A DNA stretch of 57,929 bases from Verrucomicrobiota bacterium. GTDB lineage: Bacteria; Verrucomicrobiota; Verrucomicrobiia; Limisphaerales; UBA1096. The stretch is taken from the NCBI GenBank assembly GCA_036166355.1, contig JAYZHR010000147.1, positions 1 to 57,929 on the forward strand, read 5' to 3'. Below the pieces are notes generated by a model. It did no database searches. It was not told the DNA's origin and was given only the letters and a program-made list of their open reading frames with translations. The number at the start of each line of letters is the position of its first letter. Position 1 is the stretch's first letter. Below are positions 1-57,929 of this stretch, in pieces. A program made the position numbers and the translations under genes.

Positions 1-592
1 CTTGTTTTTTTGAAGGAGTAGATGGAGTGATTAGCTTTGTTTTCTTTTTATTAGGTAATTCGGTAATTTCCATTACTGACACTGTTGTTCCAGTGCCGAT
101 TGAATCACCGACGGCTACATTTATTTCAATAATCTTTCCGCTATAAGGAGATGGGATCTCCATTGCTGCCTTGTCGCCTTCGACGCTAATGATGGGTTTT
201 TCTATTTCAATCTCATCACCAACGGCAACGTGAATTTCGGTTACAGTCACTTCGTCTGAGCCGACATCTGGTAAAGGAATTTTTTTAGAGGTGATGACAG
301 TTTCTTCTAATTTTTTTTCTTCCTGATTCGTCGAATCATTACTTGTAGTTGAATCGCTCTTATCAGGCTCAATCATCAAAACAAGCGTGCCAGTCGAAAC
401 TGAGTCGCCGACAGCTATTTTTATCTCTGTAATAGTGCCGCATTTTGGTGATGGTATTTCCATGGCGGCTTTGTCGCCTTCGACACTAATTAAAGGTGTG
501 TCAATTTCGATTCTGTCGCCAATGTTTACAAGAACTTCTGTGACTTCTGCTGAATCTGTTCCGATGTCCGGTAGATGGATTTCGATTGCCAT
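1..592 (-). CDS. aceF: Dihydrolipoamide acetyltransferase (pyruvate dehydrogenase E2), N-terminal part; continues beyond the left edge
   Basis: It is absent from the ORF track because it has no stop in the window. The reverse-strand ATG is at 592..590, 9 nt after the aceE stop. My translation is MAIEIHLPDIGTDSAEVTEVLVNIGDRIEIDTPLISVEGDKAAMEIPSPKCGTITEIKIAVGD..., then a Ser/Thr/Glu-rich linker and a second module ...ISVEGDKAAMEIPSPYSGKIIEINVAVGD. That is two lipoyl domains, each with the EGDKA lipoyl-lysine motif. Confidence 0.85.
   Translation of the reverse strand, partial: MAIEIHLPDIGTDSAEVTEVLVNIGDRIEIDTPLISVEGDKAAMEIPSPKCGTITEIKIAVGDSVSTGTLVLMIEPDKSDSTTSNDSTNQEEKKLEETVITSKKIPLPDVGSDEVTVTEIHVAVGDEIEIEKPIISVEGDKAAMEIPSPYSGKIIEINVAVGDSIGTGTTVSVMEITELPNKKKTKLITPSTPSKKQ
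85..592. repeat. Tandem duplication with a 300-bp period (two lipoyl-domain coding modules of aceF)
   Basis: The sequence ccattgctgccttgtcgccttcgacgctaat at 161..191 aligns with ccatggcggctttgtcgccttcgacactaat at 461..491, exactly 300 bp apart. Similarity extends across both modules. Confidence 0.6.
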
Positions 593-601
593 ATCTAGAA
601 C

Positions 602-3253
602 CTAGCTAAACAAAGGGTTAGTTTTGTTGTTGTCTATGCCGTACTTTTTAATGGCCTCGGTGACAGCGCTTTTTTCCACATCACCTCGTTTTGATAATTC
701 GTTCAGCGTTGCAACAACGACGTAATGGTGGTTTACCTCAAAGTGGTTGCGAAGATTTTCACGACTATCTGAACGACCAAACCCATCCGTGCCTAATACA
801 AAATATGATTCGGCAGGAACATAGGCGCGGATTTGATCTGCATAGTTTTTCATATAGTCGGTTGCAGCGATCGCCGGTTCATTCCCCATTACCTCCGTGA
901 CGTATGGAATACGTGATTTGCTTTCAGGATTTATCATGTTGTGGCGGATAGCGTCTTGCCCATCGCGGGCAAGCTCGTTGAAGGATGTGACACTAAAGAC
1001 ATCTGAACCAATTTTGTATTCCTTACTCAAAACATCTGAAGCCTTGATTATTTCATTGAGGATCGTCCCTGATCCAAGTAGTTGCACCTTTGTTTTTTTG
1101 CCATCACGGCTAAGTAATTTGTAGATACCACGCCGAATACCATCTTCTACGCCATTTGGCATGGCTGGTTGATGGTAGGTTTCGTTCATGAGTGTAAGAT
1201 AGTAATAGACGTTTTCCTGTTTAGGCCCATACATTCGCTGAAGTCCGTCTTGAATAATAACAACCATCTCATAGGCGAAAGTTGGATCGTATGAAATACA
1301 GTTAGGGATGGTGCTGGCTAGAATATGACTGTGGCCATCCTCGTGTTGAAGTCCTTCACCGTTAAGTGTGGTGCGTCCGGCGGTTGCGCCAAGCAGGAAT
1401 CCGCGAGCCTGCTGGTCTCCTGCAAGCCAGGTCATGTCGCCGACTCTTTGGAATCCGAACATTGAGTAGAATATATAGAATGGAACCATAGGCAGATCGT
1501 GGGTGCTGTAACTGGTCGCAGCAGCAACCCATGAGGCGATTGCTCCAAGTTCATTTATGCCCTCCTGTAGCACTTGGCCACTGGTGTCTTCCTTGTAATA
1601 GGAAACACCTTCACGGTCTTGAGGTACATAGTTTTGGCCATGTGGATTATAGATACCAATCTGTCGGAATAACCCTTCCATCCCAAATGTACGAGCTTCG
1701 TCAGCAACAATCGGTACTATATTTTCCCCAATAGATTTATTTTTAAGTAAAATGTTTAAAGCTCGGACGAAAGCAAGTGTTGTTGATATTTCACGGGATT
1801 GTTCGGTTAATAAGCTTTCGAATTCTGAAAGTTCAGGCACTTTAAATTCGCCAGTGAAATTGATTGATCGTTGAGGAAGATAACCATGAAGAGATTTTCT
1901 TCTAGCATGTAGATATTCATATTCAGCCGAATTCTTCTCTAAAGTTAGGTATGGAAGGTTAGGAATGTCTTCGTCGGAAACACGGTCATTTAGCCAAAGT
2001 CGATCTCGCATGTGAATTATGGATGATAAATCCATTTTTTTAACCTGATGAGCAATGTTTTTACCTTCTGCAGCAGTGCCCATGGAATATCCCTTGATAG
2101 TTTTTGCTAAAATGACAGTGGGCCGGTCTATGGTTTCTTCTGCTCGTTTCAATGCAGCATAAATTTTAGAGGGATCGTGTCCGCCTCGGCGAAGAGCGAA
2201 AATTTCTTCATCACTCATATCTTCAACCAGAGCAGCTGTTTCTGGATATTTTCCAAAGAAATGTTCACGCACATAGGCGCCATCTTTAGATTTAAAATTT
2301 TGATAATCGCCATCAACAGTTTCTTCCATTAACTGAAGTAATTTCCCACTTTTATCTTTAGCAAGTAGGCGATCCCATTCTCCACCCCATATAACCTTAA
2401 TTACATACCAACCGGCACCGCGGAATAATCCTTCAAGTTCTTGGATAATTTTACCGTTACCCATTACAGGCCCGTCGAGTCGTTGAAGATTGCAGTTAAT
2501 TAGAAAGCAAAGATTGTTTAGTTTTTCGCGTGCAGCAAATGACAGAGCTCCTCGAGATTCAGGTTCATCCATTTCTCCATCACCAAGAAAGGCGTAGACT
2601 CTTTGTTTCGAAGTATTTTTTAGTCCGTTATTTTCCAGATAACGAAGGAATCTTGCCTGATAAATTGCAGAGATAGGTGCAAGACCCATTGAGACTGTTG
2701 GGAATTGCCAGTAATCAGGCATTAATTTTGGATGTGGATAAGAAGACAATCCATTTCCGTCTACTTCTTGTCTGAAATTATCAAGTTGCTCCTCAGTTAA
2801 TCGACCTTCAACAAATGATCGTGCATAGATTCCAGGCGAGATGTGTCCTTGGTAATAAATTAAGTCTCCACTATCTTGTTCGTTAGGGGCTCGAAAAAAA
2901 TGGTTAAATCCGACTTCGTAAAAAGTCGCTGCAGATTGATAAGATGCCATATGCCCTCCGAGTTCCATGTCTTTCTTGGAGGCTCTCAAGACCATCATTA
3001 TGGCGTTCCAGCGAATTATAGATCGAATTCGGCGTTCAATGGTAATATCACCTGGATAGGGGTGTTCTTCCGACAGTGGAATTGTATTGCAATATTGGGT
3101 ATGAATGCCCGTTGGTAGATCCACCCCGTTAGCCAAAGCTTCGTCAATGACTTGCTCCACAAGGAATTGGGCACGCTGAATACCTTCTGTTTTTATAACA
3201 GAATTAATCGCTTCTAGCCATTCCCTAGTCTCGGTAGGATCTATATCATTCAT
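602..3253 (-). CDS. aceE: Pyruvate dehydrogenase E1 component (homodimeric AceE type)
   Basis: This is an 883-aa ORF of the size expected for single-chain E1. It has the thiamine-diphosphate motif LGDGEMDEPES. It lies directly upstream of the lipoyl-domain E2 gene with a 9-nt gap. Confidence 0.95.
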   Translation of the reverse strand: MNDIDPTETREWLEAINSVIKTEGIQRAQFLVEQVIDEALANGVDLPTGIHTQYCNTIPLSEEHPYPGDITIERRIRSIIRWNAIMMVLRASKKDMELGGHMASYQSAATFYEVGFNHFFRAPNEQDSGDLIYYQGHISPGIYARSFVEGRLTEEQLDNFRQEVDGNGLSSYPHPKLMPDYWQFPTVSMGLAPISAIYQARFLRYLENNGLKNTSKQRVYAFLGDGEMDEPESRGALSFAAREKLNNLCFLINCNLQRLDGPVMGNGKIIQELEGLFRGAGWYVIKVIWGGEWDRLLAKDKSGKLLQLMEETVDGDYQNFKSKDGAYVREHFFGKYPETAALVEDMSDEEIFALRRGGHDPSKIYAALKRAEETIDRPTVILAKTIKGYSMGTAAEGKNIAHQVKKMDLSSIIHMRDRLWLNDRVSDEDIPNLPYLTLEKNSAEYEYLHARRKSLHGYLPQRSINFTGEFKVPELSEFESLLTEQSREISTTLAFVRALNILLKNKSIGENIVPIVADEARTFGMEGLFRQIGIYNPHGQNYVPQDREGVSYYKEDTSGQVLQEGINELGAIASWVAAATSYSTHDLPMVPFYIFYSMFGFQRVGDMTWLAGDQQARGFLLGATAGRTTLNGEGLQHEDGHSHILASTIPNCISYDPTFAYEMVVIIQDGLQRMYGPKQENVYYYLTLMNETYHQPAMPNGVEDGIRRGIYKLLSRDGKKTKVQLLGSGTILNEIIKASDVLSKEYKIGSDVFSVTSFNELARDGQDAIRHNMINPESKSRIPYVTEVMGNEPAIAATDYMKNYADQIRAYVPAESYFVLGTDGFGRSDSRENLRNHFEVNHHYVVVATLNELSKRGDVEKSAVTEAIKKYGIDNNKTNPLFS

Positions 3254-3453
3254 TGAGTAAAAACAATAAGTTGAATACTACTTTTTTAAAAAAGTACTTT
3301 ATTTGAAATAAATTGGGGAGAGTGCGGTTTTATTTGCATAAACTCCTCCTAGATCGCCTCGTTTGACGATCATGTAGCTCCTCAGCAAAACACGCGAAGG
3401 AACTGATAGTCTAGTTGAACTAATTAGTCAAAAGACCTTTTTTGGTTTAGAGT

Positions 3454-5052
3454 TTATTTTTTGCTACGCATTTTGGTTTGCCAGCTATCAGGCTTTTCAG
3501 AAATATCGCTATTGTCTTGATAATGTTTCTGGAGTTTATCTAAACGATTCTTCATGCGTTTTTGCAGTTTAGCATGTTCCGATTTGCCATAAATATTGTT
3601 TAATTCGTCTGGATCATTCTTGAGGTCGTACATTTCCCATTCATCGCCAAACTGATAAAAGTGCATTAGTTTGTAGCGTTGAGTACGAATTCCATAATGT
3701 CTCGGTACCATATGTACGCTTGGGTATTCGTAGTAATGATAGTAAATGCCCTTTCGCCAGTCATTTGGGGATTGCCCTTTAAGTAACGGCACAAGTGATC
3801 GCCCTTGCATATCTCTTGGAATTGAGACGCCGGCCATATCCAGAAATGTTTCAGCATAGTCCAGATTTTGAATAAGATGCTTGTCACGACTTCCTGGTTT
3901 AGTCACGCCCGGCCATTTAACAATGAAAGGCATCATGAGTGATTCTTCGTACATCCAGCGTTTATCATACCAGCCATGGTCGCCTATATAGAAACCTTGG
4001 TCAGATGAATAGATCACTACAGTGTTATCATGGAGCTCCAATTCTTTGAGTGTATCCTGAAGTAGTCCAATACTTTCATCAACGCCTTTGACACAACGAA
4101 GATAATTTTTTGCATAACGTTGAAATTTCCAACGAACCAAATCCTTTCCCTTTAGTTTAGACTTGTGAAATGCTTCGTCTTTGGGGCCGTAGGATGCTCG
4201 CCACTTGGTCAACTGATCTTTACTCATGCGCTTCATGTTGAACCACGCAGAACGATCTTGACGTTTTTGAGAGGGCGCTTGATTGAATTCGGGTGTGAGA
4301 TCGACAAAAAGATCATAGTTTAAGTCCATGTGACGGTCGATCTCCAGTTCTTGATGACGAGCAGGTGGAGCATTATCTTCCCATTTGTCGAAAAGTGTTG
4401 AAGGTTCGGGAATGGTTATATTGTCGTAAAGATTGAGGTGGCGTAATGCTGGCATCCAGTTGCGATGTGGAGCTTTATGCTGAACCATTAGCATAAACGG
4501 CTTGTTTTTATCCCGTTTATTTTTCAGCCAGTTAACTGCAAGATTTGTGACTACATCAGTGCAGTATCCATCTATGCGCCTCTTTCCATCGGCGAATATC
4601 ATGTCTGGGTTATAGTATAATCCCTGACCTGGTAAAACGGCCCAATCATCAAATCCTTGTGGTTTGCCTTTTAAATGGCTCTTGCCATAGATTGCAGTTT
4701 GATAGCCGTTTTTACGTAGAATTTTCGGGAAAATCTGTTGGTTCCAATTAAACGAGTTGCCGTTATTCATGAACCCATTCTTGTGGCTATGTTTACCACT
4801 AAGAATTACTGCGCGACTTGGACCGCAGATAGAGTTGGAACAAAAGCTTTTTTCGAAAAGCATTCCTTCTTTTGCTAACTTGTCGATTACAGGAGTTGGG
4901 TTAACTGACTTGAGCCAACCGTTATAGGCGCCGATGGCGTGTGGTGCGTGATCATCAGTGAACACAAAAAGTATGTTGGGTCGATCTGATTTGGCTTGGA
5001 CTGACGAGACCAATCCGACTAGTAATGTTAATAGGGCATTGAAACGTTTCAT
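3454..5052 (-). CDS. Exported sulfatase (formylglycine-dependent, S1 family)
   Basis: The 532-aa ORF starts with a signal peptide, MKRFNALLTLLVGLVSSVQA. It has the PNILFVFTDDH metal-site start and the Cys-type FGly motif C-G-P-S-R in SICGPSRAVILSGK. Confidence 0.9.
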   Translation of the reverse strand: MKRFNALLTLLVGLVSSVQAKSDRPNILFVFTDDHAPHAIGAYNGWLKSVNPTPVIDKLAKEGMLFEKSFCSNSICGPSRAVILSGKHSHKNGFMNNGNSFNWNQQIFPKILRKNGYQTAIYGKSHLKGKPQGFDDWAVLPGQGLYYNPDMIFADGKRRIDGYCTDVVTNLAVNWLKNKRDKNKPFMLMVQHKAPHRNWMPALRHLNLYDNITIPEPSTLFDKWEDNAPPARHQELEIDRHMDLNYDLFVDLTPEFNQAPSQKRQDRSAWFNMKRMSKDQLTKWRASYGPKDEAFHKSKLKGKDLVRWKFQRYAKNYLRCVKGVDESIGLLQDTLKELELHDNTVVIYSSDQGFYIGDHGWYDKRWMYEESLMMPFIVKWPGVTKPGSRDKHLIQNLDYAETFLDMAGVSIPRDMQGRSLVPLLKGQSPNDWRKGIYYHYYEYPSVHMVPRHYGIRTQRYKLMHFYQFGDEWEMYDLKNDPDELNNIYGKSEHAKLQKRMKNRLDKLQKHYQDNSDISEKPDSWQTKMRSKK

Positions 5053-5105
5053 GATACCAATATCTGTGAAGAAACCTACCAGTTCGCAAGTGCTTGGCCA
5101 AGAGA

Positions 5106-6515
5106 TCAGTGGATGACAACCATTTTCGTTTCTGTCATTTCTTCGATCGCATACTTTGGGCCTTCCTTGCCCATTCCACTGTCTTTAAGTCCTCCATATG
5201 GCATGGTTTCAGCGCGCCAAGCAGTTCCATAGTTAATATGAAGACTACCGCTTTCAACTTCGCGGGCGAACCTCATTGCCTTGTCAATATCTTGTGTAAA
5301 GATTGCTGCACTTAGCCCGAAACGGGTATTATTGGCTAAATGTATAGCATCTTCGATGTTTTCTGCCTTGGTTATACCAACGGCTGGTCCAAACAGTTCC
5401 TCACAGCTAATTCGCATATCGCTACTTACGTTGGATAGAACTGCTGGTTGAATTATTGCGTCTTTTCTTTCGCCTCCACAATGAAGCTTGGCTCCATTGA
5501 GCTGTGCTTGGCCGATCCACTCCTCAACACGACGTGCATCGCTTTCACGAATGAGTGGGCCGATGTCGGATTTGTCGTCAAGCTGATTTCCAGCGGTGAG
5601 TTGACTGACTTTGGTTGTGATTGCATCAAGTAGTTCATCATGAATGTTTGGCGTAGTCAGGATTCGTTGAGATGAAATGCATACTTGGCCAGCATTGGAG
5701 AAGCCGGAAACTGCAATAGCATTGGCGACCTTCTCTGGATCCGCATCGTCGAGTACAATAACTGGACTGTTTGATCCAAGCTCCATGGTTATACGTTTAA
5801 GTCCGGCTAATCTACAAATCTGTTCGCCTACTTCAGCGCTACCGGTGAAGCTGATTTTGCGAATACGAGAGTCCAGACATATTGCTTTGCCTAGCTCAGC
5901 TCCGGAACCGGTAACACAAGCGATAGCCTCCTCTGGCAGTCCTGCCTCAAGGAATAACTCTACCAGTTTTAAAGAAGAGAGAGGTGTATCCGACGCTGGT
6001 TTTAATAATATTGCGTTGCCTCCAGCGATCGCCGGGCCAAGCTTGTGAGCTACAAGGTTTAAAGGGAAATTAAATGGGGTGATTGCCGCGACAATGCCAC
6101 ATGGGACGCGCAGTGAGAATCCAATTTTACCTACGCCCCCCGGCGTAGAATCACGAGGTAGGGTTTCACCGTGCAGTCTACGTGCTTCATCGGCAGATAG
6201 ATCAATAGTTTCTGCAGCCCGACTGGTTTCAATACGACTTTCTGCCAGAACCTTTCCTTCTTCGGAGCTGATTAGTTGGGAGATTTCCTCCTTTTGCTCT
6301 CGTATTAGATTTCCAGTCTTGCGGAGAATCTCGACACGTTTATATGATGGTAGTTGACGCATAGTTTCTGCGCCCTTAGCTAAACCGTCTATGGCGGCAG
6401 TGATTTCTGCTGGTGATGCGCTAGGTATTGTGTCGATGACAGAGCCGTCGAACGGGTTTAATACTTCGTTCTTTTTGTTAAGGTTTTGCCACTCACCATT
6501 TAGAAAAATTTTCAT
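5106..6515 (-). CDS. NAD(P)-dependent aldehyde dehydrogenase
   Basis: The ORF is 469 aa from the ATG at 6515; the track's TTG at 6551 would add 12 aa and overlap a terminator hairpin. The N-terminus MKIFLNGEW is typical of the family. It has FTGSAEVG, the catalytic Glu in MELGSNSP, and the catalytic Cys in AGQVCISSQR. Confidence 0.9.
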   Translation of the reverse strand: MKIFLNGEWQNLNKKNEVLNPFDGSVIDTIPSASPAEITAAIDGLAKGAETMRQLPSYKRVEILRKTGNLIREQKEEISQLISSEEGKVLAESRIETSRAAETIDLSADEARRLHGETLPRDSTPGGVGKIGFSLRVPCGIVAAITPFNFPLNLVAHKLGPAIAGGNAILLKPASDTPLSSLKLVELFLEAGLPEEAIACVTGSGAELGKAICLDSRIRKISFTGSAEVGEQICRLAGLKRITMELGSNSPVIVLDDADPEKVANAIAVSGFSNAGQVCISSQRILTTPNIHDELLDAITTKVSQLTAGNQLDDKSDIGPLIRESDARRVEEWIGQAQLNGAKLHCGGERKDAIIQPAVLSNVSSDMRISCEELFGPAVGITKAENIEDAIHLANNTRFGLSAAIFTQDIDKAMRFAREVESGSLHINYGTAWRAETMPYGGLKDSGMGKEGPKYAIEEMTETKMVVIH

Positions 6516-6552
6516 AGAAAGATTGTCATATTCTATCTTGGTTAAGTGCAAT

Positions 6553-6580
6553 AAAAAAGCCCCCGATAATCAGGGGCTTA
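6553..6580 (-). terminator. Rho-independent terminator after the PFOR-like gene
   Basis: AGCCCC (6558..6563) pairs with GGGGCT (6573..6578) around a 9-nt loop. The A-run at 6553..6558 on the + strand becomes a U-tail on the minus-strand transcript. The element sits between the PFOR stop (6602) and the aldehyde dehydrogenase ATG (6515). Confidence 0.6.
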
Positions 6581-6601
6581 TCGAAACTTTTAAATGCCGT
6601 G

Positions 6602-9600
6602 TTAAGCCGTAGCACCTTCGATTTCTTCATTGAGCAGTTCCCAGCCTCGATTGATTAGATCGTCACGATTCAGTTCTTCTTTTTCGATTTTTTCGAGTAG
6701 TGCTTTTTGTGCTGGATAATCTTTATTTTCAACACCAGCTTTACTTTGAAGCATGCGCCATGCCTTACGGCGTTCAACTGCGAACAATACCATTTGTCGA
6801 CTTACTGTGAAGTATTTGAACTTCCCATCGACCTCTGCTTTGAAGTAAACACCAAAATCTGGGACGTATGCGATATGGTCTTCTTTGAATACATTACGAT
6901 ATGTGACATCTTGCTGTGTAATGCAAGTGAGCATATTGTCTATATGTATGAACTCACTCACACTACTTTCAGGGATTGCCTTGAGATGTTTACGGAAACG
7001 TGCCTCAGTAATCGCCCAGTGGGCGACGGTATAATTGTATTTTTCCCCTGTGGATTTGTATTTATGCTCCCACCAATCGCGTTTGACAGAGGGGTTGCCT
7101 TTAAGGTCAAGGCATTCCTGCTGTGTTTCGCCGGCGCGAGGGTTGTAAACGAATTCTGGCATGCCGCGGCTGTCACGGATAAGTCGTGCTTGGTCGTTAG
7201 ACATGTGATCTGGAACACCGTGTTCAGGTTGGCAGGTTGTATAGCATTGGAAAAAAGCTGTGCCGCGGTATTCTAAACCCTCGAGCATTGCACGATAAGT
7301 TTTAGCACTATTTGCCATGGATACCTGTGCCACATAAGGTGAACCATGTCCGCTTATGAAGGCTTCGGATACGCTTTTCTTTTCGACTAGCTTTCCTTGA
7401 GAGGCTACACCGAACTGGTTCATGTCATAGCCGCCTAGCATGTTGGAACTATCGGAATTTTGTCCGCCGGTATTTGAGTAAACCTGTGTATCAAGCATTA
7501 GCATTAGCACATTTGGTTTGTTCTGAAGGACAACCTTAGAGACGTTTTGAAAGCCGATGTCGCCCATTGCGCCGTCACCTCCTATTGCCCAAACTTTTGG
7601 TAATTCACGAATTTCGTCGTCAGTCATTAATGTGTCATCTAGGTGAGTTAGACCGAAATACTCTTCGTGCGAACTAATATTAATCTCACGCGTTAATAGT
7701 GCATTGGCCAAACGTTCTGGAACAACTGACCGACGGGCGTGGTTAGCGATAGCAGCCTCGCTAATTAACCAACTTATTGTAGCGCCATCTTGAAAGAGTG
7801 AGTTCATCCAAGGATAAGGATGTGGATTAGAAGGGGGAGTTGATCCGTAAACGGTGTTACAGCCAGTGTGTGCGCCCATATACATTACGCTCATTCCATT
7901 GGGATGACGTCCATCAATCGCCTGTAAGTCGCGGTGATTAAAAGCGTCCTGCCTCAGTACAGCACATAGTGCATCGATAATTTCTTGATCAGTAATTTCT
8001 CCATGTTCAGCTAAGCGTTTGGCTGTGTCTTCGTCATTCTCTCCGCCTAAACCCATTATTGAGTGAGAAACAGACCATGTGAACCACTTGTATTCCTCTT
8101 CGTCACGGGTCTTAAGAGCCTCGAGTTTAGCAACACCATTATTCTCTAGTTCGGTTGCAGCTTCCCGAAGGCGAGAAGCTTTCTTATGGAAGATCGGTCG
8201 CATATAAGCTTCAGTAACAGAAGCACAGGCTCGTAGAACGCTCTTCTCGCCACAGCCAGCACATGCCCCGTCACCACTAACTAGAGCTTCGTAATTACGA
8301 CGGACCATGAGATGATTGCGAAGTGCGGCTTCTCTGGAATTCTCAGGTGTGTCGTCATTGTATAATCCTAGGAATTTCTGGCTCGTGTCTGGCAATAGCC
8401 TACTGAACACTTGTGCGGTCGCCAGTTCAGCATTCAGTTCTGGGGTCTCACGGGTCATTCGAAGAGCGTCATGATCTCCGCAAACTTGAACGCATTCTCC
8501 GCATCCTTTACAAAGATCGCTTACAAAAATAGAAAATAATCCACCATTCCCTGGGTTTTTCTTTTCGACAGTACGAAAAATTGCAGTTACATCGTTATAC
8601 GCCAGTGGAAGTTGATCGATTATGTTAGTAAATTCACTGCGAGCCTTTTCGGAAACTGTTGTTAGTTGATTTACCTCAGTACGTAGTATGTTTTTGAAGG
8701 GTTCCTTATTTTTGTTGGCAACATTGTCAACCATCTGTGATCTACAACGTTCTTCAAGCCCTTGTACTTCGTTGAGTAGTGCTTTTTGTTGGTCAGCATC
8801 GGTCACGTAGTTGCGGATGGCCGTTACCAAGACTGTACTGACATCTTGTGCAGTATTTGGCAGTGCGGTATCTGGGCAGGCTGTAATACACTCCATGCAT
8901 TGAGTGCAGTTTTCTGCGATGTAAACGGGAGTCTCGCGTCTAGCTACATATTTGCTCTGTGTTGCCCCGCTGGCAGCACCCATAAGACCAAGACTAGAAA
9001 GTGCGCCAGCTGGTTGGTGGTAGCCTAGGTCGTTACGAAATTCGGAATCAAACTTATTTAAGGTTTGGAATGGGGCTCGTACTTGGCCATCCGGCATAGC
9101 GCAGCTTGGACATCCACTGCTTTCACAGCCAGATGTAGGTGACATTTCAATAGCGGAGGCATTTACTGGCGATAACAGTGGATTTCGCATGCTGGAAGTG
9201 TCTTCATCTTCTAGTTCTCCAATGTTGATTTGTTGAACCCGCTCGAAGCCCCCAATCATGACTTTCATGTTCGATTCCACTACTGCTTCACCAAAGCGCC
9301 CGAATTTTTTCTCATACTGTTTATGGACAATCTCGTGATATTGCTCATCACTAATTCCGTGATCCTTTAGAAAGCTGGATACTTTAAAAAACGCTCCTAG
9401 GAAGGAATTTCCCTGCATACGCAGTTGTAGATCTTCACGGTTTGTTGCTTCACGAGCGACGTCAAAACCAGGGAGTATGAATATACGAATATTATTGTCC
9501 TTAACATACTGGCGATGCTTTTCTGGTATACGTTTCCAAGCTTCTTCTGGAGAGTCGCTCGATTCCCAGACAAGACAGCCGCCTTTATTGATACCCTCGA

Positions 9601-11302
9601 GTGGATTAGTATGAGTAAATGCTTTTGGGTCGCAGCATAGCACAACATCCACATGATTTAGTTCGCAGTTTACTTGAATACGTTCTGGTGCCACGGTGAG
9701 GTAATAATTTGTTGGAGCACCTTTTTTTTCTGAACCATATTTTGGGTTGGCCATTATGAAGAGTTTATCTTCGAGTTGGCCAATATCGTCATAGGTTGGG
9801 TTGCGCTCGGAGATAATCTGGCCAAAATTGCCAATGATCTCACCTAGGTTTTTGCCGGTTGTAATCATACCCCAGCCACCGATTGAGTGAAATCTTACTG
9901 CGATTGCTCCATCGGGGAGTAGGGAAGGGGTGTCCTTAGAGATGACTGCGTAAGGATGATCTATTCCTAGTGTGAAGTAAGTTTCGCCGTCATCAGGGCC
10001 TTTGCCGTCTGTACGCTTGGTCTGGCCGATGGCAAATTCGTAGGCACCGATGCTGTGTTCAGGGCGAAAGTCCCGAGAACCGATTCCGTAACTACCTCGG
10101 AAAATCCTTGGAGTTTCTTCCGGTGTAATGTTTGGCAGATCTCCTCCGAATTTTGCCGCTTCTTGTCCTTTTCCAAGTGCAGTGCGAATATCACGGGTCA
10201 TAGGATTATCACCAGCCATACCTTCATCGGTGCGTTCTAAGATAATGATATTCTTTTTGCCTTTTAGGGCATTAATTATTGCTGCCTCAGGAAAAGGGCG
10301 GATAACGTTGATGTGAATAGAGCCGACCTTGGCATTACGCTGTTCACGAAGATAGTCGCAGGCAGCCTCAATATTTTCAGCAGCGCAACCTAGAGAGATA
10401 AAAACGGTATCTGCATCATCGGTTTTGTATTCATGAATGAGTCCGTAACGTCGACCTGTAAGTTGGGCAAATTCTTCACTACATTGTTCTATGAATCCAA
10501 GAATATGCTCATTAAAATTATTCCGTCGAGCTACCACGCCGTTCATGTGATGTTCCTGATTTTGAACTGGACCAAGAAGAACCGGATTTCTGAGGTCCAT
10601 CATTTCCGGTACGCGGCGTCGAGTTGGTCCAAATAGTTCACGCTGAGCTTCTGTTGGGCAGTCAATTGTATCATTCGGAGCGCCAAGAAACTCGCGTAGT
10701 AATTCTGATTCAGGTGAGCGATATGTACGCTCAGAATGTGTAGTCAACATTCCGTCCTGAATATTCATGCCAGGGTTCAATGAAAGCTCATTAACTTTCC
10801 TGAGAATAATAGCTGCGTCTGCAGCATGTTGAGCATCACGCGCCATCATCATTGTCCAGCCTGTATCAAGAGCTGCATAAAAGTCGTCGTGTGCACAATG
10901 AACATTTAGAGCATGCTTTGTTAGCGCGCGCGCTCCAACTTCTAAAACCATTGTAGATAGCTTGCCTGGAGCATGATAGTACTGCTCCATTGCATAGGCT
11001 AACCCTTGCCCAGAAGTAAAATTGACTGTTCGCTTTCCGGTTACAGCGTAGGCTGTAGCGCCACCCTGAGCTGCGTGTTCACCTTCACACTCGATCGCTA
11101 TTTTTGAATTACCCCATACGTCAAGTTCACCCATGGCAAAAGCTTCTTGATATAGCTCTCCACCTTCGGTTGAGGGGGTAATGGGATAAAAAACACCACC
11201 TTCAGTAATTCGTGTTTCAACTGAACGAGCGACAAGTTGATTTCCGTTAACTGTGACTGGTATGCCGGGGTATTTCGGCTTCGAATCAGATTGCTTCGAC
11301 AT
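6602..11302 (-). CDS. Expanded single-chain pyruvate/2-oxoacid:ferredoxin (flavodoxin) oxidoreductase-like protein (PFOR/NifJ family)
   Basis: The ORF is 1566 aa from the ATG at 11302, which has a GGAGG Shine-Dalgarno at 11312..11308 with 5-nt spacing; the track's TTG at 11335 is less likely. Landmarks appear in PFOR order. These are the PYR domain (GEHAAQGGATAYAVTGKR), the gamma domain (HSIGGWGMITTGKNLG), two CxxCxxCxxxC motifs (CTQCMECITAC and CKGCGECVQVC), GDGACAGCGE, and the TPP motif GGDGAMGDIG...DTQVYSNTGGQ. Confidence 0.9.
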   Translation of the reverse strand: MSKQSDSKPKYPGIPVTVNGNQLVARSVETRITEGGVFYPITPSTEGGELYQEAFAMGELDVWGNSKIAIECEGEHAAQGGATAYAVTGKRTVNFTSGQGLAYAMEQYYHAPGKLSTMVLEVGARALTKHALNVHCAHDDFYAALDTGWTMMMARDAQHAADAAIILRKVNELSLNPGMNIQDGMLTTHSERTYRSPESELLREFLGAPNDTIDCPTEAQRELFGPTRRRVPEMMDLRNPVLLGPVQNQEHHMNGVVARRNNFNEHILGFIEQCSEEFAQLTGRRYGLIHEYKTDDADTVFISLGCAAENIEAACDYLREQRNAKVGSIHINVIRPFPEAAIINALKGKKNIIILERTDEGMAGDNPMTRDIRTALGKGQEAAKFGGDLPNITPEETPRIFRGSYGIGSRDFRPEHSIGAYEFAIGQTKRTDGKGPDDGETYFTLGIDHPYAVISKDTPSLLPDGAIAVRFHSIGGWGMITTGKNLGEIIGNFGQIISERNPTYDDIGQLEDKLFIMANPKYGSEKKGAPTNYYLTVAPERIQVNCELNHVDVVLCCDPKAFTHTNPLEGINKGGCLVWESSDSPEEAWKRIPEKHRQYVKDNNIRIFILPGFDVAREATNREDLQLRMQGNSFLGAFFKVSSFLKDHGISDEQYHEIVHKQYEKKFGRFGEAVVESNMKVMIGGFERVQQINIGELEDEDTSSMRNPLLSPVNASAIEMSPTSGCESSGCPSCAMPDGQVRAPFQTLNKFDSEFRNDLGYHQPAGALSSLGLMGAASGATQSKYVARRETPVYIAENCTQCMECITACPDTALPNTAQDVSTVLVTAIRNYVTDADQQKALLNEVQGLEERCRSQMVDNVANKNKEPFKNILRTEVNQLTTVSEKARSEFTNIIDQLPLAYNDVTAIFRTVEKKNPGNGGLFSIFVSDLCKGCGECVQVCGDHDALRMTRETPELNAELATAQVFSRLLPDTSQKFLGLYNDDTPENSREAALRNHLMVRRNYEALVSGDGACAGCGEKSVLRACASVTEAYMRPIFHKKASRLREAATELENNGVAKLEALKTRDEEEYKWFTWSVSHSIMGLGGENDEDTAKRLAEHGEITDQEIIDALCAVLRQDAFNHRDLQAIDGRHPNGMSVMYMGAHTGCNTVYGSTPPSNPHPYPWMNSLFQDGATISWLISEAAIANHARRSVVPERLANALLTREINISSHEEYFGLTHLDDTLMTDDEIRELPKVWAIGGDGAMGDIGFQNVSKVVLQNKPNVLMLMLDTQVYSNTGGQNSDSSNMLGGYDMNQFGVASQGKLVEKKSVSEAFISGHGSPYVAQVSMANSAKTYRAMLEGLEYRGTAFFQCYTTCQPEHGVPDHMSNDQARLIRDSRGMPEFVYNPRAGETQQECLDLKGNPSVKRDWWEHKYKSTGEKYNYTVAHWAITEARFRKHLKAIPESSVSEFIHIDNMLTCITQQDVTYRNVFKEDHIAYVPDFGVYFKAEVDGKFKYFTVSRQMVLFAVERRKAWRMLQSKAGVENKDYPAQKALLEKIEKEELNRDDLINRGWELLNEEIEGATA

Positions 11303-11337
11303 GAGTTCCTCCGTTTGCGTGGACTGTAAAAACAATC

Positions 11338-11371
11338 AAAACCCCTTTCGGCATTATACCGGGGGTTTTTT
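11338..11371 (-). terminator. Hairpin / probable intrinsic terminator after the TIM-barrel gene
   Basis: AAAACCCC (11338..11345) pairs with GGGGTTTT (11362..11369), with inner CGG/CCG pairs. On the minus-strand transcript the hairpin is followed by UUUUGAUUGUUUUU. It lies between the stop at 11507 and the PFOR start. Confidence 0.5.
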
Positions 11372-11506
11372 ACATCCTACGCGGGCTGGAAGCTAACAAT
11401 TCGATTTTTTTCAAGCAACTCATTTCATGGCTTACTTTTAAGCTTAATTCGGAATAAATTAATCAATTTAATTAATTATTGAATTATTTTTAAGTAAGGA
11501 AGCTTA

Positions 11507-12319
11507 TCAGTTTTCTGCTAAGTCTTTCATTTTGGCTAAGCCTTCCAATGCGACTTCTTTTGGGTTTTTTTTCCATAAATCTTCCCGAAATAATTCTAAG
11601 GAAATCCAGCCTTCATAACCAATTTTTTGAAGTAAAATGAGATATTTTTTCAGATTAAAACAGCCATCACCTGGCATAACCCGATGTTGGTCATGTTGTT
11701 GATTTCGAGGCGGTTTGTTTACCGTATCCATGAAATGAGCTATTGCGACTTGGTGTCCCTTAAGCTTGGTAATTGAGTCTAAAGAGCCATTTCCGCGATG
11801 AATATGAAATGGATCTAGAATAGTTGTTGCCTTTGGGTGTCCTGATTTTTCCATCACTTCGAGAGCTGCATCGATAGTGTTTATTTGTTCTACAAAGCCT
11901 AAAAACTCAATTGAAGGCAGGACATTTATTGATTCACCTAACTCAATTAATTCACGGTATCGTTTAGCACCTAGAGACATATCGGCTTTATGAGAAGGAG
12001 GGCCAGCTATGATGTGAGAAGCCTTAATTGAAGCAGCTTGGTGCATTCGCCTTTTACATTCCTCGAGTACTTTCGGCCAAGCAATAGAATTGGCATCAAA
12101 CCATTTATCTAGATAAATGGTAGTTGGGACAGAAAGTCCGTAATCACAAAGGGCCTTGTGAAGAGTTGATAGTGAACCTCCTTTTTGTAGAAATTCGTCA
12201 ATGTCTTCATGCCATAATTCAATACCCTCAAACCCAGCCAACGAGGCAACTCGGATCTTCTCCATTATTGGGGTAGTACGGATTGTGCTTCCATTAAGAC
12301 TGTAGCGAAAAGCTCCCAT
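11507..12319 (-). CDS. Sugar phosphate isomerase/epimerase (xylose-isomerase-like TIM barrel)
   Basis: The 270-aa ORF shows the family pattern GFEGIELW, ILDPFHIHRGNG and WISLELF. It has no signal peptide. It lies 9 nt downstream of the SDR gene. Confidence 0.75.
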   Translation of the reverse strand: MGAFRYSLNGSTIRTTPIMEKIRVASLAGFEGIELWHEDIDEFLQKGGSLSTLHKALCDYGLSVPTTIYLDKWFDANSIAWPKVLEECKRRMHQAASIKASHIIAGPPSHKADMSLGAKRYRELIELGESINVLPSIEFLGFVEQINTIDAALEVMEKSGHPKATTILDPFHIHRGNGSLDSITKLKGHQVAIAHFMDTVNKPPRNQQHDQHRVMPGDGCFNLKKYLILLQKIGYEGWISLELFREDLWKKNPKEVALEGLAKMKDLAEN

Positions 12320-12328
12320 ACATGCTGC

Positions 12329-13309
12329 TTAATTGATTCCTGCAGTGCTGCGAATAATCTCATCAAGTGAGATCGAGGGTCGAAAACCTGTGAATCTTTC
12401 AAGTTTATTAATCATTGGCTTACGGCGTTGCATGTCTTCGAATCCAGTATCGTAAGCTATTTCATAAGGTACAATTTCAATTTCAGATTTGGAGTCTGTG
12501 ATTGCTATAATGCGATTCGCTAATTCTAGTATACTTATTTCCTCGGTGGATCCTATATTAAACACATTACCTGGAGCGGAAGGGCATTTGGCTAATCGAA
12601 TCAGTGCTTCAATAGTATCATTAACGTGGCAGAAACAGCGTGACTGTTGTCCGTCACCAAATACACGAATTGGTTTGTTAGTCTTTGACGCTTGGATAAA
12701 ACGAGGCAGAACCATTCCGTAGCGTCCAGTCTGTCTAGGGCCGACGGTATTAAAAAGTCTTGCTATGGTGACTGGTAATTGACGTTCATTAAAAAAAGCC
12801 AAGCCAAGAAATTCATCCATTAGCTTCGAGCATGCATAACTCCATCTTCCGAGTGTTGGCGGTCCGATTAGAAGATCGTCCTCTTCACTAAATGATTCAC
12901 GGGTGCTTTTTCCATATACTTCTGAGCTTGAAGCTAGAAGTACAGGTGTACGATTTTGAGCTGCTGCTTCCAATATTACCTCTGTGGATTTCAGGTTGGT
13001 TTCGATTGTTCTGATGGGAGATTGTACAACAAGGTCAACTCCAACGGCTGCCGCGAGGTGGTATACATATTTTGATTTGGCTACGATTTGATCAAGCTCT
13101 TTACAAGAGATTACATCGCTTTCAATAATTCTTAGATTCGATTTACTTAATGTTTTTGGGATATTATTTAGAGATCCGGTTGAGAAATCATCGATAACTA
13201 CAATCTTCTCCCCGGCGTTGAGAAGTCTTTCAACAATGTGTGATCCTATGAATCCGGCACCTCCGGTGATAAGAGTATGTTGATCTTCAGCCACACCGCT
13301 TGGTGTCAT
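12329..13309 (-). CDS. NAD-dependent epimerase/dehydratase (extended SDR, UDP-glucuronate decarboxylase-like)
   Basis: The 326-aa ORF has the Rossmann motif ITGGAGFIGSH. It also has the catalytic YxxxK as YACSK and the Ser in ASSSEVYG. Confidence 0.85.
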   Translation of the reverse strand: MTPSGVAEDQHTLITGGAGFIGSHIVERLLNAGEKIVVIDDFSTGSLNNIPKTLSKSNLRIIESDVISCKELDQIVAKSKYVYHLAAAVGVDLVVQSPIRTIETNLKSTEVILEAAAQNRTPVLLASSSEVYGKSTRESFSEEDDLLIGPPTLGRWSYACSKLMDEFLGLAFFNERQLPVTIARLFNTVGPRQTGRYGMVLPRFIQASKTNKPIRVFGDGQQSRCFCHVNDTIEALIRLAKCPSAPGNVFNIGSTEEISILELANRIIAITDSKSEIEIVPYEIAYDTGFEDMQRRKPMINKLERFTGFRPSISLDEIIRSTAGIN

Positions 13310-13410
13310 TCATCTGCCATGCTGTCAAGCGATAGTCGCGTTAGCTCGACAAGTTGGCTTTATCTGACGCATATTTGCTGTGCTTTGATGGGTATGTTTT
13401 TTTAGTCCAA

Positions 13411-13965
13411 GTGAGAATTCTCATTGCTATAACAGGAGCCAGTGGAATGCTGTATGCTCAGCGTCTGCTTGATAAATTAGGCGAATCTGAGCATGAAATA
13501 CATGTTGTACTGAGTGCTTATGCGCAGACTGTGATTCAACAAGAATTGTCGAGTGGGCTTAATATGGATGATAGAGTTGAGGTGCATAGTATAAAAAGTA
13601 TGAACGTTCCATTTGCTAGTGGTTCTAATGCGTTTGAGGCTATGGCGGTGATTCCTTGTACCATGGGAACATTAGGAAGAATTGCCCATGGATATAGTGA
13701 CAATGTTCTGTTACGAGCTGCTGATGTAATGCTCAAAGAGAATAGAAAACTTATCTTGGTTCCTCGCGAAACACCTTTTAATTTGGTTCATCTTAAAAAC
13801 ATGGAATTGTTGTTGCAGTCTGGTGCGACAATTCTCCCTGCAAACCCGCATTTTTATGCAAATCCAAAATCTATAGAGGAAGTTGCAGATACTGTAGTTG
13901 CGAGGGTTCTTGATCACCTTGGAGTTGCTAATGATACCTCGCCGCGTTGGCAGGAGGAGGAATGA
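13411..13965 (+). CDS. ubiX: UbiX-family flavin prenyltransferase (MqnL-like in a futalosine context)
   Basis: The ORF is 184 aa from the GTG at 13411; the track's TTG at 13354 adds an atypical 19 aa. Motifs seen are ILIAITGASG, PCTMGTLGRIAHG and LVPRETP. Its stop overlaps the next gene's start (ATGA at 13962..13965). Confidence 0.85.
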   Translation: MRILIAITGASGMLYAQRLLDKLGESEHEIHVVLSAYAQTVIQQELSSGLNMDDRVEVHSIKSMNVPFASGSNAFEAMAVIPCTMGTLGRIAHGYSDNVLLRAADVMLKENRKLILVPRETPFNLVHLKNMELLLQSGATILPANPHFYANPKSIEEVADTVVARVLDHLGVANDTSPRWQEEE

Positions 13966-14981
13966 GTGGAGTAGATATAATTAATAAGCCCAAGCTTAAA
14001 AAGAGTGGCTTTTTTGGGTTGCTCCTAAGGTGGGGGCAGTTCGTTAAATTTTCGCATACTATTTTTGCAATGCCGTTCGCTTTGGCATCGATGATGGTTG
14101 CTTCACGGGAACACTTTCAGTTTCTTGAGGATGCGAAGGCAGATTTACCAGCGCCTGCGGTTCAGTATGGTTTTCCAGGGTTAAAATTGTTCATTCTTAT
14201 TATCCTATGCATGGTATGTGCTCGTACCGCTGCTATGGCATTCAATCGAATTGTTGATCGTGATTATGATGCGAAGAACCCACGAACTGCTAATAGACAT
14301 CTACCTACAGGTGAAATCAGTCTTTTCAGTGCATGGTTGTTTTTTAGCTTAAGTGCAGCAGGTTTCTTGGTTTCAGCAGGTTTTATTAATAATGCCTGTC
14401 TTTTCCTTAGTCCTGTGGCTTTGTTTTTCATATGCTTTTATTCGTTAACCAAGCGTTTTACAGACTATACGCACGTTTGGTTGGGGGTTGCTCTTGCCTT
14501 GGCTCCAATTGGAGCATGGATTGCTGTTAAGGGAGGTACAACTGCAGAGTTGTTTCATCTATGGCCACTAAGTCAAAGTCTATTGCCACCATTGATTTTG
14601 GGAGTTGCTGTAGTGTTCTGGTTAATTGGTTTTGATATAATTTACGCAATACAGGATTTTGAATTCGATAAGCAGAATGGGTTACGCTCGTTGGTTACTG
14701 CTTGGGGGCCTAAGAATGCGCTTACTGCATCGTTCTTATCTCATATGATAATGTTAGCTTTGATTTTGCTTTTTGGAATTATGCTCAAAATGCGTGTTGC
14801 ATTCTTGATCGGCTGGTTAATTATTCTTTTTTGTTTGTTGTTTGAGCATTGGATAGCGCGTAAGCGGAGTTTGAAGTGGGTAAACACTGCATTCTTTAAA
14901 CTTAATGCACTCATTAGTTCGGTTTTCTTTTTTGTAGTGGCTACTGAGGTATTGTTTCCATTTTTTCGTCGAATCCAATGA
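13962..14981 (+). CDS. UbiA-family aromatic prenyltransferase (MqnP-like menaquinone prenyltransferase)
   Basis: The ORF is 339 aa from the ATG at 13962, which is preceded by GGAGGAGG at 13953..13960. It is polytopic. It has Asp-rich motifs NRIVDRDYDAKNPRTANR and YAIQDFEFDKQNG. It overlaps both neighbouring genes through ATGA junctions. Confidence 0.8.
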   Translation: MSGVDIINKPKLKKSGFFGLLLRWGQFVKFSHTIFAMPFALASMMVASREHFQFLEDAKADLPAPAVQYGFPGLKLFILIILCMVCARTAAMAFNRIVDRDYDAKNPRTANRHLPTGEISLFSAWLFFSLSAAGFLVSAGFINNACLFLSPVALFFICFYSLTKRFTDYTHVWLGVALALAPIGAWIAVKGGTTAELFHLWPLSQSLLPPLILGVAVVFWLIGFDIIYAIQDFEFDKQNGLRSLVTAWGPKNALTASFLSHMIMLALILLFGIMLKMRVAFLIGWLIILFCLLFEHWIARKRSLKWVNTAFFKLNALISSVFFFVVATEVLFPFFRRIQ

Positions 14982-16093
14982 ATACTTTTATTCCAGAGCC
15001 CTATGCCGGTATTCGTGAAAAGTTGATTTCAGGTCAAAGACTTTGTGATTCTGAGGCGTTACATTTATTCAAGGATTGTGATCTAAATATACTGGGTCAA
15101 CTAGCGGATGAAATTAATCGTCGCAAGAATAATGATCATGCCAGTTACATACTGAATCGGTATTTAAATTATTCTAACTATTGTATTTTGAGTTGCCAAT
15201 TTTGTGCATTCTCAAGAAAAAAGCGCGATGCTAATGGGTTTCAGTTAGCTATTCCTGAAATGGTAGAAAAAGCAAGGGAAGCTTTGTCCATTGGTATAAC
15301 AGAGTTGCATATTGTTGGCGGGTTACACCCAACGCTGCCGTACGGTTATTACAAGGATATGATTAGCGAATTAAAACAAGTTGATGATCGACTGCAGCTG
15401 AAATGTTTTACCGCGGTTGAAATCTTACATCTAGCTCGGCTGGCAAAGAAAACAATGCCGGAAGTGTTACAGGAATTTAAATCACTTGGATTAGATTCGT
15501 TAACCGGAGGAGGCGCGGAGATTTTTAGGCAAGAGGTGCGCGATCGAATAGCTCGAGGGAAGGAGACGGCCGATGAGTATCTCGATGTTCATCGGACTTG
15601 GCATCAACTTGGAGGATACAGTACCTGTACAATGTTATTTGGTCATCTCGAAACGCTCGAAGACCGTATTGATCATATGAAGCAATTGAGACAGTTGCAG
15701 GATGAAACCAATGGTTTTACTGGTTTTATTCCGCTACCTTATCAACCTGATAACAATGAAATTCCTGTTAAGCATCCTCCCACAGGATCTGATATGCTTC
15801 GTACCCTTGCGATAGCGCGGTTATATCTCGATAATTTTGATCATATCACAGCTTATTGGGTAGGTATGGGGATGAAGTTGGCAGAGGTTGCTCTTAACTA
15901 CGGTGCTGACGATGTTCATGGTACAATAATTGAAGAGAAGATTTTTCATATGGCGGGTGCAGATAGTCCTCAGGTGCAGACCGAGACAAAGATGATCACA
16001 GCAATTCGTGAGGCAGGGCGTATTCCCGTACAGCGTGATACTTTTTATAGACCTGTACGAAAATGGAAAGAAGAGGCCATATCCTTGGTTTGA
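14978..16093 (+). CDS. Radical-SAM menaquinone (futalosine pathway) enzyme, most likely aminofutalosine synthase MqnE; MqnC not excluded
   Basis: The 371-aa ORF has a CofH/MqnE/MqnC-like layout. The cluster motif is NYSNYCILSCQFCAF (CxxxCxxC), and GGGAEIF is also present. It lies between the UbiA-like gene and mqnA. Confidence 0.75.
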   Translation: MNTFIPEPYAGIREKLISGQRLCDSEALHLFKDCDLNILGQLADEINRRKNNDHASYILNRYLNYSNYCILSCQFCAFSRKKRDANGFQLAIPEMVEKAREALSIGITELHIVGGLHPTLPYGYYKDMISELKQVDDRLQLKCFTAVEILHLARLAKKTMPEVLQEFKSLGLDSLTGGGAEIFRQEVRDRIARGKETADEYLDVHRTWHQLGGYSTCTMLFGHLETLEDRIDHMKQLRQLQDETNGFTGFIPLPYQPDNNEIPVKHPPTGSDMLRTLAIARLYLDNFDHITAYWVGMGMKLAEVALNYGADDVHGTIIEEKIFHMAGADSPQVQTETKMITAIREAGRIPVQRDTFYRPVRKWKEEAISLV

Positions 16094-16118
16094 ATATGTG
16101 CGATTGGAAAGTAATTGC

Positions 16119-16880
16119 ATGACAAAGAGAATAGGATCGGTTCCATATTTAAATTCTGCTCCACTTACTTTTGGATTAGAGGATGAAACCGAATTTTTGC
16201 CACCTAATCAATTAGCGAGAAGATTGCGATCTGGAGATTTCGATGCCGGTCTTGTCAGTCTAACTGAGGTGCTTCATCATGATTTATATAACGTTTTAGA
16301 TGGAGTGGCAGTGGCCAGCGATGGTCCTGTTAAAAGTGTTTTTCTTGCACATAAAAAACCTCTAGATCAAATTGATATTATTCACGGTGATGTAGCTTCT
16401 TTATCGAGCATTAACTTGTTGAAAGTTATTCTTGATCATTATGGTCTGGTTCCTCGGATTGAGCCGTTCGATGACTACGATTGTGCAGGAGAGCAAGATG
16501 CTGTTTTATTGATTGGGAACCCTGGAATAGACTTTTTAAGAGAATCTCATGAACATCAGATACTTGATCTTGGTCAAGCTTGGAAGGATATAACTGGTTT
16601 GCCTTTTGTTTATGCGGTTTGGGCTGTTCGACGAGATAAAGGTATAGGGGATCTTTACCGGAGACTATTTCATGCTAAAGTCGAAGGCCAAGTGCATCTC
16701 GAAGATATTATTGCTAATCATAAAGATTTTGATTTTGAGTTGCGTGATTCTTACTTGAGGCAGAACATCCGATTTGAATTAGGCGAGCTTGAAAAGGATG
16801 GCATTATGGAATTCGTTCTACGTCTTCGTAAAGTTGTAGGTGAGCCAGTTTTTGTTCCCAATTATGTTTCCGTCATCTAA
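16119..16880 (+). CDS. mqnA: Chorismate dehydratase (futalosine pathway step 1)
   Basis: The ORF is 253 aa from the ATG at 16119. The N-terminus MTKRIGSVPYLNSAPL is the typical MqnA start. The 37-codon extension in the track (16008) overlaps the radical-SAM gene and is rejected. Confidence 0.8.
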   Translation: MTKRIGSVPYLNSAPLTFGLEDETEFLPPNQLARRLRSGDFDAGLVSLTEVLHHDLYNVLDGVAVASDGPVKSVFLAHKKPLDQIDIIHGDVASLSSINLLKVILDHYGLVPRIEPFDDYDCAGEQDAVLLIGNPGIDFLRESHEHQILDLGQAWKDITGLPFVYAVWAVRRDKGIGDLYRRLFHAKVEGQVHLEDIIANHKDFDFELRDSYLRQNIRFELGELEKDGIMEFVLRLRKVVGEPVFVPNYVSVI

Positions 16881-16950
16881 AATAAGAATCTTATTAATCG
16901 CTTATTAAATTAAAAAACAGCTTGGGAGATATGTTTCGTTTGATAGGTTT

Positions 16951-17691
16951 TTGCCTGTAATTGAAAGAATTTCTATTTTGATTAATACACCATCCAGTCA
17001 GAGAGGATTCCTTGGAGGTTTTTTTAAGGCCAAGTTATTTAGAGATTTCTCTAGAACTATGCTGTGGCAGTTGCTGGGTAAGTTGTTCCAGATTGTCGGC
17101 ATGGTGTATGCAACTCGTTGCCTAGGTCCAGACAATATTGGTGTTTCGCGGACTGTTATCACTCTTGCGATGACTCTACAGCTGTGTCTTGCATTTGGTC
17201 TTGATGCTGTGGCAGTGAGGTATGTAGCTAAAGGATCAGCTAAGGCTGGTGATCTTGCCCCAGCAATTTTTACTTTTCGATTTGTGATTGGTTTTATAGC
17301 GGCAGTGCTATGGGTATTTGCTGTTTTGTTCAGCGGCCTACAGGAAGGGGAAAAGTGGACATGGTTGGCGGGGGCGTTGTTTTTACTTGTATGTTGTATG
17401 GATTATAGCTGGATATTTCAAGCTACTGAACAAATGCCCAGAGCCTCTCGCTATCAATTAGTTTCATCGATTATGGCTAGTCTTTGGTTTGTTTTGTTTT
17501 TTCATAAAGACCAATCAATTGGCAGTGATCTCTATGTGTTATTGGCAGTTAATGCGGTTGTAGTAGGTGTGGTTTGGTGGAGGGTATCCGATGAGCTTGG
17601 TTTTCATTGTTTTAGTTTTTCGCGTTTGTCTGGTGCAAAAAAAATGTTTTTAGAGGCGTGGTTGATTTGGCTATTTAATCTTTGTTATTAA
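16951..17691 (+). CDS. Wzx/MOP-family polysaccharide flippase, N-terminal fragment (possible pseudogene)
   Basis: The 246-aa ORF is polytopic. The N-terminus RTMLWQLLGKLFQIVGMVYATRCLGPDNIGV is typical of polysaccharide biosynthesis (Wzx-like) proteins. It ends at a TAA at 17689..17691, in the same frame as the next ORF. Confidence 0.6.
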   Translation: MPVIERISILINTPSSQRGFLGGFFKAKLFRDFSRTMLWQLLGKLFQIVGMVYATRCLGPDNIGVSRTVITLAMTLQLCLAFGLDAVAVRYVAKGSAKAGDLAPAIFTFRFVIGFIAAVLWVFAVLFSGLQEGEKWTWLAGALFLLVCCMDYSWIFQATEQMPRASRYQLVSSIMASLWFVLFFHKDQSIGSDLYVLLAVNAVVVGVVWWRVSDELGFHCFSFSRLSGAKKMFLEAWLIWLFNLCY

Positions 17692-17715
17692 CTGTTTGCG
17701 AATATTGCCCAGATC

Positions 17716-18255
17716 ATGACTTATTTTATTCTTGGTAAGGAGTCCAGTGGTTTATTTGGTTCAGCCCAATATCTCGTTCTTGCTCTACAAATGTTTCTTC
17801 ATTATTTCGGAATATTAATGGCACCTAGACTCATGGTATGGCGAAAGGTAGACGTCGTTGTATTTAGAAGGCGTGTACTGATGATTGCAGGTATAGCTAT
17901 TTTTTTTGGAATGTTGATATTCGGGATTTTGAGATTGATAGTGGATTGGTTTTATCCGCTGCTTTTTGGAGAGGAATTTGCAAGTGCCTCTAATATTTTG
18001 CCTTGGCTAGTACTTGGAAAGTTTTTTGCGGTTGGTACAGCAATGTTTACTTGGGGGCTTTGGGCAGAACACCGTGACAAATTGCCAGTGCTATGCTGTT
18101 TGCCATGTTGTTTTGTTTCTGGTGGGCTTTATTTTATTTTATTGCATGAATTTGGAAATTTAGCGTCAGCTTGGATTACTTTAGGTGCTGAAACTGCATT
18201 GCTTTTAACATCTGGTATTGCTTTCATTTATGTTATGCGACAGTCCAAAAGTTAA
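17716..18255 (+). CDS. Wzx/MOP-family flippase, C-terminal fragment (same frame as 16951..17691)
   Basis: The 179-aa ORF is polytopic. The offset 17716-16951 is 765 nt, or 255 codons, so the two ORFs share a frame. The intervening 8 codons (LFANIAQI) are open. Together the fragments give about 434 codons, a normal flippase size. Confidence 0.6.
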   Translation: MTYFILGKESSGLFGSAQYLVLALQMFLHYFGILMAPRLMVWRKVDVVVFRRRVLMIAGIAIFFGMLIFGILRLIVDWFYPLLFGEEFASASNILPWLVLGKFFAVGTAMFTWGLWAEHRDKLPVLCCLPCCFVSGGLYFILLHEFGNLASAWITLGAETALLLTSGIAFIYVMRQSKS

Positions 18256-18266
18256 GCCTGATTAAT

Positions 18267-19721
18267 TTATTCTATAATTCTTGCTCGATAAAAGCATTGA
18301 GGTAATAAGATTTTACGATCATCACGAAATTGTGCTGAACTGTTATTCATTTCAAGGCTGCCGATTCTAGTCCAATTTTTAAGGTCTGTTGATGCTTCAA
18401 TATCGTACTTTGCGCCTGCTGTTCCTACTAGTTCAAAGCTCATTTGGCTTTTAAATTGAATTTTAGTGATTTCTGGTACGGATTCTAATTTTTCAAGCAG
18501 ATTAATCACTTCAATTTGACGGTTGGCTATTGCAATCATTTTTGGGGTTCTGCCTGAATAGTCAATTGCTCGAATATCAGCGCCTGAACCGATAAGTTGT
18601 TGAACTGAATCCAAATTGCCCCCAAAAGCAGCATAATGGAGAGGGGTCCAATTTCGTGGGGGTAAATGCCAATCGTCCCTTTGTGAAACATTAGCTCCTT
18701 CATTGATCAGTTTTTCTAATGTAGTAATTTCACCTGAAAATGCTGCATGATGCAAAGTTGATTTTGTGCCAATCTTTGCACCTTCTGATTCCAGTAGAAT
18801 TACTGCTTTATCCCAAAGATTATCCTTTGCATAGTCGAGTGGTGTTCGTCCCCCAGAGTCTTCTGCGTTAATATCGAAATTCATATTAAGTAATTCCACA
18901 ATGAGATTGTCCATTCCACTCGAAGCTGCTGCGTGTAATAAGGTGTTGCCAGGTTTAGTGATTATATTGATATCTGCTCCATTTTCGCGCAAAAGCCTCG
19001 TTGTTGTATTAAACTTCCCAACTACGGAGGCGAAAAGCGGAGTCCAACCCAAATCTGTTCGGTGATTCACATTTGCATTACGAGTTAGTAAGGCGGCAAC
19101 AGCAGATGTTCTTCCGCGAGCTGCAGCTGCACTTAATGGGGTCGCTCCCCAAATTGTTTCAGCTTCTATATTGCCTCCATTTTTAAGGAGGTTTATGAGT
19201 ATTGCTGTATAATCTTCCAGAGCTGCATAGTGCATTGGAGTTTGATTAAATATATCTGATATATTGGGATTAGCCTCAGCTGCGAGTAAGGCAGTTACGA
19301 TTTTCTGTAAATTGTGTTGAGCTGCTAGATGTAAGGGGGTTTGGTCAAGATTTCCTAGTGCATTTGATTCGGCATTATTTTCAAGAAGTAATTTTACTGA
19401 ATGATACTGATTGTTACGAGTTGCCCAGTGTAAGGGGGTCCAGTTTAGATTATTTTTAGTATCTATTTTACTTTTGTTATCGATCAATAACTCCATTATT
19501 TGGATATGGCCGTTCCAAGATGCATGGTGAAGTGGGATATTTCCAAGTGTGTCAGTGTAATTAACAGCTTTAGGATCACTTAATAAAAGCTCTTCTAACC
19601 GCTCAATATCACCTGATGTTGCTAGCGCCCATATGTTGTCCGAATCCTCCTGTGCGTGACTAATAGATATAGTCAATAAGAGTGAGGTTAAAAAAAAAGT
19701 CTTTTGAAAATAACCTCTCAT
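18267..19721 (-). CDS. Exported ankyrin-repeat protein
   Basis: The 484-aa ORF starts with a signal peptide, MRGYFQKTFFLTSLLLTISISHA. At least 10 ANK repeats follow, with the recurring G.TPLH.AA..G....V..LL..GA pattern. The last roughly 70 aa form a non-ANK, beta-rich tail (FELVGTAGAKYDIEASTDLKNWTRIG). Confidence 0.9.
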   Translation of the reverse strand: MRGYFQKTFFLTSLLLTISISHAQEDSDNIWALATSGDIERLEELLLSDPKAVNYTDTLGNIPLHHASWNGHIQIMELLIDNKSKIDTKNNLNWTPLHWATRNNQYHSVKLLLENNAESNALGNLDQTPLHLAAQHNLQKIVTALLAAEANPNISDIFNQTPMHYAALEDYTAILINLLKNGGNIEAETIWGATPLSAAAARGRTSAVAALLTRNANVNHRTDLGWTPLFASVVGKFNTTTRLLRENGADINIITKPGNTLLHAAASSGMDNLIVELLNMNFDINAEDSGGRTPLDYAKDNLWDKAVILLESEGAKIGTKSTLHHAAFSGEITTLEKLINEGANVSQRDDWHLPPRNWTPLHYAAFGGNLDSVQQLIGSGADIRAIDYSGRTPKMIAIANRQIEVINLLEKLESVPEITKIQFKSQMSFELVGTAGAKYDIEASTDLKNWTRIGSLEMNNSSAQFRDDRKILLPQCFYRARIIE

Positions 19722-19790
19722 GTTAGGAGGTATTTTGACGGAGTAATGAGGCGGACGCGAGTATCGATTTGAGTATTATTTAAAAACGAG

Positions 19791-19818
19791 TTGACTCGAT
19801 TTTGCCGGAGCGTAAGCT
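19791..19818 (+). promoter_or_regulatory. Candidate sigma70-like promoter
   Basis: TTGACT (19791..19796) is followed by a 16-nt spacer and TAAGCT (19813..19818). It lies in the divergent intergenic region upstream of a hairpin/terminator leader. Confidence 0.3.
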
Positions 19819-19825
19819 TAACGCA

Positions 19826-19894
19826 CAGCCTTTCCGAGTGGAAAGGTAGCAGGGTTGGGCTAATTCCGTATGCAGCCTTTCCCTGTTTTTTTTT
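19826..19894 (+). terminator. Leader with two hairpins and a T9 intrinsic terminator (attenuator or small RNA 3' end)
   Basis: Hairpin 1 pairs 19829..19835 with 19840..19846 (7 bp, GAGU loop). Hairpin 2 pairs 19850..19861 with 19874..19885 and is followed by nine T at 19886..19894. The direct repeat CAGCCTTTCC at 19826..19835 and 19873..19882 permits alternative pairing. Confidence 0.55.
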
Positions 19895-19939
19895 GGATAT
19901 CTCCGATCAATGTAAAGAGATTTGAAGGAATAAGAAAGA

Positions 19940-20749
19940 TTGCTTCAGATTGTGGTTTCATTAGAAGAAAACAAACGTTTTGGAGGAATTGCCAGACTTT
20001 ATGGCCAAGCTGGTTTGCTATCCCTTAATAAAGCAAGAGTTTGTGTGGTTGGTGTAGGGGGTGTGGGTTCTTGGGTTGTGGAGGCGTTGGCTCGTTCCGG
20101 AGTTGGTGCATTGACTTTGGTGGATCTTGATGAAGTCTGTGTTACAAATGTAAATCGGCAATTGCCAGCACTTGATGGCGGTTTTGGTAAATTTAAGGTG
20201 GAGGAATTGAAAACTCGAGTGCATTGCATTTTTCCGAGTTGTGTAGTTGATGCGAGGGTTGAGTTTTTTAATGAAAAGAATTGCAAAGAAATCCTGGATG
20301 AAGGTTTTGATTTTGTTGTCGATGCAATTGATAATGTTAGAAATAAAGTTCTATTAATCTCGGAATGCCGTTATCGAAGTATTCCGGTTATTACTAGTGG
20401 TGCCGCAGGTGGACGATTGGATGGGACAAAAGTACAAGTGATGGATCTGTCCAGAACAGTTCAGGACCCACTGTTATCCAAGGTACGATCTTGTTTGCGA
20501 AAAGAACATGGATTTCCGCGAGCTGGTAAAAAGATGAATGTAAAATCCGTATTTTCACCTGAGTCTCCAGTATATCCAAAAAATGATGGCACAGTATGCA
20601 GTAGTCGTATCGAGGCTAAGCAGCAAGAAACTTCGATGAAACTGAACTGTGAATGGGGATTTGGATCTGCTTCATTTGTGACAGGTGCTTTTGGGCTAGC
20701 TGCAGCGGGTGAGATTATAAGTCAGTTGACAAGTCGCTTAGCTGATTAG
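19940..20749 (+). CDS. tcdA: tRNA threonylcarbamoyladenosine dehydratase (ThiF/MoeB-fold, TcdA/CsdL)
   Basis: The 269-aa ORF is collinear with my recollection of E. coli TcdA. Shared segments are RFGGIARLYG, VCVVGVGGVGSW.VEALARSG, DLDEVCVTNVNRQ and VQDPLLSKVR. The start is TTG at 19940 or GTG at 19952. Confidence 0.9.
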   Translation: MLQIVVSLEENKRFGGIARLYGQAGLLSLNKARVCVVGVGGVGSWVVEALARSGVGALTLVDLDEVCVTNVNRQLPALDGGFGKFKVEELKTRVHCIFPSCVVDARVEFFNEKNCKEILDEGFDFVVDAIDNVRNKVLLISECRYRSIPVITSGAAGGRLDGTKVQVMDLSRTVQDPLLSKVRSCLRKEHGFPRAGKKMNVKSVFSPESPVYPKNDGTVCSSRIEAKQQETSMKLNCEWGFGSASFVTGAFGLAAAGEIISQLTSRLAD

Positions 20750-20793
20750 CTTTGTGATTTATCTGCCTGAAAAATACTGCTAGAATCAGTTCA

Positions 20794-21249
20794 ATGAGCG
20801 AGAACGTGGTAGCTATTGAAATTAGAGGGATTCTTCCTGCTAATAGTGGTAGTGCCGTATTCATTGGAAATGATGAAAAAGTTTTTGTTATTCAGGTAGA
20901 GCATAATATGGGGGCTGTAATAGGAATGTTTCTTAATGAAACTGCTAAAGAAAGGCCTTTGACACATGATTTGTTTGGTTATGTATTTGATGGGTTTGGG
21001 ATTAGTTTGCTTCGCGTAGTGATTACCGAAATGAAAAATTCTACTTATTACGCCAGGCTTATATTGCAACAGGATAATGAGTTAGGGAGAAAGATTGTGG
21101 AGGTAGATGCACGTCCAAGTGACTGCCTTGCGATGGCTGCACAGCATAAGTCGCCAATATTTGTTGCATCGAAGCTTTTTGAAGATGTGGAGGACATGAG
21201 TGAAGTTTTGGCCAGAATTCAGGATTCTGGTGATCCTGATGTTGTTTAA
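20794..21249 (+). CDS. Bifunctional nuclease family protein (BFN/DUF151)
   Basis: The 151-aa ORF carries the family motifs ERPLTHDL and VDARPSDCLAMA. Confidence 0.8.
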   Translation: MSENVVAIEIRGILPANSGSAVFIGNDEKVFVIQVEHNMGAVIGMFLNETAKERPLTHDLFGYVFDGFGISLLRVVITEMKNSTYYARLILQQDNELGRKIVEVDARPSDCLAMAAQHKSPIFVASKLFEDVEDMSEVLARIQDSGDPDVV

Positions 21250-21270
21250 TTAAATGTTATTCTTATTTTA

Positions 21271-22392
21271 ATGCCTTCTGAAACAAAGTTTCCAACTGAA
21301 CCGGTTTGTCTTGTATTTGGGGACGAAGATTTTCTAGTTCGTGATCGAGCAAAGCAGATTTACAAATACTGGTGCTCGCATGCTGAGGGAATGGATCATG
21401 AGGTGATAGATGGATCAGTGCGAAACTCTGAAGAAGCTATTGGGGTATTGTCTAAGCTTGATGAGGCGTTGCAGACACTTCCATTTTTTGGAGGTAATAA
21501 AGTTGTTTGGTTAAGAGGTGTAAATTTTTTGGGAGACGATCGCACAGCATCAAGTTTAACAGTAAAAGACAGACTGACTGAGCTAGCTAAATCTTGGGAA
21601 GCCTTTGATTGGCAAGGTGTTCAATTATTAATTAGTGCTAATAAGGTAGATAAGCGTAAGAGCTTTTTTAAAACGCTTAAAAGTTTTGCCTCGATAGAGG
21701 ATAAATCTTTCAGTGATAAAGAGCGTGGTGGCAGGGCTGCCATGGTGGTGCGGCAGCGTTTATCGGAACTCGGTAAGAAAATTTCGCCGCATGTGGCGGA
21801 TGAGTTGGTTTTGTTTGCTGGCACTAATCTTCAGCAATTATATATCGAGTCGGATAAGCTGGCCTTGTATATTGGCGAGCGTGATGAGGTGGTGCGGCAG
21901 GATGTATATGAGATTTCGACTCGTACAAAGCAGTCTAAAGCATTTGCGTTAGCTGATGCTTTAGGTGAAAGAAATTTGCCAAAGCTGTTACGTGTGCTTG
22001 ATGAGGAACTTTGGGAAGTGAAACTTGATAATAAGAAAAGTCCCATTGCTTTGCTTTACGGTTTGATTTCAAAAGTGCGAACGATGATCTTTTTGAGGGA
22101 AATGATTCGAATGAAATGGATTAGTCCAAGTAACGGATATCCTCAATTTAAAGCACAATTAGAGGCTATAGCTGATGATCTTCTGCCAGAAGATCGAAAG
22201 TTTAATCCTAAATTAATGCATCCCTACATGCTGTTTAATGCACTTGGACATGCCAGGCGATATTCAGAAATAGAGCTTACTAGAGCTATGGATATTTTAC
22301 TGCAATGTAATCGTCAATTGGTTTCTTCAAGCACTGAGAATACACTTGTGCTGCAGCAAGCGCTTGTGCAAATCGTTAGCAAGTCATCTTGA
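21271..22392 (+). CDS. holA: DNA polymerase III delta subunit
   Basis: The 373-aa ORF has the N-terminal VCLVFGDEDFLV pattern and the length typical of HolA. No strongly diagnostic motif was seen, so confidence is moderate. Confidence 0.65.
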   Translation: MPSETKFPTEPVCLVFGDEDFLVRDRAKQIYKYWCSHAEGMDHEVIDGSVRNSEEAIGVLSKLDEALQTLPFFGGNKVVWLRGVNFLGDDRTASSLTVKDRLTELAKSWEAFDWQGVQLLISANKVDKRKSFFKTLKSFASIEDKSFSDKERGGRAAMVVRQRLSELGKKISPHVADELVLFAGTNLQQLYIESDKLALYIGERDEVVRQDVYEISTRTKQSKAFALADALGERNLPKLLRVLDEELWEVKLDNKKSPIALLYGLISKVRTMIFLREMIRMKWISPSNGYPQFKAQLEAIADDLLPEDRKFNPKLMHPYMLFNALGHARRYSEIELTRAMDILLQCNRQLVSSSTENTLVLQQALVQIVSKSS

Positions 22393-23661
22393 TTTTGAAT
22401 TAATCAACTTAATGCATTGAAGTGTTTTTTGATCTCGAATGAATATTTGGCCATTCGAATAAGCAGGAAAACTCCAAGATTTCCCACAAGCTTGCATGCG
22501 TCCGATCTCTTCATATTTTTTTGGATCTGGATTAATCAATATCAGTTCTCCAAATGAGCCAAGGACAAGTAATTTTTTCCCATCAGTTAATGTTGAAGCA
22601 TAAAAACTGCCAAAATTTCTTTCTTCCCAATTCAGTTTTCCATTGATTATATCGACACATATGAATCGATCTTTTTCAGCGAAACCGTAAAGATAATCTC
22701 CGATAATTACTGGTGTTGAAAGGTTGATTTTGAGTTTTTGGTTTTTCCATTTAGGTATTGCTTTCCCATTTTTTCCTATGCCACTCATGCAGATCATTCC
22801 TTCTGAGTGAGAGGCAGTGATAATATTGTTACCTCTAATGACCGGAGTGAGCACGTTACGATAAGCGCGAGTTGGTACAGGTTCGTTCCAAAGCATATTT
22901 CCATCAATTGAATTTATGCCTATTAAACGTTCAGTAGTTAGAGTGATAAATTGTTTTTTACCAGCGATTTTAGCCATTATAGGGCTGGCATAGCTTGCGA
23001 GGTCGTTTTGTGATTTCCAAATTACTTCCCCATTATACTTATTAAAACATACTACCCCGGCGCCATCTTCACTTCCTACTTGGCAAATCAGATATTCACC
23101 ATCTACTAGTGGCGTACCACTGTATCCTCTTCTAGATGCAGCTCCTACGTTTTGCGCCTTGTTTATAATCCATTTTACATTGAAGTCTTTTTGATAGTCT
23201 GTATCCCAAATTCTAGATCCATCTTTCACTCTTAAACAGGTAAGTTTTCCGCGGCAGGTTTGTACGTAGATTCGTTCTCTGTCAAATAATGGAGTGCAAC
23301 GTGGGCCAGCTCCAAATCCATCATTGGGATAAGTTTGTCCATAGGCAGTTTTCCAGAGTTCTTTTCCGGTCTTCTTATCGAGCATTCGAAGAACCTCGGA
23401 GTCTCCTTGTTCCTCTGATATGGCAAGAAAGTTATCCTGTATAACTACAGCGGAATGGCCTGGGCCAACGTCGATTTTCCATAATATATCTGGGCTATCT
23501 GTAAGCGTATTCGGTAAAAAATCGTCTTTATTGACATAGGCATCAGAACTCGGTCCACGCCATTTTGGCCAATCACCTGCCTGTGCAATTTCAATGCACA
23601 AATCCAAAGCAGCAAAGATAGTCAGCGCAATATATTTGTATTGGAATGAATAAGAGATCAT
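22384..23661 (-). CDS. Exported PQQ-like (BamB-like) beta-propeller repeat protein
   Basis: The 425-aa ORF has an N-terminal hydrophobic signal. It has GDWPKWRGP followed by repeated D..TGK..W / G..lW blades. It shows no quinoprotein active-site features. Confidence 0.8.
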   Translation of the reverse strand: MISYSFQYKYIALTIFAALDLCIEIAQAGDWPKWRGPSSDAYVNKDDFLPNTLTDSPDILWKIDVGPGHSAVVIQDNFLAISEEQGDSEVLRMLDKKTGKELWKTAYGQTYPNDGFGAGPRCTPLFDRERIYVQTCRGKLTCLRVKDGSRIWDTDYQKDFNVKWIINKAQNVGAASRRGYSGTPLVDGEYLICQVGSEDGAGVVCFNKYNGEVIWKSQNDLASYASPIMAKIAGKKQFITLTTERLIGINSIDGNMLWNEPVPTRAYRNVLTPVIRGNNIITASHSEGMICMSGIGKNGKAIPKWKNQKLKINLSTPVIIGDYLYGFAEKDRFICVDIINGKLNWEERNFGSFYASTLTDGKKLLVLGSFGELILINPDPKKYEEIGRMQACGKSWSFPAYSNGQIFIRDQKTLQCIKLINSKSR

Positions 23662-23772
23662 CGTGTGTATCGGTGTGGTTAAATTAACAGGGGGGCAGAG
23701 CTTCGCAATGCTTTTCCTTTTGCCTTGTGTGAGAGGCTTGAAGAGAGCATCATCCCTTTAACCGACCGGAAG

Positions 23773-25266
23773 ATGTTACCAAGGAGACATCAACCACTGA
23801 AATCGCTTGGAGTAATGCTATGTTTAGCGTTGTTGCTTGGCTTGGCTTGTAATGGGTGGTGCGAATATAAATCGAAGGAGTATCCTACATTTATTTCATG
23901 GAAATCCGCATGTGATAAACTTCCATCTAATCGTGCTCTGCTTGGTCAATTAGCAGGAACAAAGTTGCCTACCGCGTTACCTGAATTTGAACCTGTAGCT
24001 GAGGCTTTAAATGCAGCTTTCAATGTGTTTAAAACCGGGACAATGAGTAGTGATATTAACTGGGTTGGAGGAAAGCCAAATGATTCTGAGTTCTTTAATA
24101 CTAAGAGAGCTTATTTCTTGAGGCCTCCAATTCCATTTCAACCATTTGCCCAGAAGTTGACTGTACCGGCTGGTAGTGAAGTTATATTTCATGGTGATTT
24201 TCATGGTGATATTCATTCGTTTATTGCGATGCTGGATTCACTTAATAAATCAGGGACTTTGGATGGTTTTCGTTTGGTAAAGCCGAATACTTATATGGTT
24301 TTTTTGGGTGACTATACCGACAGAGGTAACTTTGGGATTGAGGTGCTTTACACACTGCTTCGTTTAAAACTCGAAAACCCTGAAAAGGTATTTATGTCCC
24401 GAGGAAATCATGAAGATATTCAGATGATTGCTTCTTATGGTTTTTTAGCTGAATGCCAAAAAAAATATGCACAACAATTCAATCCAGGGTTAATCGGTCG
24501 GCTCTACGATTTTTTCCCTGTGGTTATTTATGTTGGGAGTGGTGTGGATTTTATTCAATGTAATCATGGTGGAATGGAGCCTGGTTATCTTCCAGGCCGT
24601 TTGCTTGATGCCAAGTCGAGTATTGCATTTCAATTACTTGGTGAAATGAAAGGAGGGGAGTTCTTAGCAAAGCATCCAAGTTTGATGAATGTGGCTGATC
24701 CTAGGATGAAGTCTTATCTTACAGAAAACATTCGCAACTATATTCCAATTGCACCAATGCAGCCAGTTATCAATGGGTTTATGTGGAATGATTTTACCAT
24801 ATTTACTGAAGAGCCTGGTGTCAGCTATATGAGTGGTCGTGGATTTGTTTTTGGTAAGTCTGGTACAAGGATTGTGCTTGATGCCTCGGCTGGGGAAAAA
24901 TCCAAGGTGCGCGGGGTGTTTCGTGCTCATCAACATTCTTCTGCGGTTAATCCAATGATGCGACGATTGTTGGCTGGTAATGGTGTTTTTCGGCATTGGC
25001 ATGAAAGTGATAGTCTTGATAAGGCTAATGTTTCAACTGCTGTGTTACATGCCGAATGTAAATTGGAGCATAGCAATAATCGTAAATTAAAGGATGGGTT
25101 TGTTTGGACATTTAATGTGGCACCTGACAGTTATTATGGTGTGGGAAACACTTATAAGTTTGATACTTACGGAGTTTTGACGACAGCAGATAAGTTTGTG
25201 AATTGGAATCTTCGTGTTGTTAATCAGGCGGTATCAATTTTAGATAAATTGCCAGTTGGAAGATGA
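23773..25266 (+). CDS. Exported PPP-family Ser/Thr protein phosphatase (metallophosphoesterase, eukaryote-like signature)
   Basis: The ORF is 497 aa from the ATG at 23773, with a signal-like start MLPRRHQPLKSLGVMLCLALLLGLAC. All PPP motifs are present: GDFHGD, GDYTDRG, RGNHE, NHGG and FRAHQ. Confidence 0.85.
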   Translation: MLPRRHQPLKSLGVMLCLALLLGLACNGWCEYKSKEYPTFISWKSACDKLPSNRALLGQLAGTKLPTALPEFEPVAEALNAAFNVFKTGTMSSDINWVGGKPNDSEFFNTKRAYFLRPPIPFQPFAQKLTVPAGSEVIFHGDFHGDIHSFIAMLDSLNKSGTLDGFRLVKPNTYMVFLGDYTDRGNFGIEVLYTLLRLKLENPEKVFMSRGNHEDIQMIASYGFLAECQKKYAQQFNPGLIGRLYDFFPVVIYVGSGVDFIQCNHGGMEPGYLPGRLLDAKSSIAFQLLGEMKGGEFLAKHPSLMNVADPRMKSYLTENIRNYIPIAPMQPVINGFMWNDFTIFTEEPGVSYMSGRGFVFGKSGTRIVLDASAGEKSKVRGVFRAHQHSSAVNPMMRRLLAGNGVFRHWHESDSLDKANVSTAVLHAECKLEHSNNRKLKDGFVWTFNVAPDSYYGVGNTYKFDTYGVLTTADKFVNWNLRVVNQAVSILDKLPVGR

Positions 25267-26420
25267 CTGAATTGCGTTTCCAGTTTGAAGTGTTTGAGGG
25301 GCCATTGGATTTGCTTCTCCACTTGGTACGCAAGGAAGAGGTCGATATTTATGAGGTCGACATGGTTCGAGTTGCTGATCAATTTTGTGAATATGTAGCA
25401 TTAATGAAGCAATTTGATTTGCATGTGGCTGGTGAGTTTATAGTTATGGCTTCTACACTCATGTATATCAAAAGTAAGGAGCTATTACCTGTTGATCAGC
25501 AGGTTGTGGTAGAAGACGAAGATGAAGATGAAGATCCTAGATGGGATTTAATTCGGCAATTGGTAGAGTACCGAAAGTTCAAGGATGCAGGAGATGATTT
25601 TAAGCGAATGGAATGGGAACGTGAGCAAAGTTTTCTGCGTCAGGGTGCCAAACCTAAAGTTCCGCCATTACCTATTCAGAAGGGAGAGCCTGCTTCCATT
25701 TTTGATCTGGTTGGAGCGATAAATGATATCCTTAATCGATTCGAGGAGTCGGAAAAAAGACGAGCTGAAAATACGAGAGAAATTTATGCTGACAAGTGGA
25801 CTGTTTCACAAAAAATTGTGGTGATTCGAGGTATGATCGAGCAAAGCGAAAGTGTGCTTTTCTCTGAATTATTTGAAGATGTTGAGAGTCGTCAGGAACT
25901 AGTTGCTACTTTTTTAGCGGTACTTGAATTAGTTAAGCTTAAGGTATTGTTATGTATTCAAGGTGAGAGATTTGGCGAAATCGAGCTGACTAAGAGAACT
26001 GTGGATGATGAGCTATCGGATTCATTAGAGGATTTTGACGAACCTGAATCAGTTGGGTTTAGTCCTGTTCAAGATTCTGTGGAGGTTGGTTCAATGGTGA
26101 GTAAGACTGCAGGTTTGGAAGTTTCTGGGGGAGAAGGGGGTGATGTGCTTACTATGAATATTGGCGAATTGGCACACAAGGATGCTGAGCCCATTTCATT
26201 TGAGCTGCCCGAAGAAAATCCTGTTGAGGAAATATGGGACGATCCTAATTTGCGTGAATTACCGTTAGCTTCCGATATTCTTGTGGTCAAATCCTCTGGG
26301 AAAAAGAGCCCGCCTTCTTGGACATCAGAATTAAATTTGCATTATCCAACAAAAGACAGAGTGATCTCTACAGTGCTGTTTTTGGTTATTATGGTTTTGT
26401 TGACCCTAATTTTCTTTTAA
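25263..26420 (+). CDS. scpA: Segregation and condensation protein A (kleisin) with long C-terminal extension and terminal TM helix
   Basis: The N-terminus FEVFEGPLDLLLHLVRKEEVDIYEVDM and the winged-helix end FLAVLELVKLKVL..QGERFGEIEL are classic ScpA, spanning about 245 aa. About 140 extra aa follow and end in VISTVLFLVIMVLLTLIFF. The start overlaps the phosphatase stop (ATGA at 25263..25266). Confidence 0.85.
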   Translation: MTELRFQFEVFEGPLDLLLHLVRKEEVDIYEVDMVRVADQFCEYVALMKQFDLHVAGEFIVMASTLMYIKSKELLPVDQQVVVEDEDEDEDPRWDLIRQLVEYRKFKDAGDDFKRMEWEREQSFLRQGAKPKVPPLPIQKGEPASIFDLVGAINDILNRFEESEKRRAENTREIYADKWTVSQKIVVIRGMIEQSESVLFSELFEDVESRQELVATFLAVLELVKLKVLLCIQGERFGEIELTKRTVDDELSDSLEDFDEPESVGFSPVQDSVEVGSMVSKTAGLEVSGGEGGDVLTMNIGELAHKDAEPISFELPEENPVEEIWDDPNLRELPLASDILVVKSSGKKSPPSWTSELNLHYPTKDRVISTVLFLVIMVLLTLIFF

Positions 26421-26422
26421 AA

Positions 26423-28645
26423 TCATCTTCTTCCCCATCTCGAACGACTATTAAATCGAGAAAGTCGCTCTTGGAGTGAACGATCGTCAAGTGCCATTAG
26501 CTGCCATCTCTTTAATCGATCTGTTTTAGCGAAATACTCAATGGTGCTTTGTAGTCTCTCTTCGACTTCAAATAAATCATATGGCCGCTTGGCATCGTTA
26601 ATGATGTAAGGCCTTAGTCTTTCATAATCCTGCATTACTTGATCAACTATTTTTTTTGGGTTCCAAACTGTTGCCAATAAGTAGTGCAGGGCTTCCTCTA
26701 GCATCAACTCTCCCTCATCAGTAGAGCGAAATGCTTCGACTACAACACTACGTCCTCGGCTGGAACCAAAAAGATTATTGCTACTATTTCGAAAAAGTTG
26801 ATCTGCTCCATGAGGTATAAAGTAGAACTTACGGTCACTTGGATTCCGATAAATTCGGTAATTGTTTGGAGAGAGGTATCCATCCCAATGATCACAAAGA
26901 ATTTCCATTGCCATGAAACGAGCGAAGTGGCCGAGATCTAACCAGTCTTTAAGCGGAGCAAGATCATTCATATCTTTCGCTTTTGCAGCGGCATCAGCGA
27001 AACCCATTAGGAGGCCACGTTCGGCTGTTTTAGGGTCGCTATCTAGATCGAGGTTTTTCCAGTTAGTTATATCAGTTGGTCCTTCATAAAGATCTCCACT
27101 AGGGTCTTTAAACCATCTTTTGAGAAAGTCTTCGGTTGAAGCTTCAACTTGAACATACAGTCCAAAGGGAGCTCCGTTAATTGATACAGTTGCATGGCCA
27201 ACACGCGGTGCAGGTAAACCGGCTTCCCGAAATAGTGCATATCCTAAACGTTCTCGAATATAGGTAGAATCCTGTGCTGCGTTATTAAGCTGTATTTTAT
27301 TTAATCCTTTGAAGCGTTGGCCATTATTAAAAGCATTAAACTTTACAGTGAAGCCGTTTTTGTTTTGGCCATCAAAGGGTCGAAAGCTTCCAAGAAAGCC
27401 TTTGAGCCGCACCCCTACGTCTTTGAGTTTTATATTCTTATATTGAAAAGTACCTCTGACAAATATCTTCGGTTCTTTTTTGAGGCTTTCAATGCTTTCT
27501 TTGGGTAAAGTTATTTCATATTCGGATACAGAGTTACTTTCAAATAGTTGAGAGGCATCATCTTGTTCTTTGAGAGGTTTCAAGAACATTCCAGTTGGAT
27601 TAGGTCGTCCTATAGTTTTTATTGGTTTGTTATCAGTGAATGTTTTAAGAATCTCATCAATTTTATTTTTACCAGCTTCATCAGGTATGGAGTCTTTGGC
27701 TAAGTCTAAAAATAGAATAGATAAATTGCCGTCATATTCATTCAGGTTTGTAGCAATATTAGATAATTCCTCTATCGATAACGACTCATCAGATTGATTA
27801 CTGTTTTGTTGTCGTGATCTATTGGTTAAAAATGAAAAATTACCTTCGCGTTCACGTCTGCGTTCTCCGTCATCTTGAACGCGCATTGCTGGCGGCCGAG
27901 CATTCTCTGGAAGACGTCGAGAGAAGGCACTTCGATATCTTTCCATTTCTCGATTGCGCTGGCTTTCCATTTGTGTGGTTTCCGGATAAATTTTCCGAAT
28001 AAGAGAACGCATTGCATTGCCGCTTTCTGGATGAGCTGTCCTTAGAAATTCGGATGCATCATTTAATTTTGAAATCTCGATGCTTTGCTTCATAAGAGCT
28101 TCTAGTGCCTTTTGATCGTCGGCATTATTAAATGCTTCTTGGTTGATGTTTATATCGTTTAGTATGCGGCGTTGTGCTTCTTTTGATTCTCCGAAAAACT
28201 CTACGTTTTTGGCATTGGCAATGATTCTAGCCGCTTGGTTAGCTTGTCCAACTGCAAGTAAGGTTTGAACGTGCTTATGATCAAGCAATGCCTTTCGATT
28301 TTTATCTAGTGTTTTACGGATAGTGTTTCGAACTGACTGAGCGTTGGCATCACTCAACTTCATTTCAAAAACTCCCCAAGACTTCAGTGTGCGCTCTGCT
28401 TCAATAGCTATTTCTTTTTCCGGGGAATATCTCGAAGTTGACTTAAGTAGCCTAGCTGCCTCATAGCTAAGACCCATCTCAGCCATCGAGCGAGCTGTCC
28501 GAACGAGTGAGCTATTTATTTCTGAGAGGCGCCTGCCGCGTAAATGATCCATAGGATCAATCTTGGATATATTGTCTTTTGCCAAAGGCTCTACGATAAT
28601 TGACAACAAACACAATGATATAATGCGAAGAGATTTGAAATTCAT
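26423..28645 (-). CDS. Exported CotH-family (atypical kinase fold) protein with long helical N-terminal region
   Basis: The 740-aa ORF has a signal peptide, MNFKSLRIISLCLLSIIV. The C-terminal half matches the CotH pattern: IQLNNAAQDSTYIRERLGYALFREAGLPAPR, GLYVQVE, GDLYEG and NYRIYRNPSDRKFYFIPHGADQLF. Confidence 0.8.
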   Translation of the reverse strand: MNFKSLRIISLCLLSIIVEPLAKDNISKIDPMDHLRGRRLSEINSSLVRTARSMAEMGLSYEAARLLKSTSRYSPEKEIAIEAERTLKSWGVFEMKLSDANAQSVRNTIRKTLDKNRKALLDHKHVQTLLAVGQANQAARIIANAKNVEFFGESKEAQRRILNDININQEAFNNADDQKALEALMKQSIEISKLNDASEFLRTAHPESGNAMRSLIRKIYPETTQMESQRNREMERYRSAFSRRLPENARPPAMRVQDDGERRREREGNFSFLTNRSRQQNSNQSDESLSIEELSNIATNLNEYDGNLSILFLDLAKDSIPDEAGKNKIDEILKTFTDNKPIKTIGRPNPTGMFLKPLKEQDDASQLFESNSVSEYEITLPKESIESLKKEPKIFVRGTFQYKNIKLKDVGVRLKGFLGSFRPFDGQNKNGFTVKFNAFNNGQRFKGLNKIQLNNAAQDSTYIRERLGYALFREAGLPAPRVGHATVSINGAPFGLYVQVEASTEDFLKRWFKDPSGDLYEGPTDITNWKNLDLDSDPKTAERGLLMGFADAAAKAKDMNDLAPLKDWLDLGHFARFMAMEILCDHWDGYLSPNNYRIYRNPSDRKFYFIPHGADQLFRNSSNNLFGSSRGRSVVVEAFRSTDEGELMLEEALHYLLATVWNPKKIVDQVMQDYERLRPYIINDAKRPYDLFEVEERLQSTIEYFAKTDRLKRWQLMALDDRSLQERLSRFNSRSRWGRR

Positions 28646-28727
28646 TGATTGTTAATACGGTGATTATAATAGCATGGTTACATGAATAGATGATACTTTA
28701 GGTATTCTTTTAATTATTTAAGATAAT

Positions 28728-30113
28728 CTATTCTGACTTTAAACGTAGATCGAAGCATGCCATTTCATGGCTATTTCGAACAAATAAAAATCCACCAGAA
28801 ATAGCAGGGTAATTCCATGTTCGGCCTCCTTTCAAAGCTTTAAATTGAATTTTTTCTAGAAAGGTATTTGGATTCATTTCGACTAACGTCATATCACCAG
28901 AATCACCAAGAATAATTAAGTGACCTGAAGCAGCAACAATCTGCCCATATCCATATTTATTGCCACGCCACTTAAGGGTTCCATCCAAGGCATTTATGCA
29001 CACAAGTCGATTTTCGTTAAGCCCGTATATAAAACCATCCCAATATACAGCACTTGAAAATTTGGTTTTCAATAGCTTGCTTTTCCAAAGAGTCTTGGTT
29101 TTCATTTTATTGCCATCTTCAACAATTTGAAATGCTTCTGCACCTTTCCCGTAACCAGCGGAAATTAGTATAGTGTGATCGTTTAATTGTGCAGGTTGTG
29201 AGATGTTGTTATTATTAACTGATATTCTCCATTTGTGAGACCAGTACAACTTCCCATTCGTTGGATTGATTGACATAACTATGCCTTCGAGTGCAACTAT
29301 GAGTTGTTCCTTGTTGAGTATATTAAAAAGGGTTGGAGTGCTATAAACTTGATTACCGTTGTGTTTTTTCCAGACCACTTTACCGGTATCTTTATCTAAA
29401 GCGACGATGGCATTATCATTTTGTCCTCCAGGAACTAAGATTACAGAATTTTTGTAAATGAAAGGGGATCCTGATACTCCCCAATAGGGGACTTCCGATT
29501 TATTCTCTTCGACTATATTTTTTTTCCATAGGAGTTTTCCTGAATTTGCATCAAGACAGTTTAAATGTCCTTTTGCCCCTAAGGTAAAAAGACGATCACG
29601 GCTCCAAGTAGGAGTAGATCTTGGGCCTATTCCTCCAAAATATTCCTCGAATTTGGCTGGATATTCATGTTTCCACTTAATTGCGCCAGTATCGGCTGAA
29701 AAGGCAGCTACTACCTCATTTTCATCTTGTTGTTCTATAGTAAATATCAGTCCCTTGGCGATAGAAAAAGATGAATGGCCGATTCCAATCAATTTACGCC
29801 AAAGTAGTTTTGGGCCCTCTTTTGGCCAATCTGTTAAGATGGGTTGTTCCCTATATATTCCCTCACTATTTGGGCCGCGATATGAAGTCCAGTAAGGGGA
29901 ATTTAAGTCATCATTAGTAATTTCAACTTTAGGTCCTAATATTTGGTTTTTTCGTTGTTGTTTAACTTCGTCAGTTTGAGAGCCAGATTTAGACCAAACC
30001 AGTTTTGGTATGGCGCTTCCTCGCCACTCAAGATGATTACATGCAGTCCAGGTTACGACGGATGAAATTATAAATAACCAAAGAAGTATTCTAGTTAATT
30101 GATTTAATATCAT
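28728..30113 (-). CDS. Exported PQQ-like beta-propeller repeat protein (paralogue of 22384..23661)
   Basis: The 461-aa ORF has an N-terminal TM/signal segment. It has YRGPNSEGIY and repeated D..TG...WK blades. Its start overlaps the upstream methyltransferase stop (ATGA at 30110..30113). Confidence 0.8.
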   Translation of the reverse strand: MILNQLTRILLWLFIISSVVTWTACNHLEWRGSAIPKLVWSKSGSQTDEVKQQRKNQILGPKVEITNDDLNSPYWTSYRGPNSEGIYREQPILTDWPKEGPKLLWRKLIGIGHSSFSIAKGLIFTIEQQDENEVVAAFSADTGAIKWKHEYPAKFEEYFGGIGPRSTPTWSRDRLFTLGAKGHLNCLDANSGKLLWKKNIVEENKSEVPYWGVSGSPFIYKNSVILVPGGQNDNAIVALDKDTGKVVWKKHNGNQVYSTPTLFNILNKEQLIVALEGIVMSINPTNGKLYWSHKWRISVNNNNISQPAQLNDHTILISAGYGKGAEAFQIVEDGNKMKTKTLWKSKLLKTKFSSAVYWDGFIYGLNENRLVCINALDGTLKWRGNKYGYGQIVAASGHLIILGDSGDMTLVEMNPNTFLEKIQFKALKGGRTWNYPAISGGFLFVRNSHEMACFDLRLKSE

Positions 30114-31132
30114 TCATTTTTCCTTTTCATTGTGTAATGACTTACAATCCACTCATTCCCACCAGATGTTTTCCATAATTCTGAACACGCCATAAAAAAG
30201 ATTCTCCAATAGGACCACCATTTAGTGGTTTGATTATTTCCGTAAGTTTTAGAGAAAATAGATTTAATTTGTTTTTCGTATTTTTGCATGTTTTTTAACC
30301 AAGCTTCAGCTGTTTTATGATAGTGAATTCCATTGACTATCCATTCATTATCGATAACTAGATTCTGATTAAAATAATTTAATAGGTCATGGCTAGGCAT
30401 AATGCCTCCAGTGAAAAAATGTCTCCCCATCCAGTTAGATGATCCTTCAGTTTCAAAATGATAGGCGAACTTCTTATGAGAGAATATGTGCACAAACAAT
30501 CTGCCGTTAGGCTTTAGCCAACTGTCTATTCGACCTAGCAGCTCTTGATAGTTTTTCATGTGTTCGAACATTTCGACTGACACAATCCTGTCGAATTTTT
30601 TGTCTATTTCAAAAGAATTCATGTCACATGTTTTCACTTCTATATTTTTTAAGCCTCTCTTGTTCGCAAGATTCATAATGAATTTTCGTTGATCTTGGGA
30701 ATTTGAAACTGAGATGATTTTGGAATTGGGATAATTTTCAGCCATCCAAAGACTTATCGCTCCCCAGCCACACCCTAGTTCAAGGATATCTTGTCCATCT
30801 TTCAGTTCGGCACGTTCGCATGTAAGTTTCAACATGTGCGCTTCGGCTTCATCGAGAGATTTTGTGCCTTCTGGCCAATAACAGCAGCTATATTTCAAAT
30901 GTTTTCCGAGACACATTTGAAAGAAATCTGGAGGAACCTCATAGTGCTGATCGTTTGCTGCTTGAGTTTCTATAGCGACAGGAAGTGTTATTAATTCTTC
31001 AATTAATCGGTCTTTTGCCCCTGCCTGATGCTTGATTGTTTCAGATTTGATCCGGATTTGATTTAATTTTCTTATGCGTTGCCTAATTAGAAAATCGGGG
31101 ATTAAGTTTTTTTCTAGTAGCCGATCAATCAT
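30110..31132 (-). CDS. SAM-dependent methyltransferase, cyclopropane-fatty-acyl-phospholipid-synthase family (second copy)
   Basis: The 340-aa ORF has HYEVPPDFFQMCLGKHLKYSCCYW. The SAM motif is ILELGCGWGAISLWMAE. Confidence 0.85.
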   Translation of the reverse strand: MIDRLLEKNLIPDFLIRQRIRKLNQIRIKSETIKHQAGAKDRLIEELITLPVAIETQAANDQHYEVPPDFFQMCLGKHLKYSCCYWPEGTKSLDEAEAHMLKLTCERAELKDGQDILELGCGWGAISLWMAENYPNSKIISVSNSQDQRKFIMNLANKRGLKNIEVKTCDMNSFEIDKKFDRIVSVEMFEHMKNYQELLGRIDSWLKPNGRLFVHIFSHKKFAYHFETEGSSNWMGRHFFTGGIMPSHDLLNYFNQNLVIDNEWIVNGIHYHKTAEAWLKNMQKYEKQIKSIFSKTYGNNQTTKWWSYWRIFFMACSELWKTSGGNEWIVSHYTMKRKNE

Positions 31133-31917
31133 TATAAGTATTTTTTTGGTGGTAAAGGGATGAAGCTGGAAGTTGTTTTTTGATATTTTTTGTAGGCATT
31201 TCCTTTTGATATGAGGTTTTGTTTTTCATTGTTACTGACTCCAGTAACTTTCAATAGAAGAAATAGCATTAGAATTGGACAGTAAATTGTCCACCATCCG
31301 CCTGAGTTAATTGAAAAAATAAAAAATCCAACCCAGGCTAACCACTGAAAGAAATAATTTGGGTGCCGTGAATAATTCCATAATCCAGTGTTGCATACTT
31401 CATTTGGACTGTTGTTATTTTTGAATCTGGATAACTGTAAGTCTGCCAAAGCTTCGCCTGCGATAGCGATTAATATAGTTAATAAACCAAGATATTCAAT
31501 TGGGCTGATTTTTGGATCTTGATTCCAAGTAGGCACAGCGAAAATCAATGAAAAAATTATTATTGCCAGGCCCTGAAAATGAAAAAAAACAAACATTTTT
31601 AATGTGCTATTTGGACCCCATTTCTTTCTTAATTCTGAATATCTGCCGTCTTCTTTTGGATGTAGCTTCCAACAACGAATCAAAAGATGTATCCCTAGTC
31701 TGCTGGCCCAAATAAATGCTATGCTTCCCAAAAGAACTCGTCTGTGTTCATGTCCCTCACTGGTAAAAGAAAAATAAGCAGCTAGAATAGCAAAGCTAAA
31801 ACCCCATAAAACATCTATTATTCCTGCGTTGCGTATGGTTATGCCAATTACAAACGTGATGTTTATTATAAGGAAAACACCTATCCAAGCTGATGAAAGT
31901 TGGTCAAGTGGATTCAT
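31132..31917 (-). CDS. DUF1295-family polytopic membrane protein (steroid-reductase/ICMT-like superfamily)
   Basis: The 261-aa ORF is multi-TM. It carries the hallmark YSRHPNYFFQWLAWVGF. Confidence 0.8.
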   Translation of the reverse strand: MNPLDQLSSAWIGVFLIINITFVIGITIRNAGIIDVLWGFSFAILAAYFSFTSEGHEHRRVLLGSIAFIWASRLGIHLLIRCWKLHPKEDGRYSELRKKWGPNSTLKMFVFFHFQGLAIIIFSLIFAVPTWNQDPKISPIEYLGLLTILIAIAGEALADLQLSRFKNNNSPNEVCNTGLWNYSRHPNYFFQWLAWVGFFIFSINSGGWWTIYCPILMLFLLLKVTGVSNNEKQNLISKGNAYKKYQKTTSSFIPLPPKKYL

Positions 31918-32251
31918 TATTTCTTTTCAATAGAAAATCTTCGAAAGAGGCATTATTTGGTAATCGAAAAGCTTGAAACAAACCGTATGAAGCTATTGCG
32001 ATGTTTCCTAGCGAGCATATGGCAAGAAATGATGGAATTCTAATGAACCAAGATTTTTCTTTATACATTAACCATCCGTAAAAAATGAAAAATCCCCAAT
32101 AACAATCTAAAAGAGTTGCTAAAAACCATGGGCTATTTCCTTGTTCTTTGAAGTAGGTAAACATGTTTTGCTGAGATCCGGCATAGATACAAATCAAAAG
32201 CATTGATACCAACATGAGAGCAAAGAATACTAGAAGAAGATTACGGGTCAT
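31904..32251 (-). CDS. Small membrane protein, family not assigned
   Basis: The 115-aa ORF has 3-4 predicted hydrophobic helices. It sits inside the operon with a 14-nt overlap downstream and a 4-nt gap upstream. Confidence 0.6.
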   Translation of the reverse strand: MTRNLLLVFFALMLVSMLLICIYAGSQQNMFTYFKEQGNSPWFLATLLDCYWGFFIFYGWLMYKEKSWFIRIPSFLAICSLGNIAIASYGLFQAFRLPNNASFEDFLLKRNNEST

Positions 32252-32255
32252 TGGC

Positions 32256-33509
32256 TTATTTTAGCGTTAAATTATTAGGCCTAGTGTAGACAGCTTGAGC
32301 AACGCCAACATTCCTCATAGAAAATCCGGCAGAGCAGTAGCAGAGATAATAATTCCATTTACGAATAAAATTTTCATCAAAGCCCAATGCGCGAACTTCA
32401 GGAAGAGATTTGTTAAATCTTTCGTGCCAAGCCATGAGCGTTTTTGAGTAATTACCACTGAACTCCTCCCATGAATGAAGAAACAGTGTGCCGACCCTGT
32501 TCATTGCTTCTGCTACTCGATGCTGTGCCAGTAATAATGATCCAGGGAAAATGTGTTTTTGAGTCCAGTCGTTGCCCTTTCGGAGTTCTTGATACCGCGA
32601 ATCAGGACATGTGATAATTTGTAATCCTAGAAGTCCTTCGGGTTTTAGTAGTTTATTGCATTGGCGGAAATATTCCTCGAGGTATGCGTCACCAACTGCT
32701 TCCATCATTTCAATTGAAACGATTTTATCAAATTTGCCAACTACTTTCCTGTAGTCTTCAAATAGGAAGGTAACTCTGTCTGATAGCCCTAATGTGTTTA
32801 TTCGTTCCTTTGCGTAGTGCAACTGTTCTTCAGAAATGGTTATGCCTGTGATTTGGCATCCATACTGGCTTGCGGCATGTTCTGCAAATCCGCCCCAGCC
32901 ACATCCGATTTCAAGAACATGATCAGATTCCTTGATTTTGAGCTTTTTGCAAAGTCGATCATATTTAGCGATTTGAGCCTCATTAAGATTGTCGTCATTA
33001 TTTTCAAAGTATGCACAGGAATAAGTCATGCTTTTATCAAGGAAAAGCTTATAGAATTCGTTTCCAAGATCATAATGTTCGTGGATATTCTTTTTGCTAT
33101 TATCAAGTGTATTGGATCGGAATTTATGACGTATTCGGTTTATAATCCCTAGACTGTTAATTAGCAGAGATCGAGCTGCTTTAAGAGATTTTGATGGTGA
33201 TTTCTTTACATTTAAAATAAACCAAGAAATTACTGTGCAAATATCATTTGTGTCCCAGTCTCCATCAACATAAGCCTCACCGAGCCCTATATCTCCATAT
33301 AGCGCACATTTAGTAAAAAAATTATTTGAACGGATCCGCATGATGGCTGGCTCACAACTATCATCTTCACCGTAACTAATTATTTTTCCGCAAGGAAGGT
33401 GCATTTCCATTCGTCCTTTATTCATTTTACTGAAGTATTGAAGGATTATTTTTTTGCTTTGATTGATCCAGAACGAGTCCTCGCTGGAATGGGTCTTAGT
33501 CTTATTCAT
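32256..33509 (-). CDS. Cyclopropane-fatty-acyl-phospholipid synthase family methyltransferase
   Basis: The 417-aa ORF has the hallmark HYDLGNEFYKLFLDKSMTYSCAYF. The SAM motif is VLEIGCGWGGFAEHAA. Confidence 0.9.
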   Translation of the reverse strand: MNKTKTHSSEDSFWINQSKKIILQYFSKMNKGRMEMHLPCGKIISYGEDDSCEPAIMRIRSNNFFTKCALYGDIGLGEAYVDGDWDTNDICTVISWFILNVKKSPSKSLKAARSLLINSLGIINRIRHKFRSNTLDNSKKNIHEHYDLGNEFYKLFLDKSMTYSCAYFENNDDNLNEAQIAKYDRLCKKLKIKESDHVLEIGCGWGGFAEHAASQYGCQITGITISEEQLHYAKERINTLGLSDRVTFLFEDYRKVVGKFDKIVSIEMMEAVGDAYLEEYFRQCNKLLKPEGLLGLQIITCPDSRYQELRKGNDWTQKHIFPGSLLLAQHRVAEAMNRVGTLFLHSWEEFSGNYSKTLMAWHERFNKSLPEVRALGFDENFIRKWNYYLCYCSAGFSMRNVGVAQAVYTRPNNLTLK

Positions 33510-33530
33510 TATATGTGAGAAAATTTAATT

Positions 33531-34298
33531 TTACCTTAACAAATCTTTTTGCAGTTGAGGGTTGTCTTTTTTCGGATAGTGTTTCAAACCCTTTATATTT
33601 AGCCTTAAAGCATGCCAGTGGATTAGGAGGATTACTTTAAGGGTCAGTAGGGGGTATTTTATTGTCAGCCATATTAATTGACGATTGGTAAAATATTTAG
33701 CTTCACCATGAACAGAGCTAGCAAGAATTTGTGTCTTTCCTTCAAATTCATTTATTTTTATATCGAGTAACTCATTTGGAATGCCAAAATCAAAATCAAA
33801 TTCTAAATCAAGACTAGAGAATGGTGATACATAAAAATGTTTTGGAATCCTTAATTTAAAACGATTGTTAACAATATTTTCAATTGGGTACAATTTCATT
33901 TCCCGGAATGTATTGCTTACTTCAGCGATAGAGCAAACTGGCTGGGAATTTTTATCATAAATAAAATAGAATGATACGGGGTTGAAAATATATCCAGCAA
34001 TACGTGGCATTGTAATAAGGAATATTCGACAGTTCTTGCTTACTTCAATGCCTGTGGAGTTAGTATACTCAACTATTTTTCTCTTGATATTTTTATTGTT
34101 ATTATTGGCATGATCTTTGTCGAAAAATGAAAAGAGATTTAGCCTGTTGTAGCTAAATAAGAAGTGTTTACTTGAGAGTGATTGGAGTTCATCTAGATCA
34201 AGGCAAAACATAAATATTCGGTAAATAAAACCGTTCCTTATTGGGTTAAGGCGTTTATGCATAACCCGGCATTCATAGATTCTAGAAATTAATTCCAA
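33531..34298 (-). CDS. DUF1365-family protein
   Basis: The 255-aa ORF starts IYECRVMHKRLNPIRNGFIYRIFMFCLDLDEL, which is typical of DUF1365. It shows the conserved pairing with an FAD oxidoreductase and a CFA-synthase-like gene. Confidence 0.8.
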   Translation of the reverse strand: MELISRIYECRVMHKRLNPIRNGFIYRIFMFCLDLDELQSLSSKHFLFSYNRLNLFSFFDKDHANNNNKNIKRKIVEYTNSTGIEVSKNCRIFLITMPRIAGYIFNPVSFYFIYDKNSQPVCSIAEVSNTFREMKLYPIENIVNNRFKLRIPKHFYVSPFSSLDLEFDFDFGIPNELLDIKINEFEGKTQILASSVHGEAKYFTNRQLIWLTIKYPLLTLKVILLIHWHALRLNIKGLKHYPKKDNPQLQKDLLR

Positions 34299-35569
34299 AG
34301 AGATTTTCCAAGTATTGTTTCACAGAGTTCCATGGCAGAGTTAAATGCATCCTCATGGAATCCGTATTTAAAGTAGCTTCCGCAAAAGTAAATTGTTTGT
34401 GATTTGGATTTTCGATTAAGTAGCTTTAGTTCAGGCTGTGCATTAACAGCGGCTGCATCAAACAATGGGTGTTCAAAATCAACTTTTTTTATAATTGAAT
34501 CAGGATTGATTTCTTCTTCGCCGTTAATATTTACAAAATAATTAATGTTTTCAGATACATTCTGAAGGTTGTTCATCCAGTATATTGTTCTTGGTAGGAT
34601 TTTTCCATTAGATGCCAGTTTCATTCGATAGTTCCAAGATGCCCAGCATAATTCGTTACTTGGCATTACTGTTGAGTCAGTATGCAGGATGCCGGTGTTC
34701 TTCTGGTATTTGAATTTTTTCAAGATTTTAAATTCTTCAGGTGCATCTGAATTTAAAAGTGATAATGACTGATCCGCGTGGCTTGCTAAAATGACCTTGT
34801 CGAATTTTTGGCTATTACCGTCATTAAAGTATACTGTTGCTTGTTTGTTGTCTGGTACAATTCTTTCTACTGTATTGCCGGTTTGTATACGATTTTCAAA
34901 AGGCTTAATTAGGCGTTTTACATATTCTCGTGAACCGCCATCAGGCGTGAGCCATTGGTGTTGAGTTTTCATGCCTAGGAAACCGTGATTATGGAAAAAA
35001 CGCAGGAGCGTTGTAGCCGGAAAATTTAGCATTAATTCAGGAGGGGAAGACCATATGGCCGAACTCATTGGAGTTATGTAGAGATTTAGAAAATCGTCGC
35101 CATAATTCATTTCACTCACATACTCGTGTAGGGTCAAAGAATCATACTTTCCTGATTCCAAAGCGTTTATGGCCTCGGAGTTGAATTTGTTAATCTTTAG
35201 TAGCATTTTCCAATGCTTTAACTTAAATAGGTTTTTACGTTGGCCAAATAGATGGTTCAAACTAGAGCCGCAATACTCAAGATTATTTGGTAAATGTTGA
35301 ACACTAAAGGACATATTTGATTTTTTATATGGCACATTAAGTTTGTCAAATAAACGGGTAAGATTGGGGTAGGTCTCCTTGTTAAAAACCATAAAACCCA
35401 TATCAATAGGGATTTTTTTCTTATCTTCAATCGCTTCTGCTGTAAGTGAATGGCCTCCTATATGTTGATTTTTATCAAATAAAAATACGTCAAAATATTT
35501 ATGAAGAAAATAGCCGCATGTCATCCCTGCTATGCCTGTCCCAATGATTGCCAGTTTGGGCTTCGTCAT
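34289..35569 (-). CDS. NAD/FAD-binding oxidoreductase (amine-oxidase/desaturase-like)
   Basis: The 426-aa ORF has the N-terminal dinucleotide fold KLAIIGTGIAGMTCGYFL...FDKNQHIGGH. Confidence 0.85.
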   Translation of the reverse strand: MTKPKLAIIGTGIAGMTCGYFLHKYFDVFLFDKNQHIGGHSLTAEAIEDKKKIPIDMGFMVFNKETYPNLTRLFDKLNVPYKKSNMSFSVQHLPNNLEYCGSSLNHLFGQRKNLFKLKHWKMLLKINKFNSEAINALESGKYDSLTLHEYVSEMNYGDDFLNLYITPMSSAIWSSPPELMLNFPATTLLRFFHNHGFLGMKTQHQWLTPDGGSREYVKRLIKPFENRIQTGNTVERIVPDNKQATVYFNDGNSQKFDKVILASHADQSLSLLNSDAPEEFKILKKFKYQKNTGILHTDSTVMPSNELCWASWNYRMKLASNGKILPRTIYWMNNLQNVSENINYFVNINGEEEINPDSIIKKVDFEHPLFDAAAVNAQPELKLLNRKSKSQTIYFCGSYFKYGFHEDAFNSAMELCETILGKSLWN

Positions 35570-36498
35570 TATAAATTATCTTTACGACCTTCATCCAAGA
35601 CGCGCTGAGGCACAGGTTTGAGGTCGTATATTAGCCCGCACATGGCCATTAGTCTTAGCCCGTAATATGTGGGATCTATTTCCCACCAGTAAAAGCCTTG
35701 TCTTGTGGAGTGCATATAATAGTGATGGTTGTTGTGCCATCCTTCGCCCAGTGTAATCAAAGATAGCAAGAAATTGTTTCGGCTATGATCGCCTGTCTTG
35801 AAACGTTGTTTCCCATATATATGAGATAGTGAATTAATAGTAGAGGTTCCATGTAACAGTAGTGTTGTGCTGATAAAAAATCCCCATACTACTAACTGCC
35901 AACCGCTTGTTTCCAAGATGGGCCAGTTTGAGGAAATCCATTCTCCAAAAAAATAAAGACCAAAAGCCATTATAGCTGGAATTAGTTTGTTGAGTCGGTT
36001 TAAAAAGACCAATTCAGGATACTTGGCAAAGTCTCTTATTTGATCATAGTCTGTAGCGAAGTTTTTTTTGCTAGCAATCCAGCCAATATGCGACCAAAGA
36101 AAACTATTTGTGTGAGGAGAGTGGACGTCTTGAACAGTATCTGATTCCCGATGGTGTTTTCTATGATGAGAAGCCCACCAAAGTGCGCCTCTTTGTAGCG
36201 CAGTTGATGCAAAAGCGGCAAAAAAGAATTGCATCAATCGTGATGTTTTAAAGGTTCGATGTGAGAAATAACGATGTAGAAATCCTGTAATTGCAAACAT
36301 TCTTGAAAAATAAAGAAATAACGCCAATGAAATGGCAAACCAGCTCCATCCAACCCATATTATTCCCAGACACCCAAAGTGAATAAAAAACAGAGAAAAA
36401 CATCGTGCCGCATCTAGCCCGTCTTCATCCTTATTATTGTTATTTGTTTGAAAATCGGAATAAAAAGATTGAATGGCTGATTTGAAGTTCAGTTTCAT
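35569..36498 (-). CDS. Membrane acyl-CoA/acyl-lipid desaturase (Delta9, stearoyl-CoA-desaturase-like)
   Basis: The 309-aa ORF has three histidine boxes: HRYFSH, HRKHH and HNNHH. TM segments are present. Confidence 0.9.
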   Translation of the reverse strand: MKLNFKSAIQSFYSDFQTNNNNKDEDGLDAARCFSLFFIHFGCLGIIWVGWSWFAISLALFLYFSRMFAITGFLHRYFSHRTFKTSRLMQFFFAAFASTALQRGALWWASHHRKHHRESDTVQDVHSPHTNSFLWSHIGWIASKKNFATDYDQIRDFAKYPELVFLNRLNKLIPAIMAFGLYFFGEWISSNWPILETSGWQLVVWGFFISTTLLLHGTSTINSLSHIYGKQRFKTGDHSRNNFLLSLITLGEGWHNNHHYYMHSTRQGFYWWEIDPTYYGLRLMAMCGLIYDLKPVPQRVLDEGRKDNL

Positions 36499-36503
36499 TA
36501 ATA

Positions 36504-36701
36504 TTATTTCTTGAACTTGTCACAATGAATGGCGGCTTTTTCACCAATTTCTGATCTGGCATTAAGATCCTCTAATGTTTCTACATGCGTTACCTTTCGG
36601 AAGCATACTAAACAAAGTGCAAGATGGGATTCACCGGACTTTTCAAGGTTAGTCCAATCTTTCGGGCAATTATCTTCAGAGCAATTTGCGACTCTAATCA
36701 T
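36504..36701 (-). CDS. 65-aa Cys-rich miniprotein (possible zinc ribbon)
   Basis: The ATG is at 36701. The ORF lies 22 nt after the gpx stop and 5 nt before the desaturase start. It has CxxxxC (CSEDNC), CxxC (CLVC) and a distal C. No family was recognised. Confidence 0.5.
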   Translation of the reverse strand: MIRVANCSEDNCPKDWTNLEKSGESHLALCLVCFRKVTHVETLEDLNARSEIGEKAAIHCDKFKK

Positions 36702-36723
36702 TTTTTATGAAATGGAGTTTTTG

Positions 36724-37212
36724 TTACTGATTTAGCATTTTTTCCAATGCATTAAGGACTCGTTTTGATGTTGGTTTAGTGAATGGAGCAAATCGTTCGG
36801 CAACCTCTCCAGATCTATTAATCAAAAATTTTGAGAAGTTCCATAATATTCGCCCTCCATATTTATTGTGATTTGTTAGGTGTTCATACAGTGGATGCAT
36901 TTCCTTACCCTTAACTTTTACTTTGGAAAACATCGGAAAAGTTACTTTATAATTTAAACTACAGAATTTTTGGATATCTGAATCTGTTCCGGGCTCTTGT
37001 TTGCCGAAATCGTTAGAAGGAAAGCCGCACACTACTAGTCCTCTTGGAGAAAACTTTTCATATAGTTCCTGTAGTCCAGAGTATTGAGATGTAAAACCAC
37101 ATTTTGAAGCAACATTCACTATCAAAAGAACTTTGCCTGAATATTTATCTAGGCTCCTTTTTGTGCCAGTAATGTCAGTGACAGTGATGGTGTAGATATT
37201 TGGAGACATCAT
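36724..37212 (-). CDS. gpx: Glutathione peroxidase (Cys type)
   Basis: The 162-aa ORF has VNVASKCGFT (peroxidatic Cys encoded by TGT at 37099..37101), FPSNDFGKQEPG and WNFSKFL. Confidence 0.95.
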   Translation of the reverse strand: MMSPNIYTITVTDITGTKRSLDKYSGKVLLIVNVASKCGFTSQYSGLQELYEKFSPRGLVVCGFPSNDFGKQEPGTDSDIQKFCSLNYKVTFPMFSKVKVKGKEMHPLYEHLTNHNKYGGRILWNFSKFLINRSGEVAERFAPFTKPTSKRVLNALEKMLNQ

Positions 37213-37241
37213 TTAAACTATCTCTATTTCATAGGATTCGG

Positions 37242-39143
37242 TCAATTTTTGAAGATCTCCAAAAAGGAGTTACATGAGAATGCTACAAACATTGCTAAAT
37301 CTTTATCGCCTGGAAGTACTACGGTGGCTGGGGTTTCTGGAGGTCTTATTTTTAAGGATCGCTCCAATGCCTTTTCCATTGCGGGTTTAGCATTAGTTGC
37401 CTTCTCGCCTAGCAGTTCAATTGTCCGCGCAGCATGGGTGACAACGATTAAATTTTTATGATTGAGTGCATCTATTAAAATAGGCACAGCAAATGTTAAA
37501 TCGTCGTGGATAGCTAGTGCATTAGCGATTTCAATACGTGCAGCAAAGGATGAATCGTTGAGCTTGGTTTTTAGAATGTTCTTGGCTTTGTTTGAGAGTT
37601 TGGTTTTTGCTGCTAGCCCAATTGCTCCCCAATAGCGTATAGCTGGATTTTCTGAATTGATATTATTTAATAATTCAGACTCATTTGAAGTGCCAACTTG
37701 TGCTGCTGCAGTTCTAATTTCTTTTAATGGAATATTTCCGCCTTGCCCAAGCTCCCAGCCTGTTAGTTCGCTAAACTTTGTCCAAGCTTCGCTTTCAGGT
37801 AAAAAGCCAAGATCGGCCGTTTCATTGACGTGACGGACATGTTCAGATCTTAATCTAAGTAATACTTTTTGGTGTTTTGTTGAGTTTACAAGGTTCTTCA
37901 AGTTCTGAGGATCCTTCTCGCAGTCGTATAGTTCTTCTGTGGGGCGATTTGGCCCTGCGAAATGCCATTGTTCTGGGGTCATCTTTCCCTCTTTAGCCAT
38001 ACGATAAAATTCGTGACGAATTTCACCTTTATCAGGCCAAGCAGTTGGTTGGTTGTATCCCAAATGAGGCATGTAATTCCGAATATAAAGATATTTATGA
38101 TCTCTAACAGAGCGTGCGAGATCACGGACTTCATCCACGCGATCACGGTGGCCATAAACATAACGACGTTTCAATTTGGTTTTTGGCCCGAGGAACGATT
38201 TGCCTTGCATAATATCAGGTATCAAAATGCCACTAATTTCAAGGATACTGGGAGCAAAGTCCACGAAACTGACAAGTTGATCAGAAACGCTGCCAGGTTT
38301 AGTTGGTGCAAGGTGTTGCCACTTTTTTGGGAAATGAATTATTAAGGGGACATGCATTCCGCTATCTAATAGTGCTCTCTTATGCCGAGGCATTCCACTT
38401 CCATGATCACTGAAGAAAAAGATAATTGTATTTTCGTTAAGGCTATCATCCTTGAGTTGTTTCAAAATCATTCCGACTTGAATATCCATTGCTGTTACGC
38501 AGTCGTAAAAACGAGCTACCTCGCGACGAATCAGCGGTGTGTCTGGATAGTACGCGGGTAATGGTGCCTTCAGTGGATCATGTATTTCTCCAGGTGGTAT
38601 CGTGCTTTGAATCTCTTTCTTGAATCGCTTGTAAGGCCAAACCATTGATCGGCTCTGGTGGGAAGTCATCAAGTTAAATACACTGAAAAAGGGTTGTGCT
38701 TTATCAGTCCGATTACGCCAATGTGCTGAATTGCTATTTTCATTCCAAGAAGCTTCAATTATTTCCGCGTAGTTGCCAGTGTTATAATCGGTCTTTACGT
38801 TGTTTGTTGTGTAATATCCACTGTTACGAAGCAATGCTGGAAAACCGCGCATCTGCTTTGGTATGGAAAAGCCCGATCGCATTTGTTGAGTCGAAAGTGA
38901 AGTTGGGTAACATCCTGTTATGAGGCATGATCTTGAAGGGGAGCAGACTGGAGCATTTGCAAATGCATTAGTGTATAGGACACTTTCTTTTGCTAGTTTA
39001 TCAATATTTGGTGTGGTAGCAAAAGTATCCCCATAGCATCCAAGTGTGGGGCTCATATCCTCTGCAGTGATCCAGAGGATGTTAGGTCGTTCAACAGCTT
39101 GTAAAACAACACAATATCCTAGTAACAATAATAATAAACGCAC
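37242..39143 (-). CDS. Exported sulfatase fused to a C-terminal HEAT-repeat domain
   Basis: The 633-aa ORF has a signal peptide, PNILWITAED, and the FGly motif C-S-P-S-R in VCSPSRSCLITG. The last roughly 150 aa carry HEAT-like repeats (NPAIRYWGAIGLA, FAARIEIANALA, VVTHAARTIELLG). Confidence 0.9.
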   Translation of the reverse strand: MRLLLLLLGYCVVLQAVERPNILWITAEDMSPTLGCYGDTFATTPNIDKLAKESVLYTNAFANAPVCSPSRSCLITGCYPTSLSTQQMRSGFSIPKQMRGFPALLRNSGYYTTNNVKTDYNTGNYAEIIEASWNENSNSAHWRNRTDKAQPFFSVFNLMTSHQSRSMVWPYKRFKKEIQSTIPPGEIHDPLKAPLPAYYPDTPLIRREVARFYDCVTAMDIQVGMILKQLKDDSLNENTIIFFFSDHGSGMPRHKRALLDSGMHVPLIIHFPKKWQHLAPTKPGSVSDQLVSFVDFAPSILEISGILIPDIMQGKSFLGPKTKLKRRYVYGHRDRVDEVRDLARSVRDHKYLYIRNYMPHLGYNQPTAWPDKGEIRHEFYRMAKEGKMTPEQWHFAGPNRPTEELYDCEKDPQNLKNLVNSTKHQKVLLRLRSEHVRHVNETADLGFLPESEAWTKFSELTGWELGQGGNIPLKEIRTAAAQVGTSNESELLNNINSENPAIRYWGAIGLAAKTKLSNKAKNILKTKLNDSSFAARIEIANALAIHDDLTFAVPILIDALNHKNLIVVTHAARTIELLGEKATNAKPAMEKALERSLKIRPPETPATVVLPGDKDLAMFVAFSCNSFLEIFKN

Positions 39144-39237
39144 GGCTAATTTTTAACTGCACACGATTAAAATGGCAAATCGTTGTAACTGTAATCATGT
39201 TCTTACGTTCTTGTCGGTTTCATTTGTCTAAGCGATT

Positions 39238-42200
39238 ATGTGGGCGGTGCATCCAAATAGAATATTTTTTGTGTTTATTGTTTTGTTAGTGGGAACGCTT
39301 TTTCTCAGTGCAAAAGAGGCTTTTGTGATGCAAGAGAAATTTCAGAAAGATATCAAACCATTACTAAGTAGGTATTGCTTTGATTGTCATGGAAGTGAAA
39401 AGGCAAAGGCTGGAATTCGAGTTGATTATCTTGATGGTTCTTTGCCTGACAAAGAGGTTAGGCATTGGCAGGAAATTAGGAAACAATTAAGCAAGGAGGA
39501 GATGCCGCCGGAGGATGAGGTTCAGCCAACTAAGGACGAACGGTTTTCAATAGTGAATTGGATTGATGAGGCATTGGTTATGGCTCGAAAACGAGTTCGG
39601 CCGAAGAATGGGGGAGTCAGGCGGTTAACTGTATCGCAATACCGCAATACGATCAGAGATTTATTGGGTATCGAAGAGAACTTAACAAGAGTTCTTCCTC
39701 CGGATGCAATATCTCGTGACGGATTCTTGAATAATGAGCGAACAATGCTTCTCTCTCCGTTATTGGTAGAGGCGTATTTTGAGATTGCTGAACGCGCATT
39801 GAATTTGGCGATTGTTAATGAAAGTGTTAAGCCAGTAATACAAAATTTTCGGATGAATCTTGGTAGAAAGATTAACCCAAAGCCATGCCCGGATAATCTT
39901 ATTCTTGGAGCGAACAGTCTGCTGCTAGCCAATGAAGATTTTTTGGTGCAACAACTGATGCCAGAAAAATCTTTTGATTTTACTTTATTCAATATGCGAA
40001 CACAGTGGAGATTTAATGAAGGATATAGGGGGAATGATACTGTGCGAGGTTGGCGAGAGTATGACAGTATTTATCATGCGGTATTTGCATGTATGCGTGG
40101 AACGACTGGTTATCCTCAGGGTAGGGCGCCTTACAATATAGTGCCTGAGGGTTTATTGTTACGGCCTGCGATTCCGAGTGAAGAAATATGGGAGGTAGAC
40201 AGTACATATGGACCCCGTGCCAATTTTAAGATCTCTCTACGTGAGTTGCCAAAGTATGGCCGTTTTCGAGTTAAGGTGAAGGCTGCAAAATATGACGATG
40301 CCCTTTTGTTGCCACATCGTAGTCCATCGGCTGATCTGTCAGAATCCACAATGAATATGACAGACTTAAAAGGGGTTAAAACCATTAATATTGAGAAATC
40401 AGGAATCTATCAGGTGGATATTTATCCTCAGCCGATGATTCCCCAATCGATTTCAGCGAATGGTTCACGATTGAACGAGAAGCTTGTCGGTTTTTGGGAT
40501 TTGGATGGTAATGCCGAAAGTTCAAATAAGAAAAAAGAGCTAAATGGTATATTGGCAGGTAATGCGCGATATGTTGATTCACCGATTGGAGAAGGAAGCC
40601 AAGCTATATTTCTAGACGGGGATGGCGATGCGGTCATTGTGCCTCGTGATAAATTAATGGATGTTGGAAGTGGTGAGTTTACCGTGGCGGCTTGGATTAA
40701 GCCTAATGAATTAAGGCAGGCCGGTATTATCTGTCTTGGTAAATACAATTGGACACATGGTTGGTATTTTGACATGCCTGATAACAAAGGGGTTCTGCGT
40801 ATAGAAACTTCTAATCCGGATAATCAATCTAATGGTACAGTGGCATCTCGACCAGGAGTGATTCGTTTGAACCAATGGCAGCATGTTGCGGCAGTTGTTC
40901 GTCGAGGAGAAAACAAAACCCGACTGTACGTTAATGGCTTTGAGGTTGCTATTGGGACAATTCAGCCGCGTATTTTGGATAATCCGAAAGTGGATTTACA
41001 CATTGGGAGAATTCAAGACTCTCAGCAGTTTAAGGGTGAGATTGACGAGGTGAGATTCTATAGCCGTGCACTCGATGTGGCTGAGTTGAAGGCCTTGCTA
41101 AAGCCGGGAGAGCGTTTTGTTAAAGCGCCTCCAGTAAAAGAGGAGGATTTAAAATTACAAATTGGTGGACGTCAATTTGATGCCAAGTGGCGTCAACCTG
41201 CTTTTTCGGTTTTGCGATTATCGGCTGGACTGAAGAAGTTTGGCGTGAGCTATGCCGGAGGGCATACTCCTCACCGTGTAGTGTTTTCGATGGTTCCGGA
41301 GGAAAGTGATTTGGCTAAGCGTTTTAATAAATTTGAAAAACGATCGCCATGGTTGGGTGTTCATATGGGTTTAAGGCGTGATTGTGGGAGTACATTTTCA
41401 TCAGTACAAAAACCTATTGAAGTTAAGAATAAAGAGTTGGAGGAATTTATTTTTGAAGGTGCCATAAATAATTATCCGAGTGATGATGTGCAGCCTGAGA
41501 ATGATAATTATCTTGCTGGCATTAGGGAAATTGGAGTGCGTAGTGAGTATACAGATGGGCGAGAACGTCCTCGTTTGTGGATTAAGTCTGTGGAGTTTGA
41601 AGGTCCTTATTATGAAGATTGGCCATCAATCACACACCGGAGAATTTTTATTGATTCGATTAACAAGAGTCGGCCAGAGATATACTCTTTAGAGATAGTA
41701 AGGCAATTTGCAGCTCGGGCTTTTCGTAGGCCGCTTACGAAGACTGAGGAAACTTCACTGATGAATGTTTGGAAGAGTGCATATGTAGAAACTAATGATT
41801 TTATTCATAGCATTAAGGAAACGTTACTTATCGTTTTAACTTCTCCACAGTTTTTGTTTCTTATAGAGAAAAGTGACAGTCCGGAACCGGAACCAATCAC
41901 TGAATTCGAGTTAGCATCAAAGCTTTCTTATTTTTTATGGAACACTTCTCCTGATTTGCGACTACGCGATCTTGCTGCTGAAGGTAAACTAAATGACGTG
42001 CTTGATAACGAAATAACACGTATGATTTATGATGATAGATTCGGGCAGTTTGTCGAAGAGTTTGCTTCGCAGTGGTTGAGTTTAGATAAATTCGATGTCG
42101 TTGAGATGGATCGTAAACGTTATCCTGGCCTCACGCGCAATAGACGACTACATCTTCGCCGTGAGCCAATAGAGTCACTTAAATATATTATTCGTAAAAA

Positions 42201-42882
42201 TCTGCCTGCTCGAAACCTTATACAATCAGATTTCATTGTCGCCAACGAGATCGTTGCAGGTTACTACGGTTTAGCTTCTCAGATCGAAAGTGGTTTTAAT
42301 TTTGCCCCTTTAGTTCATCACCGTAATCATCTTGGTGGGTTGCTTTCACAAGCGAGTATCCTTGCAGGTCTTTCGGATGGTCGTGATGCTAATCCTGTTA
42401 AACGTGGAGCTTGGATTGCTCGAAAAATTGTTGCTGAACCGCCTGATGACCCTCCGCCGAATGTTCCTGGGTTAGAGGAAATCGATCAAAAGCTTGCACT
42501 TAGTGAGCGTCTTGCTCTTCATCGAGATCATAAAGGGTGTGCAGGTTGTCACTCTGGTATCGATCCTTGGGGATTGCCACTTGAACAGTTCGATGCAGGA
42601 GGACTCTTTAATCCAGATAGCATGCAAGGTCGTGTTAAATTGCCTGATGAGACTGAGGTTTCTGACTATGCTGAATTACGTTTGTATCTTGCCGATTCAC
42701 GGATGGATCGCGTGGTTTTTAGTTTCTTGAAGCATATGGCCACTTATGCCGCTGGGCGTACTTTGACTTATAATGAACTTGTGTTTCTTGAGGAACAGGG
42801 CCTTACTTTCCGTAAGAGCGATTACCAAATGCAAGATTTACTGCGTTTGGTAATTCGAAGTGACATATTTTTGAAAAAATAA
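39238..42882 (+). CDS. PVC-type DUF1592/DUF1588/DUF1595-family protein with N-terminal CxxCH domain and an internal LamG-like domain
   Basis: The 1214-aa ORF has CFDCHG near the N-terminus. A LamG/concanavalin-like block is present ([11 protein letters not shown]...[24 protein letters not shown]...[13 protein letters not shown]). The C-terminal region has [19 protein letters not shown]. Confidence 0.85.
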
Positions 42883-42886
42883 AGCC

Positions 42887-44227
42887 ATGAGCCAAACTTT
42901 TAAACTTGATAGGCGGGCATTTTTGAAGGGTACAGCAGGGGCTACTCTTGCTTTACCGGTTTTGGAAGCAATGGGCAAAGAGGTGTTCGAAGGACTGCCT
43001 CGGCGTTTTTGTGCGCTTTATACGGCTAACGGTATGTCATTGCCACAAGCAAAGCATGGAATTGATGAATGGAGTTGGTTTCCTCGCCTTGAAAAAGATG
43101 GACAATTTATTTTTGGTAAATCAACTGAGGCGCTTTCTTCTTTTCGGGATCGTCTAAGCTTTTTAGGCGGATTGTATCATCCCAATGGACCCAAATCTGA
43201 TCCGCATGTGTGTTCTGATATGTGGCTTACTGGTGCACCTTTGCAGGATCCAAACAGGGAAGTATACAATAGTGTGGCGCTAGATCAGTTAATAGCCAAA
43301 CACACAAAACATTTTTGTCGTCAACCTTCATTGGTAATGTCTGTGGATGCTGGGGTTGGGTTTCTGTCACGAACCGGAACAATCTCCTACAGTCTAAATG
43401 GCAAGCCGATTCCTGCAGAGAATAATCCTCGTCAGATTTTCAACCGTCTTTTTAGTAATGATCGATCATCGTTGGAAAACAAGCGTGATAGGATCAAGCA
43501 CCGAATTAAGCTTGTTGATGCTGTTCTTGAAAATGCCCGGTCCCTCAATAGGAGACTTGGTAAATCCGATCGAGAAAAAATGGATCAGTACCTTACTTCG
43601 CTCAATGAAGTAGAGGAACGCCTAGTTGCTTCTGAGAAGTGGACTGATATTCCGCTTAAGATACAGGACTATTCGCACCTTAATTTAGATGCAAATTCAG
43701 GGAGCGATCCTGGCGAATACTATCGAACTATGTTTGATCTTATTGCTCTAGCCTTTGACGCTGATATTACCCGAAGTGTTGCTTTTATGCTTAATCGTGA
43801 AGATGGAATGGGGATAAGTGATACATTTCCGATTAAGCTTGGGATTGATCGTACTCATCACAATCTTTCCCATGCACAAGACAAGGATGGTCAGCTTAAA
43901 TTTGCAAAGTATGATCAGTTTCTTACAGAGCAGCTTGTATATTTCTTTAATCGATTACAGGGCTATAAGGATAGAAAAGGCACCCTTCTTGACAATTCTA
44001 TCGTTCTTTATGGTTCTGGTGCGAGTACCACACATATGCCAAAAAACCTACCGACTTTAGTAGCTGGAGGAAAAAATATGGGGCTTAAGCATGGTCAATA
44101 CTGGCGTGATGGAGAAACTCAAATGTCTAATATTTTTCTTAGTATATTGCACAGTATGGGCATTGAAGAGGAACGTTTTGCTGACAGTTCCATGACTGGG
44201 GCTAGAGAGATATTTTCGAATGCTTAG
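42887..44227 (+). CDS. DUF1552-family protein (usual partner of DUF1592 proteins), Tat signal
   Basis: The 446-aa ORF has the twin-arginine signal [16 protein letters not shown]. It has the HxxSH motif HHNLSH. It starts 4 nt after the upstream gene. Confidence 0.85.
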
Positions 44228-44257
44228 TTCTTCTGATCCTGTTCGGTTTCGCTATTA

Positions 44258-46996
44258 TTAATTTTTGCGAACTTGGATAATAAGAGGATTAGATACTATG
44301 CCTTTTTCAGCGCTGGCTTTGATGTGAAAATGAGTTCTGGATTCAGGTACCCAGCTATCTGCAGTAATAAAAAATTCCCGTTCTGTTTGACCTTCCACGA
44401 TCAACAGACCGCTTAATCCAATATTGTCAACATAGACTCCATGTGGAAGATTTCGGCCTGCATCGTGGCTACCTAGCTGGATGCGGCCGTTGAATCCATT
44501 CCGTTCAACCTTGACTCTAGCCGAGATGGTTTCGCCGGGGGCGATTTTGAATTCCAGTGGTTCAGTGAATGTACCGGTTTCGACGGCGTCGCTAATGTTG
44601 CTGGTGACCTGCACGAGCAGTTTCGGTTTGTCGAGTGGCTTGATGTTAGCCAATTTACCAACTTCACGAATGATTTTTTTGCCGCGCAACGTTGCTGTGG
44701 CAGTCACTGTCAGGAAGTCATTCTCAGGGGTGGCAGCATCAGCATTGGCGTGGATTGATCCGAATGCCTGCTGCTGTTCTGCCTCGATAATGATGGGCGT
44801 GCTGATGTGAAAACCGGTGTGTGGTTTACTGATGTCCAGCTGTATTGGCCCGTTGAAATTGTCCTTTCGCTCGACCCTGAAACTAAACTCCCGTCCGCTT
44901 CCTCTTGGAATGCCATCGGAGAAGCCGTTAATGCTAACTTTGAAATCCGGCTGGCGCTCACGGATGGTGAACATGTACTTGAAGTCGCTCCCCTGAAATC
45001 CGCGTATATCGCTTACTTTCGCCAGATATTCGCCGTCTGCCGGGGTTGTGAAGGTAAGTTTAGAGTCTCGACCCAGTCGTCGTTGGCTTTCATCATCGTT
45101 TTGATAGTAGATCGGAAAGGTGGGCAGGCCGTTTGCGATCACTGGTTCGCCACTTGCTAATGGTTCTACTATGTAGGCCGGTTGGCCAAGTGGATGTGCG
45201 AGCGGTGTGGTGTCAAAATATCCGTGCCGATTGCCGCTGCCCGGATAGACGATGTAGCCGCTGTCCGGTCCGCGAGGATAGAGCCATAGCTTCACAACCT
45301 CGCCGTTTATGTAGAGTAGTTGATTGAGCTTCATCTCGTCCCACTTGAAGAGGCGAAAATCATTGGAGGTGCTAGAGTCCTTGCCTCGGAAGGTGAGCCA
45401 GCTTTCGCGGATGGCCTTGAGGCGGACACGTTCGATCGGGATACCATTTGTATCAAGCACCTCGATTTTCGTGTCGATCGGTGACTTGCTTCGGGCGGCA
45501 TTAGTCTCTAGCACCCATTCTTCACCAGCCATGGCTTTAAAACGAAACAGGTCGGAGTCGATGCCTTTTTTGCCGTGAATTATACCCGTCACAATAGCTG
45601 GTAGAGTGATCGGGGTAGCCTCAGTCGGGAGGTTGTTCGGCTCCTTTTCCGTCAACTCAACCGGCTCCTTTTTTGTCAACTCAACCGACTTGGTTTTGGC
45701 GATAGTCTTGGCTAAGGAATAAGAGAGTTTGTCCAAGCGGAGATCAATTTTTTCAACAGAGCCATCCATTCGGCCGACGTGTAATGTTTGCCCGTTTGTA
45801 CTGAATGCCAGAGCGGAAACCACGTCTTCTTGGTTGCCGATTGTTTGTAACAGCTCGAGTCCGGGGAGTGACCAAACCTTGATCGTCCGGTCGGCGGAAG
45901 CTGTGGCTAAGAGTTCGCCACTCGGGTCTATTGCGAGGTCAGTGATCTCGTCCTCGTGCACAAATCGCACTTGGGCAAGAGGATTAATACCAGTTTGATT
46001 ACCGCTGATCCAGTGCCATAGTCGGACTTGTTTGTCTGCACCTCCGGCGAGGATAAAACGGCTGTCGGGCGTGAACATGGCTAGGAACTGTTCGCCGGTC
46101 GGTTGCCCGAAAGTGTCGAGGCGTTGCCCGTTTTCAGTGTTCCAAAGTTTGACTGATGAGTCACCGCCGGCACTAGTAAGGACGCTACCGTCAGGGCTGA
46201 ACGCGATGCCGTAAACCGCACCGTTATGTCCCTTGAGAGTGCGGAGTTGCTCGCCGGACTTAGAATTCCAAAGTTGGATAATTCGGTCATATCCAGCCGT
46301 GGCTAGTTGGTTGCCATCAGGGGAGAAGGCGATGCCGTACAGTGCGTCACGATGGCCGATCAGATCGTGGAGTTTCTTTCCTGTCTCGAGATTGAATAGT
46401 GTGGCAACTCCCTTGAGTCCAGGAGTGCCACCGGCAACGGCTAATGTTTTGTTGTCTGGTGAAATCGCGATGGCGTTCACTTTGCCGAAGATGCCGGTTA
46501 ACGTCTTGTCTCCGGACTGAACCATTCCGTAGCGGCCAATTGCCAGTTGTCCGTTTTTGCTAATGGCCATAGCGGTGACGGGGCTTAGTATATTGCTAGC
46601 TGGCTTTATTTCAGGGACGGCGAGATTTGCAAGAATCGAACGATCGTCTGTAGGCGCTTTGGCACCCTGATCAATCCAGCGAAGGATTGTGTCAATCTGC
46701 GCTGCGGAGAGTTGCGGTTCCCGCCGTGGAGGCATGTATGGTTTGGCTTGTTTGGTGATAACTTTTGCCAGAAGTGATTCGAGTTGGTCGCCGGCCTTGA
46801 TGGGTACTCCGTTTTCGCCACCCTTCATCAACAGTTTAAAAGTTTCGACGGAAAGTTCCCCTTCAAGATCGTCGTTGTTATGGCAGCCGACACAATACTC
46901 GCGAAGGATTGGTGCAATGTCCTGGTGAAAATCAACTGTCTCACCCAACACGGGGGTAGTAAGTGCGATGAGGAAAACTGTCTTAATGATTTTCAT
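44258..46996 (-). CDS. Cytochrome-c-domain (CxxCH) / WD40 beta-propeller / C-terminal Ig-like-domain protein
   Basis: The 912-aa ORF has a signal peptide and CVGCHNNDD. About seven WD40 repeats follow (GH...V.GIAFSPDG..LA.AG.D..I.LWN). A beta-rich C-terminal half completes the protein. Confidence 0.85.
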   Translation of the reverse strand: MKIIKTVFLIALTTPVLGETVDFHQDIAPILREYCVGCHNNDDLEGELSVETFKLLMKGGENGVPIKAGDQLESLLAKVITKQAKPYMPPRREPQLSAAQIDTILRWIDQGAKAPTDDRSILANLAVPEIKPASNILSPVTAMAISKNGQLAIGRYGMVQSGDKTLTGIFGKVNAIAISPDNKTLAVAGGTPGLKGVATLFNLETGKKLHDLIGHRDALYGIAFSPDGNQLATAGYDRIIQLWNSKSGEQLRTLKGHNGAVYGIAFSPDGSVLTSAGGDSSVKLWNTENGQRLDTFGQPTGEQFLAMFTPDSRFILAGGADKQVRLWHWISGNQTGINPLAQVRFVHEDEITDLAIDPSGELLATASADRTIKVWSLPGLELLQTIGNQEDVVSALAFSTNGQTLHVGRMDGSVEKIDLRLDKLSYSLAKTIAKTKSVELTKKEPVELTEKEPNNLPTEATPITLPAIVTGIIHGKKGIDSDLFRFKAMAGEEWVLETNAARSKSPIDTKIEVLDTNGIPIERVRLKAIRESWLTFRGKDSSTSNDFRLFKWDEMKLNQLLYINGEVVKLWLYPRGPDSGYIVYPGSGNRHGYFDTTPLAHPLGQPAYIVEPLASGEPVIANGLPTFPIYYQNDDESQRRLGRDSKLTFTTPADGEYLAKVSDIRGFQGSDFKYMFTIRERQPDFKVSINGFSDGIPRGSGREFSFRVERKDNFNGPIQLDISKPHTGFHISTPIIIEAEQQQAFGSIHANADAATPENDFLTVTATATLRGKKIIREVGKLANIKPLDKPKLLVQVTSNISDAVETGTFTEPLEFKIAPGETISARVKVERNGFNGRIQLGSHDAGRNLPHGVYVDNIGLSGLLIVEGQTEREFFITADSWVPESRTHFHIKASAEKGIVSNPLIIQVRKN
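45638..45685. repeat. 24-bp tandem duplication (2 copies, 2 mismatches) inside the WD40 protein linker
   Basis: The copies are cggctccttttccgtcaactcaac (45638..45661) and cggctccttttttgtcaactcaac (45662..45685). They encode VELTKKEP/VELTEKEP. Confidence 0.7.
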
Positions 46997-46999
46997 GGT

Positions 47000-49225
47000 T
47001 CAATGCTGGAACAGGAATTCGCGGCTGGTCATCAGCGCCCAGAATAAATCCTCGATGACGGCTCGGCGTTCGTCTTTGGATGTGGCATCGAACATTGCAT
47101 TAAGTCGTTTTCGTTCGATATCACTTGGTAGCCTAGAGAGGCAGAGCAGGTAGGTTTCCTCGATGATCTCCTCGTCACTTTGGGGAATCATGATGTTCAC
47201 GCAGCTTTGCTCGCTACGCAGGTTACTGTTGAGTGTATCGCCGTTTGAGAGGTGAAGCACTTGCACCATGCTGGGTTTGTTGGAGCGTTCACATTCACAA
47301 GTGATCTCGCGTTCGTTGCGGCCAAATGTTTTAAGGAAATAAGATGTAACGGCAGAGTCGAACAACTGTAGCGCACGGGTTCCGTCACGGTAAAATTTTG
47401 TCCCCTGCGTACTACCATCGGAAAGTGTGATCCGGTCATACTTTGGGGAGACACGAGTGACCGATGTGATGGCATCCTGCAGTACTTCTGCCATCAATCG
47501 GCGAGGGTAGTATCGAGAGTAATATTTTTGATCCTCCATGTTTTCCGCGAGCGGTTCGCTGGTGCGCTGATAGGTCTCGCTTTGCAAAATAAGCCGTATA
47601 AGTGCCTTGAGGTCGTAGCGGTTATCGACGAGATGCGCTGATATCTCTTCAAGTAACGGCTCGTTTGAGGCGGGGTTAGAGACGCGCAGATCGTCGACTG
47701 GTTCAACGATGCCTCGTCCGAAAAAGTTGGCCCAGACACGGTTTGCAATGGAGCGGGTAAAGTACGGGTTATCGGGCGCAGTCAGCCATGCGGCTAATGC
47801 CTCGCGCCTGTCTTCCGGCGAGTTGCTTTCGATTGCTTGACCGTCTAGCGGCGCGGGAGGTTGGGGTTTGCCGGTGCGAGGCTGAATCAGGTCGCCGCGG
47901 GAGGCGATGAAAAGCGTCCTTGCTCCGTTTCCGTTGCGGGCATCACCACCCCAGCCTTTGGCTCGCACACGCGCAAAGAGGTTGGCGAATGAGTAGTACT
48001 GGTCGTTTGTCCATTTTTCCAACGGATGATTGTGGCATTTAGCGCAGTTAATCGAGAGGCTCATGAATGCTTGGCTTACGTTCTCCGCCATTGTCTCAGG
48101 GTCCTGATGAACGGAGTAAAAGTTTGTGGCGCCATTTTTCATCGTGTCACCCTTGGCCGATACGACTTGCCGCACAAGTTGATCCCACGGGGTGCCTTTT
48201 TCCATCTCGCCACGTAGCCATTGGTAGTACGACTTGAGTGCGTCTGGGCGGAGTTTGCGTCCGCTGATTAAAAACAGGTCGGAAAGACGATATGTCCAGT
48301 AGTCGATAAACTCCGGTTGAGCGAGTAGCGACTCGATTAATTCATCGCGCTTGTTTTCCGATGTGTCGGCCAAAAACGCCCTAGTGACCTCGGGTGTTGG
48401 GAGCGTACCGACGACGTCGAGGTGGACTCGCCGGATGAACTCGCTGTCGGAACTCCTCGGTGATGGCTTAAGATTAAGTCGACGCAACAAGACAAGCACG
48501 GCGTCGTCGATCACGTTGCGGCGCGGCGCTTGGCTGTAGGCTTCGTTCGGTATCACGTTTGGCCAAGGGGAGCTAATCCGTGCGAGCGCAATCTGTCCCG
48601 AATACCAAGCTGTCACAGCGCCATCGCCGTGGCCGATTACCTTGGTCAAGCCGGTAGCTTCGTCTACCTCGGCCACGGTTGCATCGGTCGAGGCGAACCG
48701 AGCCCACTGGGTGACGTCGCGATCAGTGCCGTCACTGAAAAATGCCTTTGCAGTTAGCTGCTGTGTTTGGCCTTTTTTTAACTGGGAAATGGTAGGGGAT
48801 ATTTCGAAGCGCTCGATTGTGGGGTCGTTGGCACTTGGCCCGGGTGCACCTTGCTGAATCCAGCGTGTTAGAATGCTGTACGCCTCGGAGTTTTCGTGCA
48901 GCACTTTTCCACCCTTGTGCCGGACGGCAGCGGTTGGCTTGGTGACGAACAGGCTGCTCGCTGGTGTGGTGAACTCGATTCGCCGCCCCCGGTTTTCCCG
49001 TGTAATATTGTAATGGTCGGTTGCTGGATCATAGGCGTTGAGGCTGAGTCGGAACCCGCCTTTGCCAGCCAAAGCACCGTGACAGCCACCGCCGTTACAG
49101 CCGGTCTTGGATAATACTGGCAGCACGTCGTGCCGAAAACTCAGCTTATGATTTTCCTTGGCAACCGCAGGGAGGCTTAAGGTGAGAAATAACAGTGCTT
49201 GGCCAAGCGAAATTCGTGATTTCAT
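47000..49225 (-). CDS. DUF1549 (PSCyt2) / DUF1553 (PSD1) protein
   Basis: The 741-aa ORF has a signal peptide and GCNGGGCHG. It has the hallmark NCAKCHNHPLEKWTNDQYY. Its stop lies 3 nt from the start of the downstream gene. Confidence 0.9.
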   Translation of the reverse strand: MKSRISLGQALLFLTLSLPAVAKENHKLSFRHDVLPVLSKTGCNGGGCHGALAGKGGFRLSLNAYDPATDHYNITRENRGRRIEFTTPASSLFVTKPTAAVRHKGGKVLHENSEAYSILTRWIQQGAPGPSANDPTIERFEISPTISQLKKGQTQQLTAKAFFSDGTDRDVTQWARFASTDATVAEVDEATGLTKVIGHGDGAVTAWYSGQIALARISSPWPNVIPNEAYSQAPRRNVIDDAVLVLLRRLNLKPSPRSSDSEFIRRVHLDVVGTLPTPEVTRAFLADTSENKRDELIESLLAQPEFIDYWTYRLSDLFLISGRKLRPDALKSYYQWLRGEMEKGTPWDQLVRQVVSAKGDTMKNGATNFYSVHQDPETMAENVSQAFMSLSINCAKCHNHPLEKWTNDQYYSFANLFARVRAKGWGGDARNGNGARTLFIASRGDLIQPRTGKPQPPAPLDGQAIESNSPEDRREALAAWLTAPDNPYFTRSIANRVWANFFGRGIVEPVDDLRVSNPASNEPLLEEISAHLVDNRYDLKALIRLILQSETYQRTSEPLAENMEDQKYYSRYYPRRLMAEVLQDAITSVTRVSPKYDRITLSDGSTQGTKFYRDGTRALQLFDSAVTSYFLKTFGRNEREITCECERSNKPSMVQVLHLSNGDTLNSNLRSEQSCVNIMIPQSDEEIIEETYLLCLSRLPSDIERKRLNAMFDATSKDERRAVIEDLFWALMTSREFLFQH

Positions 49226-50607
49226 ATGAACAGTTCCTTGATGGGTTCGTTTCCAAAATCGACCAGTGGAAACGGCCGTCCGCTAGGCCCGGGCAGGGTG
49301 GCTTTTGGGTTGAGGCCAAGGCTGTGAAAGATCGTGGCTACGATATCACCTGGTTCCACCGGTCGCTCGGCGGGAAAGCCTCCTATTGGATCGCTCTTGC
49401 CCACTACGCGCCCACCTCGAACCCCTCCGCCTGCGAAGGAGCAGGTGAAGCATTGTGGCCAATGGTCACGTCCACCTGCAGGGTTTACTTTGGGTGTGCG
49501 ACCAAATTCAGAGAGTGTGGTCACCATTGTGTTATCGAGCAGTCCTCGCTCGTGTAGATCCTCGATCAATGCGCTATAGCCTTGATCGTACATTGGGGCT
49601 ACCTGTTCCTTCATCTGCTTGACCGAGATGAATGGTTTGGAGCCGTGAATGTCCCACGAGAGTTGATCGAATACGGTGAGGAAACTGTTGATAGTGACCA
49701 TTCGAACGCCGTTCTCAACTAGGCGTCGGGCGAGCAGACAGCATTGGCCAAAGCGGTTCATGCCGTAGCGTTCGCGCACGGCTGGTTTTTCCTTAGTGAT
49801 GTCAAACGCTGCGCGAGCCTGTTCACTGGTCATCATGCGGAAGGCAGAGTGAAAGCTGTCGTTGAGTAGGCGGGCATCTTCACTGGCTTCGAAATTCTTT
49901 ACCGCGCCGTCGACGATGTCTCGCATCTTACGTCGTCGATCCAATCGGGCAGCTCCAATCTGATCTGGCGGCAATAGGTCGGGTACCTTGAAGTTTTTTT
50001 GTGCCGGGTTAGCGTTGAGCGCGAATGGATCATGTGCCTTACCGAGGAAACCGCCGGCTTGACCATTAGGCATGTTGCCACCACCACGCCCCATCAACTC
50101 TGGTAGCACGACAAACGGTGGCAGGTCGCTCTTGCGACCCAGTAGATGACTAGCAACCGCTCCGGCATGAGGTGTTTGGATACCTCCAGTAAAGCGTCGG
50201 CCTGTTTGCATGATCTGCCAGCCAGCATCGTGCACTGCAGCGCCACCGTGGTGAACTGTTCGCACGAGTGAAAATTTATCTGCTATCTTCGCGTGTCGAG
50301 GGAGGATTTCCGAGATGTCGATGTCGGGCGAATTGGTGCGAATTGGTTTGAATGGGCCACGTATTTCCCGTGGTGCGTCCGGTTTCATATCCCACAAATC
50401 TACATGACTTGGGGCGCCGAGATTAAAGATCATGATACAGGCGCGGTTGTCGTGACCGGGACGGACAGCGCCGGCCTCCTTAGCAGCCAGTAGTTGTGGT
50501 AGAGATAATCCAGCAGCGCCAAGTGCACCGACCTGCAGAAACTCCCGCCTTTTCAGGTGACTGCCCCCGCAGATGGAGGCCTGTTCTTCAGCTAAAAAAT
50601 CAAACAT
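49222..50607 (-). CDS. DUF1501-family protein (sulfatase-fold, Tat signal)
   Basis: The 461-aa ORF has the twin-arginine signal RREFLQVGALGAAG and the motif GGRDHWP. It overlaps the DUF1549/1553 gene by 4 nt. Confidence 0.9.
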   Translation of the reverse strand: MFDFLAEEQASICGGSHLKRREFLQVGALGAAGLSLPQLLAAKEAGAVRPGHDNRACIMIFNLGAPSHVDLWDMKPDAPREIRGPFKPIRTNSPDIDISEILPRHAKIADKFSLVRTVHHGGAAVHDAGWQIMQTGRRFTGGIQTPHAGAVASHLLGRKSDLPPFVVLPELMGRGGGNMPNGQAGGFLGKAHDPFALNANPAQKNFKVPDLLPPDQIGAARLDRRRKMRDIVDGAVKNFEASEDARLLNDSFHSAFRMMTSEQARAAFDITKEKPAVRERYGMNRFGQCCLLARRLVENGVRMVTINSFLTVFDQLSWDIHGSKPFISVKQMKEQVAPMYDQGYSALIEDLHERGLLDNTMVTTLSEFGRTPKVNPAGGRDHWPQCFTCSFAGGGVRGGRVVGKSDPIGGFPAERPVEPGDIVATIFHSLGLNPKATLPGPSGRPFPLVDFGNEPIKELFI

Positions 50608-50748
50608 AACGCAAAAAATTGAGCGGTGATCAAGCCGCGAACGGAATCACGGCATACTAGCGTTCCGTTGCAAAGATGCACGACCAAAACGGTGCCGGAT
50701 TGACAAAGCTACGCGAGGCTGCGATTTCATCCGTACCAAATAATTAAA

Positions 50749-52335
50749 ATGATTAGATTAAAAGCAACGTTGTTGGCGCTATCTGGCGCATTGGCTTGGA
50801 TTGCTGGTGTGGATGCGGTTGATTCAAAGTCCAAAGTTCGGCCAAATATTCTGTTTATTCTTGCTGATGACCTCGGATGGAAGGACTTGAGTAACGAGGG
50901 GTCGAAATACTACGAAAGTCCGTACATCGATCGTATAGCGCGTGAAGGGATGAAATTCACCCGTGGTTACGCCGCGTGTCAGGTCTGCAGTCCGTCCCGG
51001 GCGAGTATTATGACCGGTAAATATCCAACAAATCATGGTATCACCACTTGGATAGGTGATCGTGTAGGAGAAGCATGGCGAAATACTCGCCGGCATGACA
51101 CACATCTGCCACCTGAGTACGATCGTGCTCTGCGAGCTTCCGAGATTACGATTGCCGAGGCACTCCGAGATCAGGGATACAAGACCTTTTATGCTGGTAA
51201 ATGGCACATCGGTGGCAAGGGTTCTTGGCCGGAAGATCACGGGTTCGACATCAATAAGGGAGGTTGGGATGTTGGGAGTCCTCATGGCGGCTTTTTCTCA
51301 CCATGGAAAAATCCCAATCTTGAGTCTGGTCCGCCGGGCGAGTCGCTGCCAATTAGATTGGGTAACGAGACCGCCAAGTTTATCGAGGAACACAAAGACA
51401 AGCCGTTCTTTGCCTTCCTTTCGTTTTACTCTGTACACGGGCCGATCCAGACCACGCCCGAATTGTGGGAAAAATACCGTGAGAAGGCTGAGGCCACTGG
51501 CTTGGTCACGGAGCGTTTCAAGTTCGATCGCCGGCTTAATGTTCGTCAGGTGCAGGATTGCCCTATTTACGCTGGGATGATCGAGACGATGGATGATGCT
51601 GTCGGGATCGTGCTGAATAAACTAGACGAGCTTGGCTTGGATAAAAATACTATCGTCTGCTTCACCTCTGACAACGGCGGTGTGTCTTCTGGGGATGCCT
51701 ACTCGACTAGCAATACGCCGTTGCGTGGTGGTAAAGGTCGGCAGTGGGAGGGTGGCATTCGTGAACCTTATTACGTCAAGGCGCCGGGTGTGACCAGACC
51801 AGGTGGCATCAGCTCCGTGCCGGTCAATGGCATCGATTGGTACCCGACGCTGCTGGAGTTGGCCGGTGTCAGTATCCCGGTCAGGCAAGCGGTCGATGGC
51901 GTCAGCATTGTGCCGTTGCTAAAGGGAGGCAAGATCGCCAAACGCCCGCTGTATTGGCATTACCCGCATTATGGTAATCAGGGTGGTGAACCGTCCTCAA
52001 TTATTAGCCAGGACGATTGGAAGCTCATCTACTACCATGAGGACGGCCGTGATGAGCTTTACCACTTGGTTAAGGATCCGAACGAAACGACTAACTTGGT
52101 CAATCGCGAAACCAAGCGTGTAAAGCGATTACGAAAAAAACTAGATGTTTGGCTGAAGAAAACTAAGGCGCGGTTCCCGGTCAAGGATATGCAGGCTGAT
52201 TTGGTTAAGCGCGAGGTGCGGCTGAAGTCCATTGCCTCCGACGGCAAGGCGCGACTTGAGAGGCAGCACGCTAACTTCCTTAAAAAGAATTTCAAACCCA
52301 ATAAAGACTGGTGGGGCAGCGCTCCGATTGATTGA
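50749..52335 (+). CDS. Exported sulfatase (arylsulfatase A-like)
   Basis: The 528-aa ORF has a signal peptide and PNILFILADDLG. The FGly motif is C-S-P-S-R in VCSPSRASIMTG, and GKWHIGG is present. Confidence 0.9.
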   Translation: MIRLKATLLALSGALAWIAGVDAVDSKSKVRPNILFILADDLGWKDLSNEGSKYYESPYIDRIAREGMKFTRGYAACQVCSPSRASIMTGKYPTNHGITTWIGDRVGEAWRNTRRHDTHLPPEYDRALRASEITIAEALRDQGYKTFYAGKWHIGGKGSWPEDHGFDINKGGWDVGSPHGGFFSPWKNPNLESGPPGESLPIRLGNETAKFIEEHKDKPFFAFLSFYSVHGPIQTTPELWEKYREKAEATGLVTERFKFDRRLNVRQVQDCPIYAGMIETMDDAVGIVLNKLDELGLDKNTIVCFTSDNGGVSSGDAYSTSNTPLRGGKGRQWEGGIREPYYVKAPGVTRPGGISSVPVNGIDWYPTLLELAGVSIPVRQAVDGVSIVPLLKGGKIAKRPLYWHYPHYGNQGGEPSSIISQDDWKLIYYHEDGRDELYHLVKDPNETTNLVNRETKRVKRLRKKLDVWLKKTKARFPVKDMQADLVKREVRLKSIASDGKARLERQHANFLKKNFKPNKDWWGSAPID

Positions 52336-52513
52336 CTGTTTCGAATCTTAACTCGCCTTGAGGTCGGTGAAGCGCAGGAACAGTCGTGACAAGAGACTCA
52401 TGCGAATCGGCAAAGCCAAGTGGAAGTCAGGCTCGACGAGGCGCACGTTTTTTTTCATCATTCTTGAACTGAAACCAAGTACTTAGCCAAGTGCGCCAAT
52501 ATAAGATTACATT

Positions 52514-53404
52514 ATGAAACAACCACGACGACAATTCCTGAAATCCTCGGTAGTCATGACTGCTGGGGCGGTTCTGTTACCCGACGCTTTCGCAGCAAAA
52601 AAAGCCACGCGATCTCGCTACCAGATTGGGCTTTCGCAGTACTCGCTGCGAGCCATGTTTAAAGACGATTCGCTTGATCCATTGGATTATCCGGCGTTTA
52701 GTGTTGACCAGTTTGGTATTAATCAACTCGACCTATGGGAAGGCGGTCTGCCGAAGGATAAACTCGATGACATGGCGTATTTGAAACAGCTCAAACGCCG
52801 TGCTAAGAAGGCCAAGACTGAGTTGTTTTTGTTGATGTCGGGTGTGCTCGATGCGGCCCCACAAAAGCGCGATGTGACCTTAAAACAGATTCTATCATCG
52901 CTCTCCCGTGCACAGACATTAGGCTGTGAATTTGTGCGTGTCTTTCTTCGAGTACCCGGTAATTCGGAGGCGGCCGGGGTGGCTGCAAGCGTTGAGGCAC
53001 TGAAGCCGTTGTCCGATGCTGCAGCAGAAAAGAACGTCGTCATCGCCATCGAGCCGGGCGCATCTCAGTTAAGTCAGCGTGGGGCATTTCTCGCCAAGGT
53101 CGCGAAAAAACTGAATCACCCTGCCTGTAAGTTGATGCCAGACTTTGGTAAGTTGCGGAATAATGTTTACGACGGAACCGAGGCGATGATGCCGCACACG
53201 GCGACGATCTCCTGTAAGATGCACAGTTTCGACGAAAATGGAAATCAGCCGGACTTCGACTACATGCGCCTTATTAAGATTATCGATAAGGCTGGTTATC
53301 GCGGTATCCTTGCGATCGAGTGGGAAGGTAATAAATTTAAGCCGATCTCCGGTGTTATGGCGTCGAAAAAACTGATCGAGAAATCTCTGGAATCACTCGC
53401 CTGA
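52514..53404 (+). CDS. Tat-exported sugar phosphate isomerase/epimerase (xylose-isomerase-like TIM barrel)
   Basis: The 296-aa ORF has the signal RRQFLKSSVVMTAGAVLL. TIM-barrel family segments include VRVFLRVPG, IAIEPG and ILAIEWEG. Its stop lies 2 nt before the next sulfatase. Confidence 0.75.
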   Translation: MKQPRRQFLKSSVVMTAGAVLLPDAFAAKKATRSRYQIGLSQYSLRAMFKDDSLDPLDYPAFSVDQFGINQLDLWEGGLPKDKLDDMAYLKQLKRRAKKAKTELFLLMSGVLDAAPQKRDVTLKQILSSLSRAQTLGCEFVRVFLRVPGNSEAAGVAASVEALKPLSDAAAEKNVVIAIEPGASQLSQRGAFLAKVAKKLNHPACKLMPDFGKLRNNVYDGTEAMMPHTATISCKMHSFDENGNQPDFDYMRLIKIIDKAGYRGILAIEWEGNKFKPISGVMASKKLIEKSLESLA

Positions 53405-53406
53405 GT

Positions 53407-54897
53407 ATGTTTCGGCAGCTCCTCCTAAGCCTGTTTTTCGTCACGATGACGTTCGCAGCTAATCCGAATGTTATCCTTATTTATGTAGACGATATGGGTT
53501 ATGGCGATGCGTCTTGTCTGAACCCGCAGGCCAAGTTCCAAACGCCGAACATCGATCGCTTAGCCAAGGAGGGGATGACTTTCACCGACGGCCACAGTCC
53601 AGACACGGTTTGCACGCCGTCGAGGTATGGCTTGTTGACCGGCCGTTACTCTTGGCGAACGACGATGAAGCGGGGAGTGATGGGCGCGGAAGGGAAATGT
53701 CTCATTGCTGATGGGCGAATGACACTTGCCTCGTTTTTTGGAGATAATGGATACTCTACTGCAATGGTTGGTAAGTGGCATTTAGGAATGGATTTTCCTG
53801 GTAATAAAGAAAATCGAAATTGGTCAAACCCAACGGTTGATATGCCACTTGATAAGGGTTTTGATTATTTCTGGGGTATTCCTGCATCTATGAACTATGG
53901 TGTGCTTGCCTGGTTTGAAGGCCGCATGGCAAAAGCGCCACCAACTCTGTACACACGGAAGAAGCCGAACCAAATCGCGATCGACGATTACCGGATTAAG
54001 CCGCCGTATCAGGCTAGGCCGGTGAAACCTAACGACCTAGAGGTGGCACCTGATTTTGTCGATATCGACTGCCTCGATAGATTCACTGAACAGGCGATAA
54101 AGTGGCTCGACGGTCAGGCGGCTGCTGCTCGGAGTGGTAAGCCGTTCATGCTGTACCTTTCGCATACCTCACCCCACAAGCCGGTGATCCCGCTAAAGCG
54201 ATTTAGAGGGATGGGCAGTGCTGGGGCATACGGCCAGTTCATGATGGAGACAGACTGGCATGTAGGCCGAGTGCTTGATTGGCTTGATAAGAATAAATTA
54301 ACGGATAACACAATTGTAATATTCACCAGTGACAATGGACCAGAGAATACTTGGCGTAAGCGTATTGAAAAATTTCAACACTATAGCAATGGAGTTTATA
54401 GAGAAGGCAAGCGTTCGGTTTATGAGGGAGGTCACCGTGTGCCTTTTCTTGTTCGTTGGCCGGATAAAGTGAAAGCTGGAAGCAAGTGGGGCTATCCGGT
54501 TTGCCAGACAGATTTATTAGCTACCTTCGCTGAGATGCTCGATAAAAAACTTCCTGATAATGCCGGGGAAGACAGTGTTAGTTTTTATCGCCCGTTGACT
54601 GGAAAGCCTACTCCTAAGCGTTTAGCTATGATTCATCATGGCATGCAGGGTAGATATGCTGTGCGAGAAGGAAAGTGGAAATTGATCATGGAGAGTAGAA
54701 AGTTAGATGAGCGTGAGCTTTATGATCTCTCAATTGATCCCAGTGAAACTAAAAACGTCATCAATAGTCATCCAGATGTGGTTGACTATTTAGTTAAAAA
54801 AATTAACGAGATTATCATAAGAGGAAGGACTACTCCTGGTCTGTTACAAAAAAATGACACCCCATTGTGGAAAGATCTTGTTTGGATGGTGAATTAA
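53407..54897 (+). CDS. Exported sulfatase (arylsulfatase A-like)
   Basis: The 496-aa ORF has a signal peptide and PNVILIYVDDMGYGD. The FGly motif is C-T-P-S-R in VCTPSRYGLLTG, and GKWHLG is present. Confidence 0.9.
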   Translation: MFRQLLLSLFFVTMTFAANPNVILIYVDDMGYGDASCLNPQAKFQTPNIDRLAKEGMTFTDGHSPDTVCTPSRYGLLTGRYSWRTTMKRGVMGAEGKCLIADGRMTLASFFGDNGYSTAMVGKWHLGMDFPGNKENRNWSNPTVDMPLDKGFDYFWGIPASMNYGVLAWFEGRMAKAPPTLYTRKKPNQIAIDDYRIKPPYQARPVKPNDLEVAPDFVDIDCLDRFTEQAIKWLDGQAAAARSGKPFMLYLSHTSPHKPVIPLKRFRGMGSAGAYGQFMMETDWHVGRVLDWLDKNKLTDNTIVIFTSDNGPENTWRKRIEKFQHYSNGVYREGKRSVYEGGHRVPFLVRWPDKVKAGSKWGYPVCQTDLLATFAEMLDKKLPDNAGEDSVSFYRPLTGKPTPKRLAMIHHGMQGRYAVREGKWKLIMESRKLDERELYDLSIDPSETKNVINSHPDVVDYLVKKINEIIIRGRTTPGLLQKNDTPLWKDLVWMVN

Positions 54898-55217
54898 TCA
54901 ATAAAGGAACAAATATATTCGCAAGTGCCTTTTTTTATTTCTATTTCGAATGAACTTTTAGCCGGAACATTAAAATACTGTCCTTCAGAATAATTTTTAA
55001 TTTCTTCATTACCTTTAAGTTTTACTGAACAACTCCCAGTAATAATTTCCATGTGTTCTGCTTTATCTGTATTGAAGTGAAATTGACCGGGAAAAATAAT
55101 ACCGAGTGTTTTTTTGCTTCCGTCCTGAAGAACGATACTATGACTAATCACTTTGCCTTCAAAATATATATTAGCTTTTGTTGTTATAGTTGCATTTTCA
55201 AATTTAATGTTTTTCAT
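54894..55217 (-). CDS. ppnP: Pyrimidine/purine nucleoside phosphorylase (DUF1255, YaiE-like cupin)
   Basis: The 107-aa ORF is collinear with my recollection of E. coli PpnP. Shared segments are ANIYFEGKV.S, E.M.IISG and YFNVPA.S.F.... Confidence 0.8.
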   Translation of the reverse strand: MKNIKFENATITTKANIYFEGKVISHSIVLQDGSKKTLGIIFPGQFHFNTDKAEHMEIITGSCSVKLKGNEEIKNYSEGQYFNVPAKSSFEIEIKKGTCEYICSFID

Positions 55218-55316
55218 GCGGGCGAAATTTTTATTTTAATTAATAGGATGTCAAGTCAGGTTGAGATCCTAGTTGACGTAACTTCAATGAGGGCGTTTCA
55301 TTTTGCAGTTTAATAT

Positions 55317-57197
55317 ATGAATCGTACCATTGTTATAGGGATGTTTCTTGGGTGGTTTAATTTCGCTCAACCTGCAGATCAAGAACTCTTTAATACTCAG
55401 AAATTATCTTCGCCGTTACTAAATCCTGCTGAAGCATTGAAGGGGATATCTGTTCCTGATGGGTTTTCAGTGCAGTTAAGTGCTGCAGAACCGGATGTGC
55501 AGCAGCCTATTGCGATGTCATGGGATAGCCGCGGGAGATTGTGGGTTGCCGAATGTTATACATATGCTGAATCTAAAATAAACTTCGACACTCGAATGAA
55601 GGATCGCATTCTCATTTTTGATGATACAGATAATGATGGGGTCTTTGACCAAAGAAAAGTATTTTGGGATCAAGGCTCGCATATTGCTGGTATTGAGGTG
55701 GGTTTTGGGGGTGTTTGGGTGGCTGCGGCTCCTGATATATTGTTTTTACCAGATCGAAATGAAGATGATATTTTAGATGGGGAGCCTGAGGTTGTGTTAA
55801 ATGGTTTTGATAGTGATCGCGTGAGACATAATATTGTTAATGGATTACGTTGGGGGCCTGACGGTTGGCTTTATGGAAGACATGGTATTTTGGCTACATC
55901 TAACATCGGAAAACCAGATGATTCCAATGCAGACCGGGTAAAGATGAATTGTGGAATTTTTCGTTATCATCCTGTTAAGAAAACATTCGATATAGTTTGC
56001 GAAGGGACAACTAATCCATGGGGTCATGATTGGGACGAACATGGTCAGTTATTTTTTATTAACACCGTAATAGGCCACCTTTGGCATGTTGTTCCCGGTG
56101 CAAAATATGAACGAATGTATGGTAATCATTTTGATAAATATTTATACGAGTTGATTCCTCAGACTGCTGATCATTTTCATTGGGATGTGGGCAATGAAGA
56201 GTGGGCTGATCTTAAGAAGAATGGCATGTCTTCGGCTACTGATGCAGCTGGAGGCGGACATGCTCATAGTGGGTTAATGATATACTCGGGGGATAATTGG
56301 CCTAAGGAATATCGTGGTAATGTATTTACTTTAAATCTACATGGGCGTCGGATTAATCAAGAAAAGTTGCAGCGTTTAAGTGCGGGGTATATTGGTAAGC
56401 ATTTAAATGATTTCATGCGTACTCAGGATGTTTGGTTTCGTGGGATAGAATTGAGCTGTGGTCCGGATGGTGCGGTTTATGTACTTGATTGGTCTGATAT
56501 TGGCGAGTGCCATGAGAGTGATGGGGTTCATCGAACAAGCGGACGTATTTTCAGGATTTCGTATGGTAAGCCTAAGCCTCTAGCTGAGCCACTCAATAAT
56601 CTAGACTCTTTGCAGCTGGCTAATCTTCAAACTCATCCTAACGAGTGGCATTCGAGAATAGCCCGGAGATTATTGCAAGAAAGGGCTATGGCTGGAGATG
56701 ATATGAGTCTTGCTAAAACAACATTGCATCAGATTTATCGAGAAACCACGAATTTGGAGCAGCACCGTTTACGTGCCTTGTGGGCACTATTTAGTATAGA
56801 AGATTTAGAAGAGGATTGGTTACTACAGCAATTGCATGATGAAAATGAACATATACGTGTTTGGTCGTTAAAGTTTCTAACGGATTCAGGTGAAGTCTCA
56901 AATAAGTCACTTACTAACTTTGTTCGTTTAGCTAAAAGTGATTCTTCTGGATTGGTTCAAGTTCATTTGGCTTCTGTATTGCGCTTATTGCCGTTGTCTA
57001 TGCGTTGGGAATTAGCAACAGAATTAGCATCGAAAAATACCTTTGCTGAGGATCCAGTGCTCCCTCTAATGATATGGTATGGGATTAGTCCTTCTGTTGG
57101 ACAAGATCGTGTTGGTGCTATTGAATTTATATCTAAATGTAAAATTCCGAAACTTCGAACATTCGTTGCCCGAAGACTTGCGGGTGGGACTGACTAG
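55317..57197 (+). CDS. PVC-type 'membrane-bound dehydrogenase' beta-propeller domain protein with HEAT repeats (no cytochrome c module)
   Basis: The 626-aa ORF has a signal peptide. It has LSAAEPDVQQPIAMSWDSRGRLWVAE, typical of the Pirellula/Verrucomicrobium N-terminal dehydrogenase-like domain. The C-terminal third carries HEAT-like repeats (EHIRVWSLKFL, GLVQVHLASVLRLL). Confidence 0.7.
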   Translation: MNRTIVIGMFLGWFNFAQPADQELFNTQKLSSPLLNPAEALKGISVPDGFSVQLSAAEPDVQQPIAMSWDSRGRLWVAECYTYAESKINFDTRMKDRILIFDDTDNDGVFDQRKVFWDQGSHIAGIEVGFGGVWVAAAPDILFLPDRNEDDILDGEPEVVLNGFDSDRVRHNIVNGLRWGPDGWLYGRHGILATSNIGKPDDSNADRVKMNCGIFRYHPVKKTFDIVCEGTTNPWGHDWDEHGQLFFINTVIGHLWHVVPGAKYERMYGNHFDKYLYELIPQTADHFHWDVGNEEWADLKKNGMSSATDAAGGGHAHSGLMIYSGDNWPKEYRGNVFTLNLHGRRINQEKLQRLSAGYIGKHLNDFMRTQDVWFRGIELSCGPDGAVYVLDWSDIGECHESDGVHRTSGRIFRISYGKPKPLAEPLNNLDSLQLANLQTHPNEWHSRIARRLLQERAMAGDDMSLAKTTLHQIYRETTNLEQHRLRALWALFSIEDLEEDWLLQQLHDENEHIRVWSLKFLTDSGEVSNKSLTNFVRLAKSDSSGLVQVHLASVLRLLPLSMRWELATELASKNTFAEDPVLPLMIWYGISPSVGQDRVGAIEFISKCKIPKLRTFVARRLAGGTD

Positions 57198-57208
57198 TAG
57201 TAGGGACG

Positions 57209-57243
57209 AAAAAAATGCACTGGAATACCCAGTGCATTTTAAT
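57209..57243. terminator. Bidirectional intrinsic terminator between convergent genes
   Basis: ATGCACTGG (57215..57223) pairs perfectly with CCAGTGCAT (57229..57237) around an AATAC loop. The stem is flanked by an A-run on the left and a T-run on the right. Confidence 0.65.
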
Positions 57244-57259
57244 TTAGATAATTTTAAAT

Positions 57260-57928
57260 TTATTCGACTACTAAAGTGCCCCACATAGAGAAGCCGTGTC
57301 CAGGATAGGTGCAGACGTACTCGTATTTACCTGGCACAGTTGGAGCCTTAAAGTAGAGCTTGTAAGTGTTTCCAGTCATTACTAATGGTGTGGCGGCAAT
57401 GACCTTGTCGCTCTCAGGTACGAAGCTGTTGATCATCCCGGCGGCACCCATGCCGGCAGCCTTTGTAACAATATCCACACGCGATCCGGGTTCGACGATA
57501 AGCAAGTTATGCATCATTGGCATTGGGTCGTTATTGGTGAAAGCGAGTTCCACGCCGGCACCGGTTTTGACTTTCAGCTCTGCCTTGTCGAATTTCATCG
57601 GAGGTATCACGCCTATTTCTAACTTTACGTCGATTTTGAATGGCGGGCCTTCGTTGACTGGTGCTTTCTGAATTTTTTCGATTTCAGGCAATAGCTCTTT
57701 TGGCAGGTTTGCGAGCGCTTCTTTTCGGAAGTTGTTCAGAAAGCCTCCGAAGCTAGCCCCACCTTTGAAACTTTCGGCTTTGCGATACCAGCGGAAGTAC
57801 TCAAGACGTTGCTTATCCGTCCAATGTTTTTTCAGATTGCGTAATTCCTTGGCATAATGAATCTGATCGCGTTGTGGAGAGGATGAGGCTGTTGCAGCAA
57901 ATGCACGAGCATAGCCTGCATTTCGATT
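57260..57928 (-). CDS. C-terminal part of a larger protein ending in an azurin/plastocyanin-like cupredoxin domain; continues beyond the right edge
   Basis: The track starts this ORF at a TTG (57691), but the frame stays open to the window end. My translation upstream reads ...NRNAGYARAFAATASSSPQRDQIHYAKELRNLKKHWTDKQRLEYFRWYRKAESFKGG.... The type-1 copper ligands are H in MMHNLLIV and C, H and M in YVCTYPGHGFSMWG. Confidence 0.8.
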   Translation of the reverse strand, partial: NRNAGYARAFAATASSSPQRDQIHYAKELRNLKKHWTDKQRLEYFRWYRKAESFKGGASFGGFLNNFRKEALANLPKELLPEIEKIQKAPVNEGPPFKIDVKLEIGVIPPMKFDKAELKVKTGAGVELAFTNNDPMPMMHNLLIVEPGSRVDIVTKAAGMGAAGMINSFVPESDKVIAATPLVMTGNTYKLYFKAPTVPGKYEYVCTYPGHGFSMWGTLVVE

Positions 57929-57929
57929 T

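Follow-up and report, generated by a model that had tools for sequence, protein, structure and literature searches.

Introduction

The chemistry of furan fatty acid synthesis (methylation, diene formation, furan closure and a second methylation) has been shown in two alphaproteobacteria only. Rhodopseudomonas palustris ufaD-ufaO-ufaM is necessary and sufficient for production of the monomethyl furan fatty acid. FufM is a C-methylase of the furan ring, as demonstrated in vitro, and fufM by itself was enough for dimethylation in a heterologous host. In Rhodobacter sphaeroides, synthesis of furan fatty acids does not require the in-cluster methylase RSP1089 or two other genes of the operon, and the UfaM gene lies outside the cluster. 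Therefore, an in-cluster position does not prove UfaM function. We found no report of furan fatty acids from Verrucomicrobiota in the searchable literature. Here, we describe a verrucomicrobial gene cluster whose central genes resemble this pathway.

Results

Ten closely packed genes on the minus strand

The locus lies in a 57,929-nt stretch of DNA (the window). A prior sequence-only reading had described ten minus-strand genes from 28728 to 37212, and an ORF check reproduced every coordinate and junction exactly. Pfam profile searches of each ORF upheld the family assignments and added one, DUF1475, for the 115-aa protein. The nearest genomes are Verrucomicrobiota MAGs, in agreement with the PVC origin that had been suggested. 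The genes, numbered in the direction of transcription, are as follows.

36724-37212, minus strand: gene 1, glutathione peroxidase (GSHPx, 1.9e-40)
36504-36701, minus strand: gene 2, 65-aa four-cysteine miniprotein (no family match)
35569-36498, minus strand: gene 3, Delta9-type membrane acyl desaturase (FA_desaturase, 7.6e-18)
34289-35569, minus strand: gene 4, FAD/NAD-binding oxidoreductase (Amino_oxidase, 1.5e-17; NAD_binding_8, 3.3e-14)
33531-34298, minus strand: gene 5, DUF1365 protein (DUF1365, 2e-70)
32256-33509, minus strand: gene 6, CFA-synthase-family SAM methylase (CMAS, 7e-86)
31904-32251, minus strand: gene 7, 115-aa DUF1475-like membrane protein (DUF1475, 3.3e-7)
31132-31917, minus strand: gene 8, DUF1295 membrane protein (DUF1295, 1e-62; Steroid_dh, 5.7e-6)
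30110-31132, minus strand: gene 9, second CMAS-family methylase (CMAS, 1.9e-44)
28728-30113, minus strand: gene 10, PQQ_2/BamB-like exported beta-propeller (PQQ_2, 6.5e-27)

The junctions comprise gaps of 22, 5, 21 and 4 nt and overlaps of 1, 10, 14, 1 and 4 nt, with TAATG and ATGA overlaps among them. This geometry agrees with the earlier description of the run as translationally coupled, but we found no Shine-Dalgarno-like motifs there, and the term applies to geometry only. Promoter- and terminator-like sites in the run showed no excess over shuffled sequence. Two further genes flank the run on the same strand: a sulfatase gene (37242-39143), separated from the peroxidase gene by 29 nt on the upstream side, and a CotH gene (26423-28645), separated from the propeller gene by 82 nt on the downstream side. 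Because the same-strand run extends past the ten genes, the sequence does not set the limits of the operon. The DUF1365 ORF begins with TTG. Some gene callers choose Met13 as its start (the 243-aa forms P0004 and P0007); the N-terminal 12 residues and the 10-nt overlap with gene 4 are conserved in relatives.

The GC content of the ten genes (0.33-0.39) is the lowest in the window (0.40-0.55 elsewhere); counts on sampled lines had already placed it among the lowest. GC3 is 0.29-0.355, and the flanking genes have an equal GC3 (0.29-0.36). The low GC content thus arises at codon positions 1 and 2 and reflects amino-acid composition; foreign origin is not the cause.

The core gene order is conserved

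The core order is found again, between different flanks, in Verrucomicrobiota-type loci at 50-59% DUF1365 identity. We also took a census of 80 metagenomic relatives, counting each gene only where the locus was evaluable (denominators of 37-61). The dominant order is desaturase, FAD oxidoreductase, DUF1365, methylase, (DUF1475), (DUF2062), DUF1295 and FufM-like methylase. A desaturase immediately precedes the FAD oxidoreductase in 26/45 loci, a DUF1475-like gene sits between the methylase and DUF1295 in 32/61, DUF1295 is present in 39/48, and the gene 9-type methylase in 33/42. All six of the desaturase, FAD oxidoreductase, DUF1365, CFAS-like methylase, DUF1295 and FufM-like methylase genes are found in 20 of the 80. 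Recurrence beside different flanks and in most of the metagenomic loci is more than would be expected by chance.

A proposed pathway for genes 3-9

We propose, with a probability of roughly 0.55, that genes 3-9 (30110-36498) constitute a self-contained, O2- and SAM-dependent module for making methylated furan fatty acids. The substrate would be acyl chains already esterified in membrane lipids. The DesC-like Delta9 desaturase would convert a saturated chain to a cis-monoene, and the CFA-synthase-like methylase would turn the double bond into a methyl-trans-alkene (UfaM-type). The FAD oxidoreductase would then introduce another double bond, producing a conjugated diene (UfaD-type), the DUF1365 barrel protein would insert O2-derived oxygen and close the furan ring (UfaO-type), and the coclaurine-N-methyltransferase-like methylase would add a second methyl group (FufM-type). 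The DUF1295 and DUF1475-like proteins would be conserved membrane partners outside these five steps, and the glutathione peroxidase a clade-specific companion that removes lipid hydroperoxides. In the membrane, the furan fatty acids would act as scavengers of singlet oxygen and lipid radicals. This scheme builds on the gene families and their conserved order, and it supposes that the alphaproteobacterial chemistry would carry over to window proteins of roughly 35% identity.

Desaturase and the UfaD/UfaO/UfaM-like trio

The HRYFSH, HRKHH and HNNHH boxes are visible in the gene 3 translation, and every His box aligns with mouse SCD1 (4ymk; 1.8e-30). The protein is 51-53% identical to cyanobacterial desC1 products and to in-cluster Acinetobacter acyl-CoA desaturases, which suggests a DesC/SCD-type Delta9 membrane acyl desaturase supplying the cis-monoene substrate. 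DesC is an acyl-lipid desaturase, and a DesC-like enzyme acting on lipid-bound chains would fit with enzymes that work on esterified chains.

Genes 4-6 had been recognized as a conserved module of FAD oxidoreductase, DUF1365 and CFA-synthase-like methylase, and they follow the order of R. palustris ufaD-ufaO-ufaM. The nearest sigmaE-ChrR-linked proteobacterial homologues share only 26-39% identity with the DUF1365 protein and 35-38% with the FAD oxidoreductase and the methylase. Gene 4, at 35-37.5% identity to the FAD oxidoreductases of those clusters, occupies the position of RPA2571 and RSP1091. It is probably a UfaD-like enzyme of the amine-oxidase/phytoene-desaturase type that would convert the methyl-monoene to the conjugated diene. 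Gene 5 keeps all residues invariant in DUF1365, and its AlphaFold model (pLDDT 93.5) is a beta-barrel with a hydrophobic C-terminal helix and weak fold likeness to calycin-like barrels. UfaO belongs to DUF1365 (PMC7380195), and gene 5 may likewise encode an O2-dependent furan-forming enzyme.

Gene 6 has E. coli CFA synthase as its best solved relative (6bqc, 4.7e-63), and its score of 303 falls under the NCBIfam cfa equivalog cut-off of 400. It carries Gln297 and the motif SIEMMEAVG, whereas E. coli Cfa has His and SVGMFEHVG. Gln replaces His in 67/67 in-cluster methylases, which show the SIEMxEAxG form, and His is kept in 6/6 canonical comparators (E. coli Cfa and five solved CFAS or mycolic methyltransferases). 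The substitution in all in-cluster methylases argues against ordinary cyclopropanation; together with gene position, loss of the canonical His suggests a UfaM-type reaction. Gene 6 occupies the ufaM position and, judged by these residues, belongs to a distinct in-cluster subfamily.

Membrane proteins and methyl-branched products

The published furan pathway has no place for DUF1295 or DUF1475, but the window cluster has both. The gene 7 product scores above the Pfam gathering score for DUF1475, has 2-3 hydrophobic segments, and belongs to a family with invariant W42, D49, Y51, E65, R71, G82 and N83. It has no homology to the DUF2878 protein of proteobacterial clusters. Gene 8, by profile comparison, encodes a polytopic membrane enzyme of the ICMT/steroid-5-alpha-reductase superfamily with an invariant RHPNYF motif. 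The DUF1295 family profile reaches AtTam46 (8xku, 2.5e-5), ICMT (4a2n, 0.002), SRD5A2 (7bw1, 0.012) and sterol reductase (0.24). The protein could be a C=C reductase that uses NADPH or a methyltransferase that uses SAM. DUF1295 also occurs in the clusters of Ralstonia, Mesorhizobium, Acinetobacter and Streptomyces.

The reductase option raises a different outcome, which we consider unlikely, in which the products are not furans but acyl chains with a mid-chain methyl branch, a methylene group or some other modification. One methylase would convert a Delta9 monoene to a 10-methylene or methyl-alkene, DUF1295 would saturate it, and the FAD oxidoreductase and DUF1365 would perform another oxidation. 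This route parallels BfaB/BfaA in tuberculostearic acid synthesis, where CFA-synthase-like BfaB and a reductase take 18:1 Delta9 through a methylene intermediate to 10-methyl stearate (PMC5660069). The Delta9 desaturase would be the natural supplier for C10 methylation, DUF1295 exceeds the Steroid_dh gathering threshold, and despite its prevalence in the census it has no role in the published furan pathway. However, matches of the DUF1295 profile to reductases are no better than those to ICMT-type methyltransferases. BfaA is described as a MurB-like FAD-linked oxidoreductase; the gene 4 product, an amine-oxidase-type protein, lacks a domain of that kind. DUF1365 with an amine-oxidase-type enzyme is exactly the pair shown to make the diene and the furan.

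Peroxidase, miniprotein and propeller are confined to a marine clade

The proposed furan synthesis by genes 3-9 would not call on the three outer genes. Gene 1 shows the motifs VASKCGFT, FGKQEPG and WNFSKF and scores 186.6 bits against NCBIfam PRK10606, under the cut-off of 270. It encodes a Cys-type, BtuE-like glutathione peroxidase that probably reduces lipid hydroperoxides. It adjoins the cluster only in the marine clade (the window and L001-L006). The miniprotein (C7, C12, C30 and C33) has no Pfam or NCBIfam match, and its AlphaFold model is unusable (pLDDT 50). Its family has 14 representatives among 1.8 billion clusters, with all four cysteines conserved, and it is probably a zinc-ribbon-like metal binder. 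The propeller has an N-terminal signal peptide and a conserved W-T/V-A-C lipobox-like motif; on these features it is exported and probably lipidated. Its position after the cluster is limited to the marine clade (L004-L007, L019 and L020).

The sequence-only reading had treated all ten genes as a unit, and one could picture a single dedicated pathway with, for example, the miniprotein as a rubredoxin-like donor for the desaturase and the propeller as a periplasmic partner. DesC-type desaturases require a small iron-sulfur electron donor, and the miniprotein gene lies 5 nt upstream of the desaturase. It is 68-83% conserved in L001-L004 and under purifying selection, with synonymous codon changes exceeding or about equaling nonsynonymous ones (21:9, 19:12 and 18:19). 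The junctions are tight throughout, and in marine relatives the peroxidase and propeller genes remain next to the cluster where the outer flanks differ. Nevertheless, one ten-gene pathway is quite improbable. In the census, peroxidase and miniprotein each score 0/39 and a propeller downstream of the cluster 1/37. The miniprotein is absent from L005-L009, which retain the whole core, and its distant relatives occupy unrelated contexts, none beside a desaturase. Propeller paralogues are numerous in these genomes, with a second copy at 22384-23661 of the window, and spacing nearly as tight is seen for the sulfatase and CotH genes, which are unrelated. A pathway role for the miniprotein is doubtful, and it and the propeller are probably mere neighbors.

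The second methylase

Gene 9, within the proposed furan module, matches coclaurine N-methyltransferase over residues 5-336 (6gkv, 4.9e-75) and E. coli CFA synthase at 1.6e-32, and it is 44-47% identical to proteobacterial proteins encoded after DUF1295. Its identity to gene 6 (24-27%) matches the 26% published for UfaM and FufM. FufM itself is 37.9% identical to Arabidopsis At4g33110, annotated as coclaurine N-methyltransferase. By sequence, gene 9 falls within the FufM/LIME/At4g33110/coclaurine-N-methyltransferase-like subfamily and would add the second methyl to the furan ring. That it is an amine N-methyltransferase (acting, for example, on a lipid head group, so that the locus joins acyl-chain and head-group modification) is highly unlikely: its ten best PDB matches are all plant alkaloid N-methyltransferases (4.9e-75 to 1.4e-56), but FufM of the same subfamily methylates carbon, and gene 9 nearly always accompanies DUF1295 within the acyl-modification cluster.

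Regulation

An RpoE-ChrR link had been raised for this locus, and it found no support in the window, which has no ECF sigma or anti-sigma factor gene and no recognizable ECF promoter motif. Many relatives carry a divergent ECF sigma/RskA-type anti-sigma pair, and relatives have a TGCATCC-N16-CGAT promoter-like motif resembling the proteobacterial TGATCC-N16-CGTA motif.

Discussion

Our results partly support the original interpretation, which was largely right about a locus less unusual than claimed. The composition had been presented as one with no known characterized counterpart, but the desaturase, DUF1295 and second methylase recur across the census, and Acinetobacter plasmids have the same core order. 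Ralstonia, Mesorhizobium, Pseudoalteromonas and Streptomyces have reduced forms of the cluster, located beside sigmaE-ChrR, MerR and photolyase genes. The Chlamydomonas singlet-oxygen regulon includes CFA1, CFA2 (also annotated as coclaurine N-methyltransferase), DUF1365, DUF1295 and GPX5, a set of families that the window cluster shares. Together, these comparisons show that the core is widespread in bacteria and partly characterized, and that the window cluster is a variant of it and not a new system.

Gene content and layout of the cluster

Ten minus-strand ORFs lie between positions 28728 and 37212 of the window, where the sequence-only reading had placed them, and the junction geometry follows from their positions. 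A profile search of each ORF bore out the families named in that reading and added a DUF1475 match for the 115-aa protein.

Genes of the cluster: window coordinates, strand and profile-search result
Gene 1, 36724-37212, minus: glutathione peroxidase
Gene 2, 36504-36701, minus: miniprotein of 65 aa; no family
Gene 3, 35569-36498, minus: desaturase; FA_desaturase
Gene 4, 34289-35569, minus: FAD oxidoreductase (FADox); Amino_oxidase + NAD_binding_8
Gene 5, 33531-34298, minus: DUF1365 (2e-70)
Gene 6, 32256-33509, minus: CFA-synthase-like (CFAS) methylase, 417 aa; CMAS (7e-86)
Gene 7, 31904-32251, minus: 115-aa membrane protein; DUF1475 (3.3e-7)
Gene 8, 31132-31917, minus: DUF1295 (1e-62)
Gene 9, 30110-31132, minus: second methylase; CMAS (1.9e-44)
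Gene 10, 28728-30113, minus: PQQ_2/BamB-like propeller

The genes had been described as translationally coupled. The junction geometry supports this, and TAATG and ATGA overlaps are present in the junction sequences. However, no Shine-Dalgarno-like motif was found at the cluster genes, promoter and terminator patterns in the window were not enriched over shuffled sequence, and intergenic terminators were absent, so that coupling stands in the geometric sense only. The DUF1365 gene starts at a TTG codon, which conservation supports; some gene callers choose Met13. An Rfam scan of the window gave no matches, and exact look-ups of the DUF1365 protein and the 417-aa methylase retrieved no recorded protein.

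The GC content of the cluster is the minimum of the window, in agreement with the earlier hand count. The cluster and its flanking genes do not differ in GC3, so the low GC is put down to amino-acid composition, and a foreign origin was rejected as its cause. A sulfatase gene with C-terminal HEAT repeats (37242-39143, minus) ends 29 nt upstream of the ten genes, and a CotH-family gene (26423-28645, minus) starts 82 nt downstream. Because the same-strand run extends into both, the ends of the transcription unit are undefined. The sulfatase and CotH genes are syntenic with the cluster only in the closest relatives and are therefore probably co-located with no functional link.

Outside the cluster, the window encodes sulfatases and PSCyt/PSD-domain proteins, which are typical of PVC bacteria. 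The block at 44258-54897 (WD40/PSCyt1, DUF1549/DUF1553, DUF1501, two sulfatases and a xylose-isomerase-like TIM barrel) has a GC3 of 0.47-0.60 versus 0.29-0.36 in the remainder of the window, which gives it the look of an island of foreign composition or of recently acquired DNA. At 13354-14981 (plus), a UbiX-like flavoprotein gene overlaps a UbiA-family prenyltransferase gene; these are probably a quinone biosynthesis pair.

Conservation of a seven-gene core

The nearest genomes are three marine Verrucomicrobiota MAGs (labeled Verrucomicrobiales, Limisphaerales and Pedosphaeraceae), in which the same twelve genes recur in unchanged order at 70-90% protein identity. We extended the comparison to contigs encoding DUF1365 proteins 49-59% identical to the window copy. 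Marine contigs with other outer flanks have the order propeller-peroxidase-desaturase-FADox-DUF1365-methylase-DUF1475-DUF1295-second methylase-propeller, and one of them lacks the peroxidase. Non-marine relatives have desaturase-FADox-DUF1365-methylase-DUF1475-DUF2062-DUF1295-second methylase, preceded either by a divergent ECF sigma gene with an RskA-type anti-sigma gene or by a lipocalin gene. Metagenome contigs provided a further 80 loci at 34-55% identity, annotated by tblastn, in which a gene was counted only where the contig was long enough to evaluate.

Occurrence of cluster genes at evaluable metagenomic loci
FADox: 54/58
Desaturase: 26/45
CFAS-like methylase: 54/61
DUF1475: 32/61
DUF2062: 26/48
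DUF1295: 39/48
Second methylase: 33/42
Peroxidase: 0/39
Miniprotein: 0/39
Downstream propeller: 1/37

The desaturase, FADox, DUF1365, CFAS-like methylase, DUF1295 and second methylase occur together at 20 of the 80 loci. This pattern of conservation indicates that the unit under selection comprises genes 3-9, and that genes 1, 2 and 10 are add-ons of the marine clade.

Reduced arrangements are found more widely. Ralstonia has FADox-DUF1365-CFAS-DUF1295-CFAS2 with MerR and photolyase genes close by, Mesorhizobium has sigmaE-ChrR-hydrolase-DUF1295-CFAS2 divergent from FADox-DUF1365-CFAS, and Streptomyces has FADox-DUF1365-CFAS-DUF1295. The classic arrangement is seen in Pseudoalteromonas (sigmaE-ChrR-photolyase-SDR-FADox-DUF1365-CFAS-DUF2878-CHI-DUF3833). 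The full arrangement is found in Verrucomicrobiota and, of the named records, in Acinetobacter (Gammaproteobacteria), whereas Beta- and Alphaproteobacteria and Actinomycetota have reduced versions that lack the desaturase. The ufaD-ufaO-methylase trio usually sits inside a larger conserved operon.

A predicted route to furan fatty acids

Furan fatty acids are potent membrane scavengers of radicals and singlet oxygen, and their biosynthesis has been established in only two alphaproteobacteria. In Cereibacter sphaeroides, UfaM methylates cis-vaccenate, the FAD enzyme UfaD (RSP1091) produces the methyl-diene, and the DUF1365 protein UfaO (RSP1090) inserts O2-derived oxygen to give 9M5-FuFA; the other three genes of the operon, including CFAS-like RSP1089, are dispensable (Lemke et al. 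2020, PMC7380195). Rhodopseudomonas palustris requires only three neighboring genes, RPA2571-2570-2569 (ufaD, ufaO, ufaM), each of them essential; a second methyl group is added by FufM (RPA0924), which is 26% identical to UfaM (PMC7380195).

Window genes 4-6 follow the RPA2571-2570-2569 order of amine-oxidase-type FAD enzyme, DUF1365 and CFA-synthase-family methylase. UfaD is a phytoene-desaturase-like NAD/FAD-binding oxidoreductase encoded directly upstream of ufaO. Gene 4, in its place, has Amino_oxidase and NAD_binding_8 domains, overlaps the DUF1365 gene by 10 nt, and is 35-37.5% identical to FAD oxidoreductases of sigmaE-ChrR-linked clusters. Gene 5, in the place of UfaO, matches DUF1365 over its full length (2e-70) and keeps all invariant columns of a 61-sequence alignment. 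Gene 6 belongs to the CFA-synthase family of SAM methylases and holds the RPA2569-type position, which makes it a candidate for the UfaM reaction, in which a methyl-trans-alkene and not a cyclopropane is formed; in C. sphaeroides, however, the in-cluster paralogue RSP1089 is dispensable. By analogy with these systems, the most likely reading (probability about 0.55) is that genes 3-9 make mono- and dimethyl furan fatty acids from saturated chains bound in lipids; the chemistry has been shown only for the alphaproteobacterial enzymes, to which the window proteins are linked by family and gene order. The desaturase would turn a saturated lipid-bound chain into a cis-monoene, a step that we infer, and the monoene would then pass through a methyl-trans-alkene and a conjugated methyl-diene to the furan fatty acid. 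DUF1295 and DUF1475 would act as membrane partners without an assigned step.

The HRYFSH, HRKHH and HNNHH boxes of the desaturase align with those of mouse SCD1, and the protein shares 51-53% identity with both cyanobacterial desC1 and the in-cluster desaturases of Acinetobacter. Gene 3 therefore has the three His boxes and the SCD1/DesC homology of a Delta9 enzyme, and its regiospecificity is a prediction. DesC acts on lipid-bound chains, and a DesC-like desaturase with this substrate would fit the other enzymes, which are predicted to act on esterified chains. The AlphaFold model of the DUF1365 protein is confident (pLDDT 93.5); in it, a beta-barrel leads into a long, hydrophobic helix at the C-terminus (residues 205-235). 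A fold search gave weak similarity to calycin-like barrels (E ~3e-3, TM 0.3-0.48), the matches being nitrobindin, the OssO/OlmO spirocyclases, FABP-like Ycf58 and phycobilin lyase. A ligand-enclosing barrel is thus a lead from the model rather than a result.

The main alternative takes the BfaA/BfaB 10-methyl pathway of Actinobacteria as its model: the cluster would make a methylene or methyl-branched product, and DUF1295 would serve as the reductase. There too, a CFA-synthase-like methylase works on a Delta9 monoene and is followed by a redox partner. In searches of single DUF1295 and DUF1365 sequences against PDB sequences there were no matches. The DUF1295 family profile reaches AtTam46 (8xku; 2.5e-5), ICMT, SRD5A2 and sterol reductase through an invariant RHPNYF region, and these superfamily-level matches do not decide between an NADPH-dependent reductase and a SAM-dependent methyltransferase. 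BfaA is a different kind of flavoenzyme, however: it is described as a MurB-like FAD-linked reductase, in a pathway with no DUF1365 (PMC5660069). The Bfa arrangement, in which the gene for the MurB-like reductase overlaps the methylase gene, was not seen in the window, where gene 4 carries Amino_oxidase and NAD_binding_8 domains only; BfaA was compared by its published description (PMC5660069). We regard a Bfa-type product as possible but doubtful. Separately, the DUF1475-like protein was considered as a diverged DUF2878 and this was ruled out (hhalign probability 0.8%).

Marine-clade additions

The furan route proposed for genes 3-9 leaves the peroxidase, miniprotein and propeller outside the core. 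It is unlikely that all ten genes form one pathway: they share a strand and tight junctions in the window, but genes 1, 2 and 10 are restricted to the marine clade. The peroxidase is Cys-type and BtuE-like. Because a Chlamydomonas regulon shares the window's family set, including GPX5, this enzyme is a plausible functional companion to the furan pathway.

Sequence conservation shows the 65-aa miniprotein to be a real gene: four relatives retain it at 68-83%, and synonymous changes are at least as many as nonsynonymous ones. Its family (window 36504-36701; P0124-P0137 among the protein records) consists of unannotated proteins of 60-90 aa with four invariant cysteines in the pattern C-x4-C-P-x-(D/x)-(W/F) ... 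C-x2-C-(F/L/W/S/V)-(R/K)-x-V, and has 14 cluster representatives among 1.8 billion. Its AlphaFold model is of too low confidence to use (pLDDT 50). The window copy contains H26-x3-C30-x2-C33, reminiscent of the HxxxCxxC of ZAS anti-sigma factors, but the His is replaced by D, Y or A in other family members, zf-HC2 gave no match even at E 10, and there is no sigma gene nearby. The zinc-binding anti-sigma reading was therefore rejected. Distant family members were also examined for linkage to the pathway, and their contexts, on short contigs, are unrelated, with none adjoining a desaturase. That the miniprotein serves as electron donor to the desaturase is a low-probability idea.

The propeller carries a signal peptide in which a lipobox-like W-T/V-A-C is conserved, and propeller paralogues are frequent in these genomes. 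A second exported PQQ_2/BamB-like propeller, paralogous to gene 10, is encoded at 22384-23661 (minus) in the window, and in the relative loci L005-L007 the cluster has similar paralogues to either side of it.

Two classes of methylase

Gene 6 and gene 9 belong to different branches of the methylase family. At the position of E. coli Cfa His266, Gln is present in 67 of 67 in-cluster CFAS-like methylases, drawn from proteobacterial as well as Verrucomicrobiota-type loci (the window, where it is Gln297; L004-L014; and 58 metagenomic loci). By contrast, His occupies this position in E. coli Cfa and in five solved cyclopropane/mycolic-acid methyltransferases; E. coli, Lactobacillus and Aquifex CFAS, MmaA2 and PcaA share it. 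In E. coli Cfa it is a ligand of the bicarbonate ion needed for cyclopropanation. All 67 proteins also have SIEMxEAxG (residues 265-273 in gene 6) versus SVGMFEHVG in E. coli Cfa. Gene 6 scores 303 bits against the 400-bit cut-off of the NCBIfam cfa equivalog, and it thus lacks both the score and the His of a canonical Cfa. The Gln substitution and motif difference mark the in-cluster methylases as a distinct subfamily that probably yields a product other than that of the canonical enzymes. Gln-for-His is a sequence signature that separates them from cyclopropane synthases, and it could mark a product-specificity class.

Gene 9 departs from the ordinary CFA synthases and finds its best solved relatives among the plant coclaurine, pavine and tetrahydroprotoberberine N-methyltransferases. 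It matches coclaurine N-methyltransferase 6gkv at E 4.9e-75 over nearly its full length, compared to 1.6e-32 for E. coli CFAS; gene 6 has the opposite preference. These matches could be taken to mean that gene 9 is an N-methyltransferase, which we consider very unlikely. FufM itself is 37.9% identical to Arabidopsis LIME1/At4g33110, which is annotated as coclaurine N-methyltransferase, and genes 6 and 9 are 24-27% identical to each other, matching the published figure for UfaM and FufM. Together, these relationships argue that gene 9 is a FufM-subfamily enzyme, an assignment made transitively through At4g33110 and coclaurine N-methyltransferase rather than by direct alignment to FufM (Q6NBA4).

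Regulation

A Pfam scan of 30 window ORFs, out of 46 of at least 120 aa, detected no domain of the sigma or anti-sigma kind, and neither TGATCC-N16-CGTA nor TGCATCC-N16-CGAT promoter patterns matched anywhere in the window. The window thus has neither the adjacent ECF sigma/anti-sigma pair nor the upstream promoter of a SigmaE-ChrR regulon. Seven relative loci (L008, L021, L023, L055, L061, L067 and L072) do have an ECF sigma/anti-sigma pair together with TGCATCC-N16-(A)CGAT, located between the ECF sigma gene and the desaturase or FAD oxidoreductase gene (7605-7744 in L008). Some relatives carry back-to-back GGATGCA-N8-10-TGCATCC sites that serve the ECF sigma gene on one side and the lipid operon on the other. 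TGCATCC-N16-CGAT resembles the TGATCC-N16-CGTA of the ChrR-linked loci L094 and L098, and the anti-sigma factor of the TGCATCC loci is RskA-type with no cupin domain. The mycobacterial sigK-rskA-Rv0446c-Rv0449c genes may be a parallel case, of which the literature consulted confirmed only autoregulation from the Rv0449c promoter. An ECF promoter-like match upstream of the desaturase in the marine relative L005 was dropped because its spacing was wrong.

In Ralstonia wenshanensis (L012) and Streptomyces sp. NBC_00158 (L099), the FADox-DUF1365-CFAS-DUF1295 core adjoins a MerR-family regulator of ~330 aa, and the Ralstonia core also adjoins three photolyase/cryptochrome genes and a GTP cyclohydrolase I gene. 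The MerR and photolyase neighbors suggest light-dependent control in place of sigmaE-ChrR.

Acinetobacter plasmids and implications

Acinetobacter plasmids carry the window order as lipocalin-acyl-CoA desaturase-FADox-DUF1365-CFAS-DUF1295-SAM methyltransferase. The cluster on Acinetobacter piscicola plasmid pYH12207-1 (L014; NZ_CP048660.1), annotated and uncharacterized, is identical in order to the window core and ends with a class I SAM methyltransferase. Its desaturase is 52.5% and its second methylase 46% identical to the window proteins. It differs in being plasmid-borne with a lipocalin gene upstream, and in lacking DUF1475, the peroxidase, the miniprotein and the propeller. Other Acinetobacter plasmids, from animal feces, manure, water and krill and in several cases typed as mobilizable, also carry all six core genes, the desaturase among them. 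Plasmids of clinical A. baumannii and related plasmids gave desaturase matches that were shorter and split. Because the core resides on Acinetobacter plasmids, the cluster is horizontally mobile and available in cultured strains, which offer a tractable test system.

No paper that we found describes the extended operon, which includes a desaturase of its own along with DUF1475, DUF1295 and a FufM-like methylase. It is common in sequence databases and represents a module type that is already known and partly characterized; the marine version, with its added peroxidase, miniprotein and propeller, is one more local variant. For the window alone, the result is mainly functional annotation. Compared with the trio alone, the extended operon adds a Delta9 desaturase, a FufM-type second methylase and the uncharacterized membrane proteins DUF1295 and DUF1475, and its members are concrete candidates for missing or accessory steps. 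A more ambitious and rather doubtful interpretation is that the seven-gene core is a complete, undescribed route from saturated lipid-bound chains to dimethyl furan fatty acids, in which the DesC-like desaturase, DUF1295 and the DUF1475-like protein would be new, obligatory steps or scaffolds and the Gln-type methylases would be the true, widespread UfaM class. If so, the furan fatty acids that build up in marine food webs would have a source so far unrecognized in the abundant marine Verrucomicrobiota.

Comparison with known systems

The proteobacterial sigmaE-ChrR clusters (Pseudoalteromonas, Mesorhizobium and Ralstonia loci) share the FADox-DUF1365-CFAS core with the window, and the DUF1295-FufM-like pair is common to the window, Mesorhizobium and Ralstonia. 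The proteobacterial clusters add SDR, NTF2, DUF2878, chalcone-isomerase-like, DUF3833, lipocalin, photolyase and sigmaE-ChrR or MerR genes. None of these is in the window, which has the desaturase, DUF1475, peroxidase, miniprotein and propeller instead.

The same set of families recurs in eukaryotes. The SAK1-dependent singlet-oxygen regulon of Chlamydomonas includes CFA1, CFA2 (also annotated as coclaurine N-methyltransferase), DUF1365, DUF1295 and GPX5, and the Arabidopsis lipid-droplet proteins UFAM/D1, UFAO1 and LIME1 share the window's families and are co-localized. The eukaryotic genes are dispersed, and their products, like those of the window, are putative.

A further close comparison is with the C. 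sphaeroides and R. palustris pathway (UfaO, Q3IYV8). Read as a furan pathway, the window would likewise use a FufM-subfamily second methylase and is predicted to act on lipid-bound chains with O2 and SAM. It differs in phylum (Verrucomicrobiota), in protein identity of ~35%, in having no adjacent RpoE-ChrR pair and in that its products are predicted. In contrast to the alphaproteobacterial pathway, the window joins the DesC-like desaturase, DUF1475, DUF1295 and the FufM-like gene in one operon.
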